Source: a phage. Taken from it: DNA of 64,000 nucleotides. This document shows, piece after piece, positions 1-64,000 of this stretch; the stretch's first letter is position 1; each line of letters opens with the position of its first letter. The position numbers were made by a program, and so were the translations under genes. The notes below the pieces were generated by a model, which saw nothing but the letters and a program-made list of their open reading frames with translations, did no database searches and was not told the origin of the DNA. The DNA is taken from assembly GCA_012225525.1 (NCBI GenBank), contig GCA_012225525.1_3923.1; one strand, 5' to 3'.

Positions 1-977
1 TCGGAGATTTGAACAGGCTGACTTATGGTGGTTACGGTTTAGGTGAGATTACAACTATTGCAGCACCATCTTCAGTAGGTAAGTCAGCTTACACTCGTGA
101 GATGATTTACTCAGCTTGGAAAGAAACTGATTATAATATCGGTGTAATTCCTGTAGAAGATACCTATGAAGAGTTGATGGAGATGCTCTGTGCAATCCAC
201 CTGAGCAAGCAGATTTCTGAGATTCCTTATGATGAACGGGATTGGGATGAATTAAAAGGAGCACACGCAGAACTGTCTAAAGGCCGTCGTATCCATATCG
301 TTGACCATCAAGGGGCAATTGACCAAGATAACCTGCTAGAGTTTGTTGACTATCTTGTTAACAGTTTAGACTGTAAGATTATCATTCTTGACCCTATCAC
401 GTTAGCCCTGTCACGTTCTGATACGGATGAAGAAGAAGTTTTGTCTGAGCTATTGCGTCGTTGCAAACGCTACCAGTATGCGCAGGTAAACGTATGTCAC
501 GTTCGTAAGAGTGCAGGTGGTCAGAAAGCTAACTCTGAAGGTGGAGATATCTCTGAAGAGGATATCAAAGGTTCTGGTGCGTATTTTCAGATTTCTATGA
601 ATAACATTCTGTTAATGCGTAACAAGGTTGACCCAGACCCTGTTAAGAAAAACTTGACAAAAATCAAGTTAACTAAATGCCGTCGTCACGGTAAGTCGAC
701 AGGTATTGCTGGTCATACTTGGTACAATCCAGATACAGGACGTCTCATTAAAGCCTCTGGTTGTGGAGTTGACATTGATGGCGCAGCAGAAAATATTCGC
801 CAACAGTTTGGTATTGGTGAAGCTGAAGACCATTACGATGACTCTTTGCCACATTATGAGGATGAAGTATTTGACCGTGAGACTGGTGAAGTCTATACTG
901 AAGAGCAGCGTCAAAGCTCAACGATTCCACCTGTATTAAGTGAGGATGCAGATGACTGCCCATTCGAAACTGAGTGA
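1..977 (+). CDS. DnaB-like replicative helicase, C-terminal RecA-like domain (5' end probably truncated by window edge)
   Basis: Track ORF 9..977 begins with TTG and frame stays open to position 3; Walker A-like AAPSSVGKS near N-terminus. Confidence 0.5.
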   Translation, partial: GDLNRLTYGGYGLGEITTIAAPSSVGKSAYTREMIYSAWKETDYNIGVIPVEDTYEELMEMLCAIHLSKQISEIPYDERDWDELKGAHAELSKGRRIHIVDHQGAIDQDNLLEFVDYLVNSLDCKIIILDPITLALSRSDTDEEEVLSELLRRCKRYQYAQVNVCHVRKSAGGQKANSEGGDISEEDIKGSGAYFQISMNNILLMRNKVDPDPVKKNLTKIKLTKCRRHGKSTGIAGHTWYNPDTGRLIKASGCGVDIDGAAENIRQQFGIGEAEDHYDDSLPHYEDEVFDRETGEVYTEEQRQSSTIPPVLSEDADDCPFETE

Positions 978-1229
978 TAGTTATAAAAGAGAGGGGTTCA
1001 CACCCTTCTTTGAAGAAAAAAGTTTAAATAAATTTCAGGAAGAGTGTTTGACAAAGATTGATAGGTTCTATAGAATGCTCTACATGAAATGTGATGGTGG
1101 CGTTGAGGTAGAAGAAAAGTTCCATCACAGTATTATCACAGTCACTATTACTATACCTGAACATAATATTGGTTGGCTGTTTATAATGAAAGAAAATGTG
1201 TTTGAATATCAAGTATATCGGAGAATATC

Positions 1230-1379
1230 ATGAAACACTCTAAAGCATTTGAAAAAGTTTTTGGGGACTCTTTAAAAGCCACTGCTGGAAAACCAGCAAA
1301 ATACTATGAAGAAAAACGTGTAAGAACTGGAAAAACTGCACGTAAAGCAGCTTCTAAAGATAAGCACAACTTCCAGTAA
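1230..1379 (+). CDS. small basic hypothetical protein (49 aa)
   Basis: ATG at 1230 with GGAGA about 8 nt upstream; below the track size cutoff. Confidence 0.2.
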   Translation: MKHSKAFEKVFGDSLKATAGKPAKYYEEKRVRTGKTARKAASKDKHNFQ

Positions 1380-1451
1380 TTAATGTTTGACAATAGAGTA
1401 TCAACAAATTAGAATTGGTACTCTTCATAAATTGAGATAGAGGTTTAAATA

Positions 1452-2309
1452 ATGTCTAAAGTTGTTAAAATGAAAGCTCCGGTAGAGAAGTACAACGGTA
1501 CTGAACGTCAAACTCTGCGTTACCTGCTGAAAGATGTCTGGTTTTATTACCTGAATACTTCACCACGTCCGGGAAAAGGTAAGTCTATTGATAAGAAATT
1601 CCCAGGAAAAGATTGTAACTACAGCGTATCAATTCTGGCAGAAGACGGTAACAAACTGTTTAAAGAGTTTACTAAGTCTAAGAAAAATCCAGAAGGATGG
1701 GATAAAGTTACTACTGAAGCAGTTGATGCAGACGACTTCGAAGAGAAGTTTGGTTGCAAACCACCTTTTGAAGCAGACACTTACTACATCTTGAAAGTAA
1801 GTCGTGCAGCAGCTTATAAAGATGGTGCTGTATGGACAGCTAAACAGTCATTCCCTGTAATGCTGATTGAAGAAGTAAATGGTAAGCGTGTAGCTGTTAA
1901 GCAGCCGATGAAGAAAATCAAAGCTCAAGCATCTGACAAACATGAAGATGATAAGAACTATGATGTAATTCATCCAGATATTGCAGTTGGTAACGGTTCT
2001 TTTGGTAGTGTGATTCTTTCTACTCACTTCTACACTTTTGAGAACAATGTCTTGACAAAGCCTATTCAGGAACAGTTTATCATTGATACTCTTGTACCTT
2101 ACACTGGTGGTAACGGTGCTAACGGTGAACCTGAACTGGATGAAGATGAACTGGCTATGCTTGGTCTTGATGGTGTCGAAGATAACGGTGAAATCACTGA
2201 AGAAGACGCAACAGACCATAAATCTTCGAATGATTCTGATGATGGTGACGATGAAGACTTGCCAGACCCAGATGACGAAGAAGATGAAGACTTCGATACA
2301 GAAGACTAA
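1452..2309 (+). CDS. hypothetical protein with strongly acidic C-terminal tail (possible ssDNA-binding protein)
   Basis: 285 aa; C-terminus DDEDLPDPDDEEDEDFDTED resembles acidic tails of phage SSBs; position in replication block. Confidence 0.35.
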   Translation: MSKVVKMKAPVEKYNGTERQTLRYLLKDVWFYYLNTSPRPGKGKSIDKKFPGKDCNYSVSILAEDGNKLFKEFTKSKKNPEGWDKVTTEAVDADDFEEKFGCKPPFEADTYYILKVSRAAAYKDGAVWTAKQSFPVMLIEEVNGKRVAVKQPMKKIKAQASDKHEDDKNYDVIHPDIAVGNGSFGSVILSTHFYTFENNVLTKPIQEQFIIDTLVPYTGGNGANGEPELDEDELAMLGLDGVEDNGEITEEDATDHKSSNDSDDGDDEDLPDPDDEEDEDFDTED

Positions 2310-2371
2310 TCTCTAAAAGTTACTTTAAAGCCCTGTACTTAGTATGGGGCTTTTTCATATGGAGAGCCATA

Positions 2372-3412
2372 ATGGAGAAGTACACATTAACAAAGCTTCC
2401 CGATTCAGTTACACATGTCTTTATTGACTCTGACAGCATTGCCTATAAAGGTGCTTGTGTAGTTGAGAAAGCAAAGTATAAATACGTTAATAAACTCACA
2501 GCAGAAGAATCTGAACCATTTGATAATGCGAAAGATGCTGCAAGATGGTTAGCAGACCAGAGAATCCTTGTGGAAGAGCTTGGCCTGACATTTGATGAAG
2601 ATGAATGGGAAAGACAGACTTGGAAAGAAGCTAAGAGTGAAAAAGAAGCTATCATGGCTACTCAACAGGTGCTTCAGGAATGGCTTAAGGTTGTTGGGAA
2701 AGAGAGAACTTGGGTAGGCTATTTAACAGAGAAAGGTGTGCATAAACATAAAGACGTTAAAGGTCTTGAGCACCAATATCAAGGCAACCGTAAAGATGCT
2801 GTCACACCAACACACTTAGTTGCTTGTCGTGAATACCTTCTGTCAAGACCAGAGTTTAAGCTCTTAAAGGGGGGCTTCGAAGCCGATTCAATCGTAATCG
2901 CTAAAGCTGAAAAGATGGGTAAGAAAGCTGCTCTTATGAGTATTGACAAAGACCTTCGACAAGCTGAAGGAACTTATTGTATTGATATGACTTATGAAAA
3001 GTCACCACTAATTTTTATTGCTGACAATAATGTTGGTGATATCTGGGATTGCCCTATCAAATCAAAACCAAAAGCTGCAAAAACAGTTGGCGTAGGTTTT
3101 AAATTCTTGTGTTATCAGGCTGTTGCTGGAGATAATGCAGACAACTACTTCGGCCTAAAAGGTGCTGGTAAAGTAGCTGTGATGAATGCTTTAGAGGGTA
3201 AAGAGACCTACAAAGAGTGTCTTGACGCTATCTATGAACTTTATGCTAAAAAAGATTCTTATACCTATGTGTCATGGGATGGACAGACTGTTACCAAAAC
3301 ACCATTAGAGTTAATGGAACAGCATTTCTGGATAGCATATCAAGAGAGAAATCCAAAAGACAATTTCTCTTTCAAGAAATATAATTGGGAGCCGTGTATG
3401 AATGAAGATTAA
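2372..3412 (+). CDS. 5'-3' exonuclease / flap endonuclease (FEN, RNase H-like)
   Basis: N-terminal HVFIDSDSIAYKG, GGFEADSIVIA and AGDNADNYFGLKGAGKVA motifs typical of PIN/H3TH 5' nucleases. Confidence 0.65.
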   Translation: MEKYTLTKLPDSVTHVFIDSDSIAYKGACVVEKAKYKYVNKLTAEESEPFDNAKDAARWLADQRILVEELGLTFDEDEWERQTWKEAKSEKEAIMATQQVLQEWLKVVGKERTWVGYLTEKGVHKHKDVKGLEHQYQGNRKDAVTPTHLVACREYLLSRPEFKLLKGGFEADSIVIAKAEKMGKKAALMSIDKDLRQAEGTYCIDMTYEKSPLIFIADNNVGDIWDCPIKSKPKAAKTVGVGFKFLCYQAVAGDNADNYFGLKGAGKVAVMNALEGKETYKECLDAIYELYAKKDSYTYVSWDGQTVTKTPLELMEQHFWIAYQERNPKDNFSFKKYNWEPCMNED

Positions 3413-3899
3413 AGGATTTGGCAATTGCCCCACCTACGGTCATTGGGTATCTTTATGTGGGGAAGTTGACCCCACTAAACATTTTGGCTTTGTCTATTTA
3501 GTGCACTGTAAGAAGACTGGACAATATTATATCGGAAAGAAACAGCTTAACAGTGTGACAAAAAGAAAAGTTGCTGGGAAGACTCGGAAGAAGGTAGTCA
3601 CTAAGGAGAGTGATTGGATGACTTACGAGACTTCTTCTGAGTATATTAAAAAAGATATTGAGAGCTTTGGAAAAGAATTTTTTGACTTTTACATCATTCA
3701 GACCTACTACACAAAAGGTGGCCTAGTCTATGGTGAAGCAAACCTTCAACATAAATTCGATGTAATGACAAAAAGGATTGACTCGAAGCTCAGACTCTTC
3801 TACAATGCCAATATTGCAGCAATTAAGTTTATTACTAAAGAAACTTATGAAGATGCTGAAAAAAGAATCCATAAGGTAATGAAAGCAAATTGTGCTTGA
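3402..3899 (+). CDS. GIY-YIG family endonuclease (homing-endonuclease-like)
   Basis: FVYLVHCKKTGQYYIGKK matches GIY-(10 aa)-YIG spacing. Confidence 0.5.
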   Translation: MKIKGFGNCPTYGHWVSLCGEVDPTKHFGFVYLVHCKKTGQYYIGKKQLNSVTKRKVAGKTRKKVVTKESDWMTYETSSEYIKKDIESFGKEFFDFYIIQTYYTKGGLVYGEANLQHKFDVMTKRIDSKLRLFYNANIAAIKFITKETYEDAEKRIHKVMKANCA

Positions 3900-3905
3900 T
3901 AACTA

Positions 3906-4169
3906 TTGAGAGAGAATAAAATGTTTAACAAAAGCAAAGCTGTGAATCATGTAGCAAAAGTTGACAGTAAGATTGAAGAACTTGAGCGCATTCTTGCAAA
4001 TGCTAGAGAATCAATAATTAAAGAAGTTGAAGCTGTTGAATCACAAATGCAGCACCTAATGCTTAAACGCCAAGAGCTACGTGAGCATCTAGAATATATT
4101 GAAACACGAGAGCTAAAAGTTAACAGATATTTTAAGGAGTCCGAATGTTTAACTCAAGAGAATCAGTAA
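3906..4169 (+). CDS. hypothetical coiled-coil protein
   Basis: Track ORF; probable start ATG at 3921 after GAGAGA. Confidence 0.4.
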   Translation: MRENKMFNKSKAVNHVAKVDSKIEELERILANARESIIKEVEAVESQMQHLMLKRQELREHLEYIETRELKVNRYFKESECLTQENQ

Positions 4170-4900
4170 AAAACTGGAACCTTCGTTGTGGAAACACTCA
4201 AAAGCAACCTTACAGTAATGAGTATTGGGAATCTTTAAAATCTCAATCTCTGTGTATGCTTGAAGAAGCAAAAGAGCTTGTAAAAGCAATTGAAGAGAAA
4301 GACCCCATTGAGACATTGGATGCTCAGGCAGATTTGCAATATGTTCTTGACGGTTTGATTTACCTGTCACAACATGACCACAACGGTGCTATGGAAGCTG
4401 TTTGCCATAATAATGACCTGAAGTACACAGATGACTATGAAGAAGCTTTAAAACGTCTTGCAGACATTGAAAAGCGTACTGGTCAAGAGTGTATTATTCG
4501 AATGTCAGTGGTTGATGGTAAAGAGTGGTATGCGATTGTCCGTGCAGCCGATGGGAAGATTATGAAGCAATCAAATCTCCCTAAAGTACAGCTTGGTGAA
4601 TACATTGTAGAGCTTGAAAGCCAAGAACTTTTTGTGGTAGTATCTGAGACATGCGTTATCTGCAAAGGTATTGTAGGTAGCTTAAAGGATTTGGGTGTAG
4701 ATGGTTTTGTAGAAGTTAATCCAATTACCTCTAAAGCAGATAAAGACTTCTGTAAAGAGAATGGACTATGGATTGCAGATATTGTCTACTATGATGGTGA
4801 GCAGTTCCATGTAACCTCATACCCGAAACTGAATTATGATGCTAATAACCTGAAGTGCTGGTTAAAAGGGGTTGGTTATAATGGATTCACAGAACATTAA
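4145..4900 (+). CDS. hypothetical protein, possibly MazG-like NTP pyrophosphohydrolase N-terminal domain
   Basis: LEEAKELVKAIEEKDPIETLDAQADLQYVLDG resembles the all-alpha EExxE...D motif; weak. Confidence 0.3.
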   Translation: MFNSRESVKNWNLRCGNTQKQPYSNEYWESLKSQSLCMLEEAKELVKAIEEKDPIETLDAQADLQYVLDGLIYLSQHDHNGAMEAVCHNNDLKYTDDYEEALKRLADIEKRTGQECIIRMSVVDGKEWYAIVRAADGKIMKQSNLPKVQLGEYIVELESQELFVVVSETCVICKGIVGSLKDLGVDGFVEVNPITSKADKDFCKENGLWIADIVYYDGEQFHVTSYPKLNYDANNLKCWLKGVGYNGFTEH

Positions 4901-5204
4901 TAAAGAGGGTGTGGCTCAGAAGAGCCACTTCTCAAACTACAATATTTCTATGACGGTGTTTATGAATGACCCGTTACTTGAGAAGTATGGTGAGACTCCA
5001 GATACACTTCTGGATAATGAACAAGTTTTAAAAGCAGTCCTGTACAAATACGGGATTGACATTGAGAAAGAGTATTCTTTTGAAATCTGCCAACACAGGA
5101 ATACTTTCGGTAAAGTTGTGATGGCTCCGCTCTTTATGGGTGTAGAAAGGACTGACTATGGTTGGCTGTATCTGAAAAGAAACTTGGAGAAATACCGTGT
5201 TTAA
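4872..5204 (+). CDS. hypothetical protein
   Basis: Track ORF in co-directional gene array. Confidence 0.4.
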   Translation: MVIMDSQNINKEGVAQKSHFSNYNISMTVFMNDPLLEKYGETPDTLLDNEQVLKAVLYKYGIDIEKEYSFEICQHRNTFGKVVMAPLFMGVERTDYGWLYLKRNLEKYRV

Positions 5205-5532
5205 AGCAAAAAAGCTATCTTATGATGATATCATTTCTGGCGCTAAATTAGGTGTTGACAGTCTCGGACAAGACGTTAAACACGGAGACACAGTGATGTA
5301 CTGTGATGACCGAAGAGGAAGAAGTGCAATCTTGTTTGGAAAAGTTGTATGTAAAATACGCGGTAATTATGTTGTTTCAGATATGGATGTCAACGTCGCA
5401 CAAAAGCTCAAAACAATCATGGATAGCAAGATTTCATCATGGCTCTTAAATTGTATGCACGCATCGTCAATCACAAAGGTAAGTGATAAGTTTTACGATA
5501 TGTGGCAGAATGAGCAAATTTTCAAGATTTAA
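5197..5532 (+). CDS. hypothetical protein
   Basis: Track ORF; followed by hairpin terminator. Confidence 0.4.
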   Translation: MFKAKKLSYDDIISGAKLGVDSLGQDVKHGDTVMYCDDRRGRSAILFGKVVCKIRGNYVVSDMDVNVAQKLKTIMDSKISSWLLNCMHASSITKVSDKFYDMWQNEQIFKI

Positions 5533-5538
5533 ACTAGG

Positions 5539-5560
5539 GAGCCTCTTCGGAGGCTCTTTT
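5539..5560 (+). terminator. intrinsic terminator hairpin
   Basis: GAGCCTC-TTCG-GAGGCTC followed by TTTT. Confidence 0.6.
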
Positions 5561-5578
5561 CATCTGTAGGATTTAAAA

Positions 5579-7813
5579 ATGATTAAGACAATTAAAAAAT
5601 CAAACGGTACAGTAGTAAGCTTTGACCCAGAAAGACTGAATAAATGGGCATCATGGGCAGATAAGCGTGGAATTATCTGGTCAGAAGTCACTATGGAAGC
5701 TATGAAACGTGTCTATGAAGGTTGCACCACAAAAGAGATGCACCAAGCCATGATTGATGTTTGTGTTGATAAACAAACTCAAGAGTACTCAGATATGGCT
5801 GGACGACTGCTTTTGGGTATTATCTACAAAGAAGCCTTTGGAGGCTTTACTAAGGTTCCTACGCTGGTTACCTTCGTTAAAAATATGGAGAGAGCAGGAC
5901 TTTGGGAGAAGATGGACTATTCTCAGGAAGAGCTTGAATACCTGCAAGGGTACATTGTGCACTCAAAAGATATCTCTTATGGTTATGCAGTCCTGAAACA
6001 GTTCAGAGACAAGTATGGTATCCGTGATATTAAAACGGGAAGACTTTTTGAGTCACCACAATTTATGTTTATGGGTATGGCTATGAAAGCCTTTGAGAAG
6101 CAACCAAAGCACCGTAGACTACAAGATGTTATCAAGCTGTACACTTACCTATCTGACCTGAAGATTAACGCTCCTACTCCTTACCTGAATGGTTTAAGAG
6201 CCACTAAATCAGGTTATGCGTCATGCTGTTTGATTAAGGCGAATGATACCGCTGAATCTCTCGGTATTGCTGCAAAGGTTGCTTATGATATGACTACAAA
6301 GCAAGCTGGTATCGGGATGCTGATGGAGACTCGCACTATTGGTGATGGTATCCGTCAAAATACTATTGAACACATGGGTAAGCTACCTTATTACAAGCTT
6401 GTACGTTCATCTGTAGAGGCAAACAAACAGAAGAGTCGTGGTGGTTCAGCTAACAACTTCTATACTGCTCTAGACCCGCAGATTGAAGATTTACTGCGTT
6501 TGAAGCACCCTACAACGGTTCCTTCGAAACGTATTAACGAGATGGACTACTCATTTGGTACAAATGATTATTTCTGGCAGTGTGTTCAATATGATACAGA
6601 CTGGTTGCTATTCTCTTACAAGGATGCACCAAAACTCTATGACATGTTCTACACAGCATCTGCTGATGAGTTTGCTATGGCAGTTGGTCACGCAGTCCAT
6701 TCAGGTGTTAAGCACAGACGAGTAAAGGCTCGTGAAATTGCTAAACTGTTTATCCAGCAGCGTTATGCAACAGGCCGTGTGTACCCATTCTTCACGAATA
6801 ATGCAAACACACATACGCCATTTAAAGAACCTTTGAAGATGTCAAATCTTTGTATGGAAATTGTGTTGCCAGTGTACGGCTTTGAGAAAGAGACAGACCT
6901 TTACAGAGATGATGCTGTGAAAGAGGATGGTGAGGTAGCTCTTTGCTTCCTAGCTAGTTTGGTTGCAGGGAGAATTTCAGAAGATGAATACGCTGACGTT
7001 GCTTATTATGCTCTTGCAATGGTTGACTCCGTTATTGACCTTATGGATTATCCGTATCCGTCGATGCGTAACCATGTTCAGAAGCGTCGTTCTGTTGGTA
7101 TTGGCCTTACAAATGTGGCTCATTACCTTGCAAAAAACTACGTGAACTACTCTTCAAGAGCAGGTAAGACGAAGCTTCATGAGCTTGCTGAAATGCACTC
7201 TTACTACTTACACGAAGCTTCTTTAAGACTTGCTAAAGAACGTGGTGTACCTGAGTATATGCAGTTCACTAAGTATCCTGAAGGCTGGGTTCCTCCAAAG
7301 ACAGCTAACAAGAAGATTGATGAGAAGCATGATGCAAAACTTCGTTATGATTGGGATGACTTAGCACAACGTATTAAAGAAAATGGTGGAATCCGTAACT
7401 CTGTATTAGAGGCTTACATGCCTAATGAGAGTTCTTCACTGGCAACTAATACGACAAACGGCTTGTACCCAATTCGTGACTTTATTTTAACTAAAAAGTC
7501 TGCAACTGGTAACGTACTGTTTATTGTTCCAGATTACGAAGAGTTGAAGTATGTCTATGAAATTGCTTGGGATATTGACACCTTTGACCTGATTGATTGT
7601 TATGCAATTGTTCAAAAGTTCACTGGTCAAGCTATCTCTTCAGATTTCTATGTTGACTACGCAAAAGCTAAGAAGGTATCATTGGCTCAAGCTTTGAAGT
7701 ACATGATTTATGCTAACTCAGTAGGTATGAAAACTATGTACTACCTTAACAGTCGCATTGGTGTAGGTAAATCTGCACTGCAAGATGCTTATTGCGAGGG
7801 TTGTGGTGTTTAG
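5579..7813 (+). CDS. nrdA: ribonucleoside-diphosphate reductase large subunit (class I RNR alpha)
   Basis: 744 aa; ATP-cone-like N-terminus; followed by NrdB and redoxin genes. Confidence 0.9.
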   Translation: MIKTIKKSNGTVVSFDPERLNKWASWADKRGIIWSEVTMEAMKRVYEGCTTKEMHQAMIDVCVDKQTQEYSDMAGRLLLGIIYKEAFGGFTKVPTLVTFVKNMERAGLWEKMDYSQEELEYLQGYIVHSKDISYGYAVLKQFRDKYGIRDIKTGRLFESPQFMFMGMAMKAFEKQPKHRRLQDVIKLYTYLSDLKINAPTPYLNGLRATKSGYASCCLIKANDTAESLGIAAKVAYDMTTKQAGIGMLMETRTIGDGIRQNTIEHMGKLPYYKLVRSSVEANKQKSRGGSANNFYTALDPQIEDLLRLKHPTTVPSKRINEMDYSFGTNDYFWQCVQYDTDWLLFSYKDAPKLYDMFYTASADEFAMAVGHAVHSGVKHRRVKAREIAKLFIQQRYATGRVYPFFTNNANTHTPFKEPLKMSNLCMEIVLPVYGFEKETDLYRDDAVKEDGEVALCFLASLVAGRISEDEYADVAYYALAMVDSVIDLMDYPYPSMRNHVQKRRSVGIGLTNVAHYLAKNYVNYSSRAGKTKLHELAEMHSYYLHEASLRLAKERGVPEYMQFTKYPEGWVPPKTANKKIDEKHDAKLRYDWDDLAQRIKENGGIRNSVLEAYMPNESSSLATNTTNGLYPIRDFILTKKSATGNVLFIVPDYEELKYVYEIAWDIDTFDLIDCYAIVQKFTGQAISSDFYVDYAKAKKVSLAQALKYMIYANSVGMKTMYYLNSRIGVGKSALQDAYCEGCGV

Positions 7814-7868
7814 TTTTAATAACTATGAGGGTCGTAAAAGACCCTCTAAAATTAACTTTGGAGAGACT

Positions 7869-8126
7869 ATGAAAGACTTAATAGCAAATCACGAATGGCC
7901 CATATACTTGTTCCACAAACCTCGGAAAACGATGTACTATGTGAGTAGCACAGACATGATGATAAAACAAAATGATGACTCATGGGTCGATGGTGTCTCT
8001 TACATCTCTACAGCAGATGGTAAAATCTATGCAAGACCTTATGACATGTTTAACAAAGAAAATTGGGAAGTTTTAGACAGAAAACAAGCCTTAGAGATGA
8101 TAAAGAAAGGAGAAATCACGCTATGA
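7869..8126 (+). CDS. small hypothetical protein between nrdA and nrdB
   Basis: ATG at 7869 (MKDLIANHEW...) inside track ORF 7785..8126. Confidence 0.35.
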   Translation: MKDLIANHEWPIYLFHKPRKTMYYVSSTDMMIKQNDDSWVDGVSYISTADGKIYARPYDMFNKENWEVLDRKQALEMIKKGEITL

Positions 8127-9196
8127 TTAACCAACACCCAATCTTTTTAGGTGGTGAGAGAAAGACATTTGACTCACTTAACAAGCACTACCCAAAAATC
8201 TTTGAACTCTATAAACAACAAAAAGCACAAGACTGGTCAGAAGATGAGTTCCCTTTTGAACAATCACGTCTTGATTTTGAGAGTGTACCAGCATCAATGT
8301 CAGGTGTAATGCTTGAGATTCTTAAGTGGCAGTGGGAAGCAGATACCCAAGTTGCTAAGAGTTTAGCGTTTGCTTTTGCACCATTCATCTCTGATGACAT
8401 TTATGCAACTGCAATTATGAAGCAGTCTGAGATTGAAAACCTACATGCTCTTACTTACTCGGAGATTGTAAGACAGTGTATTAAAAATCCTGAAACAATC
8501 TTAGATGAGATTAACCAGAACATTGCTGTACAAGACCGATTAAAAACTGTGAATCGTGTTCTTGAAGAATTACTGGATGAAGGTATAAACTATCGACTGA
8601 GTTATGTCCGTGACTCACTTCTGGATAAAGACCCTTTGCACTTCCATAAAGTGATTCTGAAAGGGCTGTTTGCAGTGACTGCACTTGAAGGCATATCTTT
8701 TATGGCATCCTTTGCATGTACTTTTGCACTTGATGCTCAAGATAAATTTCAGGGTATTGCTCAAGCTGTGCAGAAGATTATGCTTGATGAAATCCTTCAC
8801 ACTAAAATTGATATTGAAGTTTTAAAAGAAACTTTAAGAGATGATGAGTGGCAGAAAGCTTTTCAACAAATTCTTCCAGAGATTAAAGTAATCTTAGATG
8901 AAGTAGTTGAAAGTGAAGAGAAATGGTCGTATTATATCTTCTCCGAAGGACGTGCTGTAGTTGGCTTAAATACAAAGCTTCTTCATGAGTGGGTTTACTA
9001 TAATGCTGCCCCACTGTATGATATGTTTGGAATTCCCAGAGATTTTGTAGCTCCTAAAGAACCACCTTTGAAGTACATGATTAAGAAGATGGAAATTGAT
9101 AAAGAGCAGAATGCTAATCAGGAGCAACAGAACGGTGCGTACCTGTTGAATACTGTTGTAGATGATTTGAATAGTGGATTTTTAGAGGTTCCTTAA
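8123..9196 (+). CDS. nrdB: ribonucleoside-diphosphate reductase small subunit (class I RNR beta)
   Basis: ATG at 8123 (MINQHPIF) with AGGAG upstream; about 357 aa; track ORF from 8063 likely over-extended. Confidence 0.85.
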   Translation: MINQHPIFLGGERKTFDSLNKHYPKIFELYKQQKAQDWSEDEFPFEQSRLDFESVPASMSGVMLEILKWQWEADTQVAKSLAFAFAPFISDDIYATAIMKQSEIENLHALTYSEIVRQCIKNPETILDEINQNIAVQDRLKTVNRVLEELLDEGINYRLSYVRDSLLDKDPLHFHKVILKGLFAVTALEGISFMASFACTFALDAQDKFQGIAQAVQKIMLDEILHTKIDIEVLKETLRDDEWQKAFQQILPEIKVILDEVVESEEKWSYYIFSEGRAVVGLNTKLLHEWVYYNAAPLYDMFGIPRDFVAPKEPPLKYMIKKMEIDKEQNANQEQQNGAYLLNTVVDDLNSGFLEVP

Positions 9197-9438
9197 TGAC
9201 TTATGTAATTTACTCCAAAACTGGATGCCCTCAGTGTGAGACTGCAAAGAATTTTGCAAAAGCTCGTGGTATTGACCATGTTGTGAGAATGTTAGGGCAG
9301 GACTATGAACTATCAGACCTGATGGATATTGCACAGATGCCAGTTCGTCAGATGCCATTCATCATGAAAACTGATGGACAAAACCTAAAACCTGTTGGAA
9401 CGCTACAGAATTTTATGGCAGAGGTGAATAATGCTTAA
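9196..9438 (+). CDS. nrdH: glutaredoxin-like / NrdH-like redoxin
   Basis: 80 aa; CPQC active-site motif near N-terminus; adjacent to nrdAB. Confidence 0.65.
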   Translation: MTYVIYSKTGCPQCETAKNFAKARGIDHVVRMLGQDYELSDLMDIAQMPVRQMPFIMKTDGQNLKPVGTLQNFMAEVNNA

Positions 9439-9637
9439 ACGCCTTTGGGAAGGTCTGGTTGTTGATGCACCAGCCATTGTGATTGGTATGCTTGTTGTTA
9501 ACCTATTTACTGATTTTGAACAAGGTTCATTGTTTGGAGCCATGTTACTATGGGTTATCTTTGAAATATTAGAGATACAGTTAGGCATCACTGAAAAACT
9601 GAGAAAACTCGTTTCTAAGTTTTCTAAAAAGATTTAA
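9431..9637 (+). CDS. small hydrophobic protein
   Basis: 68 aa with hydrophobic stretch. Confidence 0.3.
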   Translation: MLKRLWEGLVVDAPAIVIGMLVVNLFTDFEQGSLFGAMLLWVIFEILEIQLGITEKLRKLVSKFSKKI

Positions 9638-9643
9638 AATGAA

Positions 9644-9667
9644 AGGGTCTCTTCGGAGACCTTTTTA
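9644..9667 (+). terminator. intrinsic terminator hairpin
   Basis: GGGTCTC-TTCG-GAGACC followed by TTTTT. Confidence 0.6.
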
Positions 9668-9685
9668 GCATGTAAAGGGGCAATA

Positions 9686-11830
9686 ATGAACAAAGTGCAG
9701 ATTATTAAAAAGAATGGCTCACTCGAAGAACCTGATATCAAAAAAGTTTTAGCAGCAGTCACAAAGTCAGCTAATAGGGTTGGTTATAAAGAGCTTCCAC
9801 CAGATGTTACTCAAGCTCTTGAGTCAGCATTTATGAGGATTCTGGTAAAGTCCGCTAAGCAGAATAATTTGCTTATCTCGGTAAATGATATTCACAGTAT
9901 TGTTGAAGGTGCTTTGGCAGAAGTTAATCACGAGATTTATGAGTCTTACTCAACATATAGAAATTACCGTAAAGAAGTTGCTCAAAATTGGGATGAACTC
10001 TACCAGAAGACCAAAGATACACTCTTCTTAGGTGACAGAGAGAATGCTAACTTTGACAGCAGTTTAATTTCTACAAAAGGTTCAATTATTCGTGGTTATC
10101 TGACTAAAGAAATCTTTAAACAGTACCATTTAACACCAGAGGAACTTGAAGCCATTGAAAAAGGGTTTATCTATATCCATGATTTAAGAGACCTAATCTT
10201 TGGTGGTATCAACTGTTGCCTGTTTGACATTGGTAAAGTCCTGAAAGGTGGCTTTGAAATGTCTGGCATCGAATATTGTGAACCAAAGTCTGTGCTGTCG
10301 GCCTTACAGGTTATTGGTGACGTAGTTCTTTCAGCAACTGCACAGCAATTTGGTGGCTTTACTTTAGCAGAGATTGATAAGGTACTTGTACCGTATGCTA
10401 AGAAGTCTCTACGCTATCATGCTGAGAAAGCAGCATCTTATGGTATTCCTAAAGAACATTACCACAATTATGTCATGGAGCAGCTACAGATTGAACTAAC
10501 TCAAGGTTTCCAGTCACTTGAAATGAAACTAAATACCGTACCTTGTAGCCGTGGGGATTTTGCATTTACAACTTTGACATTCGGGTTACTTGACTCAGAT
10601 ATGTCTAATGAAGATAACCGACTGCAATATATGATTGCAAGTACTCTCCTAGATGTTCGTATGAATGGACAAGGTAAGAGCAAGAAACCTGTTGTATTCC
10701 CTAAACTGGTTTATATTTATGACCAGAAGAGACATAATGAGAATATCTGTCAAGGCCACCTGTACAGTAAAGCTATAGAGTGTTGCTCTAAAGCGATGTA
10801 TCCAGATTTCTTAAGTGTATCTGGTCATGGTGCTGTAGCAGAAGCTTTTGAGCGTTCTGGCAAGGTAATCTCGCCGATGGGTTGTAGAGCCTTCTTATCT
10901 CCATATCTTAACGAGGATGGGGAAGAGTTCTACGTTGGTCGTGCTAACATTGGTGCTGTATCTTTGAACTTACCAATGATTTACCAGTATTCTAAAGAGA
11001 ATGGTTTAGATTTCTGGAAAGAGCTTGATAAGTACCTAGAGATGATTCGCAGCTTCCACAAGAAACGCTACGAAATGATTGCTAATATGCCAGCAAGTTC
11101 TAACCCTCTTGCGTTCACACAAGGTGGTCTGTACAAAGGAACTAAGAAACCTACTGACAAGGTTGGTTGGGATATTGTGAAGTCCTTCACAGCTTCTTTT
11201 GGTGTTACTGCGCTTGATGAGTTGTCTGTTCTTGCTGAAGGTAAACGACTTCATGAAGTTGGAAGCTATAGTTTTGCATATGATGTTCTGGCATACATTA
11301 ACATGAAAACCGAAGAGTTTAAAAATGAAGATGACTTCTTATATGCCGTCTATGGTACTCCAGCAGAATCACTATGTGGGACTCAGCTAAAACAGTTCAG
11401 AGATATGTTTGGGGTTATCAAAGGTGTTTCCGATAAGGAATACTTTACAAATAGTTTCCATATGAATGTTGCAGCAGACATCTCACCATTTGAGAAGCAG
11501 GACTTAGAAGAGCCATTCTTCCATATCTGTAGAGGCGGTAGAATCCAGTATGTAAGAGTAGCTAACCCAGAAAACTTAACAGCACTTAAAAGTTGTATTA
11601 CAAGAGGTATGTTGAAAGGTTTCTATCAGGGACTTAACTTTGACTTAGCAATCTGTGAACATTGTGGTAACAGGCCAAAGGCTGATGTTGAAGAATGTGA
11701 AGTTTGTCACTCACATGATATCTCTGTGATTAACAGGGTGTGTGGGTATCTTGGATGGACTAAGATTAAAGGTGAATCCCGAATGAACGATGCAAAAATC
11801 GCTGAGATTCGTGACAGGGTTTCTATGTAA
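9686..11830 (+). CDS. nrdD: anaerobic ribonucleoside-triphosphate reductase (class III RNR)
   Basis: 714 aa; C-terminal Cys cluster and NRVCGYLG glycyl-radical motif. Confidence 0.9.
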   Translation: MNKVQIIKKNGSLEEPDIKKVLAAVTKSANRVGYKELPPDVTQALESAFMRILVKSAKQNNLLISVNDIHSIVEGALAEVNHEIYESYSTYRNYRKEVAQNWDELYQKTKDTLFLGDRENANFDSSLISTKGSIIRGYLTKEIFKQYHLTPEELEAIEKGFIYIHDLRDLIFGGINCCLFDIGKVLKGGFEMSGIEYCEPKSVLSALQVIGDVVLSATAQQFGGFTLAEIDKVLVPYAKKSLRYHAEKAASYGIPKEHYHNYVMEQLQIELTQGFQSLEMKLNTVPCSRGDFAFTTLTFGLLDSDMSNEDNRLQYMIASTLLDVRMNGQGKSKKPVVFPKLVYIYDQKRHNENICQGHLYSKAIECCSKAMYPDFLSVSGHGAVAEAFERSGKVISPMGCRAFLSPYLNEDGEEFYVGRANIGAVSLNLPMIYQYSKENGLDFWKELDKYLEMIRSFHKKRYEMIANMPASSNPLAFTQGGLYKGTKKPTDKVGWDIVKSFTASFGVTALDELSVLAEGKRLHEVGSYSFAYDVLAYINMKTEEFKNEDDFLYAVYGTPAESLCGTQLKQFRDMFGVIKGVSDKEYFTNSFHMNVAADISPFEKQDLEEPFFHICRGGRIQYVRVANPENLTALKSCITRGMLKGFYQGLNFDLAICEHCGNRPKADVEECEVCHSHDISVINRVCGYLGWTKIKGESRMNDAKIAEIRDRVSM

Positions 11831-11844
11831 AACTTGACATGGTG

Positions 11845-11879
11845 GTGTGAGTCTTGATAGGCTTACATCACCTTTTTTA
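11845..11879 (+). terminator. probable intrinsic terminator
   Basis: Imperfect hairpin GGTGGTGTGAG...CTTACATCACC followed by TTTTTT; approximate coordinates. Confidence 0.45.
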
Positions 11880-11984
11880 TTGGATGTTAGATATGGCAGA
11901 GAGTATTATTAGGTTGTTCATAGGTTCTGTCTTACTAGGGTTCTTTTTAGGACTCTCTTATTGTGAATTAAGAGGCAAGTTAAA

Positions 11985-12185
11985 ATGTTTAAAATATCAA
12001 AAGCGTTGATATACATTCTCCACATTCTAATCTTCTTCTTTGGGGTTAGTGTTATGGTATGGGGTTTTTCAGACCCACAATGGAGTTTCGCATATCAGGG
12101 TCAGATGGATTTATGGTCATGCTTCAAACCATTTTTAGGGTTAGTCATAGCATTCAGTGCATTGCCAACTAAGGTGAAATTATGA
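11985..12185 (+). CDS. small membrane protein
   Basis: 66 aa, hydrophobic. Confidence 0.25.
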   Translation: MFKISKALIYILHILIFFFGVSVMVWGFSDPQWSFAYQGQMDLWSCFKPFLGLVIAFSALPTKVKL

Positions 12186-12577
12186 TTAAGTTGAACAAAA
12201 AACAGTTAGAGTGGATTAAAGATTATGCCTCAGAGTGTGGCTCTTGCGAAAAGAATCACGTAAGATATTCAACATTCCATACAGCCTTTACATTATATCT
12301 CAGCGAAAACGTTCTAGCTGATTCTGTAGAAGATGGTGTGTCATTACCTAATGAGTTACTTGATAAATTAGCTGTAGTTACTGGAACTTGGTCTGAAGAA
12401 GATGGTCATGAGTTATCTGATGATGTTGTCTTCTACAGTCTTGAAAATATTATGAATCCAGAGTATATTGCACTAATGACCTGTGCACAAGACTGTGTAA
12501 TCTTGCAGGATTTCATCAAGAAACACTGCGAAGAATTTATTACTAAACAGGTTCCTTGTCAGGTGGTGTTTGAATGA
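12182..12577 (+). CDS. hypothetical protein
   Basis: Track ORF; start overlaps previous stop (ATGA). Confidence 0.4.
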   Translation: MIKLNKKQLEWIKDYASECGSCEKNHVRYSTFHTAFTLYLSENVLADSVEDGVSLPNELLDKLAVVTGTWSEEDGHELSDDVVFYSLENIMNPEYIALMTCAQDCVILQDFIKKHCEEFITKQVPCQVVFE

Positions 12578-12873
12578 GTAAAACAATTCGAAGAAAAGGT
12601 TTAAAGAACGTTCATGGACTCTATGAGTGGAGAAATGAGGTACGTAACAGAGAAAATGCTTCAGATGTCTACTTCCATTCTGATATGATGTCCAGAAAAG
12701 GTGGCTCTTACGACTTCACAAGCCAGCCTTGTAGAGAGATTAAGAAGGCCACTAAACGTCTTACAAGAACACAAATAAGGCAGCTTTCTAAGACATCCTT
12801 CTTAGATGAAGATTTTGATATTGATAGCAAGTCTCCAAAGAAAGCCGCTAAGAACACTTATATGTATTGGTGA
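12574..12873 (+). CDS. hypothetical protein
   Basis: Track ORF; overlapping stop/start with neighbour. Confidence 0.4.
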   Translation: MSKTIRRKGLKNVHGLYEWRNEVRNRENASDVYFHSDMMSRKGGSYDFTSQPCREIKKATKRLTRTQIRQLSKTSFLDEDFDIDSKSPKKAAKNTYMYW

Positions 12874-12882
12874 GGTAACTAG

Positions 12883-13368
12883 ATGAATTACATGGAGATT
12901 CGACCATTTGACACAGCTAATGGTGAAGGGGTTCGTGTAAGCCTCTTCGTAGCTGGTTGTAAGCATCACTGTGAAGGTTGCTTTAATAAGGAATCTTGGA
13001 AGTTTAATGCTGGTAAAGAGTTCACTTATGCAAACCTTTATGGCATCATTAAGTTAATGGATGATAATGCCATCAGTGGGCTGTCAATACTTGGTGGAGA
13101 ACCTCTGGATGATAGAAACATTCAAGAGGTTACCAACATATGCAAACGTATTAAAACCGTTTACCCAGAAAAATCTATCTGGCTCTGGACAGGTTTTCAG
13201 TTACATGAAAAAATTCACCTTGATGTGATGAAATATGTTGACGTGGTGATTGATGGTAAGTATGATTCATCTAAACCAACAGTTAAACCGTATCGTGGTT
13301 CAGATAACCAAAACCTCTGGAGAAAAGAGTACGGATGGCAAGGTGATTGTCAGTGGAGAGCAGAGTAA
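12883..13368 (+). CDS. nrdG: anaerobic RNR activating enzyme (radical SAM)
   Basis: CKHHCEGC (CxxxCxxC) radical-SAM cluster motif near N-terminus. Confidence 0.85.
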   Translation: MNYMEIRPFDTANGEGVRVSLFVAGCKHHCEGCFNKESWKFNAGKEFTYANLYGIIKLMDDNAISGLSILGGEPLDDRNIQEVTNICKRIKTVYPEKSIWLWTGFQLHEKIHLDVMKYVDVVIDGKYDSSKPTVKPYRGSDNQNLWRKEYGWQGDCQWRAE

Positions 13369-13492
13369 ATCTCGTTATAAAGTAGGTTATCGGTAAAAGC
13401 CACTTTACAATGTTCTACAGAACAAACTTAACCGTTGGTATCACTGAAGAAGAACTTAAAACATTTTGTGAAAAGATTGAGAGAGATATGAA

Positions 13493-13750
13493 ATGGGACT
13501 CTGGAATAGTTTTAAATCAAAAGTGAAAGCAGCACTAGCTTCATTAGGTATGCTCACTGGTGTTGATGTGACTCATCTTATGCAGAACTTCAAGATGGAT
13601 GAGAAACTGGCTAATGAGATTATGAAAAGCATCTATGTAGGCCGTGGCAAAGGTGGTAAGAAGCAAGCCCATCGTCCGACTGGTGCAGCAGCAATTAAAC
13701 GCGCAGCTAAGAAAGCTCGTAACCGTAAACGTAATAAGAAGGCTAAATAA
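13493..13750 (+). CDS. small protein with basic C-terminus
   Basis: C-terminal KKARNRKRNKKAK. Confidence 0.35.
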   Translation: MGLWNSFKSKVKAALASLGMLTGVDVTHLMQNFKMDEKLANEIMKSIYVGRGKGGKKQAHRPTGAAAIKRAAKKARNRKRNKKAK

Positions 13751-13752
13751 TC

Positions 13753-14073
13753 ATGAGCAAAGTTTATAACACTCGTAAATTACAGATTTTCTTACTGTGC
13801 CAGTTTATGGCTAGAGAACATAACTCCTACTATTGTGGTACAGGATTCATTAGTGATAATGATGGCTCATATCTCCCATTCAAAGAGGCTGTAAAACTCT
13901 TCAATGAAGAGAAAAGCTCTGAGAAAGATATTGAAAAGGTTAAATTAACCTATAGTAAGAAAGATAAGAAGATTATCTGCCTAGATAACTTTGTGAAAGT
14001 TACCAAAGAAACTAAAGAGTTAATGGAAGAAAGTGAAATTCCATTCACAAGAATCTTGAAAGTAGCTCAGTAA
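13753..14073 (+). CDS. hypothetical protein
   Basis: Track ORF. Confidence 0.35.
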   Translation: MSKVYNTRKLQIFLLCQFMAREHNSYYCGTGFISDNDGSYLPFKEAVKLFNEEKSSEKDIEKVKLTYSKKDKKIICLDNFVKVTKETKELMEESEIPFTRILKVAQ

Positions 14074-14084
14074 ACAGATACTAT

Positions 14085-14113
14085 AAGGGGACTGTAAAGG
14101 TTCCCTTTTTATT
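14085..14113 (+). terminator. probable intrinsic terminator
   Basis: Hairpin around GGGGACTGTAAAGGTTCCC followed by TTTTT; approximate coordinates. Confidence 0.4.
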
Positions 14114-14124
14114 TTGGAGGTAAA

Positions 14125-14640
14125 ATGTATCTGTCAAACCTGAAACGTTCGGTTGCAATGTCAGTTCTAAGACTCAGCTTTGATGAGCGTCAAGAGTTTA
14201 TAGACTCCCACAAATATGACCCTTCAAATTCTAATCACATGGTTCTTTGGAATCGTGGTAACTTACGTGAAAGAGCACTTGTCCGTTATTACCCACACTA
14301 CACAATAGATAACCTGTATGAATGGTGTGTTGTGAAGAACACCATTGCAACACTGAACAATCTTTGCAGGTATACGGGTAAGCAAATATTTACATTAGGT
14401 CATCACAAACCTGTTACAAAAGGTGGTGAGCATCACTGTGCAAACTGGTTTATCCAAACTAAAGCTGATAACCAGAAGCAAGGAGATAGCCTCCTAAGTA
14501 TCCCTAAGATGACCTATGAAGAGCAAGAGAAATATATCAAAAATAATATGCCAGATGTGCTTGACAACAACTATACAGATTTGGCAATATCTCTCCTGTT
14601 GAAGTTCGAGACAGTTTATAGGGCAACTTATAATGACTAA
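14125..14640 (+). CDS. HNH family endonuclease
   Basis: GHHKPVTKGGEHHCANWFIQTKADNQKQG fits HH...GG...N...N-x-x-K pattern. Confidence 0.5.
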   Translation: MYLSNLKRSVAMSVLRLSFDERQEFIDSHKYDPSNSNHMVLWNRGNLRERALVRYYPHYTIDNLYEWCVVKNTIATLNNLCRYTGKQIFTLGHHKPVTKGGEHHCANWFIQTKADNQKQGDSLLSIPKMTYEEQEKYIKNNMPDVLDNNYTDLAISLLLKFETVYRATYND

Positions 14641-14911
14641 AGAAAAGTGGGAGATTTTACCATTAGTCAGTGAAGGAGGTAATGGTTGTGAAATGTACAT
14701 GATACGTGGTCATGTTCCAGAGCCAATTGCACTTGAGATGGTAAACAACTTTACAGATGGTTCTTACAAAGACTTAGGCGAACCAACTGTCAAGCAACAA
14801 TGGGTTAAACCTGTACCAGACAGCACAGGTAACTGTAGTGTACTTTATCACGTTGTAGACCCTGCAAAATGCAAATCTGCAATGGCAGTAACAAACGTAA
14901 CTTTTGATTGA
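14633..14911 (+). CDS. hypothetical protein
   Basis: Track ORF. Confidence 0.35.
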   Translation: MTKEKWEILPLVSEGGNGCEMYMIRGHVPEPIALEMVNNFTDGSYKDLGEPTVKQQWVKPVPDSTGNCSVLYHVVDPAKCKSAMAVTNVTFD

Positions 14912-14922
14912 GAGAGAAAACT

Positions 14923-15804
14923 ATGAAAACATCTATCCGTGTTACAGTTCATTCACCAACTAAAGGGACTCATGAAGAAGAGTTTAACATCGTCCAATTC
15001 CCTTCTGGTGAGATTGGTGGACACTTTTCGCCAGAGTTTGTTGATTTTACTGCTTATGCAGCATCATCCATCAACAATGTGATTATGATTGTAAAAGGTT
15101 ATGACAAGGACACATTGTTTGCTGTGGCACTTGCTAAAGAAGCAATTGATGATTTAATTCCTCATGATTATGCTTTAAAGACTGTCATCTTTTACTACTT
15201 ACCAAATGCACGATATGACCGTCACATGTTTAAAGGTGACGCAGCAGCTTTAAAGGTTTTTGCTAAACAGATTAATGCAATGGGATTTGGCGCAGTCTGT
15301 GCAGTTGACCCTCACAGCTATGTACCAGATAACCTGTTTAACTGCTTCCAGAGTATTCCTCAAAAGGAGATTGCAGTCCACTATGCAAATGACCCACTGA
15401 TTGATTACTTAGTAGCCCCAGATGCAGGTGCTGCTAAGAAGATTGCAGAGACTGCTAAAGAGGTGGATAAACCATATATCACAATGTCTAAAGTACGCAA
15501 CCTTAAGACTGGTGAAATTACTGGTATGCGAATCCTTGATGATGTTGATTTGACAGATAAAACCGTCATGATTCTGGATGATATCTGTGATGGTGGTCGA
15601 ACCTTCATAGAAGCAGCTAAACATCTTCGTGAAGCAGGTGCAAAACGTGTGGAACTCTATGTAACACACGGTATCTTCTCTAAAGATGTTGAAAACCTTC
15701 TTGACAATGGCATTGACCACATCTACACTACAAACTCTTTAGGGGAAGCTAAAGACCGTGGCTTAACACATTATGGTCAAGTTACTGTAGCAAACCTTGA
15801 TTGA
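14923..15804 (+). CDS. ribose-phosphate pyrophosphokinase-like enzyme (Prs family)
   Basis: PRPP-binding-loop-like ILDDICDGGRTF and VAPDAGAAKK; ATG at 14923 (track ORF starts at TTG 14908). Confidence 0.8.
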   Translation: MKTSIRVTVHSPTKGTHEEEFNIVQFPSGEIGGHFSPEFVDFTAYAASSINNVIMIVKGYDKDTLFAVALAKEAIDDLIPHDYALKTVIFYYLPNARYDRHMFKGDAAALKVFAKQINAMGFGAVCAVDPHSYVPDNLFNCFQSIPQKEIAVHYANDPLIDYLVAPDAGAAKKIAETAKEVDKPYITMSKVRNLKTGEITGMRILDDVDLTDKTVMILDDICDGGRTFIEAAKHLREAGAKRVELYVTHGIFSKDVENLLDNGIDHIYTTNSLGEAKDRGLTHYGQVTVANLD

Positions 15805-15813
15805 AACTTTATA

Positions 15814-15834
15814 GGGGCTTAAAAGCCCCATTTT
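15814..15834 (+). terminator. intrinsic terminator hairpin
   Basis: GGGGCTT-AAA-AGCCCC followed by ATTTT. Confidence 0.55.
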
Positions 15835-15849
15835 GAGAGAGATTAAAAG

Positions 15850-17631
15850 ATGACTAAATCACTTTATGCAGTACCAGCAGGTTTAAACGCAGATGCTTAC
15901 AAATCTGGTCATGTTTACCAGTACCCTAGTGCAACAGAGTACTTGATGTTCAACCTGACACCACGTAGTGACAAATGGTTTAACAGCCCCTTAGCAATTG
16001 ATGGTGTAGTAGCTTTTGGTATTCAACGTTTCGTTAAAGATTACTTGATAGACCACTGGAACGCCACTTTCTTTGAACGTGATAAAAAAGAAGCCATTGA
16101 TGAAATCTTAGAAGTCATGAATGGTGTTCTGGGTAAAGATGCTATCGGTCGAGAGCATTGGGAAGCACTTCACGACTTAGGTTATCTACCAGTTGAAGTA
16201 TACGCTGTAGAAGAAGGTACAGTTGTTCCTATGCGTGTACCAATGATTGTCTTCCAGAACACTGTTTCAGGTTTCCATTGGGTAGCGGGGTATCTGGAAG
16301 ATGCTTTCTCTGCTGAGATTTGGAAGGCTTGTACCATTGCAACTATTGCATTGCATTATAAACGCATCTGTAAGAAGTGGGCTGACCTTACTTGCGACAA
16401 TGACTTACATTTGCCTTATCAGTGCCATGACTTTGCTATGCGTGGTATGTCCGGCTTTACTGATGACGCATTTAACGCTGTAGGCCACTTAACCAGCTTT
16501 AAAGGAACTGATAGCTTCCCTGCTGTGTATACGGCTAAACGAATCTATGGACAGTCTTACCCAATCTCTGATATTGGTAGCTCTGTACCAGCCACTGAGC
16601 ACTCTGTAATGTGTGCAAACATTGCTTGGGAAGGTGGTAATGATTTGGTTGAAGAAGAAAGACGCTTTAAAGGTGAGTTACAAACCTTCCGTCGTTTCTT
16701 AACAGAAACTTACCCAACTGGTATTGCAAGTGTTGTTTCAGACACTTATAACTTCTGGAGAACTGTGTCAGAAATCTTACCAGCACTTCGTAAAGAAATT
16801 ATGGAACGTGATGGCAAACTGGTAATTCGTCCTGACTCTGGAGACCCTGTACATATTGTCACAGGTTATAAAGCAATCCACTTAGAATGTGCTAAGAAGG
16901 CTTATTACGAGCACCTAATCAAGCTGGAAGCCAGTGACACAATGTTGAATGCTGTTCTGAACATGAAGCTTGAAAACATCAACTATGGTATTGCTGGATG
17001 GCTACTGTCAGAAGGCTACGAAATGGTTGTTGACAGAGAAGACTTTGAAGTTGCTGATACAGTGATGTTGAAAAACGCCTATATGGTTGGTTCTGCAAAC
17101 GTTGTAACACGTCCTGTAGCAGAGATTGATGGGGCCATTAAGACCTTGTATAACATCTTTGGAGGAACTATCAACTCTAAAGGGTTTAAGGTACTGGATG
17201 AGCACATTGGCCTTATCTATGGTGACTCTATCACGTTGGAACGTGCAAACGAAATCCTGAAGCGTTTGTATGAAATGGGTTTTGCAAGCTCTAACGTAGT
17301 GTTTGGTGTAGGTTCTTACACTTACCAGTACATGACTCGTGACACCTTTGCATTTGCTGTCAAAGCAACTCTTGCAAGCATTGGTGGTAAAGAGATTATG
17401 CTTGCAAAAGACCCTAAAACAGATAGCGGTATTAAGAAGTCTGCTTTTGGTGGTGTAGCCCCTATGTGGGATGGTGAGAATCTGAAAGCTGTAGATGGCT
17501 ATGGATTCCAGAGTTTTGCAGATGCACTTGAGCATCCAGCTTGTGCTTTACGTTTAGTCTTTAGCGACTCTGAGCAGTTCGGCTACACAACTCTTGGCGA
17601 TATTCGAAATAATATTGACAAGCAGCTTTAA
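15850..17631 (+). CDS. nicotinamide phosphoribosyltransferase-like enzyme (NAMPT family)
   Basis: 593 aa; N-terminal DAYKSGHVYQYP resembles NAMPT DSYK region; adjacent to Prs-like gene. Confidence 0.8.
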   Translation: MTKSLYAVPAGLNADAYKSGHVYQYPSATEYLMFNLTPRSDKWFNSPLAIDGVVAFGIQRFVKDYLIDHWNATFFERDKKEAIDEILEVMNGVLGKDAIGREHWEALHDLGYLPVEVYAVEEGTVVPMRVPMIVFQNTVSGFHWVAGYLEDAFSAEIWKACTIATIALHYKRICKKWADLTCDNDLHLPYQCHDFAMRGMSGFTDDAFNAVGHLTSFKGTDSFPAVYTAKRIYGQSYPISDIGSSVPATEHSVMCANIAWEGGNDLVEEERRFKGELQTFRRFLTETYPTGIASVVSDTYNFWRTVSEILPALRKEIMERDGKLVIRPDSGDPVHIVTGYKAIHLECAKKAYYEHLIKLEASDTMLNAVLNMKLENINYGIAGWLLSEGYEMVVDREDFEVADTVMLKNAYMVGSANVVTRPVAEIDGAIKTLYNIFGGTINSKGFKVLDEHIGLIYGDSITLERANEILKRLYEMGFASSNVVFGVGSYTYQYMTRDTFAFAVKATLASIGGKEIMLAKDPKTDSGIKKSAFGGVAPMWDGENLKAVDGYGFQSFADALEHPACALRLVFSDSEQFGYTTLGDIRNNIDKQL

Positions 17632-17645
17632 AAGTATATGATAAT

Positions 17646-17667
17646 AGGCTCCTACGGGAGCCTTTTT
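17646..17667 (+). terminator. intrinsic terminator hairpin
   Basis: AGGCTCC-TACG-GGAGCCT followed by TTTT. Confidence 0.6.
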
Positions 17668-17684
17668 AATTTCTGGAGAAAATT

Positions 17685-18020
17685 ATGAAAATCAAAGAGA
17701 TGAACATCAACATTGTCTTAGAAGAGCGTTGGGAGAACATCAAGAAGCCTGAAAATGGTCATAAGTTCCTCAACAAAATCTTAGTAGCAGCTAAAGAAGA
17801 ACTGACTGGGAAGATTGCAGCAGCAATCACAATAAAGGTGTGTGTAAAAGGTCTTCCAGACAATCACCAATTTGCACTTGACGAGTTTAAAGAAAGCTTC
17901 TACAATCCAAACAAACAGATGCTTGAAAGTAACTTTGCAGTATCTACAAGTATCGTCCATGACAGAAGCTTTATCCTTTACAAAAACATGAGAGGTGAGT
18001 CATGCAAGCATATTGGGTAG
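17685..18020 (+). CDS. hypothetical protein
   Basis: Track ORF. Confidence 0.4.
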   Translation: MKIKEMNINIVLEERWENIKKPENGHKFLNKILVAAKEELTGKIAAAITIKVCVKGLPDNHQFALDEFKESFYNPNKQMLESNFAVSTSIVHDRSFILYKNMRGESCKHIG

Positions 18021-18178
18021 AAATTTTACTGTCACTTGGTAGTGTAGCAGTCCTTGTTTACCTTCTTTGTAAGTACTTTGCAGAACACAAGAAGTGTGAC
18101 TACTGTAATGGAGAAGGGTATACAAGAGCAGGTTGTTGCCCTATGTGTGGTGGTTCTGGTAAAATGTTTAATAAGTAA
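18002..18178 (+). CDS. small membrane-anchored zinc-finger protein (58 aa)
   Basis: ATG 18002 after GAGG; hydrophobic N-terminus then CDYCNGEGY...CCPMCGGSG (two CxxCxGxG units); not in track (under 60 aa). Confidence 0.3.
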   Translation: MQAYWVEILLSLGSVAVLVYLLCKYFAEHKKCDYCNGEGYTRAGCCPMCGGSGKMFNK

Positions 18179-18206
18179 TTTAACAGTAAACTAAGAGGAA
18201 AGTATT

Positions 18207-20573
18207 ATGCGCATGGTAAATGACCACGCAGAAGTGATTAAGAGTTCAACTTCTTTAGAGACGTCTCAAGCACAGATTACAATGACACCTGAGATGTTCA
18301 GCCTTTTGAGTTCTGGTGTATATACCTTTAAAGAAAGGGCAGTGATTCGTGAACTGTCATGTAACGCAGTAGATGCTCAGAAAGAAGCTGGAAAAGAGAA
18401 CATCCCGTTCCATGTGCATTTACCTACTCGTTTTGAGCCTTACTTTGAAGTTCGTGATTTTGGAACTGGATTGACTCATGATAAAGTTATGAGTTTGTAC
18501 CTAAACTACGGGGCTTCTACGAAGAATGACTCTAATGACTACATTGGTGCAATGGGTATCGGCTCAAAATCCCCATTTGCAATTGCTCAGTCATTCACAG
18601 TATCTAGCTATGTTGATGGTGTTGTTAATAAGTACTCTGTTTATCTTGAGAATGGTATCCCTCAAGTAACTAAGCTGACCACTAACCCAACAAAAGAACC
18701 TAATGGTTTAGCTGTACGTGTGGCAGTTGCTGACCACCGTATCTCAAAGTTCTTTGAAGAAGCTGGAAATGTGTACTCATACTTCACTGTAAAACCAGAA
18801 AGTAATATTGAGTACGACGATGTATTAGCAGATATGAACGTCATTGCCCGTGAAGAAGGTGTTTATGATGCCATGATTCATAAGCAAAGCTGGCGTTCTA
18901 GTGGTAATAGGACAGAGTTTAATGTGGTGATGGGTAATATTGCCTATCCAGTGAACATGGAAGCATTACTTGGTGATGATTTCTTCAAAGTCTTGCCAGA
19001 GTTTTTCCGTAGGAGCGTAGACCTTGTAAACATCTACATGCCTATTGGTTCAGTTGCTATAGCCGCTTCTCGTGAAGCATTGCAGATGAATGATACGACA
19101 AAAAATGTTATCATCGAGGCTACCAAAAAGATAACTGAAGCAATTACAAAGGATGTTATCAAGAAAGTTAATAGCCAACCTACACTGATGGATGCTGCAC
19201 AGGCTTATGCAGAGTTACGTTTGAACTCACGAGAGATGTTTAATGCTGTGTGTCCAAAGCTAGAGTGGGGAGGCGTTAAGCTTGATTCTCTGGAAGAAGA
19301 ATTGTTAAACATTCGTCGTGGAATTATCTACGCAGAAGACGGCTCAGTCATTTATGAACGTGACGGTAAAGGCAATATTAAGGTTGATAGGAACGGGAAT
19401 AATATCCCTAAAGTAGATTATCTTTATAACCCAGTTGCTTATGTCAAGTTCAACTCTTTAGAGAGTAAGATTCGTGCAACAGCACTTTCCTACACTCAAG
19501 AGGCAAGTATGTTCAATATCTTTGGTGCAATGCGTAAAAGCCAAATTGAACAGTTTTTGTTCGTGATTAATGACCGTCGCAATAAAAACGGTACTGAGAA
19601 GACTGTAGGACGCAATCAAATCTTGCGTGGTGCATGTCGAGACTACGCTAACGAGTCAAGTCTGTTCCACAGATACAATGGTATTGTGTTTGTATTCTCG
19701 ACTGAGAAAGAGCTAGATGACTTAATCAATCTGCACAAACTTGATAAAAGCTTGTTAAAGATTGTGAAGATGTCTGATAAGGAACATCACTATCAGCGTA
19801 AAGAAGCTGTAAGAGGTGTTGTAAAACTCTGGAAAGCTGTTCCAGCAGAAGGTGTAGCTTCCTATAAAGAGGTTTCAGAGGACTTTGATACAATTGAAGA
19901 ACCTCAGCTTTACATTAAGGCAGTTGGTGACACAGTTGATGGCGAATGTTTTTGCTCATCTCCAGAAGATGTGGCTAAGTCAGTTGCTAATGTTATAGGG
20001 AAGACAGTCTATGTTTTCCGAAAAGCAAATTGGAAAAAGATACCAGAAGACTGGATTGAAGTAGATGAGAAGCTCTTGAACGACAGCTTAACTGATGTTC
20101 ATTGGATTAATCATAACAGGTATATGACACGCATCTACATGAATGGTGTTCTTGACCTTACAAGCAGTTGGATTATTGCCAGAAACTTTACATTCAATAA
20201 CAGGAAGATTTCTCGTGGCTATTGCTATTCACGAGATACTAGCAAAACTATCTTCCTAGAAGGTAATGAAGAGGCTGTAGAGGCTATGTTCGGTAAAATC
20301 CAGTATGTTGCTGCACCGTTTGCATACACTTACACTATTAGCAGATTGCAAACTTTGAAAGAATGCCTTGACAATGATACAAAGCTTTACAAGAAAATTA
20401 AGAAAGCTGGTGACCGTATGGTTATTAAGGTGACAAACTACCTTTCAAAAAGAAAACAAGAAAACTTCTTGCTTTCTCATTTAGATTGGAATAAAGTGTC
20501 ACCCATCGAAGTGAGTAAGTTCTTAGGCTTTGATGTGAAGTGTGTTCCAGAAGGAACTACAGTTTACGATTAA
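18207..20573 (+). CDS. GHKL-superfamily (HSP90/MORC/GyrB-like) ATPase domain protein, 788 aa
   Basis: N-box ELSCNAVDA, G1 box VRDFGTGLT, G2 box GAMGIGSKSPF in the N-terminal 130 aa. Confidence 0.55.
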   Translation: MRMVNDHAEVIKSSTSLETSQAQITMTPEMFSLLSSGVYTFKERAVIRELSCNAVDAQKEAGKENIPFHVHLPTRFEPYFEVRDFGTGLTHDKVMSLYLNYGASTKNDSNDYIGAMGIGSKSPFAIAQSFTVSSYVDGVVNKYSVYLENGIPQVTKLTTNPTKEPNGLAVRVAVADHRISKFFEEAGNVYSYFTVKPESNIEYDDVLADMNVIAREEGVYDAMIHKQSWRSSGNRTEFNVVMGNIAYPVNMEALLGDDFFKVLPEFFRRSVDLVNIYMPIGSVAIAASREALQMNDTTKNVIIEATKKITEAITKDVIKKVNSQPTLMDAAQAYAELRLNSREMFNAVCPKLEWGGVKLDSLEEELLNIRRGIIYAEDGSVIYERDGKGNIKVDRNGNNIPKVDYLYNPVAYVKFNSLESKIRATALSYTQEASMFNIFGAMRKSQIEQFLFVINDRRNKNGTEKTVGRNQILRGACRDYANESSLFHRYNGIVFVFSTEKELDDLINLHKLDKSLLKIVKMSDKEHHYQRKEAVRGVVKLWKAVPAEGVASYKEVSEDFDTIEEPQLYIKAVGDTVDGECFCSSPEDVAKSVANVIGKTVYVFRKANWKKIPEDWIEVDEKLLNDSLTDVHWINHNRYMTRIYMNGVLDLTSSWIIARNFTFNNRKISRGYCYSRDTSKTIFLEGNEEAVEAMFGKIQYVAAPFAYTYTISRLQTLKECLDNDTKLYKKIKKAGDRMVIKVTNYLSKRKQENFLLSHLDWNKVSPIEVSKFLGFDVKCVPEGTTVYD

Positions 20574-20578
20574 AGTGT

Positions 20579-20608
20579 TTGACAAGGGGCTTCAAAGCCC
20601 CTTAGAAT
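20579..20608 (+). promoter_or_regulatory. promoter-like TTGACA/TAGAAT with hairpin in the spacer
   Basis: TTGACA at 20579, hairpin AAGGGGCTTCAAAGCCCCTT, TAGAAT about 18 bp downstream. Confidence 0.35.
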
Positions 20609-20652
20609 AGCCTTACAAAATGATTTATTAACTAACAAGAGAGAGTAATAAG

Positions 20653-21762
20653 ATGACTACTAAAACTAAAGCACAGATTGACGCAGAAATTTACAAACTG
20701 GTTAAAGAAGGTAAGCTGACTAAAACAGCTATTGCACAGAAATTTAATACTTCAACCCGTTCAGTTGGTCGTGCTGTAGAGCGTCATGAAGCAACCTTAA
20801 AAGGGAATAAGAAGGCGACTTCTACACCAGCTACGAAAACTTTGAAGCAAGTTGCTAAGACCTTTAAGAAGAAAGCTGGCAAACCAGTTGAAAAGGCTGT
20901 TAAAGACACTGTACAGAAAGCTCCAGTAAATAAACTGCACGAAGCTATGCAGAAAGATGACAAGATTGAGTACATGATTACTGGTGATTCTGTAATTATG
21001 ACTTATGGTTCAGAATCTGAAATTGTTGAGTCTACTCATCCGAACTATCAAGAGATTGTAGTTCATGTTGTGAAAGGTGAGTTCAAGAAAGCATTTGAAC
21101 TGATGAACATTCGTAAGTCTATCGAAAACTTCACTCAGGGTGCTATCACAATCAAAGGTGACAAGCTATTCTACGGTGCTGTTGAGATGCGTTCTACTCT
21201 GGTTGACCGTATTCTTCACATGATGAAAACTGGCGATAAAGGTTTTGAACGACTTGTAATGTTCTTCGAAAAACTGATGGAAAACCCATCTAAAGATTCT
21301 GTAGAACAACTTTGGGGATTTGTATCTCACCTTGATGTTGAAATTGATGAAGAAGGCTACATCATTGGTTGGAAGAAAGTCTCTACTCGTGAAGGCAAGC
21401 TGGTTGACTCTCACACCTACAAAGTTCCTAATGATTTGGGTAACATTGTAGAAATGCCACGTTGGATGGTTGATAATAACCGTAACGTAACTTGCTCTCA
21501 AGGTCTTCATGTTGGTGCTTGGGATTATGTTCGTTGCTTCTCAGGTGATACAATCCTGAAGGTTCGCGTACATCCACGAGATGTTGTATCTGTTCCAACT
21601 GATTACAACGATATGAAGATGCGTTCCTCTCGTTATGAAGTTGCAGCAATCGTTGATAATCAACGTAAAGTGCTGGAAGCATGGGACGGTAAGACTGAAG
21701 CTTTGCATGTCATCGTTGGCACTGCTGGTGAACTCATCTCTCAACGTAAACGTGAAATCTAA
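20653..21762 (+). CDS. hypothetical protein with N-terminal helix-turn-helix-like segment
   Basis: TKTAIAQKFNTSTRSVGRAVERHE near N-terminus followed by Lys-rich linker. Confidence 0.4.
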   Translation: MTTKTKAQIDAEIYKLVKEGKLTKTAIAQKFNTSTRSVGRAVERHEATLKGNKKATSTPATKTLKQVAKTFKKKAGKPVEKAVKDTVQKAPVNKLHEAMQKDDKIEYMITGDSVIMTYGSESEIVESTHPNYQEIVVHVVKGEFKKAFELMNIRKSIENFTQGAITIKGDKLFYGAVEMRSTLVDRILHMMKTGDKGFERLVMFFEKLMENPSKDSVEQLWGFVSHLDVEIDEEGYIIGWKKVSTREGKLVDSHTYKVPNDLGNIVEMPRWMVDNNRNVTCSQGLHVGAWDYVRCFSGDTILKVRVHPRDVVSVPTDYNDMKMRSSRYEVAAIVDNQRKVLEAWDGKTEALHVIVGTAGELISQRKREI

Positions 21763-21778
21763 TAAGTAATTTCTTAAA

Positions 21779-21801
21779 AGGCTGCTTCGGCGGCCTTTTT
21801 T
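21779..21801 (+). terminator. intrinsic terminator hairpin
   Basis: AAGGCTGC-TTCG-GCGGCCTT followed by TTTTTT. Confidence 0.6.
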
Positions 21802-21862
21802 ATTTGTATTTTGTGCAGAGTGCTGTATAATTGTTGTCACGATAAACTAAACAGGAGAACCA

Positions 21863-22411
21863 ATGAAGAAATTGATTCTAGGTTTGTGCTTAATGTTTAC
21901 AGCACACTTATCTTATGCAGTTGACTGCCCAGAGCTATCAATTAGCCAAAAAGTGAACATGTTAAAAGCTTACCAGTATGGTGAGAATAACATGGGTAAA
22001 GGTTGGGGTATCACTCTAGCAGCTATAGCCTTACAAGAGTCAGAGTTAGGTCTGAAGGTAGAAAATAAAAAGACCCATGACTATGGTATCTTCCAGAATC
22101 ACTTGAAGACTGTTGTAAAGCGTAACAAAATTAGTCCTAATGTTGCTAAAAAGAAACTCTTAAAAGATTTTGACTATGCCGCAAAAGAAACACATAAAGA
22201 GCTTGAGTTTTGGACGAAGGTACATGGTCACCCAAAGTCAAAGAAGACTTTACAAAAAGTTTTAGCATCATATAATGCTGGGTATTCGTACAGAATCCCT
22301 AAAGCTAAGAAATACTCTCAAGATGTCTATAACAATATGAAAGTTATCGCTCAATGTGAATTTGCAACAAACATTTCTAAGGTAAATCATGAAAAAATTA
22401 AGAAAGTCTGA
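21863..22411 (+). CDS. secreted lysozyme-like / lytic transglycosylase-like protein
   Basis: Signal-peptide-like N-terminus MKKLILGLCLMFTAHLSYA; QESELG...YGIFQNH resembles SLT catalytic region. Confidence 0.4.
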   Translation: MKKLILGLCLMFTAHLSYAVDCPELSISQKVNMLKAYQYGENNMGKGWGITLAAIALQESELGLKVENKKTHDYGIFQNHLKTVVKRNKISPNVAKKKLLKDFDYAAKETHKELEFWTKVHGHPKSKKTLQKVLASYNAGYSYRIPKAKKYSQDVYNNMKVIAQCEFATNISKVNHEKIKKV

Positions 22412-23084
22412 TGAAGTCCTGTGCCACGCTTATGACTTGCATCCTCATGAGTTAGGTCTTGATTCCTGTGTATGGACTCCAGAACAGTGCAGAGATTTTG
22501 AAGACACTGCAAGAGAGGTTGTATGTTCACTTGAAGAGTTCCACACATCAGAACCCATTGTGAACGTTGTGGACAAAGAGACTGGACAAACTATAGGTGT
22601 AAGGCGTGATAGTTTAGTGATAGTCAATAAAGACCTTGTAGAAAAAGGTAACCTCATCTTAGCAGATATTGATGGTGTTCTTACAAATTTTAATCACGAA
22701 GATTGCTCAACGGAATTGACTGATGGGTCATTCTCACAGTACACTAATCTTCTTGATTCTGTAAGAGCAAAACCAACATATGTTTTCAACATTATTGATG
22801 CAATTGCAAATCATGCAGCAGTTGGACTCTTGACAGCAAGAGGTGAATCTCAGAGAATACCTACTGAGATGTTTTTAAGGCACAATATAGAGCATGATTA
22901 CTTGCTTTTTATGCGTGGTTTTGGAACTAACTCTATAAGTGCAGAAAGTTTGAAAGTGAGGATGATTCAGTCTTGCATTCTTCCTTACTTTAATATAGTA
23001 TGCTTTATAGAAGATACAGAGAAGAATGTTCAGAAGGTAAACAGAATCCTTCCACACATTAAAACCATGTTAGTTAAACATTGA
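22389..23084 (+). CDS. HAD-superfamily hydrolase-like protein
   Basis: ILADIDGVLTNF matches HAD motif I (DxDG[TV]L). Confidence 0.4.
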   Translation: MKKLRKSDEVLCHAYDLHPHELGLDSCVWTPEQCRDFEDTAREVVCSLEEFHTSEPIVNVVDKETGQTIGVRRDSLVIVNKDLVEKGNLILADIDGVLTNFNHEDCSTELTDGSFSQYTNLLDSVRAKPTYVFNIIDAIANHAAVGLLTARGESQRIPTEMFLRHNIEHDYLLFMRGFGTNSISAESLKVRMIQSCILPYFNIVCFIEDTEKNVQKVNRILPHIKTMLVKH

Positions 23085-23095
23085 GAGAAGAACTT

Positions 23096-23560
23096 ATGAA
23101 CAATATCATTACGGTAGCACTGGACGATACGGCAAACAAATCTGAAGTAGTTCGTAAAATGATTCAAGGTAACTTTGAAGGTAAAATTTTCCGTGCTGTT
23201 AATGTAAAAGCTGATGGCAGCATTCGTGAATATCGTGCATTGTTGAACGTTAAGAAGCACGTAAAAGGTGTTGGTTCAACGACTGCACACAAAGAAAACC
23301 TGATGACTATCTATGATATGGGTAAGGCTTCAGAGTTAGGTGCTGAAGGTATCGTTAAAGAAGGTGCTCCGTATCGCTCTTTCAATCTGGAAACTACCCT
23401 TATGCTTTCCTTTACAAGTGGTTCCAAAACAATCACTTATCTCTTTACTGATGCTGCAACGGTATCTGCTATTAAGGATAGCACTGTCAAAGCTGGCGTA
23501 GTTGCTGCTGCAAAAGCTTCTTCGATGGCTGCGAATATCCTTGCTAAAGTCCTCGGTTAA
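23096..23560 (+). CDS. hypothetical protein
   Basis: ATG 23096 inside track ORF 23081..23560. Confidence 0.4.
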   Translation: MNNIITVALDDTANKSEVVRKMIQGNFEGKIFRAVNVKADGSIREYRALLNVKKHVKGVGSTTAHKENLMTIYDMGKASELGAEGIVKEGAPYRSFNLETTLMLSFTSGSKTITYLFTDAATVSAIKDSTVKAGVVAAAKASSMAANILAKVLG

Positions 23561-23571
23561 GGTTAAGATAC

Positions 23572-23593
23572 AGGCTCCTTCGGGAGCCTTTTT
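23572..23593 (+). terminator. intrinsic terminator hairpin
   Basis: AGGCTCC-TTCG-GGAGCCT followed by TTTT. Confidence 0.6.
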
Positions 23594-23612
23594 CATTTCA
23601 GGAGATTGTTAA

Positions 23613-23960
23613 ATGACATTTAAAGAGTTCTGTCAAGCTACTTTCATAATTGTTTTCTTAGTTGGGACAGGTGTCTGGGGAGGATACTCTTACAGAGACT
23701 ACCAAGTTGCTGAAACTGAGCTAAACAACCAGAAGCTAATAAGTGTTGCTAAAGATGCTTATCAGGAAGGATTAGCTACACTGAGCACCAATTACAAAAA
23801 TGATTTGAAAGACGTGCTTGCTAAGAATAAGCACACAAAAGAGGTACTGACATATGAAAAGACTAAGCCAGAGTTTTATAATGTTTGTGTTACTGATAAC
23901 TATGTCAGGGTGTTCAACGAACAAAGTGAACAGTACATTCAAAAACTCCCAAGTAAGTGA
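23613..23960 (+). CDS. i-spanin-like protein (N-terminal TM segment plus coiled-coil periplasmic part)
   Basis: FIIVFLVGTGVWGGY TM helix then charged helical region; a lipoprotein ORF is embedded in the +1 frame. Confidence 0.35.
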   Translation: MTFKEFCQATFIIVFLVGTGVWGGYSYRDYQVAETELNNQKLISVAKDAYQEGLATLSTNYKNDLKDVLAKNKHTKEVLTYEKTKPEFYNVCVTDNYVRVFNEQSEQYIQKLPSK

Positions 23961-24123
23961 GAGTGATAAGTACACTCAAGAAGAATCACGGTATATCATC
24001 AAAGGCAACACAGGCAGTGATGTAGCAGCAGCACTTGAGTTCTACCGTGACGGCTTTTACCAGTGTACAATTAAAGCTAATAACCTTATTGACATGATTT
24101 TATTAGGGAATAAGCAGCAATGA
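23854..24123 (+). CDS. lipoprotein, possible o-spanin, overlapping 23613..23960 in another frame
   Basis: Signal peptide with lipobox-like ITMSGC; starts inside the upstream gene. Confidence 0.3.
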   Translation: MKRLSQSFIMFVLLITMSGCSTNKVNSTFKNSQVSESDKYTQEESRYIIKGNTGSDVAAALEFYRDGFYQCTIKANNLIDMILLGNKQQ

Positions 24124-24389
24124 CAGAGAATCAAGACACTTTCTATGTAGAAGGTTACTTACTGTTACCACGACCAAAAGAAACTTATATGCGAATCGAT
24201 TTCTTACCAACCATTATGGATAATGTGATGTGTCATATCTTTATGCAAGGTGTCACAGCACAGCTTAAGCATGTTGGTAAAGATTGCAAAATAAAGGTTG
24301 ACACTCATCCAGAAATCAAAGAGAATCACTACACATGGTTCTTACCAGATTCTAAAGAAATCTTAGCAGTTCTTAAAACGAGGAAGTAA
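24120..24389 (+). CDS. hypothetical protein
   Basis: Track ORF. Confidence 0.35.
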   Translation: MTENQDTFYVEGYLLLPRPKETYMRIDFLPTIMDNVMCHIFMQGVTAQLKHVGKDCKIKVDTHPEIKENHYTWFLPDSKEILAVLKTRK

Positions 24390-24391
24390 CT

Positions 24392-24718
24392 ATGCAGATT
24401 AATGGAAGAGACTTTGTAGCCGTTTACTACGAGAAAGATAAAGAAGTTGGCGTAGCACAAGTGTCTTATAGCAATGGTAAGTGGCTATATGGAACAATCG
24501 CAGTAGTTGGAACAAGAAGTGATACAAAAACTTTTAAAGATTGTGTTGACCTTCTTGAAGAATCCATTCAGAATCATTGGTGTCTGATATGGATGACTGA
24601 CAATGAAGTGATAGAACGCTTCAAAAAGATTGATATCAACATTGATAGTATTGAGCATGTTGATTTATATGAGCTAACTGAGAAGGTAAACTATGAGAGT
24701 AATTCTAGCCAGAGATAA
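24392..24718 (+). CDS. hypothetical protein
   Basis: Track ORF. Confidence 0.35.
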   Translation: MQINGRDFVAVYYEKDKEVGVAQVSYSNGKWLYGTIAVVGTRSDTKTFKDCVDLLEESIQNHWCLIWMTDNEVIERFKKIDINIDSIEHVDLYELTEKVNYESNSSQR

Positions 24719-24920
24719 AAAGACACGGAAACTCATCCGGTCAGCAGTATTCATTGGAAGAAATGAAGTCATCCCGTTTACAGCAAACGATGTGATAGCC
24801 TACAGGAAAAACTTAGTATTTAGTGATTGCTTGCGTGGCTTCATCTCCCAACCGTTGGAAGACTTTAAAAGCCGTTGTGGTAAAGGTATCATCATTCAAG
24901 AGGCAATTATCAATGGCTGA
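24693..24920 (+). CDS. hypothetical protein
   Basis: Track ORF overlapping neighbours. Confidence 0.25.
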   Translation: MRVILARDKKTRKLIRSAVFIGRNEVIPFTANDVIAYRKNLVFSDCLRGFISQPLEDFKSRCGKGIIIQEAIING

Positions 24921-25113
24921 CTTCTGCAAAGACTGTTCTATAGAAATGTTTGGACGTGATACAGGTGACTTAAAAGGTCTTATCACTGAGGATGACTTTA
25001 AAGCTGGCTACGCAATGCCAGTAATCTGTGAAGGCTGTGGGTGCATCTGGGTAGACCACGAAGGACAGCGTGTAAAACCTTCAGAAGATAAAGAGTCTTG
25101 GGAGAGATGTTAA
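24913..25113 (+). CDS. small zinc-ribbon-like protein
   Basis: ATG 24913 (MADFCKDC...CEGCGC) within track ORF 24823..25113. Confidence 0.3.
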   Translation: MADFCKDCSIEMFGRDTGDLKGLITEDDFKAGYAMPVICEGCGCIWVDHEGQRVKPSEDKESWERC

Positions 25114-25899
25114 ATGGGTATTGTAAAAATAATCAATGGTGATATCTTTGCCGCATTTGATAAAGGTAAGTTTGACATCATCGGTCACGGTTGCAACTGT
25201 ATGAATTTAATGGGTGCAGGTATCGCTGACAAGATTTCTAAACTTTACCCAAAAGCATATGAGACCGATACAGAAGTTTATCTATATGCAGGTGGTATAG
25301 GACACAAACCCTGTGAAAATTTACTGGGTAATTTCTCTGTAGCACGTTTAAAACAAGGTCGTATAGCTAACCTTTACACTCAGCTTAAGACTGGTAAAGA
25401 TGCCCGATACAGTGCTTTAGAGTCATCTTTGAAACAGCTTAACAGATACTGTGAAGTTAATCAGTTGAAGAAAGTTGGTTTACCTATGATTGGTGCAGGT
25501 ATTGGTGGGCTGGACCCTCAAGCTGTCATAGTTATCATCAATCAGGTGATGAAGAGTGTAGATGTTTATCTGTATGTCTATGAAGGAGAGATGTACCACA
25601 AGTTACGCTCAGGTTGGAAGAACTACTGTGAACCAGAATACTTTGCAGGTGTAGCAGTGTTCACAGATAACGCAGTTACCCTCTTCAGACGAAGAAAAGG
25701 TAAGATACATCAAAGTAACCCTCCGGTTGAAAAGATGTCTCTGAGTAACGCTCTAGTTACCCACCTGTCGAAGAGCAATCACAGGATTGCAGTAACATTT
25801 GGCAGTGATGCAGATACTTATATCTATGCAAGAACTGATGAGGATATCGAGACAGTTTTCTCTTCACCAGAAGTTACCTTCTTAGACGCAAAGAACTAA
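25114..25899 (+). CDS. macro-domain-like protein (ADP-ribose binding/processing)
   Basis: INGDIF...FDIIGHGCNCMNLMGAGIADKI and GLPMIGAGIGGLDP resemble macro domain N-terminal and Gly-rich motifs. Confidence 0.5.
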   Translation: MGIVKIINGDIFAAFDKGKFDIIGHGCNCMNLMGAGIADKISKLYPKAYETDTEVYLYAGGIGHKPCENLLGNFSVARLKQGRIANLYTQLKTGKDARYSALESSLKQLNRYCEVNQLKKVGLPMIGAGIGGLDPQAVIVIINQVMKSVDVYLYVYEGEMYHKLRSGWKNYCEPEYFAGVAVFTDNAVTLFRRRKGKIHQSNPPVEKMSLSNALVTHLSKSNHRIAVTFGSDADTYIYARTDEDIETVFSSPEVTFLDAKN

Positions 25900-25967
25900 G
25901 AAACTCTGTAGAATATTCACAATAGACTAAGCCTTTCTTATCTGGTAAATTTTTCAGGTAAGGAGGG

Positions 25968-26153
25968 CTTTTTCATTTCAGGATTGTGCAGGTAGAGTTC
26001 TGTAGAGAAATCTGTAGAGAGAATTTTGAACTCCAAAGAGAAAATTCATTTTCAAACTGTGCAGGTAATCTCCAAAGAGCTTTTTCATTTTCAAAACGTG
26101 CAGACCCCGCTCAGGTCGGGCAAGAAAAATCATTTTAGAATTGTGCAGGTAGG
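25968..26153 (+). repeat. four imperfect direct repeats of about 26 bp (TTTCATTTTCAAA-TGTGCAGGTA)
   Basis: Copies at about 25968, 26040, 26078, 26125; also duplicated TCTGTAGAGA and CTCCAAAGAG. Confidence 0.7.
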
Positions 26154-26154
26154 T

Positions 26155-26205
26155 TTTTATAGAGAGCCAGACCAACCCCTCTCCCCCTCTTACTCCCCCT
26201 CTCCC
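26155..26205 (+). repeat. polypyrimidine C-rich tract
   Basis: CCAGACCAACCCCTCTCCCCCTCTTACTCCCCCTCTCCCC. Confidence 0.6.
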
Positions 26206-26327
26206 CAAAAGTCAAGAGAAAAATTTGTAGTGGATTGAAAAATAATTCTTGATTTGTGTTCTGTTTTGTGGTAGTCGCGTGCGCCCGTTTCATTACAGTT
26301 TTGCTAAAAATATTTTTAAAAATTTTC

Positions 26328-26356
26328 TTGACTCTTTGAACGGGGTTATCTAATAT
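26328..26356 (+). promoter_or_regulatory. sigma70-like promoter
   Basis: TTGACT-17 bp-TAATAT upstream of first small gene. Confidence 0.55.
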
Positions 26357-26408
26357 TTGCATCAGACGGGGCGACAAGCTCAACAACCTTAAACTAGGAG
26401 ATTCAAAA

Positions 26409-26789
26409 ATGGCATATCGTGCACCTAAATTCATCAACAAAGACAACTTTCGCAACGCACTGGAGAAGTCACTTGATGAAAATTTTAAAGGTAACATTAT
26501 CGTTGTTCACGCATTCAATTTTAAGTATGATGTAAACGGGAATAGAATCAACCATTACACGGCAACCATGTCAGATGGTACACTTTCAAGTGAAAAAGCC
26601 GTACTAAATGCACTGGCAGGACGTGGAAAGGTATTAGTAAGATGTGATAAGAGACGTTATCAGGGCGGCGCATATGGTTATGATGATGCTGTTTACCATC
26701 TTGAAAATATGGGCTATCAAGTAGAAAAAGCTGGAGCATCACAAATCATCGGCAGCGATGGTTATGTAACAATCTTCAAAATTAACTGA
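26409..26789 (+). CDS. small hypothetical protein (array gene 1)
   Basis: Preceded by TTAAACTAGGAGATTCAAAAATG leader. Confidence 0.5.
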   Translation: MAYRAPKFINKDNFRNALEKSLDENFKGNIIVVHAFNFKYDVNGNRINHYTATMSDGTLSSEKAVLNALAGRGKVLVRCDKRRYQGGAYGYDDAVYHLENMGYQVEKAGASQIIGSDGYVTIFKIN

Positions 26790-26877
26790 TAAAGTACTTT
26801 ACAAGGGGCTTATAGTTCGATAAAGTAAGCCCCAGATAAAGAGCTTTACCACTAAATCCTAAATTGGAGATTCAAAA
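26786..26877 (+). repeat. cassette type B copy 1
   Basis: CTGATAAAGTACTTTACAAGGGGCTTATAGTTCGATAAAGTAAGCCCCAGATAAAGAGCTTTACCACTAAATCC...GGAGATTCAAAAATG. Confidence 0.75.
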
Positions 26878-27168
26878 ATGGCTACTATCAAAAACGTTGT
26901 AATTCCTGTAAAAACTCGTGATGACGCTCGCATCATGGCGAAAAAGTTAGGCGGGAAAGTGGTTGACAACGGAAAACAATCTGCTGTAAGATGGGGTGTG
27001 AAGGCTGATAAACAGTTGAAGTTAAAAAATTCACCAATAAATCTTTTTACATGTGTAAACACTATCGGAAAGACAAATGTATACACGAAAAAGGCATATA
27101 TTAGACGCGTAGCCTTAACATCTCCAATTCGTACAATGAGAGGTTATGCAAAGCTGAAAATTAACTGA
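26878..27168 (+). CDS. small hypothetical protein (array gene 2)
   Basis: Follows cassette B. Confidence 0.5.
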   Translation: MATIKNVVIPVKTRDDARIMAKKLGGKVVDNGKQSAVRWGVKADKQLKLKNSPINLFTCVNTIGKTNVYTKKAYIRRVALTSPIRTMRGYAKLKIN

Positions 27169-27256
27169 TAAAGTACTTTACAAGGGGCTTAAAAGTTGGT
27201 ATCTTAAGCCCCAGATAAAGAGCTTTACCACTCAATCCTAAACTGGAGATTCAAAA
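27166..27256 (+). repeat. cassette type B copy 2
   Basis: Same architecture, hairpin GGGGCTTAA...TTAAGCCCC. Confidence 0.75.
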
Positions 27257-27553
27257 ATGAAATTACCAAATAAAGTTCGTGAAAATCTAAGCAAATTACT
27301 CAACAAAATTGATTTCATTGAAACATCAAGAAATAGCCATGATGTTATGGAATGGTTACACGGCAAAATAAAAGGTCGTCGTGTAGTGATTTGCTTATGG
27401 AATAGTTGCAGGGAGTATAAAAAACCTGTATTGCAAGTTAATATCTATGATGATACTCTTAAAAGTCCTGTCAAATCTAAAAGCGATTTACTAGATTCTT
27501 ATGAGATAACTGTAAATGGCAAAGTGTCACGTAAAGAGGAAGCACCATGTTAA
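27257..27553 (+). CDS. small hypothetical protein (array gene 3)
   Basis: Follows cassette B. Confidence 0.5.
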   Translation: MKLPNKVRENLSKLLNKIDFIETSRNSHDVMEWLHGKIKGRRVVICLWNSCREYKKPVLQVNIYDDTLKSPVKSKSDLLDSYEITVNGKVSRKEEAPC

Positions 27554-27879
27554 TGACTGGTATCACTGCAATCATTGCCATTTTCGCGCTCTATAAGGCA
27601 TATAAAGCCTATAATCTAGCAAATAAGGCAATTACACAACAGGTTAGCAATAACCTTGTAATGAGCTTTCTAGAGCGGTTGAGCGATGAACAATTAAAGC
27701 GGTTAGAAATGAGCTTCAGATTCAGGGCGAGAACTTATCAAATCAGCGACATTTTCAAAGATGATTTTCAATTAGTCGATGATTATAATTCTCTGATAAA
27801 TGCTTTAAATATTAGTGACTTAAAAGACTATCATACTGTAATTGTTCAAGAGTTGAGCAAACGAAAACAAAACTGTTGA
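27547..27879 (+). CDS. small membrane-associated hypothetical protein (array gene 4)
   Basis: N-terminal hydrophobic segment; overlaps previous stop. Confidence 0.4.
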   Translation: MLMTGITAIIAIFALYKAYKAYNLANKAITQQVSNNLVMSFLERLSDEQLKRLEMSFRFRARTYQISDIFKDDFQLVDDYNSLINALNISDLKDYHTVIVQELSKRKQNC

Positions 27880-27969
27880 CACTGGTTTTTAGATAGATTA
27901 AATTACACATCAACGGGGAGGGAATGACCTTCCCCACTAAATAAAGTCCTTAAACTAGGAGATTCTAAA
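27876..27969 (+). repeat. cassette type A copy 1 (promoter TTGACA-17-TAAATT, hairpin 27915..27935, RBS)
   Basis: TTGACACTGGTTTTTAGATAGATTAAATT...GGGGAGGGAATGACCTTCCCC...TTAAACTAGGAGATTCTAAAATG. Confidence 0.75.
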
Positions 27970-28242
27970 ATGTATACTACTAACAATGGCCGCACTTTGA
28001 ACGTCACACTACGTCACTATGTAGATGGTGTCATGCACTTTGAAGATTTACAAGCTGAACAACATATCTTAGATTGGCAAGTCGCAGGACTCCAAAAAAC
28101 TGCTACGGGATACGGTAAAAAGATTCCAACTAGTTGGAAAGTTCACTATGAAGGACGTTTGCGCAGAATTTATCAAGATGTGCAAAGCAATAGTGCATCG
28201 AGTTACATTATAGTAAAAGGTAAAAAACTGCATTTAGTGTAA
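27970..28242 (+). CDS. small hypothetical protein (array gene 5)
   Basis: Follows cassette A. Confidence 0.5.
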   Translation: MYTTNNGRTLNVTLRHYVDGVMHFEDLQAEQHILDWQVAGLQKTATGYGKKIPTSWKVHYEGRLRRIYQDVQSNSASSYIIVKGKKLHLV

Positions 28243-28325
28243 AGTACTTTACAGGGGGTTATCAAGCTGATAAGATAGCCCCAGATAAAGAGCTTTACCA
28301 CTAATCCTAAATTGGAGATTCAAAA
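28243..28325 (+). repeat. cassette type B copy 3
   Basis: AAAGTACTTTACAGGGGGTTATCAAGCTGATAAGATAGCCCCAGATAAAGAGCTTTACCACT. Confidence 0.7.
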
Positions 28326-28730
28326 ATGGCTATCAATAATCGTGAATTATCAATCTTAAAAGCACGTTTGACCGTTAATCGAATCAATGTTATCACGTCA
28401 TCAGCACCGGATGAAACATTGCACAACATTATCGGAAAGATTCAAAGCGTTATCTTAGACGTTGAAAACGTAAAAAGTTCATTGGCTGACGTTGCAGCAG
28501 GTATCACGCTAGACGGTGCGCAATATGAAATGGCTGACATGTTAGGCAAATCAAAGGTAATGAATAAAGAACTTGATTTAAAAATGTTTCGATTTGCCGT
28601 GAAAGTATGGCTATCCGTCGAGTATGACGCTAATTTTGCAATCGCTGATTTCTTCGCCACTTGGTTGCAACGTAATTTGACAAATCATGATTTTCGTGAC
28701 ATCTGCGACGCAATTTATGCAGAACTCTAA
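28326..28730 (+). CDS. small hypothetical protein (array gene 6)
   Basis: Follows cassette B. Confidence 0.5.
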   Translation: MAINNRELSILKARLTVNRINVITSSAPDETLHNIIGKIQSVILDVENVKSSLADVAAGITLDGAQYEMADMLGKSKVMNKELDLKMFRFAVKVWLSVEYDANFAIADFFATWLQRNLTNHDFRDICDAIYAEL

Positions 28731-28738
28731 AAATTTTA

Positions 28739-28831
28739 TTGACACTGATTTTTAGATAGATTAAATTACACATCAACGGGGAGGGAATGACCTTCCCCAC
28801 TAAGTAAAGTCCTTAAACTAGGAGATTCAAA
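28739..28831 (+). repeat. cassette type A copy 2 (promoter TTGACA-17-TAAATT, hairpin 28778..28798, RBS)
   Basis: Near-identical to copy 1. Confidence 0.75.
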
Positions 28832-29029
28832 ATGGCTATTATCAACGGTTTAACCATTGAAACCACGCACATCAAAGACATTAAAGTTGGTGATGTAGTT
28901 CTTTCCCACGGCGTAGAAAAAACAGTCACTGCAAAGGATATCAAAGATGATTCTTTCATGGGTAGAACTCTCTTCGGTGATTCTTATTGCTTAGGTTATC
29001 TTGCAGTTTTAAAAGTTGTCAAAAATTAA
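28832..29029 (+). CDS. small hypothetical protein (array gene 7)
   Basis: Follows cassette A. Confidence 0.5.
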   Translation: MAIINGLTIETTHIKDIKVGDVVLSHGVEKTVTAKDIKDDSFMGRTLFGDSYCLGYLAVLKVVKN

Positions 29030-29122
29030 CTGATAAAGTACTTTACAAGGGGCTTATAGTTCGATAAAGTAAGCCCCAGATAAAGAGCTTTACCACTAAA
29101 TCCTTAAACTAGGAGATTCAAA
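29030..29122 (+). repeat. cassette type B copy 4
   Basis: Near-identical to copy 1. Confidence 0.75.
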
Positions 29123-29665
29123 ATGAAATGCTTTCACGGTACTACTCAAGAAAACTTTATCAACCTGATTAATAACGGTGATAAACCATCAGGTGTATGG
29201 AATTGTTCGGATATGGACGGCAATTTTTACGTGTACCCAGAAAATAAACTCTATGGTGATGATGAGGAAGAGATAGCATCGGAAGGTATCCAGCAAGCTC
29301 TAGGAAATGCCACTATCACGGCAGCTTTTCAGATGAAAACTCAAAATATTGTTATCTTAGAACTTGACATTCCAGAGGATGAGCTAAATGATGATTATTC
29401 TTGTGATAACATGTCAAATATAGCAAGCTTTACAGAGTACTTTGATGTAAATTGGATTAAAAAGGTCTATACAACAGAGTTCAACGCTATGTATTCACCT
29501 TTTTGTCTCCCTTCACTGGATAACCCAAATTTAAATTATCTTGATGAAACATTGGAGCTACTTGCTAAAAGTATCCAACAATCCGACAGTATTCAGGTTT
29601 TTTGTGACATCATGGATACACTGACAGAAAACATTGTAGAGAGTGATTTAAAGGTCTTTTTCTAA
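29123..29665 (+). CDS. hypothetical protein (array gene 8, 180 aa)
   Basis: Follows cassette B. Confidence 0.5.
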   Translation: MKCFHGTTQENFINLINNGDKPSGVWNCSDMDGNFYVYPENKLYGDDEEEIASEGIQQALGNATITAAFQMKTQNIVILELDIPEDELNDDYSCDNMSNIASFTEYFDVNWIKKVYTTEFNAMYSPFCLPSLDNPNLNYLDETLELLAKSIQQSDSIQVFCDIMDTLTENIVESDLKVFF

Positions 29666-29731
29666 AAACCTATACATTCACCTTATAAACACTGATTAAC
29701 CCCTTACAGGGGCTTTTAGAGGGCTTAAATC

Positions 29732-29965
29732 ATGCTTACAACCATTTATCTCATCCTTTCCATTTGTAACGGCCATTCATGTGACTTTAAAGGGCTTGAA
29801 GAGTTTACAGGAAGTAAAGAAAATGCTATTCAAGTTTGCCAGATAGCAAGACAAGACTACCCCGCCAGTGATGATATACAATGTTACTTTAAGACAGAAG
29901 ATGACGAAGGAATCTATTTCGACAGTGTCGATGGTCAATATGAAATTATCATTGAAAAAGACTAG
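29732..29965 (+). CDS. small hypothetical protein (array gene 9)
   Basis: Preceded by hairpin CCCCTTACAGGGG; no A/B cassette. Confidence 0.4.
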   Translation: MLTTIYLILSICNGHSCDFKGLEEFTGSKENAIQVCQIARQDYPASDDIQCYFKTEDDEGIYFDSVDGQYEIIIEKD

Positions 29966-30058
29966 ACAAGCCTGATAAAAGTCTGTAAATTATCAATCAA
30001 CGGGGAGGGAATGACCTTCCCCACTAAGTAAAGTCCTTAAACTAGGAGATTCCAAAAA
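29966..30058 (+). repeat. cassette type A copy 3 (hairpin 30002..30022)
   Basis: ATCAACGGGGAGGGAATGACCTTCCCCACTAAGTAAAGTCCTTAAACTAGGAGATTCC. Confidence 0.7.
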
Positions 30059-30307
30059 ATGTATACTAAAACTCAACTAAAAAACATGGTTAGCAATGGC
30101 TTAATGGATGAAGTCTATAAAGAGTGTAGACGCTACGGGGAAATTAAGGATAAGACTAGTTATGAGTATACCCACACAATAGACTTTAAAACCAATGAGA
30201 AGAGGACTGACCTTGTTACTGTAGTAGTGATTGAGTATAAACGAATTATTTGGACCTTTGAGCTAGTAAAAGGTGAGTGCACAGAGATAGAATATAAAGA
30301 CGCTTAA
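30059..30307 (+). CDS. small hypothetical protein (array gene 10)
   Basis: Follows cassette A. Confidence 0.5.
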   Translation: MYTKTQLKNMVSNGLMDEVYKECRRYGEIKDKTSYEYTHTIDFKTNEKRTDLVTVVVIEYKRIIWTFELVKGECTEIEYKDA

Positions 30308-30392
30308 AGTACTTTACATGGGGCTTATTAGTCTGTATAGTAAGCCCCAGATAAAGAGCTTTACCACTCAATCCTAAACTGGAGATTCTAAA
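30308..30392 (+). repeat. cassette type B copy 5
   Basis: AAGTACTTTACATGGGGCTTATTAGTCTGTATAGTAAGCCCCAGATAAAGAGCTTTACCACT. Confidence 0.7.
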
Positions 30393-30734
30393 ATGGCTTA
30401 TGTAACCGTAATTACCGATAAAGCTGGCTCATCTTGGTCAACTCAAGTAAGTGATAAGATGTCACCTATGCAGTGCCTAAAATACTTTGAACAGTGGAAC
30501 AAAGGCGAGGGTGTAAGCCCCTTTCAAGTGATGCAAATCATCCATACAGATAACGAAGGGAATAAAACGACCTTGAACAGTGAATACTACGCAAGCCGTT
30601 TTGAAACGAGAAGTAAAACAATGAAGCTTTTACGTGAATCCGGTTATGCACATATTGCCGCTTTAATCTGGGATGACCTGCTAAAAAGTCAGCGTATCAG
30701 CTATGTAAAACCTGAAAAAATATTCATCAGTTAA
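30393..30734 (+). CDS. small hypothetical protein (array gene 11)
   Basis: Follows cassette B. Confidence 0.5.
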   Translation: MAYVTVITDKAGSSWSTQVSDKMSPMQCLKYFEQWNKGEGVSPFQVMQIIHTDNEGNKTTLNSEYYASRFETRSKTMKLLRESGYAHIAALIWDDLLKSQRISYVKPEKIFIS

Positions 30735-30862
30735 TCAATAACTTATAAAAAACTTTTAAAAAAGTGTTGACAATACCCATTGACATTGGTAACTTTGTTC
30801 GAGGGGGTTATCTAAAAGGGATTCACTTAATAGATTCTTTATAGATAAACTTAAAAAATTGC

Positions 30863-30955
30863 TTGCAAAGGCAAATCAAAACAAGTATAGTACTAATCAA
30901 CGGGGAGGGAATGACCTTCCCCACTAAGTAAAGTCCTTAAACTAGGAGATTCAAA
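30863..30955 (+). repeat. cassette type A copy 4 (promoter TTGCAA-17-TATAGT, hairpin 30902..30922)
   Basis: Additional TTGACA-like elements at about 30769-30790. Confidence 0.7.
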
Positions 30956-31486
30956 ATGAACAAGTTTCAAGCTATCAACTACATTCGCTCATCTAACGTT
31001 ATGACTAAACCCGTTAAAGATACCTTCGAATTTCGTTGCAACGGTGTACACTTTGCAACTATCACTAAATCAGAAAACGGGGCTTATTATATACATCGTC
31101 GTAATGTTTCTACTGTTGTAGTATCTCACTTTATGCAAGCTGTAGCAGAACTGTTACCGCTATTCTTAGGTATTTACTTAGATGAGTGTAAAAACGTTCG
31201 CAACCACGTTAAAGACCTTTTAAATGGTTATAAAATGGCTTATGAACGTTCTATCAAGAATCTTAACAAGTTCTATAAAGCCCCTGAAAACACCGTATCA
31301 ATAGCTTATGATGTAAGCGGTGAAATGGTCAACCTCTCCAATGTAGAACAAATTGGCCTTTATGATTTACGTCCTAGCGGTTATTCTAAGACTCTCGGTG
31401 AAGGCTTATCCTTCAATATCAAGAACTTAGAAAAAACTTTAAAAGATATTGAAAAAGATATTGACGAGACAATCAAAAGTCTGTAA
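30956..31486 (+). CDS. hypothetical protein (array gene 12, 176 aa)
   Basis: Follows cassette A. Confidence 0.5.
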   Translation: MNKFQAINYIRSSNVMTKPVKDTFEFRCNGVHFATITKSENGAYYIHRRNVSTVVVSHFMQAVAELLPLFLGIYLDECKNVRNHVKDLLNGYKMAYERSIKNLNKFYKAPENTVSIAYDVSGEMVNLSNVEQIGLYDLRPSGYSKTLGEGLSFNIKNLEKTLKDIEKDIDETIKSL

Positions 31487-31553
31487 ATTGTCAATCAACG
31501 GGGAGGGATTAACCTTCCCACTAAGTAAAGTCCTTAAACTAGGAGATTCAAAA
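31487..31553 (+). repeat. cassette type A copy 5 (variant hairpin 31499..31518)
   Basis: GGGGAGGGATTAACCTTCCC variant then TTAAACTAGGAGATTCAAAAATG. Confidence 0.7.
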
Positions 31554-31817
31554 ATGGAAAACGTAGAATTAACCACACTTTTACAAATTGCAACCGACAA
31601 AGAAGATGTAGCATTATTCCACCGTATCGAAAGCGATTTGTTCAATGGTGAAATCATTAAAGAATCTTACGAAGTTGTCGGATTCAAAGATGGTAAAGCA
31701 TTTGGCTTTTTTGACCTCGACAAAAGCAAAGCGGTTACAATGTACGATGTTCTATCTTGTGAAATTCTGACAAAATACAACGAAAAAAGGCTTGCAACCT
31801 ACGCCAATATGCAGTAA
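31554..31817 (+). CDS. small hypothetical protein (array gene 13)
   Basis: ATG 31554 directly after cassette RBS; track ORF 31449..31817 over-extended upstream. Confidence 0.45.
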   Translation: MENVELTTLLQIATDKEDVALFHRIESDLFNGEIIKESYEVVGFKDGKAFGFFDLDKSKAVTMYDVLSCEILTKYNEKRLATYANMQ

Positions 31818-31884
31818 ATTACTAATCAACGGGGAGGGAATGACCTTCCCACTAAACAAAGTCCTAAACTGGAGAATCTAAATT
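31818..31884 (+). repeat. cassette type A copy 6 (hairpin 31831..31850)
   Basis: ATCAACGGGGAGGGAATGACCTTCCCACTAAACAAAGTCCTAAACTGGAGAATC. Confidence 0.7.
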
Positions 31885-32133
31885 ATGTCAACTATCCGCG
31901 TAACTGTTAATGCTTATGGCTGCCACCAACTTGATGCAAAATTCGATATCGGTGGAACAGATAACACCTTTGACCTTATCAAAATGCTGATTCAGCAGGT
32001 GATACCAGATTATAACCCTACTGATGACTTCTGGAAAGATGCCGTAAAAGAAGCCATAAACGAGGAATCTCACTACCATTATTGGGGTGACTTGATTATC
32101 TCTCTGTACTACAGCAAACAAGGTTACAACTAA
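31885..32133 (+). CDS. small hypothetical protein (array gene 14)
   Basis: Follows cassette A. Confidence 0.5.
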   Translation: MSTIRVTVNAYGCHQLDAKFDIGGTDNTFDLIKMLIQQVIPDYNPTDDFWKDAVKEAINEESHYHYWGDLIISLYYSKQGYN

Positions 32134-32143
32134 TCGACGCAAC

Positions 32144-32196
32144 GGGGCTAAATAGCCCCAGATACCTGAAAAGCTCCTTCTCATAGGGGCTTTTTT
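32144..32196 (+). terminator. terminator region ending the rightward small-gene array
   Basis: Hairpin GGGGCTAAATAGCCCC, then GGGGCTTTTTT. Confidence 0.5.
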
Positions 32197-32199
32197 ACG

Positions 32200-33700
32200 T
32201 CTATAAAGAGACTCTATACAATCCCTTTCCTTTCCTTCCTAGAATCTATCCCGTACCTTAAAAGCAATAACTCTATAGGTTATTCTATAGCCCCTTATCA
32301 AATCAACTTAAATAAAAGCCAATAACCCCAGAAAGGGGATGGCCCATTAAAACGCTCTATAAAGCTCTATAACAGCCTTATCAACCTAACTTAAGCAATC
32401 ATATTAACCCACTCTAAAAAGCCCTTTATAGAGCTTCCCAGAGCCTTAAAAGAATCTTATAAGGGTGTAAGTTTATAGGCTGGCTAGTATCTTGTGAATA
32501 ACTAAACAATCCCCTTGATAGTCACTAAAAAGCATGTTATAGGGGGTATAAAGTTACTTCAAAGTAACGTAAAAAAGGCTATAAAGTTACGTAAATGCTA
32601 GCCCCCTTAACATTTTCTTAACAATTTCTTAACAATCCCTACATAGTTATGCTTGTTAGCCCCTTGTTAAATCTCTGTTAAGACCACGTAAAAGCCTTGT
32701 AAGAGTCTTTGACATAGCCTTAAAAGCTCCTGTAAAGCCCTATAAAGAGGTGTCTGTATAGTTGGGGTGTAATTACTAGGAAGAGACTTAAAAGAGCTTA
32801 CAAGGAGCTATAGAGAGCTTTTAAGAGGTATGTTTAAGAGTTCACTAAGAAAGGAAGGGAACGATAAGAAAAGAGATAGTGACCATGTTAATAGCTTGTT
32901 AAAAAGATTAAACACTTGTTAGGAACTTGTTAATTATCTTAATTGGTATTGTTACCAATCCCTACAAAATAACTCTTTAAAATTAACTTGTTAGCTCTTG
33001 TTAGTCATCTGTTAAGCCTCTGTAAAGACTATTCAGCACTTGTTAGAAAACTGTTAAGCCCTTGTTAGTTCTGTTAAGAAACTGTTAAGACCTTTGAAGA
33101 GATGTTAAGAGCTTGAGAGAGTTGTTAAGAGATTGTTAAGGATATTTTAAAATTTTGCAAAGTACTTGTAAGGGAGCTGTTAAGGGCTACCAAGCAGATA
33201 TACATCTTCTACAGATATTTTTCAGTCCCTTCAAAGACCCTAAAAAATGACTTGATAGTCCTATTTTATAAAAATTTTAAAATTCTGAATAATTACCTAG
33301 ACAGTCTTTTAAAAATACAGGTAGAAACAGGCTTATAAGATACCTTGTTAGTACCGTGTTAGACCTTGTGAGATAAGGTCTGTAAAGATATTCCTGTTAA
33401 GTTTGTTAAAACAGTCTATATAGAGGCTTAGTAGTGCCTAGTGAACACCTATAGAGGGTAACATAGCTAACCTAGAGATTAAGAGGTGTATAGGAGCTTC
33501 TAAGAGGGTGTAGAGAGATGGTTAAGGTGATTGTATAGGTTGTTAAGAAGGCTTGTTAGAAGAGTGTTTAGAAGGGCTATACAGAGGGGCTATTAAGACC
33601 ACTAGATAGATACTAAGATACTATATAGTACTATATAACTATATAGAGAGTAAGATTAAGAAGGTTGTTAAGAAGGGTAGATATTTTATTCACATATGAT
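32200..33700. repeat. ORF-free, motif-dense non-coding region (about 1.5 kb)
   Basis: No ORF of 60 aa or more on either strand; dozens of short motifs (CTTGTTAG, CTGTTAAG, TTGTTAAGA, CTATAAAG, TTAAAAG, TATAGAG). Confidence 0.8.
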
Positions 33701-33739
33701 GGTGACCCAGCGGTTGGGACAACCGATAAATTTTATAAA

Positions 33740-33778
33740 AATTAAAAAGCCCCCGATTAAGGAGGCTCTTAAGATATT
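33740..33778 (-). terminator. probable terminator for the leftward block
   Basis: Minus-strand hairpin around GAGCCTCC/GGGGGC followed by T-run; approximate. Confidence 0.35.
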
Positions 33779-34372
33779 TTAAATCAGTGTTTCCAGAACT
33801 GTTTTCAATGATGACTTGGTTGTCTGATAAAAATGAGTAAATCCATTGTTATTATCGAATACCTGCATCATGATATCATCTCCCTTGATTGGGTACACTC
33901 GGATATCATAGTGAAAACCATTAAAGACACAAGAGCCATTACAGAATGCACTAAAGTCATCCACTGAGATATACTCTTCATGTCCTGTGATTTTTATACA
34001 AACACCTTTACTCGGTCTCTTAGGGTTGATATCTTCCATCACAGACATACTCTGTCCACCAAGAGACACCATAGTGACCACTTTACGGTTCTTCTGTTTA
34101 AAGTACATCTTAACTTTCTGCAAAGTGTCTTCATAGAACGGATAAGACTTCTCTACAAATATTCCTTCAAGTGGCTCTTTACCATTTTCAACTTCTCTGG
34201 TATGTCGTACTGCAAAGATAATTTGTTGGAACCAGTCAAGATTTTCTTCGGAGAGTGCTTCTCGAACATCACTCCAGTCAAGGACTAGATAGTTACCTTC
34301 AACTTCTTTTAAGTTATCTTTTTCCATATCTATCACACCATTATCGTAAAACTTGATATTCTGGTACTGCAA
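33779..34372 (-). CDS. hypothetical protein
   Basis: Track ORF, 197 aa. Confidence 0.45.
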   Translation of the reverse strand: MQYQNIKFYDNGVIDMEKDNLKEVEGNYLVLDWSDVREALSEENLDWFQQIIFAVRHTREVENGKEPLEGIFVEKSYPFYEDTLQKVKMYFKQKNRKVVTMVSLGGQSMSVMEDINPKRPSKGVCIKITGHEEYISVDDFSAFCNGSCVFNGFHYDIRVYPIKGDDIMMQVFDNNNGFTHFYQTTKSSLKTVLETLI

Positions 34373-34805
34373 ACTTGTTGCTATTGTTCCTAATAAGGTC
34401 TTCTTCTGTTACTAAGAATGTAATCCCACATAAGTGCGTATAGTGGCTGTCATACTCGAATATTTTAAGTAAGTATTTACCATCATGATAAACAGATTCT
34501 ACTACACCTTTTGCAACAATCTTTCCAGTCTTGAAGTCTTTAAGAGGGTATGTATTACCAACTTTAGGGACTGTTTTCACTTCAGGTTCTTTTAGCTTCT
34601 CACTAGCTTCTACATCACCTAGTAAGTTAGAACTTTCAAAAGCTCTGAATCTCATATAAGCTTCTGAACATTCCCAGATAAAACAATGTACAAGAACCTT
34701 AGCAGCATGTCTTGAGCAATTCAACTCATCACAGATTTCTTTGTACATTTCATCTTTAGTTGAATTGGTAAGCATTGCTTTTCGAACTGTTTCTTTAATT
34801 TTCAT
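34341..34805 (-). CDS. hypothetical protein
   Basis: Track ORF, 154 aa. Confidence 0.45.
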   Translation of the reverse strand: MKIKETVRKAMLTNSTKDEMYKEICDELNCSRHAAKVLVHCFIWECSEAYMRFRAFESSNLLGDVEASEKLKEPEVKTVPKVGNTYPLKDFKTGKIVAKGVVESVYHDGKYLLKIFEYDSHYTHLCGITFLVTEEDLIRNNSNKFAVPEYQVLR

Positions 34806-35223
34806 AAGCTCTCCGAATAACCCTATTAAGCATCTCTAAAGTCAGCTTTCCAGACTCTAAATGTGGCATAACAAGCTTTAAAGCTTTTTCAACATCATGC
34901 ACAACATCTATTATACCTTCTTCATAGGCTTCTACAAGGATATCTTTTACGTTTTGTTGGTTATCTTTTTGTGGTATTGCTAGACGCATATTAAACTCAT
35001 TTGCTTGAGGGTGGTCACTACCACGCCAGTAACCATCTTTGTTAAAGCTGATGTAGTCACCGTGGTAAAAGTGTACACCATTAGCTTTAAACTTCTCCAG
35101 CACAAGGCATTGAATTGGGTATTCAGTATTCCACTCCCTGACTCCTATAACCTTCACTGTTGCGATGTACTCCTGTGTTTTTGCATCTATGATGTCAAGT
35201 TCTTGACCAGCTATGATTTGCAT
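34795..35223 (-). CDS. hypothetical protein
   Basis: Track ORF, 142 aa. Confidence 0.45.
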   Translation of the reverse strand: MQIIAGQELDIIDAKTQEYIATVKVIGVREWNTEYPIQCLVLEKFKANGVHFYHGDYISFNKDGYWRGSDHPQANEFNMRLAIPQKDNQQNVKDILVEAYEEGIIDVVHDVEKALKLVMPHLESGKLTLEMLNRVIRRAYEN

Positions 35224-35277
35224 ATTCGCTACCTTCTAAGTTTCTACAAAGGGGCTATCAAGTAACCCCTCAAGTTA

Positions 35278-35502
35278 TTACTCAGACTTTTCAGTCTTCT
35301 TGTCGGATTTCTTACTAGTCTTCTTCTCAGCTTTCTGCTCAGGCTCCTTCTCAGAAGTTGCCTTAATAACCATATCAAGAAGCTCTGATAAGTCACTCTT
35401 CAGTAAAGTAACAGGCTGCTCATTGTAGAAGTTTTTGTCAAGATAGACTTTGAACTCTTCAATAGATGGAAATCCAAAAATTGGTACAGGTGTCTTAATC
35501 AT
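35278..35502 (-). CDS. small hypothetical protein
   Basis: Track ORF, 74 aa. Confidence 0.35.
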   Translation of the reverse strand: MIKTPVPIFGFPSIEEFKVYLDKNFYNEQPVTLLKSDLSELLDMVIKATSEKEPEQKAEKKTSKKSDKKTEKSE

Positions 35503-35578
35503 TACTTAGTTTCTCCATAAGCATCTTTCAAGATTGCCTTGTTAATCATTTCAGCGATTGCAAAACGAACACATACAG

Positions 35579-36112
35579 CTATAATTGTAGGTTGCATTCT
35601 TTACTTACCTCTTCAAGTTTAACCTCAGAGTCCTTAAGTCGTTTCTTATGAACTCTGAATCTCATTAGTGAGATGATGATACCAACTAAAGGGACAGCAT
35701 ACAAGTACCAAACATCATATACCTTTGCAGTAATCTGTGCAATTGTCAAATCTTGAGCTATGCAGCTAATTACTGATACTGCCAGTAACGTTGCTAAGAA
35801 GAAAGCCAGTATCATAACAATATTCAGACAACCTCTGGCATGGTATTCATGCTTAATGCACTTATTCTTTTCGTCAACAACCCTGTTGTAGTCGTTTGTA
35901 AAGTCTCTGTAGAAAGCTTTCAAGTATTCTTGAGTGTAGCCTTCAAAGCAACCTGTACCATACCAATAATCACCACCAAAATGTGCTATGATACCGGTAT
36001 CTCCATTTGGTTTGGTTACTCTTAAAGAGACATGATGACCAGTCTTCTGGTAATCTATCTTATATCTTTCTTCGTAAATCATTTTCCAACCCCTCTCAAT
36101 CTCTTGTTCCAT
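35579..36112 (-). CDS. membrane protein
   Basis: Two hydrophobic segments (ILAFFLATLLAVSVI, LYAVPLVGIIISL). Confidence 0.4.
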   Translation of the reverse strand: MEQEIERGWKMIYEERYKIDYQKTGHHVSLRVTKPNGDTGIIAHFGGDYWYGTGCFEGYTQEYLKAFYRDFTNDYNRVVDEKNKCIKHEYHARGCLNIVMILAFFLATLLAVSVISCIAQDLTIAQITAKVYDVWYLYAVPLVGIIISLMRFRVHKKRLKDSEVKLEEVSKECNLQL

Positions 36113-36297
36113 TCAAGGTCAACAAATCTTTGCAGAACTTTTCCTCTAGGTGTTACACCTTTTAAATCTGCATCGTAACAATGGTAAAAATCACCTTCAG
36201 CGTGTTTACCATAGCATTTTCTGATATTCTGGCTTCTGCGATACTGTTCTAACAAGGACAGTTTGTAGTAATCTTCAACTGTAGTTAGTTTTTTCAT
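36079..36297 (-). CDS. small hypothetical protein
   Basis: Track ORF, 72 aa. Confidence 0.3.
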   Translation of the reverse strand: MKKLTTVEDYYKLSLLEQYRRSQNIRKCYGKHAEGDFYHCYDADLKGVTPRGKVLQRFVDLEWNKRLRGVGK

Positions 36298-36839
36298 TCT
36301 TTCACCATAGCATTTCTGAACTGGCGTTGTGTTTCTCTTGTAATTTCGTTTGGGGTAAACCCTGCTTTTAGCATATCTCTGAAAAGAACTTCTAAGTGGT
36401 CCCTCTCAATGGTGTAAATGGCATTCTGAATAGCTGTTTTACGCTCCTTCAGGTCGCTGCTAATCTCTTCGCACTTGCTTGTAAGTTCTGTGTCAACTTT
36501 CTTATAGACTGGCATAACATGTGCATAACAACCTTTATTGGTCTCCATGAAGAATTTAAAAGATTCTTCAGAGTCCTTTAGAGCAATCCCTATAAAGTTC
36601 TTGTAAGCACCTGTGAAAGATAAGGACTCAATCTCAGCAGTTGAGTATACAGTCCCTGCACACAGCCTTGCAGAAGTACTAAATGTGTGGTTTGGTGTCA
36701 TGTCAAAATCTAAGTTCTTCAGTGGCCTGAAATAAACAATACCGTTGTGTGAGATATGTGTTACAACAGCCTCAACACTCTTTGAAGGATTCTGTTTAAC
36801 ATACAAAATAATTTTATCGTGTTCTTTCACTTTAGCCAT
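36294..36839 (-). CDS. hypothetical protein
   Basis: Track ORF, 181 aa. Confidence 0.45.
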   Translation of the reverse strand: MAKVKEHDKIILYVKQNPSKSVEAVVTHISHNGIVYFRPLKNLDFDMTPNHTFSTSARLCAGTVYSTAEIESLSFTGAYKNFIGIALKDSEESFKFFMETNKGCYAHVMPVYKKVDTELTSKCEEISSDLKERKTAIQNAIYTIERDHLEVLFRDMLKAGFTPNEITRETQRQFRNAMVKE

Positions 36840-36911
36840 ATCTATTCTCCAGAAACTAAAAAGGGAACTACCTTTCGATAGCTCCCATCATAATCAATAT
36901 TGTATACTCGG

Positions 36912-37493
36912 TCAAGAGTATTTTTTAGGCAGTAATGCACTGCGCTTGTTGCTCTCTTCACTCAGCAGTGCGATAAATTCATCACCTTTACCCTTCCACG
37001 GGCTAAATGTAGGGATGTGTTCTCTGATAGCGTCAATCACTGTTTTCAGGGCATTGTTTTTTAGCCACCAATCAGACACTGCTGAAGCTACAATATAATA
37101 AGCACCATCATCTGTGAAGATTGGCTCAGAGATACATGGTGAAATCATAGTGGTGATGATAGAGCCGTTATTCATGTAATATGTTCTTTTTTCAACCTTA
37201 TCAAGAAGCTTATGTAGGTCTGCAAAGAGACTCACAACCTCTTTATGGTCAATATCTTTTTCAAGATTTGCTCTATATTTCAGCAGTGCAGCATCAACCT
37301 CTTTATCATTAAATTTGAAGTACTGGACTTCTTCATTCACACATACACTGATGTTGTTAGTGTTTATCGTCAATTTGCACAGTTTGACTGGAGAGTTGAT
37401 GTTGGTCTGAAAAAGTGCTACACAGCCTTCTACATTTCCGAAATGTTTTACTAATGTAACTTCTGGTTGGATATGCTCATGTTCTTCTGACAT
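36912..37493 (-). CDS. hypothetical protein
   Basis: Track ORF, 193 aa. Confidence 0.45.
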   Translation of the reverse strand: MSEEHEHIQPEVTLVKHFGNVEGCVALFQTNINSPVKLCKLTINTNNISVCVNEEVQYFKFNDKEVDAALLKYRANLEKDIDHKEVVSLFADLHKLLDKVEKRTYYMNNGSIITTMISPCISEPIFTDDGAYYIVASAVSDWWLKNNALKTVIDAIREHIPTFSPWKGKGDEFIALLSEESNKRSALLPKKYS

Positions 37494-37837
37494 TACAGTT
37501 TCCTCATTAAATACTTTTTAAGTTGTGTGTTAGGTTTCTCAAAAACTTCTATAGAAGATATCTTGACAGACTCACCACGCATACCAGTATGTTTGAATAT
37601 GTAGTACTCTAACATCCCTATGTACTTTGCTGGTAAGTCATATTTGACATACACCGTCACAGAATCTTCAAATTCTACAACCTTTGTACCATCTTTGTAG
37701 TTGAACTCTTTAGGATGGTTGTAGTTGTCTATGTCATACATTAAAAAGAGTCTTTTACGTTGTAAATCAAGCTTATTTGTTAAAGACTCTTTGATATCTG
37801 AGAAGTTTTTGTACACTGTGACATGGAGCTTACTCAT
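37493..37837 (-). CDS. hypothetical protein
   Basis: Track ORF, 114 aa. Confidence 0.4.
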   Translation of the reverse strand: MSKLHVTVYKNFSDIKESLTNKLDLQRKRLFLMYDIDNYNHPKEFNYKDGTKVVEFEDSVTVYVKYDLPAKYIGMLEYYIFKHTGMRGESVKISSIEVFEKPNTQLKKYLMRKL

Positions 37838-38123
37838 CGTTAAACTCTCTGACGAAGAAATAGTTGACTTTGTTATTACCTACCATAAGGTCAAAGCAGG
37901 TATTTTCAAAAGGTTTGTTGTAGGCATCGTATGAAACATATGGGTCAGCTACTTGCTTAGTGCTTAACTTCTTACTTGATGGATTTAAGAGGCCACCATA
38001 CAGCTTCTTGATAGCCTCTTCTACAACAGACCAGATAATTTCGTCAGTAATTTCTTCGTACAGGTCAAGTTCACGCTCTAGTGAGAAGTCACAAATAGGG
38101 AAAACAACCTGTACTTTACTCAT
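37830..38123 (-). CDS. hypothetical protein
   Basis: Track ORF, 97 aa. Confidence 0.4.
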   Translation of the reverse strand: MSKVQVVFPICDFSLERELDLYEEITDEIIWSVVEEAIKKLYGGLLNPSSKKLSTKQVADPYVSYDAYNKPFENTCFDLMVGNNKVNYFFVREFNDE

Positions 38124-38512
38124 TAACGAACAACCTGTGAGACTTGAATTGCTTCAGTTACAGACAAATCACCAACTTTCTCTTCTTTGATAAAAGTGAA
38201 GGTGAGTTCAACAGGCTCTTGCTCTTCTTGCTCAACTGGAATGCCATTAAGCTCATCGCGGATTGATTGAGTTGTCCAGTCTTCTCCACCATCTGGATAA
38301 TGGATGGCGTAAAGAGGAAACTCCGTGTCATACCAGCCAAATACAGGGCAACCATCTGCATCATCTCGCATTCTGCGAAGGGTGCTACCTGAGCCTGTAA
38401 AGCGAAGACTAATATTCCCATTACACTCAAAAATCACTGCGTCAGCAAGTCCAGCATCTTCTCGACCATCATGGCCAAAGGTGTCAACTTTTACTTGAAT
38501 CTCTTTATTCAT
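38123..38512 (-). CDS. hypothetical protein
   Basis: Track ORF, 129 aa. Confidence 0.4.
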   Translation of the reverse strand: MNKEIQVKVDTFGHDGREDAGLADAVIFECNGNISLRFTGSGSTLRRMRDDADGCPVFGWYDTEFPLYAIHYPDGGEDWTTQSIRDELNGIPVEQEEQEPVELTFTFIKEEKVGDLSVTEAIQVSQVVR

Positions 38513-38903
38513 AAAAACCTCTCTCTGCTTGTTCTATTTTTGCTCTTAAAGCTTCGCAATGTTGTAAATGATAGTTAGCTTCTTGCTCATGTGTTGCTAA
38601 CTGCCTTTCCAGAACAGTTTTATAATAACTTGCGAGTTGCTCTTTTGTCAATGGGTGCTCTGAAATAATATCAAGTCCACTTTCACCAAGAGGGTTGAAT
38701 TGTCCATGTTCGTTGACATTGTAAGTCTCAAACTTGAACAGGCCATTGTTCACAGACTCAATAGGTGACAGTTCAACAAGCTCTACAGTAAACCGTGTAT
38801 ATACCTTGTCACCTCTTGAAACCACATTGTTCCCGACAATGCGTACAAGCGAGCCATTACGAGTGTACTTAAAAGTTCCAAAGTCACTAGCCCAAAGTTT
38901 CAT
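38505..38903 (-). CDS. hypothetical protein
   Basis: Track ORF, 132 aa. Confidence 0.4.
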   Translation of the reverse strand: MKLWASDFGTFKYTRNGSLVRIVGNNVVSRGDKVYTRFTVELVELSPIESVNNGLFKFETYNVNEHGQFNPLGESGLDIISEHPLTKEQLASYYKTVLERQLATHEQEANYHLQHCEALRAKIEQAERGFYE

Positions 38904-38931
38904 AGCTTTCTCCTTAGAAAATAAAAAAGGC

Positions 38932-38954
38932 TCCCGAAGGAGCCTATGAAGATA
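38932..38954 (-). terminator. intrinsic terminator after endolysin gene
   Basis: Minus-strand AGGCTCC-TTCG-GGAGCCT followed by TTTTTT. Confidence 0.55.
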
Positions 38955-39419
38955 TTACTTTGGGTATACACTGTCAAGATAAATGTCAGCTTCCATTCTA
39001 CGTCTGTTTTTCAGACCGTTTGAAGTGACCTTCTTACCTTTGACTGTAACCTTGTTCCACCACTGCATAGCTTCTGCACAACCTACCTTATTACCGGCAT
39101 TGTGGCGCTTGATAAATGTGGAATCCTGCATAGCTGTGATACCGATGTTGTATGTTTCACTTACAAGTGCATCGAACTCATTCTGAGTAGTTGGAACCTT
39201 GATAGCTTTGTTCACTGCTGCAACAAACTTCTCAACATCCGCGAGAAGATACTGTTCAGCTTGTTCAGCAGTAATTTTCATACCCATCTTAACAGGTTTT
39301 CCGTCAATACGGATTGTCCCATACCCGATTGTTGGGATTCCGGCAGAATCTTCGTAAGCCTCTAACTCCAGACCTTCGAAGAACTTAATAGCATCTAAAC
39401 CTTTTCTTGAGAGTTGCAT
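38955..39419 (-). CDS. endolysin, phage lysozyme (GH24 muramidase-like)
   Basis: LELEAYEDSAGIPTIGYGT motif typical of T4/lambda-type lysozymes; 154 aa. Confidence 0.7.
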   Translation of the reverse strand: MQLSRKGLDAIKFFEGLELEAYEDSAGIPTIGYGTIRIDGKPVKMGMKITAEQAEQYLLADVEKFVAAVNKAIKVPTTQNEFDALVSETYNIGITAMQDSTFIKRHNAGNKVGCAEAMQWWNKVTVKGKKVTSNGLKNRRRMEADIYLDSVYPK

Positions 39420-40552
39420 TACGCCTCCCCTGCTGGGTTAACTGTAACTGTTGCTGCATTGGATGTTACAGAGCCACCTGCACCAGTAACTACACAGGTG
39501 TAGCTTCCTGCATCAGCAGCGGTCGCACCTTCTTTGGTGTAAGTTGCAGTAGTTGCATCAAGGATGTCTTCCTCACCTTTCTTCCACTGGTAACCTGTCG
39601 CACCTGTTGCCACAACATTCAGCGTTAAGGTCTCACCTTCATTGATTTCTTGATTGGTTGGCTGTTGAGTGATTACCGGAAGTGCGTTAACAGTAACCGT
39701 TGCAGGGCTAGAAGTGACAGAACCACCTGCACCTGTTACAACGCAAGTGTATGAACCTGCATCTGCTGGCAGAGCACCAGACTTACTATAGGTTGCATCT
39801 GTAGCCGAAGGAATGTCAGAGCCATCTTTCTTCCACTGATAACCTGTTGCACCTGTTGCAGTCACTTCCAAGTTGATGTTTCCACCCTCATTGACGGTCT
39901 GACCAGAAGGTTGCTGTGTAATAACAGGCAGTGCGTTGACAGTAACTGTTGCCGCATCTGAGGTAACACTTGTCCCAGCCTCTCCAGACACAACACAAGT
40001 ATAAGAACCAGCATCAGAAGGTGCTACAGATTGTTTTGTGTAGGTTGCAGATGTGGCGCTAGTGATATCCTCACCATCCTTTTTCCATTGATATCCAGTG
40101 GCATTGGTTGCAATAACGCTTAGGGTAAGTGTATCACCTTCATTTACTGTTTGATTGGTTGGTTGCTGAGTGATTGATGGTGGCTTGATAGCATCCTTCA
40201 ACTTAGCATTCAACATTGAGAATGGTTTAACTCTTGCCAGCCATTCACAATAAACTGTATCAACGTCTTTACCATTGATAATTGCATATTGTAAGTCCAT
40301 GAAGAAGTCAGAAGTTCTCATTTGAGCACCAACGCTGTAAAGCAACTCATCACTAAATGGGACTTTGTAGTCTGGTTTGTAGTCAAACTTCTCAACTTCT
40401 GCAATATCAGCTTCAGGCCAATACGAGCTATAGGTGAGTGGTAAAATAGCCTCTTGATATGTTCTAAAATCATATCTCTTACCAGCCTTTACATTTGCAA
40501 TGAAGCCCTTCACAAACTCTTTGAAGTCTGGGTAAGTCTTTGCTTTAATCAT
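39419..40552 (-). CDS. protein with N-terminal unknown domain and three C-terminal Ig-like repeats
   Basis: Three tandem ~90-aa repeats each with QQPTNQTVNEG...ATGYQWKKDG...DAGSYTCVV (I-set-like pattern). Confidence 0.6.
   Translation of the reverse strand: MIKAKTYPDFKEFVKGFIANVKAGKRYDFRTYQEAILPLTYSSYWPEADIAEVEKFDYKPDYKVPFSDELLYSVGAQMRTSDFFMDLQYAIINGKDVDTVYCEWLARVKPFSMLNAKLKDAIKPPSITQQPTNQTVNEGDTLTLSVIATNATGYQWKKDGEDITSATSATYTKQSVAPSDAGSYTCVVSGEAGTSVTSDAATVTVNALPVITQQPSGQTVNEGGNINLEVTATGATGYQWKKDGSDIPSATDATYSKSGALPADAGSYTCVVTGAGGSVTSSPATVTVNALPVITQQPTNQEINEGETLTLNVVATGATGYQWKKGEEDILDATTATYTKEGATAADAGSYTCVVTGAGGSVTSNAATVTVNPAGEA
39422..40180 (-). repeat. three tandem ~280-bp coding repeats (Ig-like domains)
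   Basis: Repeated nucleotide blocks; antisense ORF 39407..39628 is a by-product. Confidence 0.65.
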
Positions 40553-40920
40553 TTCTTTTCAGCCTCTAAATGTGCGTTTAGCCTAAAATAACCTTTGTGA
40601 TTCGGAGATACATCACCAACAACAATACCTTTAACCTTATAACCTTTACCAATTACATACTGGATATCCATAAGGAATCTTCCAAGACCAACAATATGGA
40701 ACATTGGATATAATAGATTCTCAGAGTCTGGAATATTGATTTCAGGTTTGTAGGTGCGTTGTTCGCTTGTTGGTGTAATATCTTCTTCAGGCCATTTACT
40801 GAGTCTCCATGTCAAAGGTGTTGGGATAACATCATTAAGGTTGTACCTTTCACCATTTTGCACGGAATTGATATAGGATTGTAGGAAGCAATAAAAGTCT
40901 TTTGCACTCTTAGCTTTCAT
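40549..40920 (-). CDS. paralog of the N-terminal domain of the Ig-repeat protein
   Basis: LMDIQYVI vs FMDLQYAI and similar overall pattern; 123 aa. Confidence 0.45.
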   Translation of the reverse strand: MKAKSAKDFYCFLQSYINSVQNGERYNLNDVIPTPLTWRLSKWPEEDITPTSEQRTYKPEINIPDSENLLYPMFHIVGLGRFLMDIQYVIGKGYKVKGIVVGDVSPNHKGYFRLNAHLEAEKK

Positions 40921-40967
40921 TAAATATCCTTATAAATAGTTAAAGGGGCATCAGCCCCTATTCACAC

Positions 40968-41558
40968 TTAAGCTTTGGTCTTAAGTAGGTTCTTAAGTTT
41001 TTTAAGATTCATACTCTCATCAAACTTAAAACCAAATCCATTGACATAATCAATGAACTCGGATTTCTTACTGAGTGACAATGCGTAACTCATATCAAAG
41101 TTCTTACTTGTTTCTGCGTCTGGACTAGAGTTCACATCAAATGAAATTTCTGTAGGCTCCTGCTTACTTTTTCTCATATTATCAACCAACAAACATGTAT
41201 AGTTTGCTGGATAGAAATTTACACTACCATCAACGTAGCTGTACTTATTATTATGGATAAGGTTGGAAAATACCTTAAGGAATGTTTCTGAGTCGTGGCA
41301 AACAAGTTTGAATTGGCTGCTCTCTCCAAGCGCAACTAATGAATACGGACTTTCACTATCAAAGTCATAATTTGGATTAGATGCCGTCACTGTTACACGC
41401 ATCAAGTTATTAGCAATAGTCTTCTGTTTAAAAGAATTTTGAACATAGTGAAGACCTCTATCACACTGATTGACTAGCTCTTTAAGAAGGTCATTTGCAT
41501 ATGGTGAATTAATTGATACAGAGCCATCACTATTGTAATTAAAACTTACTGTTAACAT
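40968..41558 (-). CDS. hypothetical protein
   Basis: Track ORF, 196 aa. Confidence 0.45.
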   Translation of the reverse strand: MLTVSFNYNSDGSVSINSPYANDLLKELVNQCDRGLHYVQNSFKQKTIANNLMRVTVTASNPNYDFDSESPYSLVALGESSQFKLVCHDSETFLKVFSNLIHNNKYSYVDGSVNFYPANYTCLLVDNMRKSKQEPTEISFDVNSSPDAETSKNFDMSYALSLSKKSEFIDYVNGFGFKFDESMNLKKLKNLLKTKA

Positions 41559-41785
41559 TTTTCAGTTCTCCTGCGATTTATAATTTTGCTGCAATAGAGA
41601 AACGAAGTAAACTCACTGGAAGAAACCATTAAGTGTTGTTCACTAGATTGAGCCATTGCCCTGAAATACATTCCAGTCAAAGCATCATAGTGACTATTCT
41701 TTCCAATTGAGGTTATATAGCCATGACTCTTTGCAGTTTGATATAAATCTATAATATCTGCGATTTCTAATTGGGAACTACACAT
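41552..41785 (-). CDS. small hypothetical protein
   Basis: Track ORF, 77 aa. Confidence 0.35.
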   Translation of the reverse strand: MCSSQLEIADIIDLYQTAKSHGYITSIGKNSHYDALTGMYFRAMAQSSEQHLMVSSSEFTSFLYCSKIINRRRTEKC

Positions 41786-41949
41786 AGATAATCCTCTTGT
41801 CTTCTGTAATTTTGAAAGAACAGGTACAGACCAATTTCAGAGGATGAATAGTAGATTAACTCTACCCTTTTTGATTCCTTACAGTGATTGGTATTCTTAC
41901 CTTTCTTCGGTTTATTTGATTTTCTCATTAAGTCTCCTTTGTAGAACAA
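41767..41949 (-). CDS. small basic hypothetical protein
   Basis: Track ORF, 60 aa. Confidence 0.3.
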   Translation of the reverse strand: MFYKGDLMRKSNKPKKGKNTNHCKESKRVELIYYSSSEIGLYLFFQNYRRQEDYLCVVPN

Positions 41950-42019
41950 GGCAGACCTACAGCTTTAAGTAAGATGGTACAGTAATCCATACAACAAGTC
42001 AAGAACTATTGCAAGTTAA

Positions 42020-42170
42020 AAAAGTTGTTGACAAAGTACTTGACAAGGTGTAGGCTTATAAATACTTAGAAGATAACTTAAAAGGTTCCTCTAAAAAGGC
42101 TATTTAAACAGATATCTTTCTGGATATCTATCTTTTATCTTAAAAGCCTTTTAAGAGGTCTTATAAGAGG
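42020..42170. promoter_or_regulatory. divergent promoter/operator region
   Basis: TTGACA-like hexamers at about 42025-42050; palindrome AGATATCTTTCTGGATATCT; TTAAAAG/TTATAAGAGG motifs also seen in 32.2-33.7 kb. Confidence 0.4.
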
Positions 42171-42177
42171 CATACCA

Positions 42178-42549
42178 ATGAAAAACAGAACAAACAAAGG
42201 CCAGTTTAAAAAAGGCCAGTCTGGAAACCCATCTGGAAGACCAAAAGGCTCTCGTAACAAAAGCTCACTTGTAAAAGCTCAACTGACCATTGATAATTCT
42301 GCTGAGTTTGCTGCAAAGTTGTTTGAGGCGATTGTTACAAGGGACGCGGCTAAGCTTGCAGAGTTTGGGTTAAACACAGACGACGTAACCATCAAGAGCA
42401 TGATTGAGGTCGGTAAAACTATCATGACCCACTCAGCAGGTGAGATGAAAGCAATTGCAGCAGATACTAAGAAGACTCCTGATAATGGTGGTCAGTCTCA
42501 GACAGATAACAAACCAACGTTCTCTGCTGTTGCAACCCTTAAAAAATAA
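42178..42549 (+). CDS. hypothetical protein with N-terminal GNPSGRPKG motif (possible nucleic-acid binding)
   Basis: KGQSGNPSGRPKGSRNK near N-terminus. Confidence 0.4.
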   Translation: MKNRTNKGQFKKGQSGNPSGRPKGSRNKSSLVKAQLTIDNSAEFAAKLFEAIVTRDAAKLAEFGLNTDDVTIKSMIEVGKTIMTHSAGEMKAIAADTKKTPDNGGQSQTDNKPTFSAVATLKK

Positions 42550-42561
42550 TTTTAAAAGATG

Positions 42562-42595
42562 TTGACAGACTCTATAAAGTTGCTCTAAAGTCTGT
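42562..42595 (+). promoter_or_regulatory. promoter-like TTGACA embedded in hairpin GACAGACT...AGTCTGTC
   Basis: TTGACA at 42562; 8-bp inverted repeat spans spacer. Confidence 0.35.
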
Positions 42596-42630
42596 CACAT
42601 CAAACAACAAATGAGAGAAGAGAGTAAAAT

Positions 42631-44046
42631 ATGAGCGAATTATTTAAACATGCGCACCTTCATGCAGGTCGAACTGAAAATGGTGCTGTAAACCATACTT
42701 CATCAATGTCTACTCTTGTAGACTTTTACAAAGCTGCTGGTTCAAGCCGTAGCAATGTAGAAATCTTACCAGACTTGTTCTACAAAGCTTTGCGTGAGGA
42801 TGTTGATGTTGCAGTTCGTATTTTACTGCATATGCGAGATGTACGAGAAGGCATGGGTGAGCGTAAAGCCTTCAGAACTGTTTTGCTTCAAGCGATTGAA
42901 GATGAAGTTTTAGAGCCTACGCAGGTTCTTCGCATTATGGATAAGATTGCAGAACTTGGTCGTTTTGATGACTTCAAAATCTTTGTAGGTACTCGTTTCG
43001 AGACAGATGCCTTCAAGCATTTAGAAGCAGCATTACTAGACCCTGCAACAGCAGGTTTGGCGGCTAAGTGGTTACCACGAGTCAAACCACGTCATAAGCA
43101 GTTTGTAAAACGTTTCTGCAAGTTTGCCAACTTGAGTGAGAAAGAGTACCGCACACTGTTGTCTGCACTATCTGATACAGTTGAGCAAAAAATCTCTGCT
43201 AATGAGTTTGGTAAGATTGACTACAGTAAGATTCCTTCACTTGCTGCTGCACGTTACCAAAAACTGTTTAACCGTAAAGATGGAGAGCGTTACAAAGCTT
43301 ACATCGAGTCCTTATCAAAAGGTGAGACTAAGATTAACGCTGGTGCTGTTTACCCATACGATGTGATTAAATCTTTCAAGTATGGTAATGCAGATGTTGC
43401 TAATGAGCAGTGGAAAGCACTACCAAACTGGATGGCAGAAGGTGAAAACATCTTGTGTATGTCTGATGTATCAAGTTCAATGTCTTGGGTGAATTTTGGC
43501 TCCATTACTGCTCTGGATATTGGTGTATCACTTGCCTTGTATGTAGCAGAACGCAATACAGGTTGCTTTAAGAATGAGTTGATGGTTTATTCGACAAACC
43601 CTCACTTCATCGAACTGAGTGGTGATTTACGAAACCGTCATCGTCAGGTGATGCGACACGTTGAATATGGCTCAACTAACTTACAAGCAGCTTTTGACCG
43701 CATTCTTGAAACAGGTAAAAGAAACAACTTGACTCAGAAAGATATGCCAAGTAAGCTTATCATCTTCTCCGATATGGAGTTCAATCAGGTTGATGGAGCT
43801 AACGGTCGTACAAACTTTGAAGCAATTCAGAGTAAGTACAAAAAAGCTGGATATGAGATGCCACAACTGGTATTCTGGTACTTAGCAAACCGTAATGGTA
43901 CTTGCGAAGTATCTGTTAAGGATAACGGTGTAGCAATGGTATCAGGGTTCTCTCCAGCCACTTTAAAAGCTCTGCTTGGTGGTGAGAAGTTTGACCCAAT
44001 CAGTGTAATGCTCAAAGCAGTAATGATTGACCGTTATATCTGGTAA
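42631..44046 (+). CDS. von Willebrand factor A (vWA) domain protein with MIDAS motif
   Basis: DVSSSMS (DxSxS) MIDAS motif about residue 280; 471 aa; sits immediately upstream of the tRNA array. Confidence 0.5.
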   Translation: MSELFKHAHLHAGRTENGAVNHTSSMSTLVDFYKAAGSSRSNVEILPDLFYKALREDVDVAVRILLHMRDVREGMGERKAFRTVLLQAIEDEVLEPTQVLRIMDKIAELGRFDDFKIFVGTRFETDAFKHLEAALLDPATAGLAAKWLPRVKPRHKQFVKRFCKFANLSEKEYRTLLSALSDTVEQKISANEFGKIDYSKIPSLAAARYQKLFNRKDGERYKAYIESLSKGETKINAGAVYPYDVIKSFKYGNADVANEQWKALPNWMAEGENILCMSDVSSSMSWVNFGSITALDIGVSLALYVAERNTGCFKNELMVYSTNPHFIELSGDLRNRHRQVMRHVEYGSTNLQAAFDRILETGKRNNLTQKDMPSKLIIFSDMEFNQVDGANGRTNFEAIQSKYKKAGYEMPQLVFWYLANRNGTCEVSVKDNGVAMVSGFSPATLKALLGGEKFDPISVMLKAVMIDRYIW

Positions 44047-44064
44047 AAAGTTTTAAAAAGGGTA

Positions 44065-44093
44065 TTGACAATGTGTTTAATACCCTTTAATAT
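44065..44093 (+). promoter_or_regulatory. sigma70-like promoter for tRNA array, -35 inside hairpin
   Basis: TTGACA-17-TAATAT; flanking inverted repeat AAGGGTATT/AATACCCTT. Confidence 0.5.
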
Positions 44094-44211
44094 GTTCTAC
44101 ATAGAAACGAAATGAGAGCTTTTCTAAGATACTGAAAAATATTTTAAAAAAGTTCTTGACAACCACTAAAAAATAATGTTAAAGTGGTTACATAGAGTTT
44201 GAAAAGTTTAT

Positions 44212-44288
44212 CTCTGTTTAGCTCAGCTTGGTAGAGCGTTCCGTTTGGGGCGGTAAGGCCGGAGGTTCAAGTCCTCCAACAGAGACCA
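44212..44288 (+). tRNA. tRNA-Pro (anticodon TGG)
   Basis: Manual cloverleaf; T-arm GGAGG-TTCAAGT-CCTCC; CCA encoded. Confidence 0.7.
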
Positions 44289-44295
44289 AATTAAT

Positions 44296-44373
44296 GTTCC
44301 AGTAGACAAAATGGTAAAGTCACCACTCTTTCAAAGTGGATATCTGAGGGTTCAAATCCCTTCTGGAACGCCA
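44296..44373 (+). tRNA. tRNA-Glu (anticodon TTC)
   Basis: Acceptor GTTCCAG/CTGGAAC; anticodon loop CTTTCAA. Confidence 0.7.
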
Positions 44374-44463
44374 GTTTTGACAGAAGACCAATTACAGCAA
44401 ACTTAATCTACTCATCTGAAAGTTAATCGGACAAAGAAGATATTTGGTCTGGTCATTAAGAAT

Positions 44464-44540
44464 TGCGGGTATAGAGAAAGGGCGTCTCACATGTCTCATT
44501 AGCATGGTATCGGCAGGTTCGACTCCTGCACCCGCCTCCA
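44464..44540 (+). tRNA. tRNA-like element, anticodon arm unresolved
   Basis: Perfect T-arm GCAGG-TTCGACT-CCTGC and CCA end; internal GTCTCA duplication. Confidence 0.3.
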
Positions 44541-44623
44541 AATTTACAGAAGACCGTTTACAGCAATATTTATTAAATTTTTAGCGGAAAAATTGAAAGA
44601 TACGGTCTGGTAATACTAAACAT

Positions 44624-44700
44624 GGTTAGGAAGCACATAAGGTATGTGCGGTCGCCTGTTAAGCGAATGGCACAGGGTTCGAATCCCTGACTAACCGCCA
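44624..44700 (+). tRNA. tRNA-Asn (anticodon GTT)
   Basis: Anticodon loop CTGTTAA; T-arm CAGGG-TTCGAAT-CCCTG. Confidence 0.7.
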
Positions 44701-44769
44701 AATTTAGGAGAGAAGCGATTGCTCACCGATTTGTAAGGTGCAAGTCCTTAGCCTGAATAGAAATCAAAT

Positions 44770-44857
44770 GTGTCGTTATCCCGTAGATGGTAGCGGTGGG
44801 GACTGTAAATCCCTTGTCATTGAGACTCGGTAGGTTCGACTCCTACACGGCACACCA
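44770..44857 (+). tRNA. tRNA-Tyr (anticodon GTA), long variable arm
   Basis: Anticodon loop CTGTAAA; 88 nt. Confidence 0.7.
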
Positions 44858-44863
44858 AATAAA

Positions 44864-44941
44864 GGTTATGTAGTTTAATCTGGTTAAAATACTCCCCTGT
44901 CACGGGAGATGATGAGGGTTCAAATCCCTTCATAACCGCCA
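44864..44941 (+). tRNA. tRNA-Asp (anticodon GTC)
   Basis: Acceptor GGTTATG/CATAACC; anticodon stem-loop CTCCC-CTGTCAC-GGGAG. Confidence 0.75.
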
Positions 44942-45370
44942 ATTTTGAGAGGGCTATTTAGCCCCTCCCTTAAAGAGTTCTTACGAGTATTCTTTAAAGG
45001 AGCAGAAGACCAAATACAGCAAGAATGTATGAAATTTCAAGCCAATTCAATTTTGAAAATTTAAAACTTGGTCTGGCTCAACAAATTTACAGAAGACCGT
45101 TTACAGCAAAACTTAAACAATCTATTTCTCCGGTAAAGAAAAGGCGAAGGTTCGATTCCTTCACTCGGCAGATGTCGAGTTGGTGTAATGGTAGCACTTA
45201 AGATGATAAACAACGGTCTGGTAATTATCTTTGTAGATAAGTTATTAAGCTTACCTGTGAGTATGCGACCACAAAGGGTGAAAGGGTAAATTCTAGATTT
45301 AAACCCAAAAAGGCACATCGCTACAGACCTTAAGCAAGTCTGGGTAGCTTATCTACAAAGATAATTTAAT

Positions 45371-45446
45371 GGAAGTGTAGCAGAATGGTGATGCGGCAGA
45401 CTTTTAATCTGACAGGCGATGGGTTCGAATCCCTCCACTTCTACCA
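45371..45446 (+). tRNA. tRNA-Lys (anticodon TTT)
   Basis: Anticodon loop CTTTTAA; T-loop TTCGAAT. Confidence 0.65.
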
Positions 45447-45524
45447 AATTCACCCTTAACTGAGAAACACCTGCGCGGCTGGAAACACCCACTCAACAGT
45501 TTCTCTAACTAGGGTACTTATTCT

Positions 45525-45601
45525 GGTTCAGTCGCAGATAAGGTAATGCAAGGGTCTCATAAGCCCTATGAATGTGGGTTCGATTCCCATCTGAACCTCC
45601 A
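45525..45601 (+). tRNA. tRNA-Met or Ile2 (anticodon CAT)
   Basis: Acceptor GGTTCAG/CTGAACC; anticodon loop CTCATAA. Confidence 0.7.
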
Positions 45602-45602
45602 A

Positions 45603-45678
45603 GCTGGTATAGTTAAGAAGGTTATAACACTCCCCTGATAAGGGAACATCGGTGGTTCGATTCCACCTACCAGTACCA
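45603..45678 (+). tRNA. tRNA-Ile (anticodon GAT)
   Basis: Anticodon loop CTGATAA; T-arm GGTGG-TTCGATT-CCACC. Confidence 0.7.
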
Positions 45679-45693
45679 ATTTCAATAAAGTTG

Positions 45694-45722
45694 TTGACAT
45701 TGAGATGTGACTACTTTATAGT
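45694..45722 (+). promoter_or_regulatory. sigma70-like promoter inside tRNA array
   Basis: TTGACA-17-TATAGT. Confidence 0.5.
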
Positions 45723-45924
45723 AACCTTAGTTTTCGTTGCGTAGCGTCTATTTTGCAAATTTAAAATAAATGCAAACGACAATGTTTTTCTGGCAGTAGC
45801 TTGATAGGCTAAACACCAGTGAGGTCTTCCAATCCCTCATCAAAGAATTTGGCGTACTCGCCCACGGTATGATTAATAAGGTGGGCATCTTTAAGGGCTT
45901 TCTAAGAGAGTCTTTAAAGATAAT

Positions 45925-46001
45925 GCACCCTTAGTTCAATTGGATAGAGCAACGGTCTTCTAAATCGTTAGTTACAGGTTCGAATCCTGTAGGGTGTACC
46001 A
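45925..46001 (+). tRNA. tRNA-Arg (anticodon TCT)
   Basis: Anticodon loop CTTCTAA; T-arm ACAGG-TTCGAAT-CCTGT. Confidence 0.7.
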
Positions 46002-46143
46002 AATAGTTAGCAGATTACTTAGACGGCCTTAGCGGGTCTTCCTGTAGGGAGGTGGTCTGTATCTCATGTTTTCCAGAACATGTAAATAATCTGAGAAGAA
46101 GCTTGACAGTGTTGAGATAACAGGGTAAGCTTCGAATTATAAT

Positions 46144-46226
46144 ATGGGACGATGTTAAGACTCTAAGGCATGAGCAACGGCCTCCAAAACCGTTTCAAAG
46201 GGGTTCAACTCCTCCGTCCCATGCCA
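46144..46226 (+). tRNA. tRNA, probably Trp (anticodon CCA), atypically long D region
   Basis: Perfect acceptor ATGGGAC/GTCCCAT, CCA end, candidate loop CTCCAAA; 83 nt. Confidence 0.4.
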
Positions 46227-46239
46227 AAGTCTTATTAGG

Positions 46240-46327
46240 GGTAGGTAGCGGCTAATGGCAGCCAAACAGTCTTGAAAACTGTTGCCACTGTAGAGATACG
46301 GTGAGGGTTCGACTCCTTTACTTACCG
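46240..46327 (+). tRNA. tRNA-Ser (anticodon TGA), long variable arm
   Basis: Anticodon stem-loop ACAGT-CTTGAAA-ACTGT. Confidence 0.7.
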
Positions 46328-46483
46328 CCTAATAAGATTTACTCCGTCCATGCTTGTTCGCATTGTCGGTTTATCCCTCGTGTATTGTCGTACACTGTCA
46401 AAGCACCTAGTAGGTGTCACGGAGAAGAGATAATATCAAGCTCTCCAAAGGTTCTAGTCACCGGATTAAACAAGACTATGCAA

Positions 46484-46503
46484 AGACCTATTTAGGTCTT
46501 TTT
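46484..46503 (+). terminator. intrinsic terminator within tRNA region
   Basis: AGACCT-ATTT-AGGTCT followed by TTTT. Confidence 0.5.
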
Positions 46504-46582
46504 AGAGGGCTTCTAAGGTTATTACAGCTTGTTGTGGAACCTTGTTGCTTAGGTTCTTAGAAGTTCTCTAAAAAGATTTAAT

Positions 46583-46660
46583 GGGAGATTGACGGTAATT
46601 GGTAAACCTACCATCCTTAGAAGTTGGTGTTTGAGGGTTCGAATCCCTTGTCTCCCACCA
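46583..46660 (+). tRNA. tRNA with anticodon TAG (Leu-type) but short variable loop
   Basis: Anticodon loop CTTAGAA; discriminator A; 5-nt variable loop. Confidence 0.55.
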
Positions 46661-46667
46661 AATTAAT

Positions 46668-46743
46668 GCAGGTGTAGCAAAATGGTTATGCGGCTGACTC
46701 TTAATCAGTAAGACGATGGGTTCAATTCCCTCCACCTGTACCA
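46668..46743 (+). tRNA. tRNA-Lys (anticodon CTT)
   Basis: Anticodon loop CTCTTAA. Confidence 0.65.
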
Positions 46744-46749
46744 AACAAT

Positions 46750-46825
46750 GGGGTCATAGTTTATATGGTTAAAATTCGAGTTTTGCAAACTTGGGAACTG
46801 AGTTCAATTCTCAGTGACTCCACCA
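46750..46825 (+). tRNA. tRNA-Ala (anticodon TGC)
   Basis: Anticodon loop TTTGCAA; T-arm CTGAG-TTCAATT-CTCAG. Confidence 0.7.
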
Positions 46826-46831
46826 ATTAGT

Positions 46832-46906
46832 GCATCCATAGTTTAAACGGGAAAATTACAGTCTTCCAAACTGAGGTTGAGGGTTCGATTCCCTCTGGAT
46901 GCTCCA
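46832..46906 (+). tRNA. tRNA-Gly (anticodon TCC)
   Basis: Acceptor GCATCCA/TGGATGC; anticodon loop CTTCCAA. Confidence 0.7.
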
Positions 46907-46913
46907 AATTAAT

Positions 46914-46989
46914 GCTCCTATCGTATAATTGGCTATTACGGTTGCCTTGTAAGTAACTTATCAGGGTTCGAATCCTTGTGGGAGCACCA
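46914..46989 (+). tRNA. tRNA-Thr (anticodon TGT)
   Basis: Anticodon stem-loop GTTGC-CTTGTAA-GTAAC. Confidence 0.7.
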
Positions 46990-47085
46990 ATTTAGAGGTC
47001 AAGTGAAAGACCGCTTTGAGTCAACTGAAGACCGTAACAAATCCCACGGAGTTGAGTTAGCGGAACAACTTCAGACCTCTTTCAT
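46990..47085 (+). ncRNA. candidate structured spacer RNA
   Basis: Closing inverted repeat AGAGGTC...GACCTCT enclosing TGAAGACCGTAACAAATCC. Confidence 0.3.
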
Positions 47086-47160
47086 ACTCGCTTAGTTTAT
47101 ATGGTAAAACATCACCCTTACAAGATGAAGAAAAAGGTTCAAGTCCTTTAGTGAGTACCA
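47086..47160 (+). tRNA. tRNA-Val (anticodon TAC)
   Basis: Anticodon loop CTTACAA; T-arm AAAGG-TTCAAGT-CCTTT. Confidence 0.6.
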
Positions 47161-47161
47161 T

Positions 47162-47239
47162 GTTCCAGTATCCCAATTGGCAGAGGATGCAAGCTCAAAC
47201 CTTGTACTAGTGACGGTTCGAATCCGTCTTGGAACACCA
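47162..47239 (+). tRNA. tRNA with anticodon CAA (Leu-type) but short variable loop
   Basis: Anticodon stem-loop GCAAG-CTCAAAC-CTTGT; 6-nt variable loop; discriminator A. Confidence 0.55.
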
Positions 47240-47255
47240 ATTTTAGGAGAACACT

Positions 47256-47363
47256 ATGAGTAATAAATCAATTGCAAAAAAGTTTATAGCGTCATTCAAA
47301 AACAGGCGTAAAAACAACTCTTGTGAAAAACTGTATGGTGTTCTTGTAGGTAAGCAGGATTAG
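47256..47363 (+). CDS. very small ORF (35 aa) with strong RBS inside tRNA array
   Basis: TAGGAGAACACTATG; stop overlaps 5' end of the next tRNA. Confidence 0.2.
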   Translation: MSNKSIAKKFIASFKNRRKNNSCEKLYGVLVGKQD

Positions 47364-47429
47364 TTCAAATGGATAGAGCAACAGTCTACGAAGCTGTTAA
47401 TAGGGGTTCGAATCCCTTATCCTGCGCCA
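47354..47429 (+). tRNA. tRNA-Arg (anticodon ACG)
   Basis: Perfect acceptor GCAGGAT/ATCCTGC; anticodon loop CTACGAA. Confidence 0.7.
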
Positions 47430-47448
47430 ATTTAAAGAGGCTATTTAA

Positions 47449-48006
47449 ATGAGATACTTGAAGTATGCTTCATGGATTTTCTTAGCTTTGCTAGAGCCAT
47501 TGGCAGCAATCTTAGCAGTTATCTTAGCACCTTTTGTAGTTCCATTTTACAGTGAGAAGAAAGGACACTTACCTTTTGGATTCAGATGGATGGAGACATA
47601 TGACAACCCGATTGATGGTGATGAAGGTCACGTTAAAAGATGGGCTAAGATTAGAAAGATTGGTAAGCTTGGTGTCTATTTGCAGAGAGTTGGATGGCTC
47701 TGGAGAAACAAAGCTTATAACTTCTCTTACCATGTGTTAGGAAGAGATGTAAAAGATGTTACTAAGTGGAAAGGCAATATCAACGTAAGTTCTGACCCTG
47801 AAGATAATCAGACAGGTTATCTCCTAATGTGGAACAGTAATGCTTGGGGATTATTCGCTTTTATCCCATCAATTAAAGTCTTTGGTAAACAATTCTACTG
47901 GAGAATTTATGTTGGATGGAAGCTAAAAAGTGTTGTCCCAGAAGAAAGAGCATTCTCAAGGGAAAGAGTTATGTTGGCATTCTTTATTCATCCACTGAGA
48001 AAGTAA
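47449..48006 (+). CDS. membrane protein embedded in tRNA array
   Basis: 185 aa; N-terminal hydrophobic segments. Confidence 0.5.
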   Translation: MRYLKYASWIFLALLEPLAAILAVILAPFVVPFYSEKKGHLPFGFRWMETYDNPIDGDEGHVKRWAKIRKIGKLGVYLQRVGWLWRNKAYNFSYHVLGRDVKDVTKWKGNINVSSDPEDNQTGYLLMWNSNAWGLFAFIPSIKVFGKQFYWRIYVGWKLKSVVPEERAFSRERVMLAFFIHPLRK

Positions 48007-48014
48007 AGATTTAA

Positions 48015-48090
48015 AGGGGATTAGTTTACAAGGTTAAAACCTCGGTCTTTGAAATCGAAGAAGTTGGTTCAATTCCAACATCCCCCGCCA
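48015..48090 (+). tRNA. tRNA-Gln (anticodon TTG)
   Basis: Anticodon stem-loop TCGGT-CTTTGAA-ATCGA; T-arm GTTGG-TTCAATT-CCAAC. Confidence 0.65.
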
Positions 48091-48092
48091 AT

Positions 48093-48171
48093 GCTCCATT
48101 ACTCCAATTGGCAGAGAGGCCAGACTTAAAATCTGTGTTATGTATCGGTTCGAATCCGATATGGAGTACCA
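48093..48171 (+). tRNA. tRNA with anticodon TAA (Leu-type) but short variable loop
   Basis: Anticodon loop CTTAAAA; 7-nt variable loop; discriminator A. Confidence 0.55.
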
Positions 48172-48176
48172 AATTT

Positions 48177-48252
48177 AGCGGTATAGCATAACTGGCAATG
48201 CAGCAGTCTCTGAAGCTGTCTTATTAAGGTTCAAATCCTTATGCCGCTGCCA
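48177..48252 (+). tRNA. tRNA-Gln (anticodon CTG)
   Basis: Anticodon loop CTCTGAA; T-arm TAAGG-TTCAAAT-CCTTA. Confidence 0.65.
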
Positions 48253-48283
48253 CTTCTAAGGATTCTTACGAGAGTCCTTAAAT

Positions 48284-48359
48284 GTGGCCTTATCATAAAT
48301 GGTAATGACCCATGCTGTGAACATGGTCTATACGGGTTCAAATCCCGTAGGTCACCCCA
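48284..48359 (+). tRNA. tRNA-His (anticodon GTG)
   Basis: Anticodon stem-loop CCATG-CTGTGAA-CATGG. Confidence 0.7.
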
Positions 48360-48364
48360 ATTTA

Positions 48365-48439
48365 TAGTCCAAGTAGCTTATATGGTTAAAGCGCGTGTCT
48401 GAAAAACATGAGAAGAGGGTTCAAATCCCACTGGACTAC
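48365..48439 (+). tRNA. tRNA-Phe (anticodon GAA), CCA not encoded
   Basis: Acceptor TAGTCCA/TGGACTA; anticodon loop CTGAAAA. Confidence 0.65.
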
Positions 48440-48457
48440 CAATTTCAAAGGTGCTTA

Positions 48458-49192
48458 ATGAAAGAGATGACAGAACAAGGTAAGGAGATTTTTAATCTCT
48501 TAAAAACTGGTAAAGGGTTTTCTAACCCCCTTATTACTGGTGCAGCAGTTCTCGGTGGAACCGTAGCTGCCTCTACATCACTTGTAAGCTCTATTAGTTC
48601 TGTATCAGACCCTACAGTAAAGGATAAGCTTGTTGCTGCTGGACTTACAACAGTTCTGCTTAACAGCTTTACCACGAGTCTGACAAGCACTACATCAACT
48701 ACCAAAACACTGACAGATTACGGTCAAAAGTCCATTGATGAGTTTTCATCACGTATGCAGGTAGCAAAAGGTTATTCTAATGTTATGGGTGCAGCAGGTG
48801 AACAAGTTGGCTGTACACCATTTAGTGGTATTATGGGTGTTGCTACAGAGTATGGTCAAAAAGCTATTGATATGATTAACAGTGCACTAGACGGTGTTAA
48901 TGATGTATTAAGTGACTTACAAGACGCTATTGACAAAGGTCTTGATACTATTTCTGATTTAGCTAACCAAGCTGTTAGTAAGATTAATGAAGGTATCTCG
49001 AAGATTACAGCTTATGCAGATGAAGTTGTGCAGATGATTGAAGAAGAAGCTGCCCTTATTGCAGAGTACCTTAAAACGAATATCAATGGGTTCTTAGCAG
49101 GTATCTTACCAGACTGGTTTGATGATGCTTGTAAAACTGGTGTAATTGACACTATTGCAACACCAGAAATGAAGAACGCATTACAGAAATAA
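48458..49192 (+). CDS. Ser/Thr-rich hypothetical protein
   Basis: ATG 48458 after AAAGG; track start 48395 lies inside tRNA-Phe. Confidence 0.5.
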   Translation: MKEMTEQGKEIFNLLKTGKGFSNPLITGAAVLGGTVAASTSLVSSISSVSDPTVKDKLVAAGLTTVLLNSFTTSLTSTTSTTKTLTDYGQKSIDEFSSRMQVAKGYSNVMGAAGEQVGCTPFSGIMGVATEYGQKAIDMINSALDGVNDVLSDLQDAIDKGLDTISDLANQAVSKINEGISKITAYADEVVQMIEEEAALIAEYLKTNINGFLAGILPDWFDDACKTGVIDTIATPEMKNALQK

Positions 49193-49194
49193 AT

Positions 49195-49287
49195 GGAAGA
49201 TTAACCCTAAAAGGTAAGGGAGCAGTTTGCTAAACTGCCAGTAGCTGAGAAATCGGTGTACCAGTTCAAGTCTGGTATCTTCCTCCA
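49195..49287 (+). tRNA. tRNA-Ser (anticodon GCT), long variable arm
   Basis: Perfect acceptor GGAAGAT/ATCTTCC; anticodon stem-loop GCAGT-TTGCTAA-ACTGC. Confidence 0.75.
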
Positions 49288-49291
49288 ATTT

Positions 49292-49367
49292 GAATCCGTG
49301 ACAGAAATGGCTATGTGCCTGTCTGCAAAACAGGTTTATAAGGGTTCGAGTCCCTTCGGATTCTCCA
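49292..49367 (+). tRNA. tRNA-Cys (anticodon GCA)
   Basis: Perfect acceptor GAATCCG/CGGATTC; anticodon stem-loop CCTGT-CTGCAAA-ACAGG. Confidence 0.75.
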
Positions 49368-49406
49368 AGTTATTTTACTCTCTCTCTCAATTAAAATAAT
49401 AATAAT

Positions 49407-49466
49407 GCCCTGCTATAAGTATTCTTCCTTTCGCTACCGAAGAGTATTTTTAGACAGGGCTTTTTT
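49407..49466 (+). terminator. intrinsic terminator closing the tRNA array
   Basis: GCCCTG...CAGGGC stem followed by TTTTTT. Confidence 0.6.
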
Positions 49467-49591
49467 ACAGAGTTATACTTTATAAGAAGTCTTATACAGT
49501 ATGTCTCTGACGTACATTGTGGTTTCTCCTTGACGGTCTCTGTACCGTCTTTTTTAAGGGGAAACATGGTTAACTATTTGGAGAAAACATA

Positions 49592-49792
49592 ATGAGCGAG
49601 ACCGTTTATAAAGAACTTTATGAAGCTAATAAAAAGCTAGAATTTATGCAGAATACTATCATGGCAATTGCAGACAGATTGTCTGTAGCAACAGGTATTG
49701 ATATTAAAGAAGCATCTATGGATGCACTTCTTGATGCTGTTGATGCAAAGTTCGAAGTTAAGAAAGAAGAGACTGCTACAGACTCTGAATAA
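49592..49792 (+). CDS. small protein upstream of terminase (possible small terminase subunit or DNA-binding partner)
   Basis: 66 aa; position only. Confidence 0.35.
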   Translation: MSETVYKELYEANKKLEFMQNTIMAIADRLSVATGIDIKEASMDALLDAVDAKFEVKKEETATDSE

Positions 49793-49813
49793 TTCTATTT
49801 GCGGAGGTGCTTA

Positions 49814-51415
49814 ATGGACTTAAATGCTGTTAAGCAGAAGCGAGTGGAAGATGTTAGGAAAGTCCTAGCTGGAGAGTTGGGGCTTTCTGATGAAGTAAAA
49901 GAAATTATCAAATCATTCGGTAAAGACCCCTCTAAATTCCTTCCAACTCAAATTCTGACTTTATTAAGATACACACCAGACCAAGTTCGCCTTATCTTTA
50001 AATTGATGACTGATAAGAATTATGTAGCCCCTCAGCCGGGTTCTCAAGAGGTCTTTTTAAACACTAATGCTGACTTGGTTCTTTATGGTGGTGCTGCTGG
50101 TGCTGGTAAAACTGCTGCATTGTTAATGGACTCTTTAAGATTTATTGAAGACCCTAACTATAATGCTGTATATTTCCGTCGAAATACAACACAGCTACAA
50201 GGTGGTTTATGGCCTGCTGCAAAGAAACTATTTGGTAAGTTTGGTGGGATTCCTCACGAGCAGAAAATGACTATCACATTCCCTTCTGGGGCAACTATCA
50301 AGTTTACCTACCTAGAACTTGAAAAGCACGCTGAAGGTCATCAGGGTATTGAATACTCAGCTATCTACTTTGACGAAGGTACACACTTCTCTGCTTCACA
50401 GATTTCATACCTACAGACCCGTCTACGTTCTGGTGCTGAAGGCGACTCATACATGAAGATTTCTATGAACCCAGATAGAGACCACTTCATTTATGATTGG
50501 GTAGAACCCTTCTTAGATGAAGAAGGTTACCCAGACCCTGAGAAGTGCGGTCGTATTCGTTGGTATGTTATGAATGACGGTGTGATGGTTTCTGATTGGG
50601 AAAGAGACAAGATTCTTGAAATGTTCCCTCTTGAGATTCCTCAGACATACACCTTCATCTCTGGTACGATTGATGATAACCCAATTCTTGACTTCTTAGA
50701 ACCTAAATATCGTGGTAAGCTGGAAAACAACACCCCTGTAAACGTTGCAAGACTTCGTTTCGGTAACTGGAAGGCTCGTGCAGAAGGTTCAAACTATTGG
50801 CAAAGACAATGGTGTGAAATTGTTGATTCACTCCCAGAAGATGTATTCGATGTCAGAGCATGGGACTTAGCAGCAACTTTACCATCTGAGATTAACCCTA
50901 ATCCAGACTGGACAGCAGGTGTTAAGATGGGTAAATCTAAAAAAGACGGTTGCTATTATATCATTGATGTAGTAAGATTTAGAGATAGACCCTCTGGAGT
51001 CGAAACACAAATTAATTTGACTGCTGAAAGTGACGGTAAGCGAACTGGTATTTTTATCCCTCAAGACCCAGGCGCTGCTGGTAAATCCTACGCAACATCC
51101 CTCATCAGGAAACTTGCCGAGAAAGGTTATCGAGCAAGAGCTAAACCAACAAATAAAGACAAAGTTACCCGATTTGCGGGGTTTTCTGCTGCTTCTGAAG
51201 CTGGACTTGTAAAAGTCTTGAGAGGTAGTTGGAATGAAGCTTACTTTCAAGAGCTTGAAGGCTTTTGTGGTGATGGTAAAACTAAAGATGACCAAGTGGA
51301 TGCTACCAGTGATGCTTTCAACAGTCTTAACGAAGTTAAATTATTCAAGCCACCATCAATGGGTGCTCACACAGATTTAGTGAGAGGAAACCCATATGAG
51401 GGGCTTAGACGTTGA
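49814..51415 (+). CDS. terL: terminase large subunit
   Basis: Walker A LYGGAAGAGKTAA; ATG 49814 after GGAGGT; followed by portal. Confidence 0.8.
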   Translation: MDLNAVKQKRVEDVRKVLAGELGLSDEVKEIIKSFGKDPSKFLPTQILTLLRYTPDQVRLIFKLMTDKNYVAPQPGSQEVFLNTNADLVLYGGAAGAGKTAALLMDSLRFIEDPNYNAVYFRRNTTQLQGGLWPAAKKLFGKFGGIPHEQKMTITFPSGATIKFTYLELEKHAEGHQGIEYSAIYFDEGTHFSASQISYLQTRLRSGAEGDSYMKISMNPDRDHFIYDWVEPFLDEEGYPDPEKCGRIRWYVMNDGVMVSDWERDKILEMFPLEIPQTYTFISGTIDDNPILDFLEPKYRGKLENNTPVNVARLRFGNWKARAEGSNYWQRQWCEIVDSLPEDVFDVRAWDLAATLPSEINPNPDWTAGVKMGKSKKDGCYYIIDVVRFRDRPSGVETQINLTAESDGKRTGIFIPQDPGAAGKSYATSLIRKLAEKGYRARAKPTNKDKVTRFAGFSAASEAGLVKVLRGSWNEAYFQELEGFCGDGKTKDDQVDATSDAFNSLNEVKLFKPPSMGAHTDLVRGNPYEGLRR

Positions 51416-51431
51416 TAGCTAGGTGAGAAGA

Positions 51432-52898
51432 ATGGCAGATATTACAGAAACACAAGAAAGCTTACCACCATTTAGAATGGGTGAAGTAGGTTCTTTGGGT
51501 CTGAAGGTTAAGAATGGAAGAATCTATGAAGAACCTCGTCAGGCACTAAGGTTCCCTGAAAGTATTAAAACTTTCCAATTAATGATGCGTGACCCTGCTG
51601 TAGCAGCATCTGTAAATATTATTAAGATGTTTGTCAGAAAAGTCAACTGGAGATTCGTACCTCCAAAGGGGAAAGAGCAAGACCCTAAAATGCTTGAAAG
51701 AGCAGACTTCTTTAATTCTTTAATGGATGACATGGAGCATGATTGGGCAGATTTTATTAACTCTGTAATGTCATTCTGCACTTATGGGTTCTGTGTTAAC
51801 GAAAAGGTTTATAAGAAACGTCAGGGTAAAAAAGGAAAGTACCAGTCAAAATTTGATGACGGTCTAATTGGGTGGGCTAAATTACCAATCAGAAACCAGT
51901 CAACACTTGATAAGTGGTATTTTGACGAAGACTTTAGAAAAGTTACTGGTGTTAGACAGAATCTGAGAAATGTTTCACATATTGCTGGAGCAATCAATCT
52001 CGGAGAAAGACCACTAACAAGAAAACTTCCACGAGCTAAATTCATGCTGTTTAAGTATGACGATGAATATGGAAATCCAGAAGGTCGTTCACCATTACTT
52101 AACGCTTATGTACCGTGGAAATATAAAGTACAGATTGAAGAGTATGAAGCTGTTGGTGTTTCAAGAGACTTAGTAGGTATGCCAAAGATTGGTTTACCAC
52201 CAGACTATCTGGATGAAAATGCAGAGCCTGAAAAGAAAGCTTTCGTACAATACTGCAAAACTGTTGTTAACGATATGATTGCTAATGACAGAGCAGGTTT
52301 AATCTGGCCTAGATATATCGACCCAGACACTAAAGAGGATATCTTTGAGTTCTCATTGGTTTCTAGACAGGGTGCTAAAGCATACGATACAGGTTCTATT
52401 ATTGATAGATATTCCAAGCAGATTATGATGGCATTCATGTCAGATGTTCTTGCTATGGGTCAGTCAAAATATGGTTCATTTTCTCTTGCAGATTCTAAGA
52501 CAAGCCTATTAGCAATGTCAGTAGATATTCTGCTGAAGCAAATTAAGAACGTAATTAACCGTGACTTAGTTGCACAGACTTATGCTCTTAATATGTGGGA
52601 TGATGAAGAACATGTACAAATCACGTATGATGATATCGAAACTCCAGACCTTGAAGCAATTGGTTCTTATATTCAGAAGACTGTTGCCGTAGGTGCTTTG
52701 GAAGTTGACAAAGAGCTATCTAACAAACTTAGAGAGCATATTGGTCTTCCTCCTGCTGATGAGTCTCAGCCAGTATCTGAAAAGCTTTCTCCAAATAGCC
52801 AAAGCCGTTCAGGAGATGGTTATAAGACCGCTGGAGAAGGTACTGCAAAGACACCTTCAGCGAAAGACCCAAGCACAGCAAATAAGGCAAATAAATAA
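51432..52898 (+). CDS. portal protein
   Basis: About 489 aa directly after terminase; acidic/Lys-rich C-terminus. Confidence 0.6.
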   Translation: MADITETQESLPPFRMGEVGSLGLKVKNGRIYEEPRQALRFPESIKTFQLMMRDPAVAASVNIIKMFVRKVNWRFVPPKGKEQDPKMLERADFFNSLMDDMEHDWADFINSVMSFCTYGFCVNEKVYKKRQGKKGKYQSKFDDGLIGWAKLPIRNQSTLDKWYFDEDFRKVTGVRQNLRNVSHIAGAINLGERPLTRKLPRAKFMLFKYDDEYGNPEGRSPLLNAYVPWKYKVQIEEYEAVGVSRDLVGMPKIGLPPDYLDENAEPEKKAFVQYCKTVVNDMIANDRAGLIWPRYIDPDTKEDIFEFSLVSRQGAKAYDTGSIIDRYSKQIMMAFMSDVLAMGQSKYGSFSLADSKTSLLAMSVDILLKQIKNVINRDLVAQTYALNMWDDEEHVQITYDDIETPDLEAIGSYIQKTVAVGALEVDKELSNKLREHIGLPPADESQPVSEKLSPNSQSRSGDGYKTAGEGTAKTPSAKDPSTANKANK

Positions 52899-53398
52899 TG
52901 GCTGAAGTTATCTCTATTTCAAATGCTACACGAGTGCATTCGTATAGGGGTGTTCTTATCATTACTGATAAGTTATCTGTAGAGGCTGTCTCAAGGGTCA
53001 GCCTTTCAGGTTATGTTAGTGATGGTGGAGTCTCTGACGTTTTCACTATTTGCAGGTTACTTGATGCACCAATGAGTGGTAAACCGTTTATTTCAGGAAA
53101 TTGTAGTGAAATTGTTAAAATTCCATTTGACAGTTCATGCCTTTTGGGTGTAAAGTTATATAACTGCGAGAATAAACGTATCAATGTTAATAGCATTGAA
53201 GCCGCTTTCATTACCCTCGATACTGCATTTCAATCTCCAATGACAGTTAATAAAGAAACAAACAGACTTGAATACATTTTTTCACAAAATGATTACAAAG
53301 TACTTGTCAAAGGTAAAGTATATGATATGATTGTAAATGTGGTAGATGAATCTGGTAACCATTCAACAGTCCTTAAACAAAAAGTAAGGTTTAATTAA
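52898..53398 (+). CDS. head-associated hypothetical protein
   Basis: Track ORF in morphogenesis block. Confidence 0.4.
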   Translation: MAEVISISNATRVHSYRGVLIITDKLSVEAVSRVSLSGYVSDGGVSDVFTICRLLDAPMSGKPFISGNCSEIVKIPFDSSCLLGVKLYNCENKRINVNSIEAAFITLDTAFQSPMTVNKETNRLEYIFSQNDYKVLVKGKVYDMIVNVVDESGNHSTVLKQKVRFN

Positions 53399-53730
53399 TG
53401 GGAACATTAACTATTGATGGTAAGAATAAAATCCTCGCCACGCTAACCCCAACGACTATTATTTTACACAATGTAGACCCAACGGCAGACCCTACAGCAA
53501 ATAAGGTTACTCAGCCAGTGGCTATTTATTTTTCTGAACCGGATAATGGCTTAATTGCCTCAGAAGACACAGTTAATATTACTGTTCCAGCTTCTGCAAC
53601 GGTCTCACACTATAGCTTGTGGGATGCTAACGATAAATGCGTGGCAACTGGTGCTCTTAGCAAACCTCAATTCTTTGCTGAAGAAGGTATCTATGTTATC
53701 TCTTCAGTCTCTGTAGATTTAAACAAATAG
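53398..53730 (+). CDS. head-associated hypothetical protein
   Basis: Track ORF in morphogenesis block. Confidence 0.4.
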   Translation: MGTLTIDGKNKILATLTPTTIILHNVDPTADPTANKVTQPVAIYFSEPDNGLIASEDTVNITVPASATVSHYSLWDANDKCVATGALSKPQFFAEEGIYVISSVSVDLNK

Positions 53731-53741
53731 GGTGAGTAAAA

Positions 53742-55088
53742 ATGAGTTCGAATATCTTCAGACTTGCTGATAGATTATTCAACCAACCTTTACTAGCCAC
53801 TGAATCATTAGCTCACTCAGCAGCAACTTATGTGAATAACAGATTGCTGGGTGATGTCCAAGCAGCAGTAAACTTTGATAAACCTAAAGGTGAAGCAAGA
53901 AGTCTTTTAAAAGTAAAAGATGACATTGCTATTATTCCTATTATGGGTGGTTTAACTCATCGTATGACATTCATTGATGCAATGTGTACAGGTGGTTTAA
54001 GCTCTTATGAAGGTTTACGTAGAGGCTTTGACGAAGCTTTAGCAGATGAGTCAATCAAGACTATTGTTCTGCACATTGATTCTGGTGGTGGTGAAGCTTC
54101 AGGTTGCTTTGAATTAGCACGTCACATCATGGCTTCAAGAGGCCAAAAGAAAATTATTGCTTATGTAGATGAGTTCGCTTGTTCCGCTGCATATGCTCTT
54201 GCATCTTCTGCTGAAGAAATTATTGCATCACCAGATGCAGATGTTGGTTCTATCGGTGTAATCATGGTTCATCAGGAATTAACTAAGGCATTTGAAAAGA
54301 ATGGCGTAACAATTAACGTCATCAAAGCTGGTGAGTTTAAAGGTATGGGTTCACCATTCCAAGCACTTTCAGAAGAAAGCAAAGAAAGACTTCAAAAGAG
54401 AATTAATGATACCTACGCAACCTTTACAGGTTTTGTAGCTGAATCTCGTAATCTCTCTGAAGAAGCTGTAAAGAATACTGAGGCGAATGTTTATTCTGCT
54501 CAGGAAGCTCTTGAACTTGGTTTAATTAACTCAATCATGTCTCAAGATGATTTCTTAAATTACTTACAAGGTTCTGAAGAGGCTCCTGTAAGTTTAAACG
54601 TTAACAATTCAGGTGAAGAAATGACTGAACAAGAAAAGCAAGAACTAGAAGCTTTGCGTCTTCAGGTTGCTCAAATGAAAGCTAAAGAACAGGAAGCTGC
54701 TTTGTCAGATTTGACTAATAAGATTTCTGCTTCTGCTGAAGCTTTTGGGTTTGATGCAAAAGAAGCTGCAACGACTATTTTAGGTGCTGGTCTTGACAAC
54801 CCTCTGAGTGTTCTGTTTATGAATGCTATGGAAGGTGCTAACCAGAAACTTAATGAAACTATCGCGTCCCATGCTTCTGCAATGGAAGAAAAAGAATCAG
54901 AAATTACCAAGCTGAAAGAAACTGCTGGTGCTGTTCTTGAACATTCCAACGCTATGGAAGAAGTGGGTAATGACGGCGAAGCTGATTTGGTTGAAGAAGA
55001 AAAAGAACCAGCTAAGAATGCTTCCGAAGACACCGCTGAACAACGCAAACTGGCTCTCCAGAATGCTCTAAAATCTCTTATCAAATAA
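53742..55088 (+). CDS. prohead protease (S49/ClpP-like) fused to coiled-coil scaffold-like C-terminal region
   Basis: IVLHIDSGGGEASG and FACSAAYALASSAEEIIASP resemble S49 motifs; C-terminal 170 aa helical and acidic. Confidence 0.6.
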   Translation: MSSNIFRLADRLFNQPLLATESLAHSAATYVNNRLLGDVQAAVNFDKPKGEARSLLKVKDDIAIIPIMGGLTHRMTFIDAMCTGGLSSYEGLRRGFDEALADESIKTIVLHIDSGGGEASGCFELARHIMASRGQKKIIAYVDEFACSAAYALASSAEEIIASPDADVGSIGVIMVHQELTKAFEKNGVTINVIKAGEFKGMGSPFQALSEESKERLQKRINDTYATFTGFVAESRNLSEEAVKNTEANVYSAQEALELGLINSIMSQDDFLNYLQGSEEAPVSLNVNNSGEEMTEQEKQELEALRLQVAQMKAKEQEAALSDLTNKISASAEAFGFDAKEAATTILGAGLDNPLSVLFMNAMEGANQKLNETIASHASAMEEKESEITKLKETAGAVLEHSNAMEEVGNDGEADLVEEEKEPAKNASEDTAEQRKLALQNALKSLIK

Positions 55089-55099
55089 GGAACACAATA

Positions 55100-55477
55100 A
55101 TGGCATATCAAGGTTTTACTAAGTTAGGTAACAGAGAACCTCTGAATGATATCATTCTTTGGGAACAAATTACCCCAACAGGCCACTCTCGCAAAGAGTA
55201 CACTCCAGTTGCTTCAACAGAATACCGTGTAGGTGAAGTTCTGAAAGCAGATGGTACTAAGGTACAAGCTGGAGAAGAAGCCCAAGCAGACTCTGTATGT
55301 ATCGTTAATTTCTACGCAGACCTGCAACTGTCTTATCATGGTCAGTTGAAAGTGGTAGGTATCTACCGTGATGCAGAACTAAAAGACATGCTTACTCTTG
55401 AAGCGAGCGTTGATGCTGCTGCCGTCAAGACAGCTCTGGCTGCTAAAGGTATTGATTTCGTACCAACTGGCCTGTAA
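55100..55477 (+). CDS. small head protein (possible decoration protein)
   Basis: 125 aa between protease/scaffold and major capsid. Confidence 0.35.
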   Translation: MAYQGFTKLGNREPLNDIILWEQITPTGHSRKEYTPVASTEYRVGEVLKADGTKVQAGEEAQADSVCIVNFYADLQLSYHGQLKVVGIYRDAELKDMLTLEASVDAAAVKTALAAKGIDFVPTGL

Positions 55478-55510
55478 TAACAATAATAAGACATTCTGGA
55501 GAATTTTACA

Positions 55511-56617
55511 ATGTTGACTAATTCTGAAAAAAGCAGATTTTTCCTTGCTGACCTGACTGGTGAAGTCCAGTCTATCCCAAATACTTATGGGTATATTTCC
55601 AACTTAGGTCTGTTCCGTTCAGCACCAATCACCCAAACTACTTTCCTTATGGACTTGACTGATTGGGATGTTAGCTTGCTTGATGCGGTAGACCGTGATA
55701 GCCGTAAAGCAGAGACTAGCGCACCTGAGCGTGTTCGTCAAATCAGCTTCCCAATGATGTACTTCAAAGAAGTTGAAAGCATTACTCCTGATGAAATTCA
55801 GGGTGTACGTCAGCCAGGCACTGCAAACGAACTGACTACTGAAGCTGTAGTACGTGCTAAGAAGCTGATGAAGATTCGTACCAAGTTCGATATTACTCGT
55901 GAGTTCCTGTTTATGCAAGCTCTGAAGGGTAAAGTTGTTGATGCTCGTGGTACTCTGTATGCTGACCTGTACAAGCAGTTCGACGTTGAGAAGAAGACTG
56001 TTTACTTCGACCTTGACAACCCTAATGCTGACATCGACGCTTCTATTGAAGAACTGCGTATGCACATGGAAGATGAAGCTAAGACTGGCACTGTAATCAA
56101 CGGTGAAGAAATTCACGTAGTTGTTGACCGCTTATTCTTCAGCAAACTGGTTAAGCATCCTAAGATTCGTGACGCTTATCTTGCACAGCAGACTCCACTG
56201 GCTTGGCAACAGATTACTGGTTCTCTGAGAACTGGTGGTACTGACGGCGTTCAGGCTCACATGAACACTTTCTACTACGGTGGTGTTAAGTTTGTCCAGT
56301 ACAACGGTAAGTTCAAAGACAAGCGTGGTAAGGTTCACACTCTGGTGAGCATTGATAGCGTAGCGGCAACTGTTGGTGTAGGTCATGCTTTCCCTAACGT
56401 TTCTATGCTGGGCGAAGCAAACAACATCTTCGAAGTGGCATATGGTCCATGTCCTAAGATGGGTTATGCCAATACACTTGGTCAGGAACTGTACGTATTC
56501 GAATACGAAAAAGACCGTGACGAAGGTATTGACTTTGAAGCTCACTCTTACATGCTGCCATACTGCACACGTCCTCAGTTGCTGGTAGACGTTCGTTCTG
56601 ACGCTAAACCAGACTAA
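55511..56617 (+). CDS. major capsid protein
   Basis: 368 aa following protease/scaffold; biased codon usage suggests high expression. Confidence 0.6.
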   Translation: MLTNSEKSRFFLADLTGEVQSIPNTYGYISNLGLFRSAPITQTTFLMDLTDWDVSLLDAVDRDSRKAETSAPERVRQISFPMMYFKEVESITPDEIQGVRQPGTANELTTEAVVRAKKLMKIRTKFDITREFLFMQALKGKVVDARGTLYADLYKQFDVEKKTVYFDLDNPNADIDASIEELRMHMEDEAKTGTVINGEEIHVVVDRLFFSKLVKHPKIRDAYLAQQTPLAWQQITGSLRTGGTDGVQAHMNTFYYGGVKFVQYNGKFKDKRGKVHTLVSIDSVAATVGVGHAFPNVSMLGEANNIFEVAYGPCPKMGYANTLGQELYVFEYEKDRDEGIDFEAHSYMLPYCTRPQLLVDVRSDAKPD

Positions 56618-56638
56618 TATTCTTAAGGAGGGTTATGA

Positions 56639-57088
56639 ATGTGTTATACAGGCGACCCAGCCAATAACCCTCTTGATAGAGTAAGAATCCTCTGCACAGA
56701 CACCAATAATGATGAAATTCTTATTGAACAGTCTGTGCTAGAGTGGTTCTATCTAGAATCTGGAAAGGATGAAAAGAAAGCAGCCATCAAAGCTCTTAAA
56801 TATTTACTCTTTCAAGTAGCCAAGATGGGAGATGAGAAGGTTGGTGGTGTTTATTTACGTAACTCTTCCAGATTCAAATCTCTGAAAGCTGTTTATGATG
56901 ACCTTGTTAAAAGCTCTGTTTCAGGACTACCCTATGCAGGTGGTATTAATCAGTGTGATATTGACATGCGTCGTCAGAATCCTTGCTCTGTCAAGAAATA
57001 CACAGAATATGGTGATGCTGCCAGATACGAAGGCAGAGATTACTGCAACCGTGTTAATGGCGTATTTATTATCGAGCGAGATGAATAA
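56639..57088 (+). CDS. head completion / neck protein
   Basis: Position between capsid and tail genes. Confidence 0.35.
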   Translation: MCYTGDPANNPLDRVRILCTDTNNDEILIEQSVLEWFYLESGKDEKKAAIKALKYLLFQVAKMGDEKVGGVYLRNSSRFKSLKAVYDDLVKSSVSGLPYAGGINQCDIDMRRQNPCSVKKYTEYGDAARYEGRDYCNRVNGVFIIERDE

Positions 57089-57570
57089 TGGTTAAAAGGG
57101 TTATTCACCCCGCTAGAGCAAAATTAGTCGGGGCTATGAAGAACTTGCAAACGGCTAATGCTCAAGTTGGGTATTTTCAAGAACAAGGTCAACATAGCTC
57201 TGGTTTTTCTTATCCTGCTTTAATGTATTTGCAAGAAGTTATTGGGGTTCCCTCAGCTTCTGGTAAAGTATATCGTAGGTTGTTTGAAATCACTATGATG
57301 CTAAACAGACAGACCTTGTTAGAGCAGACTAAGAAGAATCTATATAAGCAACTTAGCAGTCTCAACACAGACCCTTCAAATACCTTAGAAGCATTTGCAA
57401 AGAATGCTCAAAAGGCAATTAAAAGAGGTTTTGGTAATTCTGCTATACTCCCTCCTAACGCACCTTCCACAGTCAAGAAAAAAGGCTTTAATGCACCTCT
57501 TGTTGAGACAGGTGACTTAAGGGATAACCTTGCTTATAAAATTTCTACTAAGAAGGGTATTAAAAAATGA
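57088..57570 (+). CDS. head-tail connector / neck protein
   Basis: Position; overlapping stop/start. Confidence 0.35.
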   Translation: MVKRVIHPARAKLVGAMKNLQTANAQVGYFQEQGQHSSGFSYPALMYLQEVIGVPSASGKVYRRLFEITMMLNRQTLLEQTKKNLYKQLSSLNTDPSNTLEAFAKNAQKAIKRGFGNSAILPPNAPSTVKKKGFNAPLVETGDLRDNLAYKISTKKGIKK

Positions 57571-57968
57571 GACTCTTAAACAGACACAGCTTTGTAGTAA
57601 AGCGCAAAGTCTCTGAAGATGGTTATTACAATGATGATGGTGATTGGGTAGCTTCACAAGATATTGTAGAGGTTAACTGTAAAGGTAATATCCAGCCATA
57701 TATCAAAGGTTCTGTAAAGAATGGTACACAGATTGCTTTACCGGAAGGTATTAGACTAACCGATACAAGAATCCTGTATACTACATATAAACTTAGAACT
57801 TCAGATGATGTAGAGTGGAATGAGTCTGACATTGTTATGATTGATGGTCATGAGTATGAAGTATTTATGACTATGGATTGGTCACAGCAATTAGCCCATA
57901 CGTCCCATTATGAATATATCATTATTAGAAGGGATAAAATGAATGCAGTTAGAAACAGCAGAACTTGA
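57567..57968 (+). CDS. neck / tail completion protein
   Basis: Position; overlapping stop/start. Confidence 0.35.
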   Translation: MRLLNRHSFVVKRKVSEDGYYNDDGDWVASQDIVEVNCKGNIQPYIKGSVKNGTQIALPEGIRLTDTRILYTTYKLRTSDDVEWNESDIVMIDGHEYEVFMTMDWSQQLAHTSHYEYIIIRRDKMNAVRNSRT

Positions 57969-58542
57969 AAAAGGTCTAGTTAGAACCTTAGTGGATGTTA
58001 TTGGTCACAGACTAGCTCGTGATAAAAATAATAGACCAAATGTAATTAGAGCTTACCCTTCTGATAACTCAAATGACAAAGGTTTAAAACCTGACCAGCC
58101 ATTTATTACCGTATATTGTCAAGATGCTGCAACACCTTATGGTTGGGTTCTTGATAAGTTTGTTGAGGATGATGTAGTTTGCTATAGAATTGCTTTTCAA
58201 ATTCCAGTATTAATTACGGTAAATGGTAAAGGTGCTCACAGTATTATGCTTGAGCTTAAACAACGATTAGAGATGAGTTCAGTCAGAGATTTAATTCTTG
58301 AAGAGACAGGAGCTACAGTTTTAGACACTGGAGCCATCCCAAATGACTACACTTATCTTAATACAGATTTCGAAAATTCTGCACCTCTTGTTGTAACTCT
58401 TGTAAAAAATTCAGTCCTGAAAGATGAACGTGGAAGTATTATTGAGCGTGTCATTGTTGATGGTGAATTAGTTTACGAAGAAGGACAAGAGCCACCAGAA
58501 TATACTATCCATCTAGATGTAGACTCCAAAGGGGTAAAATAA
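57943..58542 (+). CDS. tail completion / sheath terminator protein
   Basis: Position. Confidence 0.35.
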   Translation: MQLETAELEKGLVRTLVDVIGHRLARDKNNRPNVIRAYPSDNSNDKGLKPDQPFITVYCQDAATPYGWVLDKFVEDDVVCYRIAFQIPVLITVNGKGAHSIMLELKQRLEMSSVRDLILEETGATVLDTGAIPNDYTYLNTDFENSAPLVVTLVKNSVLKDERGSIIERVIVDGELVYEEGQEPPEYTIHLDVDSKGVK

Positions 58543-59895
58543 ATGTGGAATCCAATTGTTAATGTAGATATTACATTGAACACCGCAGGAACTACAAGAG
58601 AAGGTTTTGGGCTGCCACTATTTTTAGCTTCAACAGATAACTTTGAAGAAAGAGTCCGTGGTTACACTTCCTTAACTGAAGTTGCTGAAGATTTCGATGA
58701 AAATTCTGCTGCATATAAGGCTGCTAAACAACTTTGGAGTCAGACTCCTAAAGTAACTCAGCTTTATATTGGTAGACGTGCTATGCAGTACACTGTATCA
58801 ATTCCTGATGAGGTTGCTGAGAGCACCGACTATTCTTTAACTGTAGCTGTGAGCGGTGGAGTTTCTCAGCCATTCCAGTACACTTCACAGTCAGAAGATA
58901 CTGCTGAGAAGGTGCTACAGCAGCTTAAAACTCAGATTGAAGCAGAACCTTCTGTAAAAGACCTTGTTACTGTCAATGTAACTGGTGCTGGCGGTTCAGC
59001 AACAATGGTAATCACCAAAGCTGGTGTCAACGACTTCGTGAAGGTTACTACTACAGCACAAACAGTGTCAATTGCAAGCACAACTGCTGACACAGCATCG
59101 ACTGCTCTGGCAGCTATTGAAGCGTATTCAACTGACTGGTATTTCATTGCAGCAGAAGACAGAACTCAACAGTTTGTCTTAGCAATGGCTTCTGAGATTC
59201 AAGCTCGTAAGAAGATTTTCTTTACAGCTAACTCCGATGTAGCAGCACTGCAAGGTACAGAATTAGCGAGTGCAAATGATGTTCCAGCACAGCTTGCTAA
59301 GAATCAGTACACTCGTACAGTTTGCTTGTGGCATCACACAGCAGCAGAAGACTATCCAGAAATGGCTTATATTGCTTATGGTGCTCCGTATGATGCAGGT
59401 TCAATTGCTTGGGGTAACGCACAGTTAACTGGTGTAGCTGCTTCTCTACAGCCATCTAACCAGAGACCTCTGACAAGTATTCAGAAGTCAGCTTTAGATG
59501 CACGTCACTGTAACTTTATTGACCTTGATGGTGGTGTTCCAGTGGTTCGTAGAGGGATTACTTCTGGTGGGGAATGGATTGATATCGTCCGTGGTGTTGA
59601 CTGGTTAGAATCAGACCTGAAAACTTCTCTGAGAGACTTGCTAATTAACCAGAAGGGTGGTAAGATTACTTATGATGATACTGGTATTACCCGTATTCGT
59701 CAAGTCATTGAAACCTCTCTGCAAAGAGCAGTCAACAGAAACTTCCTGTCATCTTACACAGTTAATGTTCCTAAAGCCTCTCAAGTTGCTTTGGCAGACA
59801 AGAAAGCTCGTATCCTGAAAGATGTTACCTTCGCAGGTATCTTGGCAGGGGCTATCTTGGATGTTGACTTGAAAGGTACAGTGGCTTACGAATAA
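58543..59895 (+). CDS. tail sheath protein
   Basis: 450 aa immediately upstream of a 148-aa tube-sized gene. Confidence 0.5.
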   Translation: MWNPIVNVDITLNTAGTTREGFGLPLFLASTDNFEERVRGYTSLTEVAEDFDENSAAYKAAKQLWSQTPKVTQLYIGRRAMQYTVSIPDEVAESTDYSLTVAVSGGVSQPFQYTSQSEDTAEKVLQQLKTQIEAEPSVKDLVTVNVTGAGGSATMVITKAGVNDFVKVTTTAQTVSIASTTADTASTALAAIEAYSTDWYFIAAEDRTQQFVLAMASEIQARKKIFFTANSDVAALQGTELASANDVPAQLAKNQYTRTVCLWHHTAAEDYPEMAYIAYGAPYDAGSIAWGNAQLTGVAASLQPSNQRPLTSIQKSALDARHCNFIDLDGGVPVVRRGITSGGEWIDIVRGVDWLESDLKTSLRDLLINQKGGKITYDDTGITRIRQVIETSLQRAVNRNFLSSYTVNVPKASQVALADKKARILKDVTFAGILAGAILDVDLKGTVAYE

Positions 59896-59910
59896 TAGAG
59901 GTAAATTGGA

Positions 59911-60357
59911 ATGGCTATGTATCAGCAATATTCCCCTAAAGACGTTGTGTGTAGCTGGAATGGTATTGCCATTGAAGGCTTTGCCCCAGACTCATTCTTA
60001 CGTCTACAGAGAACATCACCACTTGTGACACCAGTTGTAGGTGCAGGTGGTCAGGTTGCTCTGACAAGAAATGCAGACAAGACAGGTACTATTGAGATTG
60101 AGCTAATGCAGACTTCTCTCTCTAATCAGATGCTTTCTGCAATTCAAGCTAAACAAGACAATATGGAACTTGAAGAAGATATCTCTTCTAACTTCGTAAT
60201 CTACGACCCATCAGGCTCTGTTCTGGCAACTGGTATTAATGCTTGGTTGCAGGAATTACCACAGATTGAACTTGGTCGTGACCAGAACTCTAAAACTTGG
60301 ATTTTTGGTTGTGAGAAGTTAGACTACACTTCTACAATTCCAGCGTCAAGTGTTTAA
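59911..60357 (+). CDS. tail tube protein
   Basis: 148 aa between sheath and chaperone/tape-measure genes. Confidence 0.45.
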   Translation: MAMYQQYSPKDVVCSWNGIAIEGFAPDSFLRLQRTSPLVTPVVGAGGQVALTRNADKTGTIEIELMQTSLSNQMLSAIQAKQDNMELEEDISSNFVIYDPSGSVLATGINAWLQELPQIELGRDQNSKTWIFGCEKLDYTSTIPASSV

Positions 60358-60370
60358 TAAATCCTATAAG

Positions 60371-60403
60371 GGGGAGACTTTAAAAGGTCTTCCCCTTTTT
60401 TGT
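60371..60403 (+). terminator. intrinsic terminator after tube gene
   Basis: GGGGAGACTTTTAAAAGGTCTTCCCC followed by TTTTTTT. Confidence 0.55.
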
Positions 60404-60429
60404 TTCTTTTAAAGTATTAAGGAATCACA

Positions 60430-60828
60430 ATGAAAACAGAATCTAGAGTAATTAATGGTAAGAAAGTAAATATCGTTCTGCTTGGGGCAAGAGATGGTAT
60501 TAAGATGTCTATGAAGTTGGGTAAAATTGTTGTTCCAACATTTGCACAGATGCTGTCAAGCCTGACTGATAAAGATAAGAAAGAAGCTCCAATGGTTCCA
60601 TTTAAAGAACTTGTTGAAGCTTGTTTTGACAGAATTGAAGAAATCAACCTTGAAGAAATGGCTACCCTGTTATTTCAAGGGGCAACTGTTGATGACTTCC
60701 CACTTAATATTGATACATACTTCCAAGCAAACTACGGTGAATTTATTGATTACTTAGCATTTGCGCTGGAGGCAAACTTCGGAAGTTTTTTCGAAGCAAG
60801 CATTTTCAAAAGCCTAACTTCTCAGTAA
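60430..60828 (+). CDS. tail assembly chaperone
   Basis: Position immediately upstream of tape measure. Confidence 0.4.
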   Translation: MKTESRVINGKKVNIVLLGARDGIKMSMKLGKIVVPTFAQMLSSLTDKDKKEAPMVPFKELVEACFDRIEEINLEEMATLLFQGATVDDFPLNIDTYFQANYGEFIDYLAFALEANFGSFFEASIFKSLTSQ

Positions 60829-60830
60829 AC

Positions 60831-61069
60831 ATGGGTAACACTCTACAGACACCACTGACTGATGCTGCTGTAGAGGCAACCTATGAAGAAGCAGACGAGA
60901 TGAAATTTGTGCTTGCTATTTATGGTATGGAAGGGTGTAAAGAAACACTTGACCAACTCTTTGCTATGACATTCTCTGATTTATTATCATTGAGACAATT
61001 TCTTGAGATTCAGAGGTCGTATAAAGAGGAAATTGCTTACAACGAACTTAGAAGAGCAGGAAAAATGTA

Positions 61070-61070
<1 letters not shown>
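60831..61070 (+). CDS. tail assembly chaperone (second small ORF)
   Basis: Position; stop overlaps tape-measure start. Confidence 0.35.

Positions 61071-64000
<2,930 letters not shown>

Follow-up and report, generated by a model that had tools for sequence, protein, structure and literature searches.

Promoter-early stem-loop (PeSL) cassettes are known from the T4-type phages RB49/phi1, PST/T4 and nt-1/KVP40 (Arbiol et al. 2010, PMC2839356; Comeau et al. 2014, PMC4122927). Like the repeats described below, they recur in the intergenic spaces of a plastic region made up of small non-essential ORFans, they run from a stop codon through an AT-rich stretch, sigma-70 -35/-10 hexamers, a GGGG...CCCC stem-loop with G-T pairs and a Shine-Dalgarno sequence to an ATG, and they form the boundaries of indels and replacements between close relatives. 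In the Felix O1 group, the GenBank record of coliphage wV8 (EU877232) already annotates repeats of this kind as DR_1-DR_9, and the Felix O1 paper (PMC3185647, 2010) lists two of them, of 57 bp and 39 bp. These correspond to the core of our type B and to the promoter half of our type A, respectively. Both records treat them as direct repeats only, with some hairpins given as minus-strand terminators, and without a promoter, RNA-structure or recombination interpretation.

Two more distant systems share part of this organization. The early genes of phage T7 are separated by RNase III processing hairpins of about 20 interrupted base pairs with an internal loop. The abstract on the archaeal halovirus HF2 (PMC8707807) describes two classes of short intergenic repeats, whose AT-rich motifs are promoters of the downstream genes; these are likewise promoter-bearing repeats of a virus genome, but the promoters are of the archaeal type, and the abstract mentions neither a conserved stem-loop nor an RBS leader and shows no role in modular exchange.

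Organization of the array

The DNA analysed here (the window) is a 64-kb stretch of a Felixounavirus with about 97% identity to wV8. The type A hairpin GGGGAGGGAATGACCTTCCCC was found in six copies (at 27915, 28778, 30002, 30902, 31500 and 31831), the type B core AGATAAAGAGCTTTACCACT in five (at 26834, 27213, 28283, 29078 and 30349) and a shared RBS leader in 12 in the window, against 0.00, 0.02 and 0.07 matches, respectively, expected from dinucleotide shuffles. An earlier note on this DNA had claimed an array of small genes served by two cassette families, and both families are thus real. The cassettes (six type A, five type B and a degenerate first copy) all lie on the + strand between 26.3 and 31.9 kb, and each extends over 85-100 nt, beginning at the stop codon of a small gene and ending at the ATG of its downstream neighbour. 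The whole-window repeat search gave no further large repeat family except tRNA-derived ones. There are 14 small + strand ORFs (65-180 aa), and 12 of them have a cassette directly upstream, in agreement with the claim that most are so preceded; the exceptions are the ORFs at 27547 and 29732.

The array begins with a promoter and leader at 26328..26408 (TTGACT-17-TAATAT, the degenerate hairpin GGGGCGACAAGCTC and the leader CCTTAAACTAGGAGATTCAAAAATG), at the position where wV8 has the canonical type A hairpin. The first gene (26409..26789, 126 aa, phrog_4495) has the promoter and the leader, but its hairpin is degenerate. Type B cassette 1 (26787..26877) has a -35 TTTACA at 26798, a -10 TAAAGT ending at 26826, an inner hairpin at 26805-26833 and an outer stem of 26790-26801 with 26837-26848, followed by the RBS leader and an ORF of 96 aa (26878..27168, phrog_5089). 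Type B cassette 2 (27166..27256; TTTACA at 27177, a 17-nt spacer and TATCTT preceded by TG) serves an ORF of 98 aa (27257..27553, phrog_4401), with which the next ORF (27547..27879, 110 aa, phrog_4375) overlaps by 7 nt; the overlap and the lack of a cassette suggest that the latter is probably translationally coupled. Type A cassette 1 (27876..27969; TTGACA-17-TAAATT, hairpin at 27915-27935, RBS leader), the -35 hexamer of which contains the TGA stop of the upstream ORF, precedes an ORF of 90 aa (27970..28242, phrog_3436). Type B cassette 3 (28240..28325; TTTACA at 28248, a 17-nt spacer, TAAGAT), upstream of an ORF of 134 aa (28326..28730, phrog_4327), is of the GGGGGTTATC/GATAGCCCC stem subtype, and wV8 has a different loop subtype at this position. 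Type A cassette 2 (28728..28831; TTGACA at 28739, a 17-nt spacer, TAAATT, hairpin at 28778-28798) is followed by an ORF of 65 aa (28832..29029, phrog_3623). Type B cassette 4 (29027..29122) is a chimera of the type B core and the leader variant CCTTAAACTAGGAGATTC, the one used by most type A cassettes in the window, and serves an ORF of 180 aa (29123..29665, phrog_3303).

In the second half, a terminator-like hairpin, CCCCTTACAGGGG followed by CTTTTAG (29700..29719), precedes an ORF of 77 aa (29732..29965, phrog_4640), which has no cassette and its own GAGGG RBS. Type A cassette 3 (29963..30058; TAGACA-17-TAAATT, hairpin at 30002-30022), with the upstream TAG stop within its -35 hexamer, leads to an ORF of 82 aa (30059..30307, phrog_23636), and type B cassette 5 (30305..30392; TTTACA at 30313, a 17-nt spacer, TATAGT) to one of 113 aa (30393..30734, phrog_4318). 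A 128-nt spacer (30735-30862) containing further TTGACA motifs then separates the latter from type A cassette 4 (30863..30955; TTGCAA-17-TATAGT, hairpin at 30902-30922) and its ORF of 176 aa (30956..31486, phrog_4725). In type A cassette 5 (31461..31553; TTGACG-17-TAAATT, a variant hairpin at about 31500-31519 with a 7-bp stem), the -35 hexamer and the spacer lie within the 3' end of the upstream ORF; the following ORF of 87 aa (31554..31817, phrog_7022) starts with the ATG at 31554. Type A cassette 6 (31792..31884; TTGCAA-17-TAAATT, hairpin at 31831-31850) likewise has its promoter within the 3' end of the upstream ORF, carries the leader variant typical of type B, and serves the final gene (31885..32133, 82 aa, phrog_4559). 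At the end of the array (32144..32197, + strand) are a type B-like remnant hairpin, GGGGCTAAATAGCCCC, without -35/-10 hexamers, AGATA and the intrinsic terminator AGCTCCT...AGGGGCTTTTTT.

All 14 array proteins belong to PHROGs of unknown function, representing 14 unrelated families, and none of the 14 has a Pfam domain, so that the proposal of a host-takeover or anti-defence island found no support. The product of 29123..29665, which from its identical array position and length would correspond to bas63_0107 of Bas63, gave weak ADP-ribosyltransferase-like fold matches (model pLDDT 68.5), and it is the only array protein with such a match.

The suggested likeness to the T4-type promoter-stem-loop cassettes was borne out, since the architecture is that of the published PeSL definition (PMC2839356). 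PeSL stem-loops located between -35 and -10 or overlapping -10 resemble type B, and those downstream of -10 resemble type A. However, the cassettes of the Ounavirinae have no detectable sequence similarity to those of the T4-type phages; they comprise just two tightly conserved families, kept in four genera; type B adds an AU-rich outer stem, giving a covariation-supported hairpin of about 20 bp; and transcripts from the type A promoter would contain the type A hairpin. For the PeSLs of RB49/phi1, experiments demonstrated the activity of both terminator and promoter as well as mini-circles, whereas the present cassettes are known from their sequence.

Predicted promoter signals

A mechanical promoter scan found 9-10/12 matches with 17-nt spacing in all five type B and in five of the six type A cassettes. 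Among 61 distinct type B copies, CTTTACA, TA at -12/-11 and T at -7 are invariant and the other loop positions vary; TTTACA-17-TAnnnT is present in 60 of the 61 copies, from four genera, and in 109 of 118 in a larger set. The -10 position is inside the hairpin loop. In the RNA model neither the CA of -35 nor the TA of -10 takes part in base pairs, and pairing therefore cannot account for their invariance. The earlier description gave a promoter for type A alone; the predicted sigma-70-like promoter of type B corrects it and is a new interpretation, absent from the earlier repeat annotations. In 33 type A copies, T.G of -35, TA...T of -10 and the 17-nt spacing are invariant, and the spacer sequences fall into at least six unrelated classes. 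The 25 nt upstream of -35 are 64-88% AT, compared with 61% window-wide.

By RT-PCR in Felix O1, array ORFs 16, 20, 21 and 22 were maximal at 5 min (PMC3185647, Table 3). Some cassette-served ORFs of Felix O1 (17, 19 and 23) peak at 25 min, not at 5 min (PMC3185647), which counts against reading them as early modules. For these phages, the literature searched yielded neither mapped transcript ends (5' or 3') nor reporter or recombination assays.

RNA hairpins and covariation

In type B, the GATAAAG...CTTTAC motifs pair with each other and, together with the GGGG...CCCC stem, form an interrupted sense-strand hairpin of about 20 bp, with a predicted folding energy of -25 to -32 kcal/mol (z-score -2.8 to -6.1). 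Paired cells amounted to 91.2%, against 34-54% when the partners were slid, and the covariation score of 0.105 (0.058 for shuffles) was reached by none of 500 shuffles. In an anchored alignment of 118 copies, 97.5% of cells were paired, with compensatory switches of GC/UA (86/19), GC/UA (108/8) and UA/AU (86/32), and the ratio of G·U to A·C (216:7) points to the sense strand. Note that few positions covary and that many copies share ancestry or have been homogenised by gene conversion, which leaves only a small number of independent events. The motifs had been proposed to be a triple regulator-binding site; they are better explained by an outer RNA stem in which each motif supplies one arm. 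Changes from G-C to U-A are compensated, the motifs stay complementary even where each loses its own palindromy, and the 'third' copy is only the -10 region of one loop subtype. The 3' arm, AGATAAAGAG, is more nearly invariant than pairing alone requires and may have an extra sequence-specific role such as protein binding.

The type A hairpin (8 bp, starting 10 nt after the -10 hexamer; leaders of -16 to -19 kcal/mol) is almost invariant and shows little covariation. No U-tract follows the cassette hairpins and the terminator scan called none of them, so that a role in termination, as shown for the RB49 PeSL stem-loop, is no more than a possibility here, and an unlikely one for type A, whose own transcript would include the hairpin.

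Distribution and recombination

Matches to type A came from 247 phage records and matches to type B from 289; every one of these phages belongs to the Ounavirinae, and the copy number is about five per record. Both types are present in Felixounavirus, Mooglevirus and Suspvirus, and type B additionally in Erwinia and Cronobacter Kolesnikviruses. Across genera, the identity of the type B core is 0.83-0.90 versus 0.64-0.71 for the flanking genes, and against Erwinia phage M7 it is 0.76-0.80 versus 0.57, so that the cassettes exceed their flanking genes in conservation.

When the window was compared with 10 relatives, cassettes, with a share of about 21% of the region, contained 44 of the 56 edges of indel or mosaic breakpoints (79%), and the comparison with wV8 gave a mosaic of 0% and 6-24% blocks with cassettes as boundaries. 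Similarity is higher between cassettes at different positions of one genome (0.862) than between cassettes that share a position in different genera (0.832). Cassette subtypes swap between positions, with loop subtypes differing at matching sites even in the near-identical pair of window and wV8, and chimeric cassettes are present, for example a type B core with the leader usual for type A. Type B cassette 2 is of the type that in relatives precedes another gene family (family 10) and is here fused to a family 0 ORF, which we take as the footprint of a cassette-to-cassette deletion. The phrog_23636 ORF (30059..30307) is found only in the window and wV8 among 13 genomes compared, and it makes up, with the type B cassette after it, an insertion when compared with UAB_Phi87, finno and Felix O1. 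One IMG/VR contig carries a 430-bp tandem duplication of a cassette-gene unit. Gene order is mostly collinear in Felixounavirus, Mooglevirus and Suspvirus, where the array changes by indels, allele replacement and cassette conversion, and differs only in the Erwinia phages. The expectation that ORFs are swapped between cassettes was therefore confirmed in part with 12 relatives: gain, loss and replacement are cassette-bounded, but the collinearity across three genera indicates that the cassettes do not cause free shuffling. Similarly, the reported alternation of the two types holds in the middle of this genome only and is not conserved in the relatives.

Proposed function and alternative explanations

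We consider it likely that the two families represent, in the Felix O1 group (Ounavirinae), composite regulatory cassettes of the PeSL type. The conservation, the base-pairing covariation and the breakpoint and mosaic patterns were observed in silico; promoter activity, transcript start sites and the roles of the hairpins are what we infer from them. Each cassette would combine a host sigma-70-type promoter, a G/C-rich sense-strand RNA stem-loop and a conserved Shine-Dalgarno leader, making each small ORF an insulated early module with autonomous expression. In type A, the distance of 10 nt from the -10 hexamer would place the hairpin about 3 nt from the 5' end of the transcript, where it may act as a 5' stabiliser. 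In type B, the promoter would be nested in the hairpin, with -35 in the outer stem and internal loop and -10 in the apical loop, and its transcripts would start just 3' of the inner stem; the complete hairpin would form only in read-through RNA from upstream, probably serving the upstream cistron as a 3' stabiliser, an attenuator or a processing site. Being near-identical direct repeats, the cassettes would also be patches of homology, and recombination between them could delete, insert, duplicate or replace single gene modules and homogenise the cassettes themselves.

It seems improbable that type B has no promoter and works only as an intercistronic RNA element. In that case it might stabilise 3' ends, attenuate transcription or be processed in the manner of RNase III sites; the early mRNA would be polycistronic and driven from the type A and first promoters, and the -35/-10 resemblance would come about as a by-product of an AT-rich hairpin. 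The conserved extended hairpin with its compensatory changes and G·U bias would suit such an element, the hairpin needs read-through RNA, which must then exist and matter, and some genomes have long runs of genes with solely type B cassettes. Its roughly 20 bp and 3x3 internal loop also resemble the interrupted hairpins between the cistrons of T7 early mRNAs, and cleavage, hypothetical for the cassettes, would give the upstream mRNA a hairpin at its 3' end; T7 sites, however, contain no promoter and are not near-identical repeats. This explanation leaves unaccounted for the invariance of the unpaired -35 CA and the TA at -12/-11 at a fixed spacing amid varying neighbours, as well as the string AAAAGTCTGTAAA common to the type B loop/-10 and the type A promoter spacers, and in Suspvirus and Mooglevirus, which have mostly type B, one distant promoter must drive more than 5 kb.

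We give still less credence to the GATAAAG(N2)CTTTAC near-palindromes being DNA operators, which would bracket the type B promoter so that a dimeric phage (or host) regulator switches the early genes off or on. Although the cassettes hold 10 copies of TAAAGNNCTTTA and the rest of the 64 kb a single one (0.21 expected), two motif copies flank -35 and the predicted start site, and the 3' copy is almost invariant in four genera, the AAATTG../..GAGATTT variants lose their own two-fold symmetry and keep their mutual complementarity, as expected of a stem, and the G·U excess is a single-strand signature. Moreover, the motif starts are 47 bp apart (about 4.5 helical turns), which would put the sites on opposite faces of the DNA, the 'third' motif is restricted to one loop subtype, and no regulator was identified. 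Very unlikely, finally, are repeats with no regulatory role, either selfish or mobile intergenic (MITE-/REP-like) elements or what is left of a recent tandem duplication of genes. Shortness, inverted-repeat cores and the clustering of many copies in a single region would be typical of them, and the duplicated cassette-gene unit would fit; yet orientation and stop-to-ATG register are constant, every copy ends in a Shine-Dalgarno sequence, conservation in four genera exceeds that of the adjacent coding DNA, and the 14 unrelated PHROG families show that the flanked genes are not duplicates. Copies outside the array are lacking in the window and, by copy number, in related genomes, and transposase and target-site duplications are absent.

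Conclusions

Relative to the earlier annotation, the PeSL-type reading appears to add the type B promoter, the pairing of its motifs, the stronger conservation of cassettes than of flanking genes, the cassette-centred breakpoints and the swapping of subtypes, and for type A the combination of variable spacers with invariant -35/-10 hexamer positions, followed by a hairpin that would lie about 3 nt into the transcript. On this reading, gene gain, loss and exchange among related phages take place at the cassettes, in much the way described for the T4-type phages.

Arrangement of the array and its cassettes

The 5.9-kb array region is about 97% identical to that of coliphage wV8 and of several O157 typing phages, and matches to it occur in 258 phage records, of which nearly all belong to Felix O1-like myoviruses (Ounavirinae). 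The region contains 14 ORFs of 65-180 amino acids, all on the + strand. Upstream lies a macro-domain 'phosphatase' gene (25114-25899), separated from the array by a strong terminator (25929-25970); another terminator is located inside the array (29700-29719), and a third marks its end at about 32169-32197 (32.17-32.20 kb), beyond which a 1.6-kb non-coding stretch is followed by genes on the opposite strand. Counts over the whole window gave six type A hairpins, five type B cores and 12 copies of the shared RBS leader. Every cassette copy is on the + strand and confined to 26.3-31.9 kb, where essentially none is expected by chance, bearing out the earlier description of an array with two repeated cassette families (six copies of type A and five of type B). 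A whole-window repeat search found no comparable repeat family elsewhere in the window except tRNA-derived repeats. A cassette precedes 12 of the 14 ORFs; the exceptions are ORF 27547, which overlaps its upstream neighbour, and ORF 29732, which comes after a terminator-like hairpin.

As repeats, the cassettes are already on record and hence not new: the wV8 GenBank record annotates them as DR_1 to DR_9, and in the genome paper on Felix O1, 57-bp and 39-bp repeats appear in a list with no comment (PMC3185647). The text of the wV8 paper mentions neither repeats nor promoters, and the comparative Felixounavirus paper does not discuss the cassette repeats.

Other repeated motifs were noted in the window. 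At 25973-26210, in the 509-nt spacer before the array, a motif similar to TCATTTTCAAACTGTGCAG is repeated about four to five times, and the pyrimidine tract CCCCTCTCCCCCTCTTACTCCCCCTCTCCCC comes after it. The 1.6 kb at 32200-33700, between the + strand array and the minus-strand genes, has no convincing ORF and contains TGTTA(A/G) 26 times on the + strand versus three times on the minus strand, often as CTTGTTA(A/G). The GC skew changes sign near 34 kb, and the finno and nataliec records carry a repeat_regions annotation at the place matching 32200-33700; this stretch could be an origin or terminus, or a tract of repeated protein-binding sites. A tRNA gene cluster, here of 26 genes at 44.2-49.4 kb, is usual for Felix O1-like phages. 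Within it, at 44373-45115, a 34-nt motif (CAAATTTACAGAAGACCGTTTACAGCAA...) occurs three times, each directly 3' of tRNA genes, and could be a processing or promoter element.

The type A cassette

In the type A cassette, the -35 element, a 17-nt spacer and the -10 element (TAAATT or TATAGT) are followed by about 10 nt with an invariant CAAC at the end and by an 8-bp hairpin, of which the arms GGGGAGGG/CCTTCCCC include one G·U pair and the first base lies 10 nt past the -10. After the hairpin come ACTAAnTAAAG, the leader CCT(T)AAAC(T)(A/T)GGAGATTC and the ATG. The 33 distinct copies from 10 of the compared genomes have at least six unrelated classes of spacer, some of which overlap the upstream ORF at its 3' end, and in two copies the upstream stop codon falls within the -35 hexamer (TGA in TTGACA; TAG in TAGACA). 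The T.G of the -35 and the TA...T of the -10 are the same in all 33 copies, as is the 17-nt spacing; judged from the alignment, these positions are conserved in the way typical of a functional sigma-70 promoter.

The folding energy of the type A hairpin leaders is -16 to -19 kcal/mol. Since the hairpin begins 10 nt after the -10 and the usual start is 6-8 nt downstream, the predicted transcript would have about 2-4 unpaired nucleotides before the hairpin. Hairpins so near the 5' end shield E. coli mRNAs against 5'-end-dependent decay, and we infer that the type A hairpin may protect its mRNA in the same way. Because it would lie inside its own transcript, the type A hairpin is unlikely to be an efficient terminator.

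At the first cassette (window 26357-26390), GACGGGGCGACAAGCTCAACAA is found where wV8 has a canonical type A hairpin (about 1568-1590 of the wV8 locus, L001). The window and wV8 differ by 10% in the first array gene and not at all in the next cassette, with an overall identity of 97%; this looks like a recent module replacement.

The type B cassette: a predicted nested promoter and a predicted RNA hairpin

In the earlier note, the type B cassette was described without a promoter. A mechanical scan corrected this, since TTTACA-17-TAnnnT is present in all five copies in the window, and the 17-nt spacing holds for 12 of the 12 cassettes. The comparison of type B covered 61 distinct copies, drawn from 13 genomes in four genera (Felixounavirus, Mooglevirus, Suspvirus and Kolesnikvirus). 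CTTTACA is invariant among them, TAnnnT follows at exactly 17 nt in 60 copies and at 18 nt in the other, and the apical loop varies at all but three positions, -12/-11 (TA) and -7 (T). The predicted start is the A of AGATAAAGAG, just 3' of the inner stem of the hairpin described below, so transcripts from the type B promoter would be without the hairpin, which would form in read-through RNA only. The leader of the type B-initiated transcript folds no better than shuffled sequence.

In the predicted fold of the read-through RNA, two GATAAAG(N2)CTTTAC motifs pair mutually into an 11-bp AU-rich outer stem, which a 3x3 internal loop joins to the inner stem GGGGCTTA/TAAGCCCC; the stretch GGGGCTTA...TAAGCCCC covers the spacer and the -10. 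The whole-cassette fold has an energy of -25 to -32 kcal/mol and a z-score of -2.8 to -6.1. In the type B alignment, 91.2% of the cells were paired versus 34-54% with slid partners, and the covariation score was above all 500 shuffles. When the IMG/VR loci were included with anchored registration, 97.5% of the cells were paired in 118 distinct copies. The copies are interrelated and represent few independent covariation events; their compensatory switches were GC/UA (86/19) for the outer stem and, for the inner stem, both GC/UA (108/8) and UA/AU (86/32). G·U exceeds A·C by 216 to 7 in the type B stems, with four fixed positions giving most of the G·U cells. Because A·C is G·U seen on the other strand, this large excess argues that pairing is kept on the sense strand and points to RNA, rather than to a cruciform or a palindromic protein site, as the source of the pairing signal. 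The sense-strand pairing shows that the RNA hairpin matters, in whatever role. Selection on the type B RNA hairpin would imply that read-through transcription across the cassettes occurs and is important. The RNA model cannot account for the CA in the -35 or the TA in the -10, both unpaired, nor can the promoter model account for the complementarity of the stems; promoter and RNA-stem constraints therefore appear to share one 60-nt element, as far as alignments can tell.

Other functions for the repeated elements were considered. The earlier note had suggested that a 'triple' GATAAAG...CTTTAC could be the binding site of a phage regulator. However, the compensation between the motifs favours a stem, and their start-to-start spacing of 47 bp is out of phase, against an operator with cooperative in-phase sites. 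An extra TAAAGNNCTTTA site at 49609 is within an ORF and is a chance match. Some cassette hairpins are annotated as terminators on the minus strand in the wV8 and KhF3 records. The hairpins have no U-tract, the sequences next to them on the 3' side being ACTAAATAAAG in type A and AGATAAAGAG in type B, and a terminator scan called none of them on either strand, so we do not retain the intrinsic-terminator reading. In Rfam 15, searched with 25.5-33.5 kb, neither cassette had a match, the sole match with E<1 being a chance snoRNA within an ORF.

A more elaborate possibility, which we regard as rather improbable, is that type B is dual-coded, with a promoter and an RNA processing and insulation site in the same 60 nt. 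The read-through RNA would fold as the conserved hairpin, about 20 bp long and interrupted, and RNase III or a phage nuclease would cut its invariant internal loop (CAN opposite AGA). Cleavage would leave the upstream message with a protective 3' hairpin and create a 5' end (AGAUAAAGAG...) that is the same as the end produced by initiation from the nested promoter, giving one uniform monocistronic mRNA per gene irrespective of transcriptional origin. The near-invariant AGAUAAAGAGCUUUAC 5' end might then be a common recognition tag for a temporal regulator, a logic comparable to that of T4 RegB or RegA on early messages.

Distribution and conservation

Both cassettes were compared with 50,697 phage records by blastn (word size 11). 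Type A was found in 247 records and type B in 289, with about five copies each, or roughly 1,300 type A and 1,400 type B copies in all, and only in Ounavirinae barring a few odd or weak records; type B extends to the Kolesnikviruses of Erwinia and Cronobacter, where the RBS leader is different. The 60-nt type B core has an identity of 0.83-0.90 to those of Suspvirus and Mooglevirus, versus 0.64-0.71 for the coding DNA that the cassettes separate; the corresponding values for Erwinia phage M7 are 0.76-0.80 and 0.57. The IMG/VR loci were re-scanned with a gap wider than 24-27, as most copies need 28. True cassettes in IMG/VR are confined to Ounavirinae-like contigs of about 50-95 kb, and the other matches, inside coding sequence, were dismissed as chance. 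The cassette array is real and far beyond chance, and by the criterion of conservation the cassettes are judged to be functional.

GU169904.1, a 147-kb record named Staphylococcus phage SA1, has six type B cassettes at about 130 kb. Since the best of these is 99% identical to those of the window, the record appears to contain Felix O1-like sequence and may be chimeric or contaminated.

Gene exchange at the cassettes

Clustering of the ORFs from the 13 genomes into numbered families showed one basic order in Felixounavirus, Mooglevirus and Suspvirus (families 11-12-10-0-6-1-7-22/20-2-3-34-8-4-15-9). Departures from this order are single genes present or absent, and the order is rearranged in the Erwinia phages only. 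The idea that genes are swapped between cassettes in relatives is thus upheld for gain, loss and replacement bounded by cassettes, but not for free shuffling, which the collinear order in the three genera contradicts. For example, the window lacks family 10, and its family 0 ORF is joined there to the cassette subtype that in other genomes precedes family 10; the window and wV8 have an extra module consisting of ORF 30059 and a type B cassette; and in Felix O1 a loss between two cassettes has removed families 22, 2 and 3. In comparisons with ten relatives, 44 of 56 breakpoint edges are in cassettes and five more are within 9 nt of a gene end, while the cassettes make up about 21% of the array region, which is the share of breakpoints expected by length. 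The window and wV8 form a mosaic of identical blocks and blocks with 6-24% divergence, with borders at cassettes.

Cassette identity was 0.862 for different positions in the same genome, 0.832 for the same position in different genera and 0.825 when both differed, which on these alignments amounts to concerted evolution. The loop subtype before one gene differs already between the window and wV8, and which leader variant a cassette has is independent of its upstream half. One 90-kb IMG/VR contig (L026, IMGVR_UViG_2974556886_000001) has at 6435-7301 a perfect 430-bp tandem duplication of one cassette-gene unit (2.0 copies, 99% match). Its junction, ...GGAGAATCTAAAATG|CTTTACATGGGG..., fuses a start codon directly to the next type B cassette; the duplication is the product of either unequal crossing-over at cassettes or an assembly artefact.

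The small genes

All 14 array proteins belong to PHROGs of unknown function, and a Pfam search with the 14 ORFs gave nothing above threshold. The 180-aa ORF had no match in a PDB sequence search, and its homologues are restricted to the Felix O1-like phage group. Its product, a candidate for NAD-dependent ADP-ribosylation, has a conserved His5 (in an HGT motif) and Glu80. By RT-PCR in Felix O1, expression of array ORFs 16, 20, 21 and 22 peaked at 5 min, and that of ORFs 17, 19 and 23 peaked at 25 min (PMC3185647); this timing is unrelated to cassette type. The counterpart array in phage Bas63 is bas63_0098-0111, and this part of the Bas63 genome contains small genes with varying essentiality. 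The PhageMaP screen scored g107 as more essential when the host was strain S17-1. We take g107 to correspond to the 180-aa ORF of the window from its place in the array and its size (543 nt, 180 aa) only, and the screen gives a weak hint that one array gene acts in host takeover. The label 'anti-defence island' for the array is a conjecture.

Comparison with the PeSL cassettes of T4-type phages

The promoter-early stem-loop (PeSL) cassettes of T4-type phages consist of a stop codon, an AT-rich region, sigma-70 -35 and -10 elements, a GGGG...CCCC stem-loop with G-T pairs, a Shine-Dalgarno sequence and an ATG (PMC2839356). The stem-loop usually lies between the two promoter elements or covers the -10, and in some cases it is found downstream of the -10; PeSLs concentrate in hyperplastic regions and border indels between close relatives (PMC2839356; PMC4122927). 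The likeness to these elements proposed in the earlier note holds, since both cassette types share every PeSL feature that can be checked in silico. The window cassettes are small, repeated and intergenic and confined to a region of small ORFs of unknown function, where the presence or absence of genes varies among the 13 genomes. They have predicted sigma-70-like promoters preceded by 25 nt that are 64-88% AT. Their hairpins resemble those of PeSLs in the polyG/polyC arms, in the placement relative to the -10 and in the G·U pairs in both types. All of them end with (A/T)GGAGA, 7-10 nt and an ATG, and they flank indels and replacements between close relatives. Two further PeSL traits are the stem-loop serving as terminator or attenuator, for which the window hairpins show the sense-strand pairing signal but neither a U-tract nor a call by the terminator scan, and mini-circles formed when neighbouring cassettes recombine, at which the tandem duplication in L026 and the deletions from one cassette to another hint only indirectly. 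In contrast, blastn against the phage records detected no sequence similarity between the window cassettes and the T4-type elements, and the cassettes are therefore regarded as an analogue in a different subfamily rather than a homologue. In the searched literature, no paper connects PeSLs with Felix O1-like phages. The best reading of the array is that it consists of PeSL-type promoter/hairpin/RBS cassettes, which would express and modularise small early accessory genes.

In the unrelated myovirus Bas62 JohannJBalmer (Justusliebigvirus; MZ501084), more than 20 small hypothetical genes follow one another at 80100-87600, mostly separated by spacers of about 50-120 nt. From this run, cassette-type arrays may be common in large virulent coliphages.

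Significance

Felix O1-type phages are widely used for typing, biocontrol and therapy directed at Salmonella and E. coli; hardly any of their transcription programme has been mapped, and the temporal control of Felix O1 was described as unknown (PMC3185647). Rereading the 'direct repeats' as promoter/hairpin/RBS cassettes provides about 12 candidate early promoters per genome and would explain the gain, loss and exchange of single genes in the accessory array of Ounavirinae. The cassettes flag places to seek host-takeover or counter-defence genes, and in the engineering of Felix O1-type phages they could be used as natural landing pads and as portable expression units. The occurrence of the PeSL design outside the T4 group without sequence homology suggests a general way, possibly reached by convergence, for virulent phages to carry plug-and-play accessory genes.

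What the first reader, a model, noticed from the sequence alone, without database searches (positions are those of the whole stretch)
32200..33700. 1.5-kb ORF-free region packed with short repeated motifs at a convergent transcription point
No ORF of 60 aa or more exists on either strand, unusual for a phage. The sequence is dominated by CTTGTTAG, CTGTTAAG, TTGTTAAGA, CTATAAAG, TTAAAAG-N-TAAGAG and TATAGAG, for example CTTGTTAGTTCTGTTAAGAAACTGTTAAGACCTTTGAAGAGATGTTAAGAGCTTGAGAGAGTTGTTAAGAGATTGTTAAGG near 33060-33140 and ACTATATAGTACTATATAACTATATAGAG near 33620. Rightward genes end at 32133 and leftward genes end at 33779. Candidate roles are a replication origin with iteron-like sites, genome terminus / packaging signal, a binding-site array for a phage DNA-binding protein, or a non-coding RNA locus. 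Related TTAAAAG / TTATAAGAGG motifs recur at 42080-42170.
Basis: seen in the sequence. Interest (0 to 1): 0.8.

Follow-up and report, generated by a model that had tools for sequence, protein, structure and literature searches.

The report
Phage chromosome ends with phased repeats
The gene-free 1.6 kb is where this Felix O1-type phage's linear chromosome begins and ends: a 591-bp terminal repeat, already mapped in close relatives, set in conserved short-word arrays spaced one DNA turn apart whose role has not been described.

Summary
Window 32185-33778 is the longest stretch without an ORF of 60 aa or more. It is packed with short words (TGTTA 28 times against 2.4 expected) on an ~11-bp period (z = 9.8).

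The window is a Felixounavirus (92% identical to wV8 here). The 608-bp direct terminal repeat (DTR) mapped experimentally in UAB_Phi87 (Bardina 2016) aligns to the middle of the region. Three records that carry an exact repeat at both ends (E9, Ro111lw, HP1) have identical boundary words. These place the DTR at window 32601-33191 (591 bp).

So the region is the concatemer junction: left arm (~470 bp), DTR, right arm (~590 bp), with terminator hairpins at both outer edges.

As far as I could search, four points are undescribed:
- All three segments are helically phased word arrays.
- Indels come in units of 11 and 22 nt.
- The layout persists in Susp-, Moogle- and Kolesnikviruses and an unclassified Hafnia phage, with lineage-specific words.
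- The two DTR boundaries form an inverted repeat.

This parallels the T7 layout (DTR flanked by CCTAAAG arrays) and fits staggered nicking by terminase. I found no support for an RNA gene and little for an origin. The identity is already known; the arrays are a modest new description.

The parts
31885..32133 (+). Last gene of the rightward (early) gene block (wV8 gene 27 homologue), transcribed towards the chromosome end.
   Evidence: ORF list. PHROG 4559, E = 3.9e-43. wV8 annotation.
32169..32196 (+). Terminator-like hairpin closing the rightward block: AAAAGCTCC / loop TTCTCATA / GGGGCTTTT, followed by a T run.
   Evidence: Read directly from the sequence. It is the mirror partner of the - strand terminator at 33745-33770 (inverted repeat I6). 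The consensus scan did not list it, because the stem contains a G-T pair.
32197..32600 (.). Left non-coding arm, which lies just inside the right-end DTR copy of virion DNA. It holds phased arrays of CTATAAAG, CTTAAAAG and CTCTATA words. A - strand terminator-like hairpin lies at 32340-32325.
   Evidence: Lag-11 z = 3.6 and lag-22 z = 3.6. Word counts. Hairpin. Kolesnikviruses use CTTCTAAG / TTCTAAAC words in the same place.
32601..33191 (.). Direct terminal repeat (DTR), 591 bp. It is single copy in this assembly and present at both ends of virion DNA.
   Evidence: The UAB_Phi87 DTR, mapped by Bal31 digestion and run-off sequencing (PMC4837284, Fig. S1), aligns to 32609-33193. Exact repeats at both record ends in E9 (580 bp), HP1 (570 bp) and Ro111lw (613 bp) start GCCCCCTTAACA and end GGGCTACC. 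PhageTerm gave a 581-bp DTR for Pr103Blw (PMC8303462). The DTR is single copy in the window.
32604..32635 (-). Left-boundary element: three CTTAACA words (the array word in reverse orientation) at 11-bp spacing, directly after the left cut site TA|GCCCCCTTAACA.
   Evidence: TRF period 11, 2.8 copies. Inverted repeats I1, I2, I7 and I8 pair it with 33072-33186. Invariant in 11 sequences from three genera.
33080..33203 (+). Right-boundary element: a TGTTAAG array, the deeply conserved block ATTTTAAAATTTTGCAAAG (33144-33162), the cut site GGGCTACC|AAGCAGATATACA, and the CAGATAT repeat.
   Evidence: This is the only part still alignable to Kolesnikviruses (H66-H69). The boundary words are conserved in 16 sequences. 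The block is also present in Hafnia phage Zyzzx.
33192..33778 (.). Right non-coding arm, which lies just inside the left-end DTR copy of virion DNA. It is a G-rich phased array (TTAAGA, TATAGAG, TTGTTAAGAAGG). It also holds an AT-rich palindrome at 33262-33295, a TATA-rich tandem at 33608-33647, and back-to-back terminator hairpins at 33711-33725 (+) and 33770-33745 (-).
   Evidence: Lag 11-12 z = 3.8-3.9. TRF. Terminator scan. Inverted repeat I15. The - strand terminator is annotated in wV8.
33779..34372 (-). Last gene of the leftward gene block (wV8 gene 28 / Felix O1 ORF24 homologue), transcribed towards the chromosome end.
   Evidence: ORF list. PHROG 4330, E = 1.3e-110. Annotations.

Best explanation
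The region is the physical terminus of the phage chromosome, seen here as a concatemer junction because the assembly is opened elsewhere.

Shown:
- Window 32601-33191 is the ~590-bp direct terminal repeat (DTR) of a Felixounavirus.
- It sits between two non-coding arms of about 470 and 590 bp.
- Both neighbouring gene blocks are transcribed towards it. Terminator-like hairpins lie at both outer edges of the region.
- All three segments consist of short words (TGTTAAG / CTTGTTAG in the DTR; CTATAAAG / CTTAAAAG on the left; TTAAGA / TATAGAG on the right) repeated about every 11 bp, close to one helical turn.
- This register is kept in evolution: indels come as 11 or 22-23 nt.
- The layout is kept in five lineages of Ounavirinae, although the words differ between them.

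Inferred mechanism:
- Replication makes head-to-tail concatemers with one DTR copy per junction.
- Terminase, probably with an as yet unidentified small subunit or other terminus-binding protein, assembles on the phased arrays. The phasing puts every site on one face of the helix.
- It then nicks opposite strands at the two DTR boundaries. The boundary words form an inverted repeat: TA|GCCCCCTTAACA on the top strand, and CTT|GGTAGCCCTTAACA on the bottom strand. One enzyme could therefore cut 0-4 nt 5' of the same word on each strand.
- Strand-displacement synthesis from the two 3' ends duplicates the 591 bp, so that each packaged genome carries a full repeat. This is the scheme proposed for T7.
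For: Identity of the phage. The region is 92.5% identical to wV8, and 256 phage records match it, nearly all Felix O1-like.

DTR:
- The UAB_Phi87 DTR (608 bp) was determined experimentally (PMC4837284). It aligns with both ends in register to 32609-33193.
- E9, HP1 and Ro111lw carry exact repeats of 580, 570 and 613 bp on both record ends, with identical boundary words. UAB_69 has an annotated DTR.
- Erwinia phage M7 (the IMG/VR contig) has an exact 444-bp DTR with homologous boundaries.
- PhageTerm reported 581 bp for Pr103Blw.
- Several GenBank records are opened at the left boundary.

Arrays:
- Enrichment and periodicity.
- Periodicity in each segment in three genera, and none in coding controls. 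The same holds in Hafnia phage Zyzzx, with TGTAAAG words.
- Indel lengths are quantised at 11, 12, 22 and 23 nt.

Conservation:
- Boundary words are invariant in 11 sequences and partly kept in 5 Kolesnikviruses.
- The region aligns end to end at 76-78% between genera. Gene 27 drops to 65% or gives no hit, and only 157-238 nt of gene 28 align. The gene 28 protein is about 50% identical between genera.

Inverted symmetry of the boundaries, and equal folding z-scores on both strands.

T7 parallel: a 160-bp DTR followed by CCTAAAG words on a 13-bp period. The T7 model of one repeat per junction with a second copy synthesised is summarised in PMC10438801.

TerL and portal genes are present in the window.
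Against: - There are no sequencing reads for this isolate, so the ends are assigned by homology only.
- The two published kinds of boundary call differ by 2-10 nt. Run-off sequencing and the UAB_69 annotation differ from the PhageTerm-type records at both ends.
- The cut positions relative to the shared word differ by 4 nt between the two ends.
- No protein has been shown to bind the arrays. The one candidate I tested for a small-terminase fold, the DUF5681 protein, was inconclusive.
- Quantised indels and word homogeneity could arise from replication slippage alone, without selection for phasing.
- Within the genus the region is less conserved than the flanking genes (92% against 97-99.6% with wV8).
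- The function of the analogous T7 arrays is itself unsettled (my own knowledge).
Confidence: 0.85

Rival explanations
1. Replication origin. The repeated words are iterons bound by a phage initiator, and an AT-rich stretch (for example 33262-33295) unwinds. This could hold in addition to the terminus role.
For: - Dense directly repeated words on a helical period.
- An AT-rich palindrome just inside the right arm (I15).
- Two DnaA-box-like words, TTATTCACA, in opposite orientation at 32493-32501 and 33686-33694.
- T7 has secondary origins close to its ends (my own knowledge).
Against: - The DnaA-like words are absent from UAB_69, SUSP2, HP1 and the Kolesnikviruses. Their count over the whole window is at chance level.
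- No IHF consensus site lies in the region.
- The neighbouring genes match only families of unknown function.
- The GC-skew switch coincides with the switch in gene orientation, so it says nothing about replication.
Confidence: 0.12
2. A protein-binding platform with a role other than packaging: capping the ends against exonucleases, controlling DNA ejection, or acting as a sink for a transcription regulator that also acts at the 42.1-kb promoter leader.
For: - The same word family clusters in only one other place, the leader at 42068-42167.
- More than 1 kb at each virion end carries no gene.
- The arrays extend far beyond the cut sites.
Against: - The words in that leader do not follow each lineage's own terminus words in Kolesnikvirus M7 or Hafnia phage Zyzzx.
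- No candidate protein was identified.
- Some of the leader words overlap a Shine-Dalgarno-like AAGAGG.
Confidence: 0.15
3. Non-coding RNA locus: the region is transcribed into one or more structured RNAs.
For: - It is a long, conserved, ORF-free region with strand-biased words.
- The minimum free energy is somewhat below that of shuffles, z about -2.3.
Against: - No Rfam match at E <= 1 apart from one chance-level hit over the terminator.
- Promoter-like sites number 13, against 9.5 +/- 2.8 expected, and none is strong.
- The z-score is the same on the opposite strand. It comes from the DNA-level inverted repeat of the DTR boundaries.
- Terminator-like hairpins lie at both outer edges of the region, two on each strand.
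Confidence: 0.03
4. Spacer DNA without sequence-specific function outside the DTR boundaries. The words and the 11-nt indels are by-products of slippage in low-complexity DNA that merely has to be non-coding.
For: - Indels in whole units are what slippage produces.
- The words differ between lineages.
- Within the genus the region evolves faster than the flanking genes.
Against: - The region aligns end to end at 76-78% between genera, while the flanking genes partly lose alignability.
- Many 20-nt bins well away from the boundaries are 0.9-0.99 conserved in the 10-sequence alignment, which is mostly Felixounavirus with one Suspvirus and one Mooglevirus.
- Length and layout are kept in every Ounavirinae lineage examined.
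Confidence: 0.1

Closest known systems
Direct terminal repeat of Felix O1-like phages (UAB_Phi87, 608 bp, Bardina et al. 2016; Pr103Blw, 581 bp by PhageTerm; FO1a)
   Same: It is homologous sequence: about 84% identity over the whole repeat, with the same first and last words and the same genomic position between the gene 27 and gene 28 homologues.
   Different: Nothing essential differs. The repeat here is 591 bp, because whole 11- and 22-nt units have been gained or lost. The papers I could read give the repeat sequence or length but do not describe the phased arrays, the non-coding arms or the inverted boundary words.
Bacteriophage T7 / T3 chromosome ends: a 160-bp (T7) terminal repeat flanked by arrays of short repeats (called SRL and SRR by Dunn and Studier 1983, from my own knowledge)
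   Same: - An exact short DTR with fixed ends.
- Non-coding arrays of a 7-8-nt word, in one orientation, on both sides of and inside the repeat.
- The word types are similar: T7 has CCTAAAG, CATAAAG and CTTAAAG; this phage has CTTAAAAG, CTATAAAG and CTGTAAAG.
- There is one repeat copy per concatemer junction, and the second is synthesised (PMC10438801).
   Different: - There is no sequence homology, and the host virus is a myovirus, not a podovirus.
- The period is about 11 bp here and 13 bp in T7.
- The non-coding region totals 1.6 kb, against about 0.5-0.9 kb in T7.
- T7 has promoters and an origin among its arrays, and genes that start there. Here both neighbouring gene blocks end at the region.
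- The T7 ends are not an inverted repeat.
Iteron arrays of plasmid and phage origins, and 11-bp centromere repeats such as parC of plasmid R1 (my own knowledge)
   Same: Short words repeated on a helical period, which in those systems load a protein cooperatively on one face of the DNA.
   Different: - Those arrays have 4-10 copies, not about a hundred.
- They sit next to the gene of their binding protein. No such gene lies beside this region: the flanking genes match only families of unknown function.
- This region contains the mapped chromosome ends.
Small-terminase recognition sites (lambda cosB R sites; SPP1 and SF6 pac with phased boxes and bent DNA) (my own knowledge)
   Same: Repeated, phased recognition words next to the terminase cut site, thought to wrap around an oligomeric small subunit.
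   Different: - No small terminase has been recognised in Felix O1-like phages (PMC4837284).
- The arrays are an order of magnitude longer.
- The packaging type is exact DTR, not cos or headful.

Membership tests
Exact short direct terminal repeat (DTR) terminus of Felixounavirus | The same sequence is present at both ends of virion DNA. | tested here: met
   Met by homology, not by reads of this isolate. The experimentally mapped UAB_Phi87 DTR aligns to 32609-33193. Homologous sequence is duplicated exactly at both record ends in E9, Ro111lw and HP1.
Exact short direct terminal repeat (DTR) terminus of Felixounavirus | Fixed, sequence-defined boundaries. | tested here: met
   The left words TA|GCCCCCTTAACA and the right words GGGCTACC|AAGCAGATATACA are identical in the window and in 10 relatives from three genera.
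Exact short direct terminal repeat (DTR) terminus of Felixounavirus | Doubled read depth over the repeat, and read-start pile-ups at its two boundaries. | not testable with these tools
   No sequencing reads are available. PhageTerm results exist only for relatives.
Exact short direct terminal repeat (DTR) terminus of Felixounavirus | A large terminase of the clade that makes such ends. | tested here: met
   TerL lies at 49799-51415 (PHROG 979, E = 1e-233). Bardina et al. place Felix O1-type TerL in a DTR cluster of their own. I did not build a tree.
T7-type terminal architecture (DTR plus flanking short-repeat arrays) | Arrays of a short word in one orientation on both sides of the DTR. | tested here: met
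   Word maps and periodicity of the left arm, DTR and right arm. T7 was analysed in the same way for comparison.
T7-type terminal architecture (DTR plus flanking short-repeat arrays) | Sequence or evolutionary relatedness to the T7 ends. | tested here: not met
   The word, the period (11 against 13 bp) and the context differ, and the DNA searches returned no T7-like phage. This is analogy, not membership.
Iteron-type replication origin | Repeated initiator sites together with an AT-rich unwinding element and host-factor sites (DnaA, IHF) or an adjacent initiator gene. | tested here: inconclusive
   Repeats and an AT-rich palindrome are present. DnaA-like words are not conserved. There is no IHF site. 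The neighbouring genes have unknown function. Initiation itself cannot be tested here.
Structured non-coding RNA | Own promoter and terminator, strand-specific conserved structure, or a match to a known family. | tested here: not met
   No Rfam match. Promoter-like sites are at chance level. Folding z-scores are equal on both strands.
Small terminase subunit (as candidate binder: DUF5681 protein, 42178-42549) | A small-terminase fold: N-terminal DNA-binding domain plus helical oligomerisation core. | tested here: inconclusive
   Pfam DUF5681, E = 2e-14. No PDB match by sequence. The AlphaFold model has pLDDT 70 and shows a helical hairpin. In Foldseek, the best PDB hits include the G20c and P74-26 small terminases, but only at E = 3-5 and probability 0.1-0.16.

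The most novel reading that the evidence does not exclude
The whole 1.6-kb terminus is a helically phased landing platform of roughly a hundred or more short recognition words. An unrecognised terminus-binding protein, possibly the missing small terminase of Ounavirinae, would polymerise or wrap on it. Its word specificity has drifted between lineages: TGTTAAG, TGTAAAG, CTTCTAAG, CTATAAAG. The inverted boundary words direct one nickase to opposite strands about 590 bp apart. This would be a packaging-recognition architecture much larger and more regular than the known cos or pac sites. It could also explain the long-unexplained short-repeat arrays at the T7 ends.
Probability: 0.3. Interest if true: 0.55.

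Novelty: new member of a known kind. Interest (0 to 1): 0.35.

Why it matters
Practical value:
- Felix O1-type phages are widely used for Salmonella and E. coli typing, biocontrol and therapy, yet most of their database records are opened arbitrarily and omit the terminal repeat.
- The invariant boundary words (TA|GCCCCCTTAACA and GGGCTACC|AAGCAGATATACA) allow the true ends and the DTR to be annotated from sequence alone, across at least three genera.
- They also flag the small ORFs annotated inside this region as probably spurious.

Biological value:
- The conserved, phase-preserving arrays and the inverted boundary words give a concrete, testable model of how a myovirus without a recognised small terminase finds and cuts its concatemer junction.
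- They provide a second, independent example of the T7-style layout of a repeat flanked by word arrays. Comparison of the two could finally give those arrays a function.

Tried and rejected
1. Rfam scan at permissive E-values: only a chance-level hit over the terminator.
2. RNA folding of the DTR on both strands: z = -2.3 and -2.4. The symmetry shows it reflects the DNA inverted repeat, not an RNA.
3. Sigma-70 promoter scan: at chance level.
4. IHF consensus: none in the region. DnaA-box consensus: two words, not conserved across genera.
5. CTTAAAAG elsewhere on the + strand: I suspected a link to the early promoters, but most copies lie inside coding sequence, so the strand bias is coding bias.
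6. Co-variation test between each lineage's terminus words and the leader of the DUF5681 gene: positive in the window, negative in Kolesnikvirus M7, ambiguous in Zyzzx. The link was dropped as unproven.
7. DUF5681 protein as the missing small terminase: Pfam, PHROGs, NCBIfam, PDB sequence search, AlphaFold and Foldseek gave nothing significant.
8. Global dyad symmetry of the left and right arms: inverted sharing of k-mers is only modestly higher than direct sharing (96 against 76 six-mers), and I ran no shuffle control. I make no claim from it.
9. Literature searches for a description of the arrays or for a Felix O1 transcriptome: none found in the library. A search for papers on the T7 CCTAAAG word returned only noise.
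10. DNA curvature modelling was considered but not run, because I could not verify the wedge parameters.
Full report
**What the window is.** The region 32100-33800 is 92.5% identical over its full length to Escherichia phage wV8. It matches 256 phage records, almost all Felix O1-like myoviruses of E. coli, Salmonella, Shigella and Citrobacter. The window therefore comes from a Felixounavirus (about 86-89 kb, around 26 tRNA genes). In wV8 the stretch lies between gene 27 (rightward) and gene 28 (leftward). It carries no annotation apart from a terminator. The Felix O1 and wV8 genome papers do not discuss it.

**Check of the observation.**
- No ORF of 36 aa or more lies inside 32185-33778. It is the longest gap in the window without an ORF of 60 aa or more (1594 nt). 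The next three gaps are the tRNA cluster.
- The flanking genes end at 32133 and 33779, as stated.
- Word enrichment is large and strand-biased. TGTTA occurs 28 times on the + strand and 5 times on the - strand, against 2.35 expected. CTTGTTAG occurs 8 times against 0.07.
- 13 of the window's 28 YTGTTARG matches fall here.
- A 12-nt matrix (consensus aCTTGTTAAGAa) finds 36 + strand sites, against 4.8 +/- 2.1 in 200 dinucleotide-preserving shuffles.
- The whole 1.5 kb is periodic. Base autocorrelation has z = 9.8 at lag 11, with harmonics at 22 and 32-33. 13 of 35 spacings between sites are exactly 11 nt. Coding controls show nothing comparable.
- Each word unit contains TAA or TAG on both strands, and 11 is not a multiple of 3. 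The absence of ORFs therefore follows automatically from the arrays (read from the sequence).

**What it is.**
- Bardina et al. 2016 mapped the chromosome ends of the Felix O1-like phage UAB_Phi87 by Bal31 digestion and run-off sequencing, and printed its 608-bp direct terminal repeat (PMC4837284).
- That sequence aligns to window 32609-33193 with both ends in register, at about 84% identity.
- Independent confirmation comes from records that carry the repeat on both ends. E9 has an exact 580 bp, Ro111lw an exact 613 bp, and the Mooglevirus HP1 an exact 570 bp that is annotated as a repeat. All three start GCCCCCTTAACA and end GGGCTACC.
- UAB_69 has an annotated DTR with the same words. PhageTerm gave 581 bp for Pr103Blw.
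- Several other records are simply opened at the left boundary.
- With the boundary words of the three duplicated records, the DTR in the window is 32601-33191 (591 bp). It is present once in the window, as expected for a short-read assembly that collapses the repeat and linearises elsewhere (PMC10438801).
- The finding is therefore the concatemer junction: a left arm of about 470 bp, the DTR, and a right arm of about 590 bp.

**Anatomy.**
- Both neighbouring gene blocks are transcribed towards the junction.
- Each side carries terminator-like hairpins for both directions. On the left these are 32169-32196 (+, read from the sequence) and 32340-32325 (-). On the right they are 33711-33725 (+) and 33770-33745 (-). 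The two outermost are mirror images of each other (I6).
- The left arm is C-rich and built from CTATAAAG, CTTAAAAG and CTCTATA. The DTR is built from CTTGTTAG and CTGTTAAG. The right arm is G-rich, with TTAAGA, TATAGAG and TTGTTAAGAAGG.
- Nearly all words point the same way. The exception is three CTTAACA copies at 11-bp spacing immediately inside the left boundary (32604-32635). These form an inverted repeat with the TGTTAAG array at the right boundary (I1, I2, I7 and I8).
- The cut sites themselves are an inverted pair: TA|GCCCCCTTAACA on the top strand, and CTT|GGTAGCCCTTAACA on the bottom strand.

**Comparative evidence.**
- The same layout (convergent genes, a 1.4-2 kb ORF-poor stretch, a DTR in the middle) occurs in Suspvirus SUSP2, Mooglevirus HP1, Kolesnikviruses (Panisse, ST-3, M7, Prophecy) and the unclassified Hafnia phage Zyzzx.
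- Erwinia phage M7 has an exact 444-bp DTR, and its boundaries are recognisably homologous.
- The ~11-bp periodicity is present in all three segments in Felixounavirus, Mooglevirus and Kolesnikvirus, and in Zyzzx.
- The words drift between lineages. The Kolesnikvirus left arm uses CTTCTAAG / TTCTAAAC (12 copies, none inverted). Zyzzx uses TGTAAAG (19 copies). The DTR word TGTTAAG is shared by four genera.
- The block ATTTTAAAATTTTGCAAAG just inside the right boundary, and the word GCAGATATACA just outside it, are the most deeply conserved parts.
- In an alignment of 10 phages, mostly Felixounavirus with one Suspvirus and one Mooglevirus, most 20-nt bins are 0.85-0.99 conserved.
- Between genera the region aligns end to end at 76-78%. 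Gene 27 drops to 65% or gives no hit, and only 157-238 nt of gene 28 align. The gene 28 protein is about 50% identical between genera.
- Within the genus the region is less conserved than the flanking genes (92% against 97-99.6% with wV8).
- Indels of 5 nt or more are quantised. Pairwise counts are 76 for 11 nt, 18 for 12, 41 for 22 and 32 for 23. Whole units are gained and lost, and the helical register is kept. This also explains why DTR lengths range from 570 to 618 bp.

**How it most likely works.**
- Shown: the DTR position, the fixed boundaries, the phased arrays, their conservation, and the inverted boundary words.
- Inferred: the mechanism. Concatemers carry one DTR per junction. A terminase complex assembles on the phased arrays. 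It nicks opposite strands 0-4 nt 5' of the same word at the two boundaries. Strand-displacement synthesis then duplicates the 591 bp, so that both neighbouring genomes receive a full repeat.
- This is the scheme accepted for T7-like phages (PMC10438801; general terminase logic in PMC3896407).
- The binding protein is unknown. Felix O1-like phages have no recognised small terminase.

**Rivals.**
- Origin of replication. This is not excluded as an additional role, but nothing points to it beyond the repeats. DnaA-like words are not conserved, there is no IHF site, and the skew switch follows gene orientation.
- Non-coding RNA. Not supported.
- Functionless slippage-prone spacer. Cross-genus conservation of sequence, length and layout argues against it, but it is compatible with the unit-sized indels.
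- A platform for another function (end protection, ejection control, regulator sink). This stays open. The only other cluster of the word family is the leader at 42068-42167, upstream of a DUF5681 gene. The words there do not track lineage-specific terminus words.

**Comparison with what is known.**
- The DTR itself is a member of the published Felixounavirus DTR family by direct homology.
- The overall architecture works like the T7 ends. I analysed T7 in the same way. Its 160-bp repeat is followed by CCTAAAG, CATAAAG and CTTAAAG words on a 13-bp period (z = 9.0).
- The two share no sequence homology, and they differ in period, size, virus family and gene orientation. This is analogy, not membership.
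- Resemblances to iteron origins, to parC-type 11-bp centromeres and to small-terminase sites (cosB, pac) are functional analogies recalled from my own knowledge.

**Novelty and score.**
- The identity of the region is already known for this genus.
- The library I could search holds no description of the phased arrays, the non-coding arms, the quantised indels, the lineage-specific words or the inverted boundary words.
- I rate it a new member of a known kind (a T7-style DTR junction in a myovirus), interest 0.35.
- The most novel reading not excluded is a very large, phase-locked recognition platform for an unidentified terminus-binding protein (probability about 0.3).

Noticed in passing
window 42068-42167: This is the only place outside the terminus with a dense cluster of the same word family (8 per 100 nt against a mean of 0.44). 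It is the leader between a sigma-70-like promoter (about 42034-42066) and the gene at 42178. It contains the perfect palindrome CTTAAAAGCCTTTTAAG (42139-42155) and two TAAGAGG words, one of which serves as a Shine-Dalgarno-like site. The equivalent leaders in Kolesnikvirus M7 and Hafnia phage Zyzzx also carry CTTAAAAG, CTTTAAAG and CTGTAAAG words.
   Followed up: partly
window 42178-42549 (+): The first gene of the rightward block encodes a 123-aa DUF5681 protein with the invariant N-terminal motif FKKGQSGNPxGRPKGSRN followed by a helical hairpin. It is conserved across Ounavirinae. I tested it as a candidate for the missing small terminase or terminus binder. The fold search was not significant: small terminases of G20c and P74-26 appear only at E = 3-5.
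   Followed up: partly
window 32941-32986: Two short blocks inside the DTR are in the opposite order in UAB_Phi87. They are TTGGTATTGTTACCAATCCCT (a palindrome with a 6-bp stem) and ACAAAATAACTCTTTAAAATTAA. This small rearrangement is the one poorly conserved bin of the alignment.
   Followed up: no
L031 (Hafnia phage Zyzzx MW749004) 4216-6278: An unclassified member of Ounavirinae has a 2-kb version of the region. Its arrays are built on TGTAAAG(A) (19 copies) and CTACAAAGA, with several embedded CTTGACAA words. It keeps the block ATTTTAAGATTTTGCAAAGG.
   Followed up: partly
L021 (UAB_69) 1646-1941; L022 (E9) 241-1157: Some GenBank records annotate ORFs of 25-55 aa inside the DTR and arms. 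The indel spectrum of the region (1, 2, 11 and 22-23 nt) and the stop codons built into every word make these calls very unlikely to be genes.
   Followed up: partly
window 27158-27232 and other early intergenic spacers (for example L001 172-221, 639-734, 1895-1958): The rightward early gene block contains families of 40-80-nt intergenic direct repeats (DR_1 to DR_9 in the wV8 annotation; the 57-bp repeat of the Felix O1 paper). They have the form TTTACA-N17-TAAAGT around a GGGGCTTAAAAG...AAGCCCC hairpin, and so look like repeated early promoters. Contig breaks in draft assemblies fall at these repeats.
   Followed up: no
window 32493-32501 (-) and 33686-33694 (+): Two DnaA-box-like words (TTATTCACA) lie in opposite orientation, one in each arm. 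They are kept in several Felixounaviruses (E9 even has TTATCCACA) but are absent from UAB_69, SUSP2, HP1 and the Kolesnikviruses.
   Followed up: yes
window 44212-49367: A cluster of 26 tRNA genes on the + strand, between the DUF5681 operon and terL. It is typical of the genus.
   Followed up: no

Follow-up and report, generated by a model that had tools for sequence, protein, structure and literature searches.

The window analysed here, a 64,000-nucleotide stretch of phage DNA, belongs to a Felixounavirus, with 98% identity to phage LMP34 and 96% to wV8. We focused on three consecutive genes on its minus strand: a 123-aa ORF (40549-40920), a 377-aa ORF with immunoglobulin (Ig)-like repeats (39419-40552), and a GH24 endolysin gene (38955-39419; PF00959, E 4.5e-41; phrog_7 endolysin). 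The two ORFs lie exactly where an earlier note on this DNA had placed them. On the basis of homology, the 377-aa product is Hex-Dec, a Hoc-like hexamer decoration protein, and the 123-aa product is a paralog of the capsid-binding domain (CapBD) at the N-terminus of Hex-Dec.

The three genes are closely packed. The stop codon of the paralog and the start codon of Hex-Dec share the 4-nt sequence ATGA (40549-40552, minus strand; junction AAGAAATGATTAAA), and the endolysin start overlaps the Hex-Dec stop (TAATG in the junction sequence). The same 4-nt overlap is found in 20 of the 25 related IMG/VR loci in which both genes are intact, as well as in the VpaE1 and Sf14 records, and translational coupling from the paralog to Hex-Dec is a possible consequence. 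A programmed frameshift producing a paralog-Hex-Dec fusion was also considered and set aside: a TGA occurs in the Hex-Dec frame 9 nt before the ATG, the junction contains no canonical slippery heptamer, and the virion mass spectrometry (MS) table of Felix O1 gives gp36 its unfused predicted mass (PMC3185647). The three-gene unit is closed 3′ of the endolysin gene by an intrinsic terminator detected in the terminator scan (38928-38945, minus strand; hairpin of -12.9 kcal/mol, z -4.1, followed by a U-run), and the wV8 annotation has a terminator at this place. In the gap between the paralog and the next gene upstream, a GC hairpin, GGGGC-UGAU-GCCCC (40945-40958, minus strand; fold of -13.5 kcal/mol, z -2.45), lies 25 nt 5′ of the paralog start codon. 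This hairpin lacks the T-run required by the scan and is an annotated terminator in wV8; it is a weak terminator.

Identity and architecture of Hex-Dec

Judged by its sequence, the 377-aa gene is the Felixounavirus Hex-Dec, orthologous to Bas63 Hex-Dec and Sf14 gp20. Residues 1-372 align end to end with PDB chains 9ncf_S (Bas63 Hex-Dec; E 1.3e-285) and 9c2d_S (Sf14 gp20; E 6.8e-168) in phmmer searches, the protein matches phrog_3995 with an E of 4e-209, and its wV8 and LMP34 orthologs are 94-98% identical to it. We found no evidence contradicting this assignment. The Ig-repeat gene is therefore an ordinary one, already characterised as encoding a head-decoration protein of Felix O1-type phages: placement of the orthologs on the capsid by cryo-EM (Bas63 and Sf14) and their detection by virion MS (Sf14, and Felix O1 gp36 at 44% coverage; PMC3185647) have been published.

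The protein begins with the CapBD (aa 1-123; 40184-40552, minus strand), which corresponds residue by residue (1:1) to what has been modelled of 9ncf_S and 9c2d_S and is slightly shorter than the 125 aa proposed in the earlier note. Three Ig repeats follow on the same strand, at aa 124-207 (39932-40183), aa 208-290 (39683-39931) and aa 291-373 (39434-39682). Pfam recognises three stretches each of Ig_3 (E 1.7e-34) and I-set (E 8e-27); the AF2 model shows beta-sandwiches with a pLDDT of 92-97 across residues 125-373 (94-95 in repeat 1); the coordinates of all three repeats come from the repeat alignment; and Foldseek retrieved tandem Ig arrays, namely titin I67-I69, Robo1 and LRIG1, with E values down to 1.8e-21. 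The three I-set-like units suspected from the sequence pattern are thus borne out by Pfam, structure prediction and Foldseek, which agree on an Ig fold, but each unit measures 83-84 aa rather than about 90. The units share 71-72% identity in protein and 62-68% in DNA (protein-guided alignment), and because the DNA has diverged to this extent, Tandem Repeats Finder reported no array of ~250 bp in the window. This divergence, together with the occurrence of the same three-repeat gene in many independent genomes, disposes of the concern that the repeats are an assembly artefact.

The number of repeats in relatives, a comparison that the earlier note had proposed, proved to be variable. Among 26 related loci, Hex-Dec carries one Ig copy in 4, two in 11, three in 9 and four in 2, and the variants differ from the window by insertions or deletions of whole units at differing in-register junctions; Ig repeat 2 is the unit missing in the two-Ig variants. 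These observations indicate that Ig copy number shifts via in-register recombination between repeat units, and they confirm that the length of the Ig fibre on Felix O1-type heads changes by this simple route. Both the variation from one to four Ig domains and the location of the gene outside the structural module were published in 2025, in the Sf14 and Bas63 papers.

The CapBD of the window is ~97% identical to that of Bas63 over residues 1-123 and contains Arg79 and Arg107, which are invariant among 27 aligned sequences. In Sf14 gp20, these two residues form salt bridges with the major capsid protein at Asp221 (PMC11821841), and they would anchor the window protein to Asp221 in the same way. 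The AF2 models of the CapBD are poor (pLDDT 30-55 for the domain in Hex-Dec; 63, a moderate value, for the paralog), and we drew no conclusions regarding interfaces from them. The two lobes with pseudo-C2 symmetry described in the Bas63 report have no counterpart in a detectable internal sequence repeat, either in the Hex-Dec CapBD or in the paralog. The geometry of capsid binding has been demonstrated for the Bas63 and Sf14 orthologs and is carried over to the window protein by orthology: on a T=9 head, each asymmetric unit would have one CapBD monomer, seated centrally in the pentamer-proximal hexamers, and the three flexible I-set domains would project outward from the capsid as a short fibre. 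By analogy with T4 Hoc, this fibre probably serves adhesion or aggregation.

Why, then, does a head protein lie beside an endolysin gene? The earlier note had remarked on this odd position, away from the structural genes, and the remark holds. The puzzle has already been solved in the literature, which describes Hex-Dec/gp20 as a component of the virion that is encoded over 10 kb away from the structural module (PMC12609058, PMC11821841). In Felix O1, transcription of ORFs 36 and 37, the orthologs of Hex-Dec and the paralog, is maximal late, at 60 min, alongside that of the structural genes (PMC3185647). Since the gene is transcribed late with the structural genes and encodes a virion protein, the expression 'non-structural block' used in the earlier note describes its position correctly and its product wrongly. 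The main feature of the locus therefore needs no new explanation, and its identification corrects a widespread mis-annotation. Most GenBank records call the Ig-repeat protein a 'tail protein' or 'HK97 major tail subunit', PHROG labels point the same way, and its Ig domains do resemble those appended to the major tail proteins of siphophages (phrog_158, T5 and Vibrio phages). However, the similarity to tail proteins is confined to the Ig domains (query residues 120-375), two cryo-EM structures resolve the N-terminal domain in place on the capsid, and the authors of the Bas63 study explicitly call the tail annotation wrong. A tail protein is thus refuted by 9NCF and 9C2D, and we assign next to no probability to it. 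As an account of the whole locus, Hex-Dec accompanied by a tandem duplicate of its CapBD is very probably correct.

A tandem paralog of the capsid-binding domain

The 123-aa ORF (40549-40920) is a true paralog, corresponding to the CapBD alone. It shares 37% identity with the N-terminal domain of Hex-Dec over 101 aa (BLASTP, E 9e-17), far beyond chance, and in tblastn searches of the window with either protein the sole match was the other one (E 1e-14). The proposal that these are tandem paralogs, the smaller corresponding to the N-terminal domain only, is therefore upheld; the likeness is not limited to the short motif that had been quoted in its favour, as residues 1-120 align across the entire CapBD. 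The paralog also matches residues 3-117 of 9ncf_S (E 1.2e-11), and the only PDB matches of its AF2 model in Foldseek are 9ncf_S and 9c2d_S (TM 0.62 and 0.65, probability 1.00), the next having an E of 0.87. Twenty-five invariant positions, most of them in the core, are common to the paralog and CapBD families. The ORF ends after the CapBD, contains no Ig display module and has no Pfam domain. When the paralog, Hex-Dec and the gene upstream were scanned against NCBIfam and PADLOC, nothing meaningful emerged. An inh-hoc-like cassette, suggested by a faint Phage_Inh_N Pfam match upstream of the CapBD gene in one related locus (L039), was dismissed after the match was not reproduced in six homologs at E<=10.

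Orthologs of the paralog include wV8 gp42, Felix O1 gp37, Sf14 gp21 and VpaE1_040, and the paralog belongs to phrog_4463, to which PHROG assigns no function. A full-length copy is present in 233 of 253 phage records (~92%), and both the gene and the gene order are retained in a divergent metagenomic scaffold of 87 kb. Its dN/dS of ~0.125 at a dS of ~0.8 indicates that the amino-acid sequence is under purifying selection; across the same lineage split the paralog retains 45% identity and the CapBD 59%, so that the paralog is evolving faster. In our reading, the gene is an old duplicate, in tandem, of just the capsid-binding domain; it is transcribed late along with Hex-Dec, precedes the endolysin and has a stop codon that overlaps the start of Hex-Dec. 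In a neighbour-joining tree, weak support at the deep nodes prevented us from dating the duplication against the branches of Kolesnikvirus and LPML1. In the literature searched, we found no description of a CapBD-only copy, and the Bas63 and Sf14 cryo-EM papers do not mention the upstream gene.

Two features distinguish the paralog from the CapBD at the anchor positions: the residue aligned with Arg79 is an invariant Gly in every paralog, including the divergent P0098, and position 107 is variable (N/Q/H/R). The paralog is also missing from published virion inventories. Felix O1 gp37 is not among the 17 virion proteins listed, some of which are of 9.7-13.7 kDa, VpaE1_040 is not among the 22 listed for VpaE1, and gp21 is not listed from the virion MS of Sf14; the wV8 proteome paper concerns the tail fibre only, and literature searches for a Felixounavirus transcriptome and a UAB_Phi87 virion proteome gave nothing useful. 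These lists are compatible with a low copy number in virions. On the hexamers to which Hex-Dec is not bound, no density was reported in the cryo-EM of either Bas63 or Sf14. Finally, only a pseudogene of the paralog is left in Z31, L022 and REP11, in which Hex-Dec can stay intact, and the paralog is therefore dispensable both for growth and for the retention of Hex-Dec.

Possible roles of the paralog

What might a capsid-binding domain do without its display module? We tentatively favour a role in head assembly, in which the paralog would bind hexamers or the procapsid as an Ig-less protein, perhaps plugging them transiently or acting as a competitor and in this way helping to set the site and number of the Ig fibres attached, and would be lost from the mature virion or kept there at low copy only; we hold this with less than even confidence. 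A broader scheme of two-component decoration, in which a late, Ig-less 'blank' plug accompanies a 'flagged' plug and sets the restricted pattern and number of Ig fibres on the T=9 head, is conceivable but rather doubtful. Under this scheme, the paralog would occupy hexamer centres either transiently, in the procapsid, or stably, on the twenty 3-fold hexamers. A stable form of occupancy, in which the paralog is a low-copy virion protein that caps the twenty 3-fold-axis hexamers devoid of Hex-Dec, would agree with its CapBD fold and late expression. In Sf14, moreover, the 3-fold hexamers show a shifted Asp221 geometry that disfavours gp20 (PMC11821841), and the paralog differs precisely at the Arg79 position; twenty copies of a 14-kDa protein could escape stringent shotgun MS, and icosahedral averaging would smear a monomer sitting on a 3-fold axis. 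Nevertheless, no density has been reported on these hexamers in Bas63 or Sf14, the paralog is missing from three virion lists in which similarly small proteins were detected, and it has been lost in viable phages, and we regard such a cap as improbable.

The loss of the Arg79 anchor could instead mean that the fold was kept while capsid binding disappeared, the protein being re-purposed to bind another phage or host protein late in infection; it might, for instance, accompany Hex-Dec itself as its chaperone or partner, or serve as a decoy for a host defence by which head proteins are sensed. The faster yet still constrained evolution of the paralog, its family-specific conserved surface motifs (e.g., FYCFLQ, HIVGLG and GDVSPxHKGYF) and its absence from the virion lists all fit this idea. 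Against it, the paralog matches no defence, anti-defence or other family model, its gene context points to no partner except Hex-Dec, and LPML1, a true Hex-Dec homolog, likewise has Gly at the Arg79 position, which indicates that capsid binding does not strictly depend on Arg79; we therefore think re-purposing unlikely, though it deserves some weight. There is even less to recommend the notion that the ORF is a translated leader that feeds ribosomes to a weak Hex-Dec start, its product being minor or a decaying duplicate. In its favour, conservation extends to the ATGA overlap, the Shine-Dalgarno sequence of the paralog is good (AAGGA) where Hex-Dec has just a distant GAGG, and the pseudogenes of Z31 and L022 keep the 3′ end that includes the Hex-Dec Shine-Dalgarno region. 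However, the dN/dS value reflects selection at the amino-acid level, length and fold are retained between lineages that are only 45% identical, and Hex-Dec is intact where the paralog ORF has been destroyed and its start codon lost, which makes a mere leader highly improbable.

If the paralog binds hexamers, as the favoured assembly role supposes, it would explain the restriction of Hex-Dec to a subset of hexamers, and it would constitute a naturally occurring anchor without Ig domains, of use where T=9 capsids serve for phage display or as vaccine scaffolds. A paralog that does not bind would be a case of a structural domain recruited to a late function outside the virion.

Comparison with known decoration systems

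The closest known systems are Bas63 Hex-Dec (9NCF chain S) and Sf14 gp20 (9C2D/9C3A chain S), orthologs that have the same CapBD, Arg79, Arg107 and I-set units and whose genes occupy the same slot as in the window, between the small paralog and the endolysin. The number of Ig domains, three in the window and in Sf14 and four in Bas63, is the sole difference from Bas63. Farther away, P104_00380 of the Kolesnikvirus phiEa104, LPML1_00060 of a 'Listeria' phage and the metagenomic proteins P0102-P0104 share the CapBD and the slot just upstream of a lysozyme gene, but they carry other display modules, namely non-I-set domains of bacterial-Ig type or a Lys/Ser-rich tail, and the upstream paralog is absent.

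Among other phages, T5 pb10 (5LXK, 8ZVI) resembles the window protein in having a capsid-binding domain at its N-terminus and a C-terminal Ig domain and in its location at hexamer centres. Similarity to the Ig domains of the window protein can be detected in that of pb10 (E 2.6e-11). There is just one Ig domain in pb10, however, and its capsid-binding domain is unrelated, giving no match to residues 1-123 of the window protein. The likeness to T4 Hoc extends further: both are dispensable monomers at hexamer centres, with a string of Ig domains that extends from a small capsid-binding domain and varies in number among relatives (PMC12609058, PMC11821841). However, the domain order is reversed. 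The capsid-binding domain is C-terminal in Hoc and N-terminal in the window protein, which ends in an Ig domain and does not contain the Hoc capsid-binding domain; PHROG 'Hoc-like' matches are limited to the Ig region (residues 121-290); and, according to the published comparison, the Hex-Dec CapBD is larger than and topologically distinct from that of Hoc, with minimal sequence similarity. Unlike Hoc, Hex-Dec also occupies only a subset of hexamers. Given its N-terminal CapBD, its distinct topology and the restriction of Hoc matches to the Ig domains, we conclude that Hex-Dec works like Hoc and is not a member of the Hoc family.

A three-gene cassette in the leftward block

The window is from a Felixounavirus. 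Over a 2.1-kb region it shares 98% identity with Escherichia phages LMP25, LMP33 and LMP34 and 95.9% with wV8, and 248 phage records match this region. Among Felix O1-like (Ounavirinae) genomes, OK283618.1 (Listeria phage LPML1) and a single 'Staphylococcus' record are deposited under Gram-positive hosts, labels that look doubtful in this otherwise enterobacterial group.

Three ORFs are arranged head to tail on the minus strand: a small gene of 123 aa (40549-40920), the Ig-repeat gene of 377 aa (39419-40552) and the gene of the GH24 lysozyme, the endolysin (38955-39419, 154 aa; PF00959, E 4.5e-41). The stop codon of the small gene overlaps the start of the Ig-repeat gene (ATGA), whose own stop overlaps the lysozyme start (TAATG). 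A terminator scan and folding revealed a strong intrinsic terminator after the lysozyme gene (38928-38945), and sequence and folding a weaker GC hairpin between the upstream gene and the trio (40945-40958); both are annotated as terminators in wV8. The leftward block ends near 42 kb and is followed by a rightward block with 26 tRNA genes at 44.2-49.4 kb, beyond which lie large rightward ORFs that we took to be morphogenesis genes. The small gene and the Ig-repeat gene are thus distant from the head and tail genes and run in the opposite direction; this bears out the earlier note, which had located the pair beside the endolysin in the leftward block. In Felix O1, RT-PCR showed that ORFs 36 and 37, the orthologs of the Ig-repeat gene and the small gene, peak at 60 min alongside the structural genes, and the lysin ORF 35 at 25 min (PMC3185647). 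We read the three genes as an accessory cassette expressed late.

The upstream gene (40968-41558, minus strand, 196 aa) corresponds to wV8 gp43 (phrog_4034, unknown function), and a gene of this type lies 5′ of the Ig-repeat slot in all Ounavirinae-like contexts examined, with or without the small gene. A precomputed 'faint' match of Phage_Inh_N to the gp43 homolog of the divergent contig L039 failed to recur in six homologs. On the plus strand, a 471-aa DUF2828-type protein ('RNA-binding protein' in wV8) is encoded at 42631-44046, directly 5′ of the tRNA cluster (44212-49367); a DUF5681/DUF2828 pair was found again in L039 and in another divergent contig, L037.

The Ig-repeat protein and its changing repeat number

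A PDB sequence search matched the Ig-repeat protein to chain S of 9NCF, the 460-aa 'Immunoglobulin-like domain protein' of phage Bas63 (E 1.3e-285), and end to end to chain S of 9C2D/9C3A, Sf14 gp20 (E 6.8e-168). In these phages the N-terminal 118-120 or so residues form a capsid-binding domain (CapBD). Each asymmetric unit of the T=9 head has one such domain, bound as a monomer in the middle of a pentamer-proximal hexamer; the hexamers on the 3-fold axes have none. The flexible Ig domains could not be resolved (PMC12609058, PMC11821841). Salt bridges join Arg79 and Arg107 of the Sf14 protein to Asp221 of the capsid protein (PMC11821841), and the window protein retains both arginines. The gene lies >10 kb outside the structural module, is mis-annotated as 'tail protein' in most genomes, and is predicted to encode 1-4 Ig domains in Felixounavirus homologs (PMC12609058, PMC11821841). 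The Felix O1 ortholog, gp36, adjoins the lysin gp35 and was detected in virions with 44% coverage (PMC3185647). Because of the PDB matches, the published orthologs and the retained arginines, we regard the gene as an ordinary member of a characterised family of hexamer decoration proteins (Hex-Dec), the mechanism of which is established through its orthologs; the Ig-repeat protein, its capsid location, odd genomic position and variable repeat number are already known.

The three Ig-like repeats proposed from the sequence were recovered by Pfam Ig_3, Ig_2 and I-set, three stretches each (E 1.7e-34 to 8e-27), at aa 124-207, 208-290 and 291-373; the unit is 83-84 aa, rather than the ~90 aa first estimated. 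AlphaFold2 predicted three beta-sandwiches (pLDDT 92-97), in agreement with an Ig fold, and the best PDB matches of the model were tandem arrays of I-set domains, among them titin I67-I69, Robo1 and LRIG1 (E down to 1.8e-21). The units share 71-72% identity in protein and 62-68% in DNA, and are not an assembly artefact, a doubt the earlier note had raised. Its suggested comparison of related phages gave one Ig domain in four, two in 11, three in nine and four in two of 26 complete IMG/VR loci. Relative to the window gene, each variant has an insertion or deletion of exactly one or two units, with junctions at equivalent within-unit positions each time and at sites that vary between phages (for example Ig1:31/Ig3:32, Ig1:42/Ig3:42 and Ig1:79/Ig2:79, as well as one insertion after Ig2:76, numbered within units). 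These alignments suggest that units have recombined in register repeatedly and independently, a detail that extends the published picture of variable Ig number and leaves it unaltered.

A CapBD-only paralog

The two proteins are indeed tandem paralogs, as had been proposed (37% identity across 101 aa, E 9e-17), and no further copy of either was found in the window. The small protein aligns with CapBD along its entire length, with 25 invariant, mostly core, positions in common, and matches residues 3-117 of 9ncf_S (E 1.2e-11). Its AlphaFold2 model, of only moderate confidence (pLDDT 63), matches 9ncf_S (TM 0.62) and 9c2d_S (TM 0.65) with probability 1.00 and no other PDB fold, the next match having E 0.87. 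It is labelled phrog_4463 (function unknown), and had no match in Pfam, NCBIfam or PADLOC; no other paper on it turned up in the literature searched.

By tblastn, the full-length paralog is present in 233 of 253 phage records (Felixounavirus, Mooglevirus and Suspvirus), always immediately 5′ of Hex-Dec. Searching 1.84 billion representative proteins with a profile gave only 12 clusters for the entire CapBD family, one of them a divergent paralog (P0098, 45% identity to that of the window) on an 87-kb metagenomic scaffold with the same order of paralog, Hex-Dec and lysozyme. The Hex-Dec slot is present, and the paralog absent, in Kolesnikvirus phiEa104, LPML1 and one more metagenomic lineage. 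Distant CapBD-family proteins with other C-terminal modules occupy this slot before lysozyme in L039 (4001-4462), L032 (2941-3555) and L034 (4001-4966); those of Kolesnikvirus and LPML1 carry bacterial-Ig-type domains, and that of a metagenomic lineage (P0104, 153 aa) a Lys/Ser-rich low-complexity tail.

Felixounavirus paralogs (L004-L031) form two allele groups, with ~97-100% and ~84-88% identity to that of the window. The groups track the allele of gp43 upstream and are not mirrored in the neighbouring CapBD, which stays at 95-99%, suggesting that a recombination boundary lies at or close to the junction between paralog and Hex-Dec.

What the paralog might do

Several observations speak against the paralog being just a second decoration protein. 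Its ortholog is not among the 17 proteins listed for the Felix O1 virion, the smallest down to 9.7 kDa, nor (as VpaE1_040) among the 22 listed for VpaE1, whose list adds only gp54, gp58 and gp68 to that of Felix O1. The Sf14 ortholog, gp21, is unmentioned in the Sf14 paper (PMC11821841). Neither cryo-EM study reported density on the remaining hexamers (PMC12609058, PMC11821841). The Arg79 position is an invariant Gly in every paralog and position 107 is variable; because the LPML1 Hex-Dec homolog shares this Gly, the loss of Arg79 is suggestive only. Some phages carry the paralog only as a pseudogene: Z31, REP11 and the IMG/VR genome L022 have lost its start codon and ~223 bp internally (at 2805-3000 in Shigella phage Z31, 2808-3000 in L022 and 1305-1498 in REP11), and Hex-Dec can stay intact beside it (210 or 293 aa); apparently ~19 of the 253 records are of this type. 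In this minority Felixounavirus lineage the pseudogene also has frameshifts, a 192-nt gap remains, and Hex-Dec and lysin are kept; the Z31 Hex-Dec is annotated as two ORFs (134 and 55 aa).

We tentatively favour, at somewhat below an even chance, an Ig-less binder of hexamers or procapsids that would act during head assembly and would not be retained in virions. A re-purposed late protein with a non-capsid role is a less probable alternative. It is improbable that the paralog caps the twenty 3-fold hexamers at low copy number. More improbable still is that the overlapping ORF serves as a coupling leader with a product of little importance, a reading disfavoured by the paralog's median dN/dS of 0.125 (CapBD, 0.045; lysin, 0.077; Ig1, 0.107).

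The paralog is a small, testable loose end and not a new kind of system. Hex-Dec itself works like Hoc of phage T4; however, the two are not homologous, their domain order is reversed and their capsid-binding folds differ.
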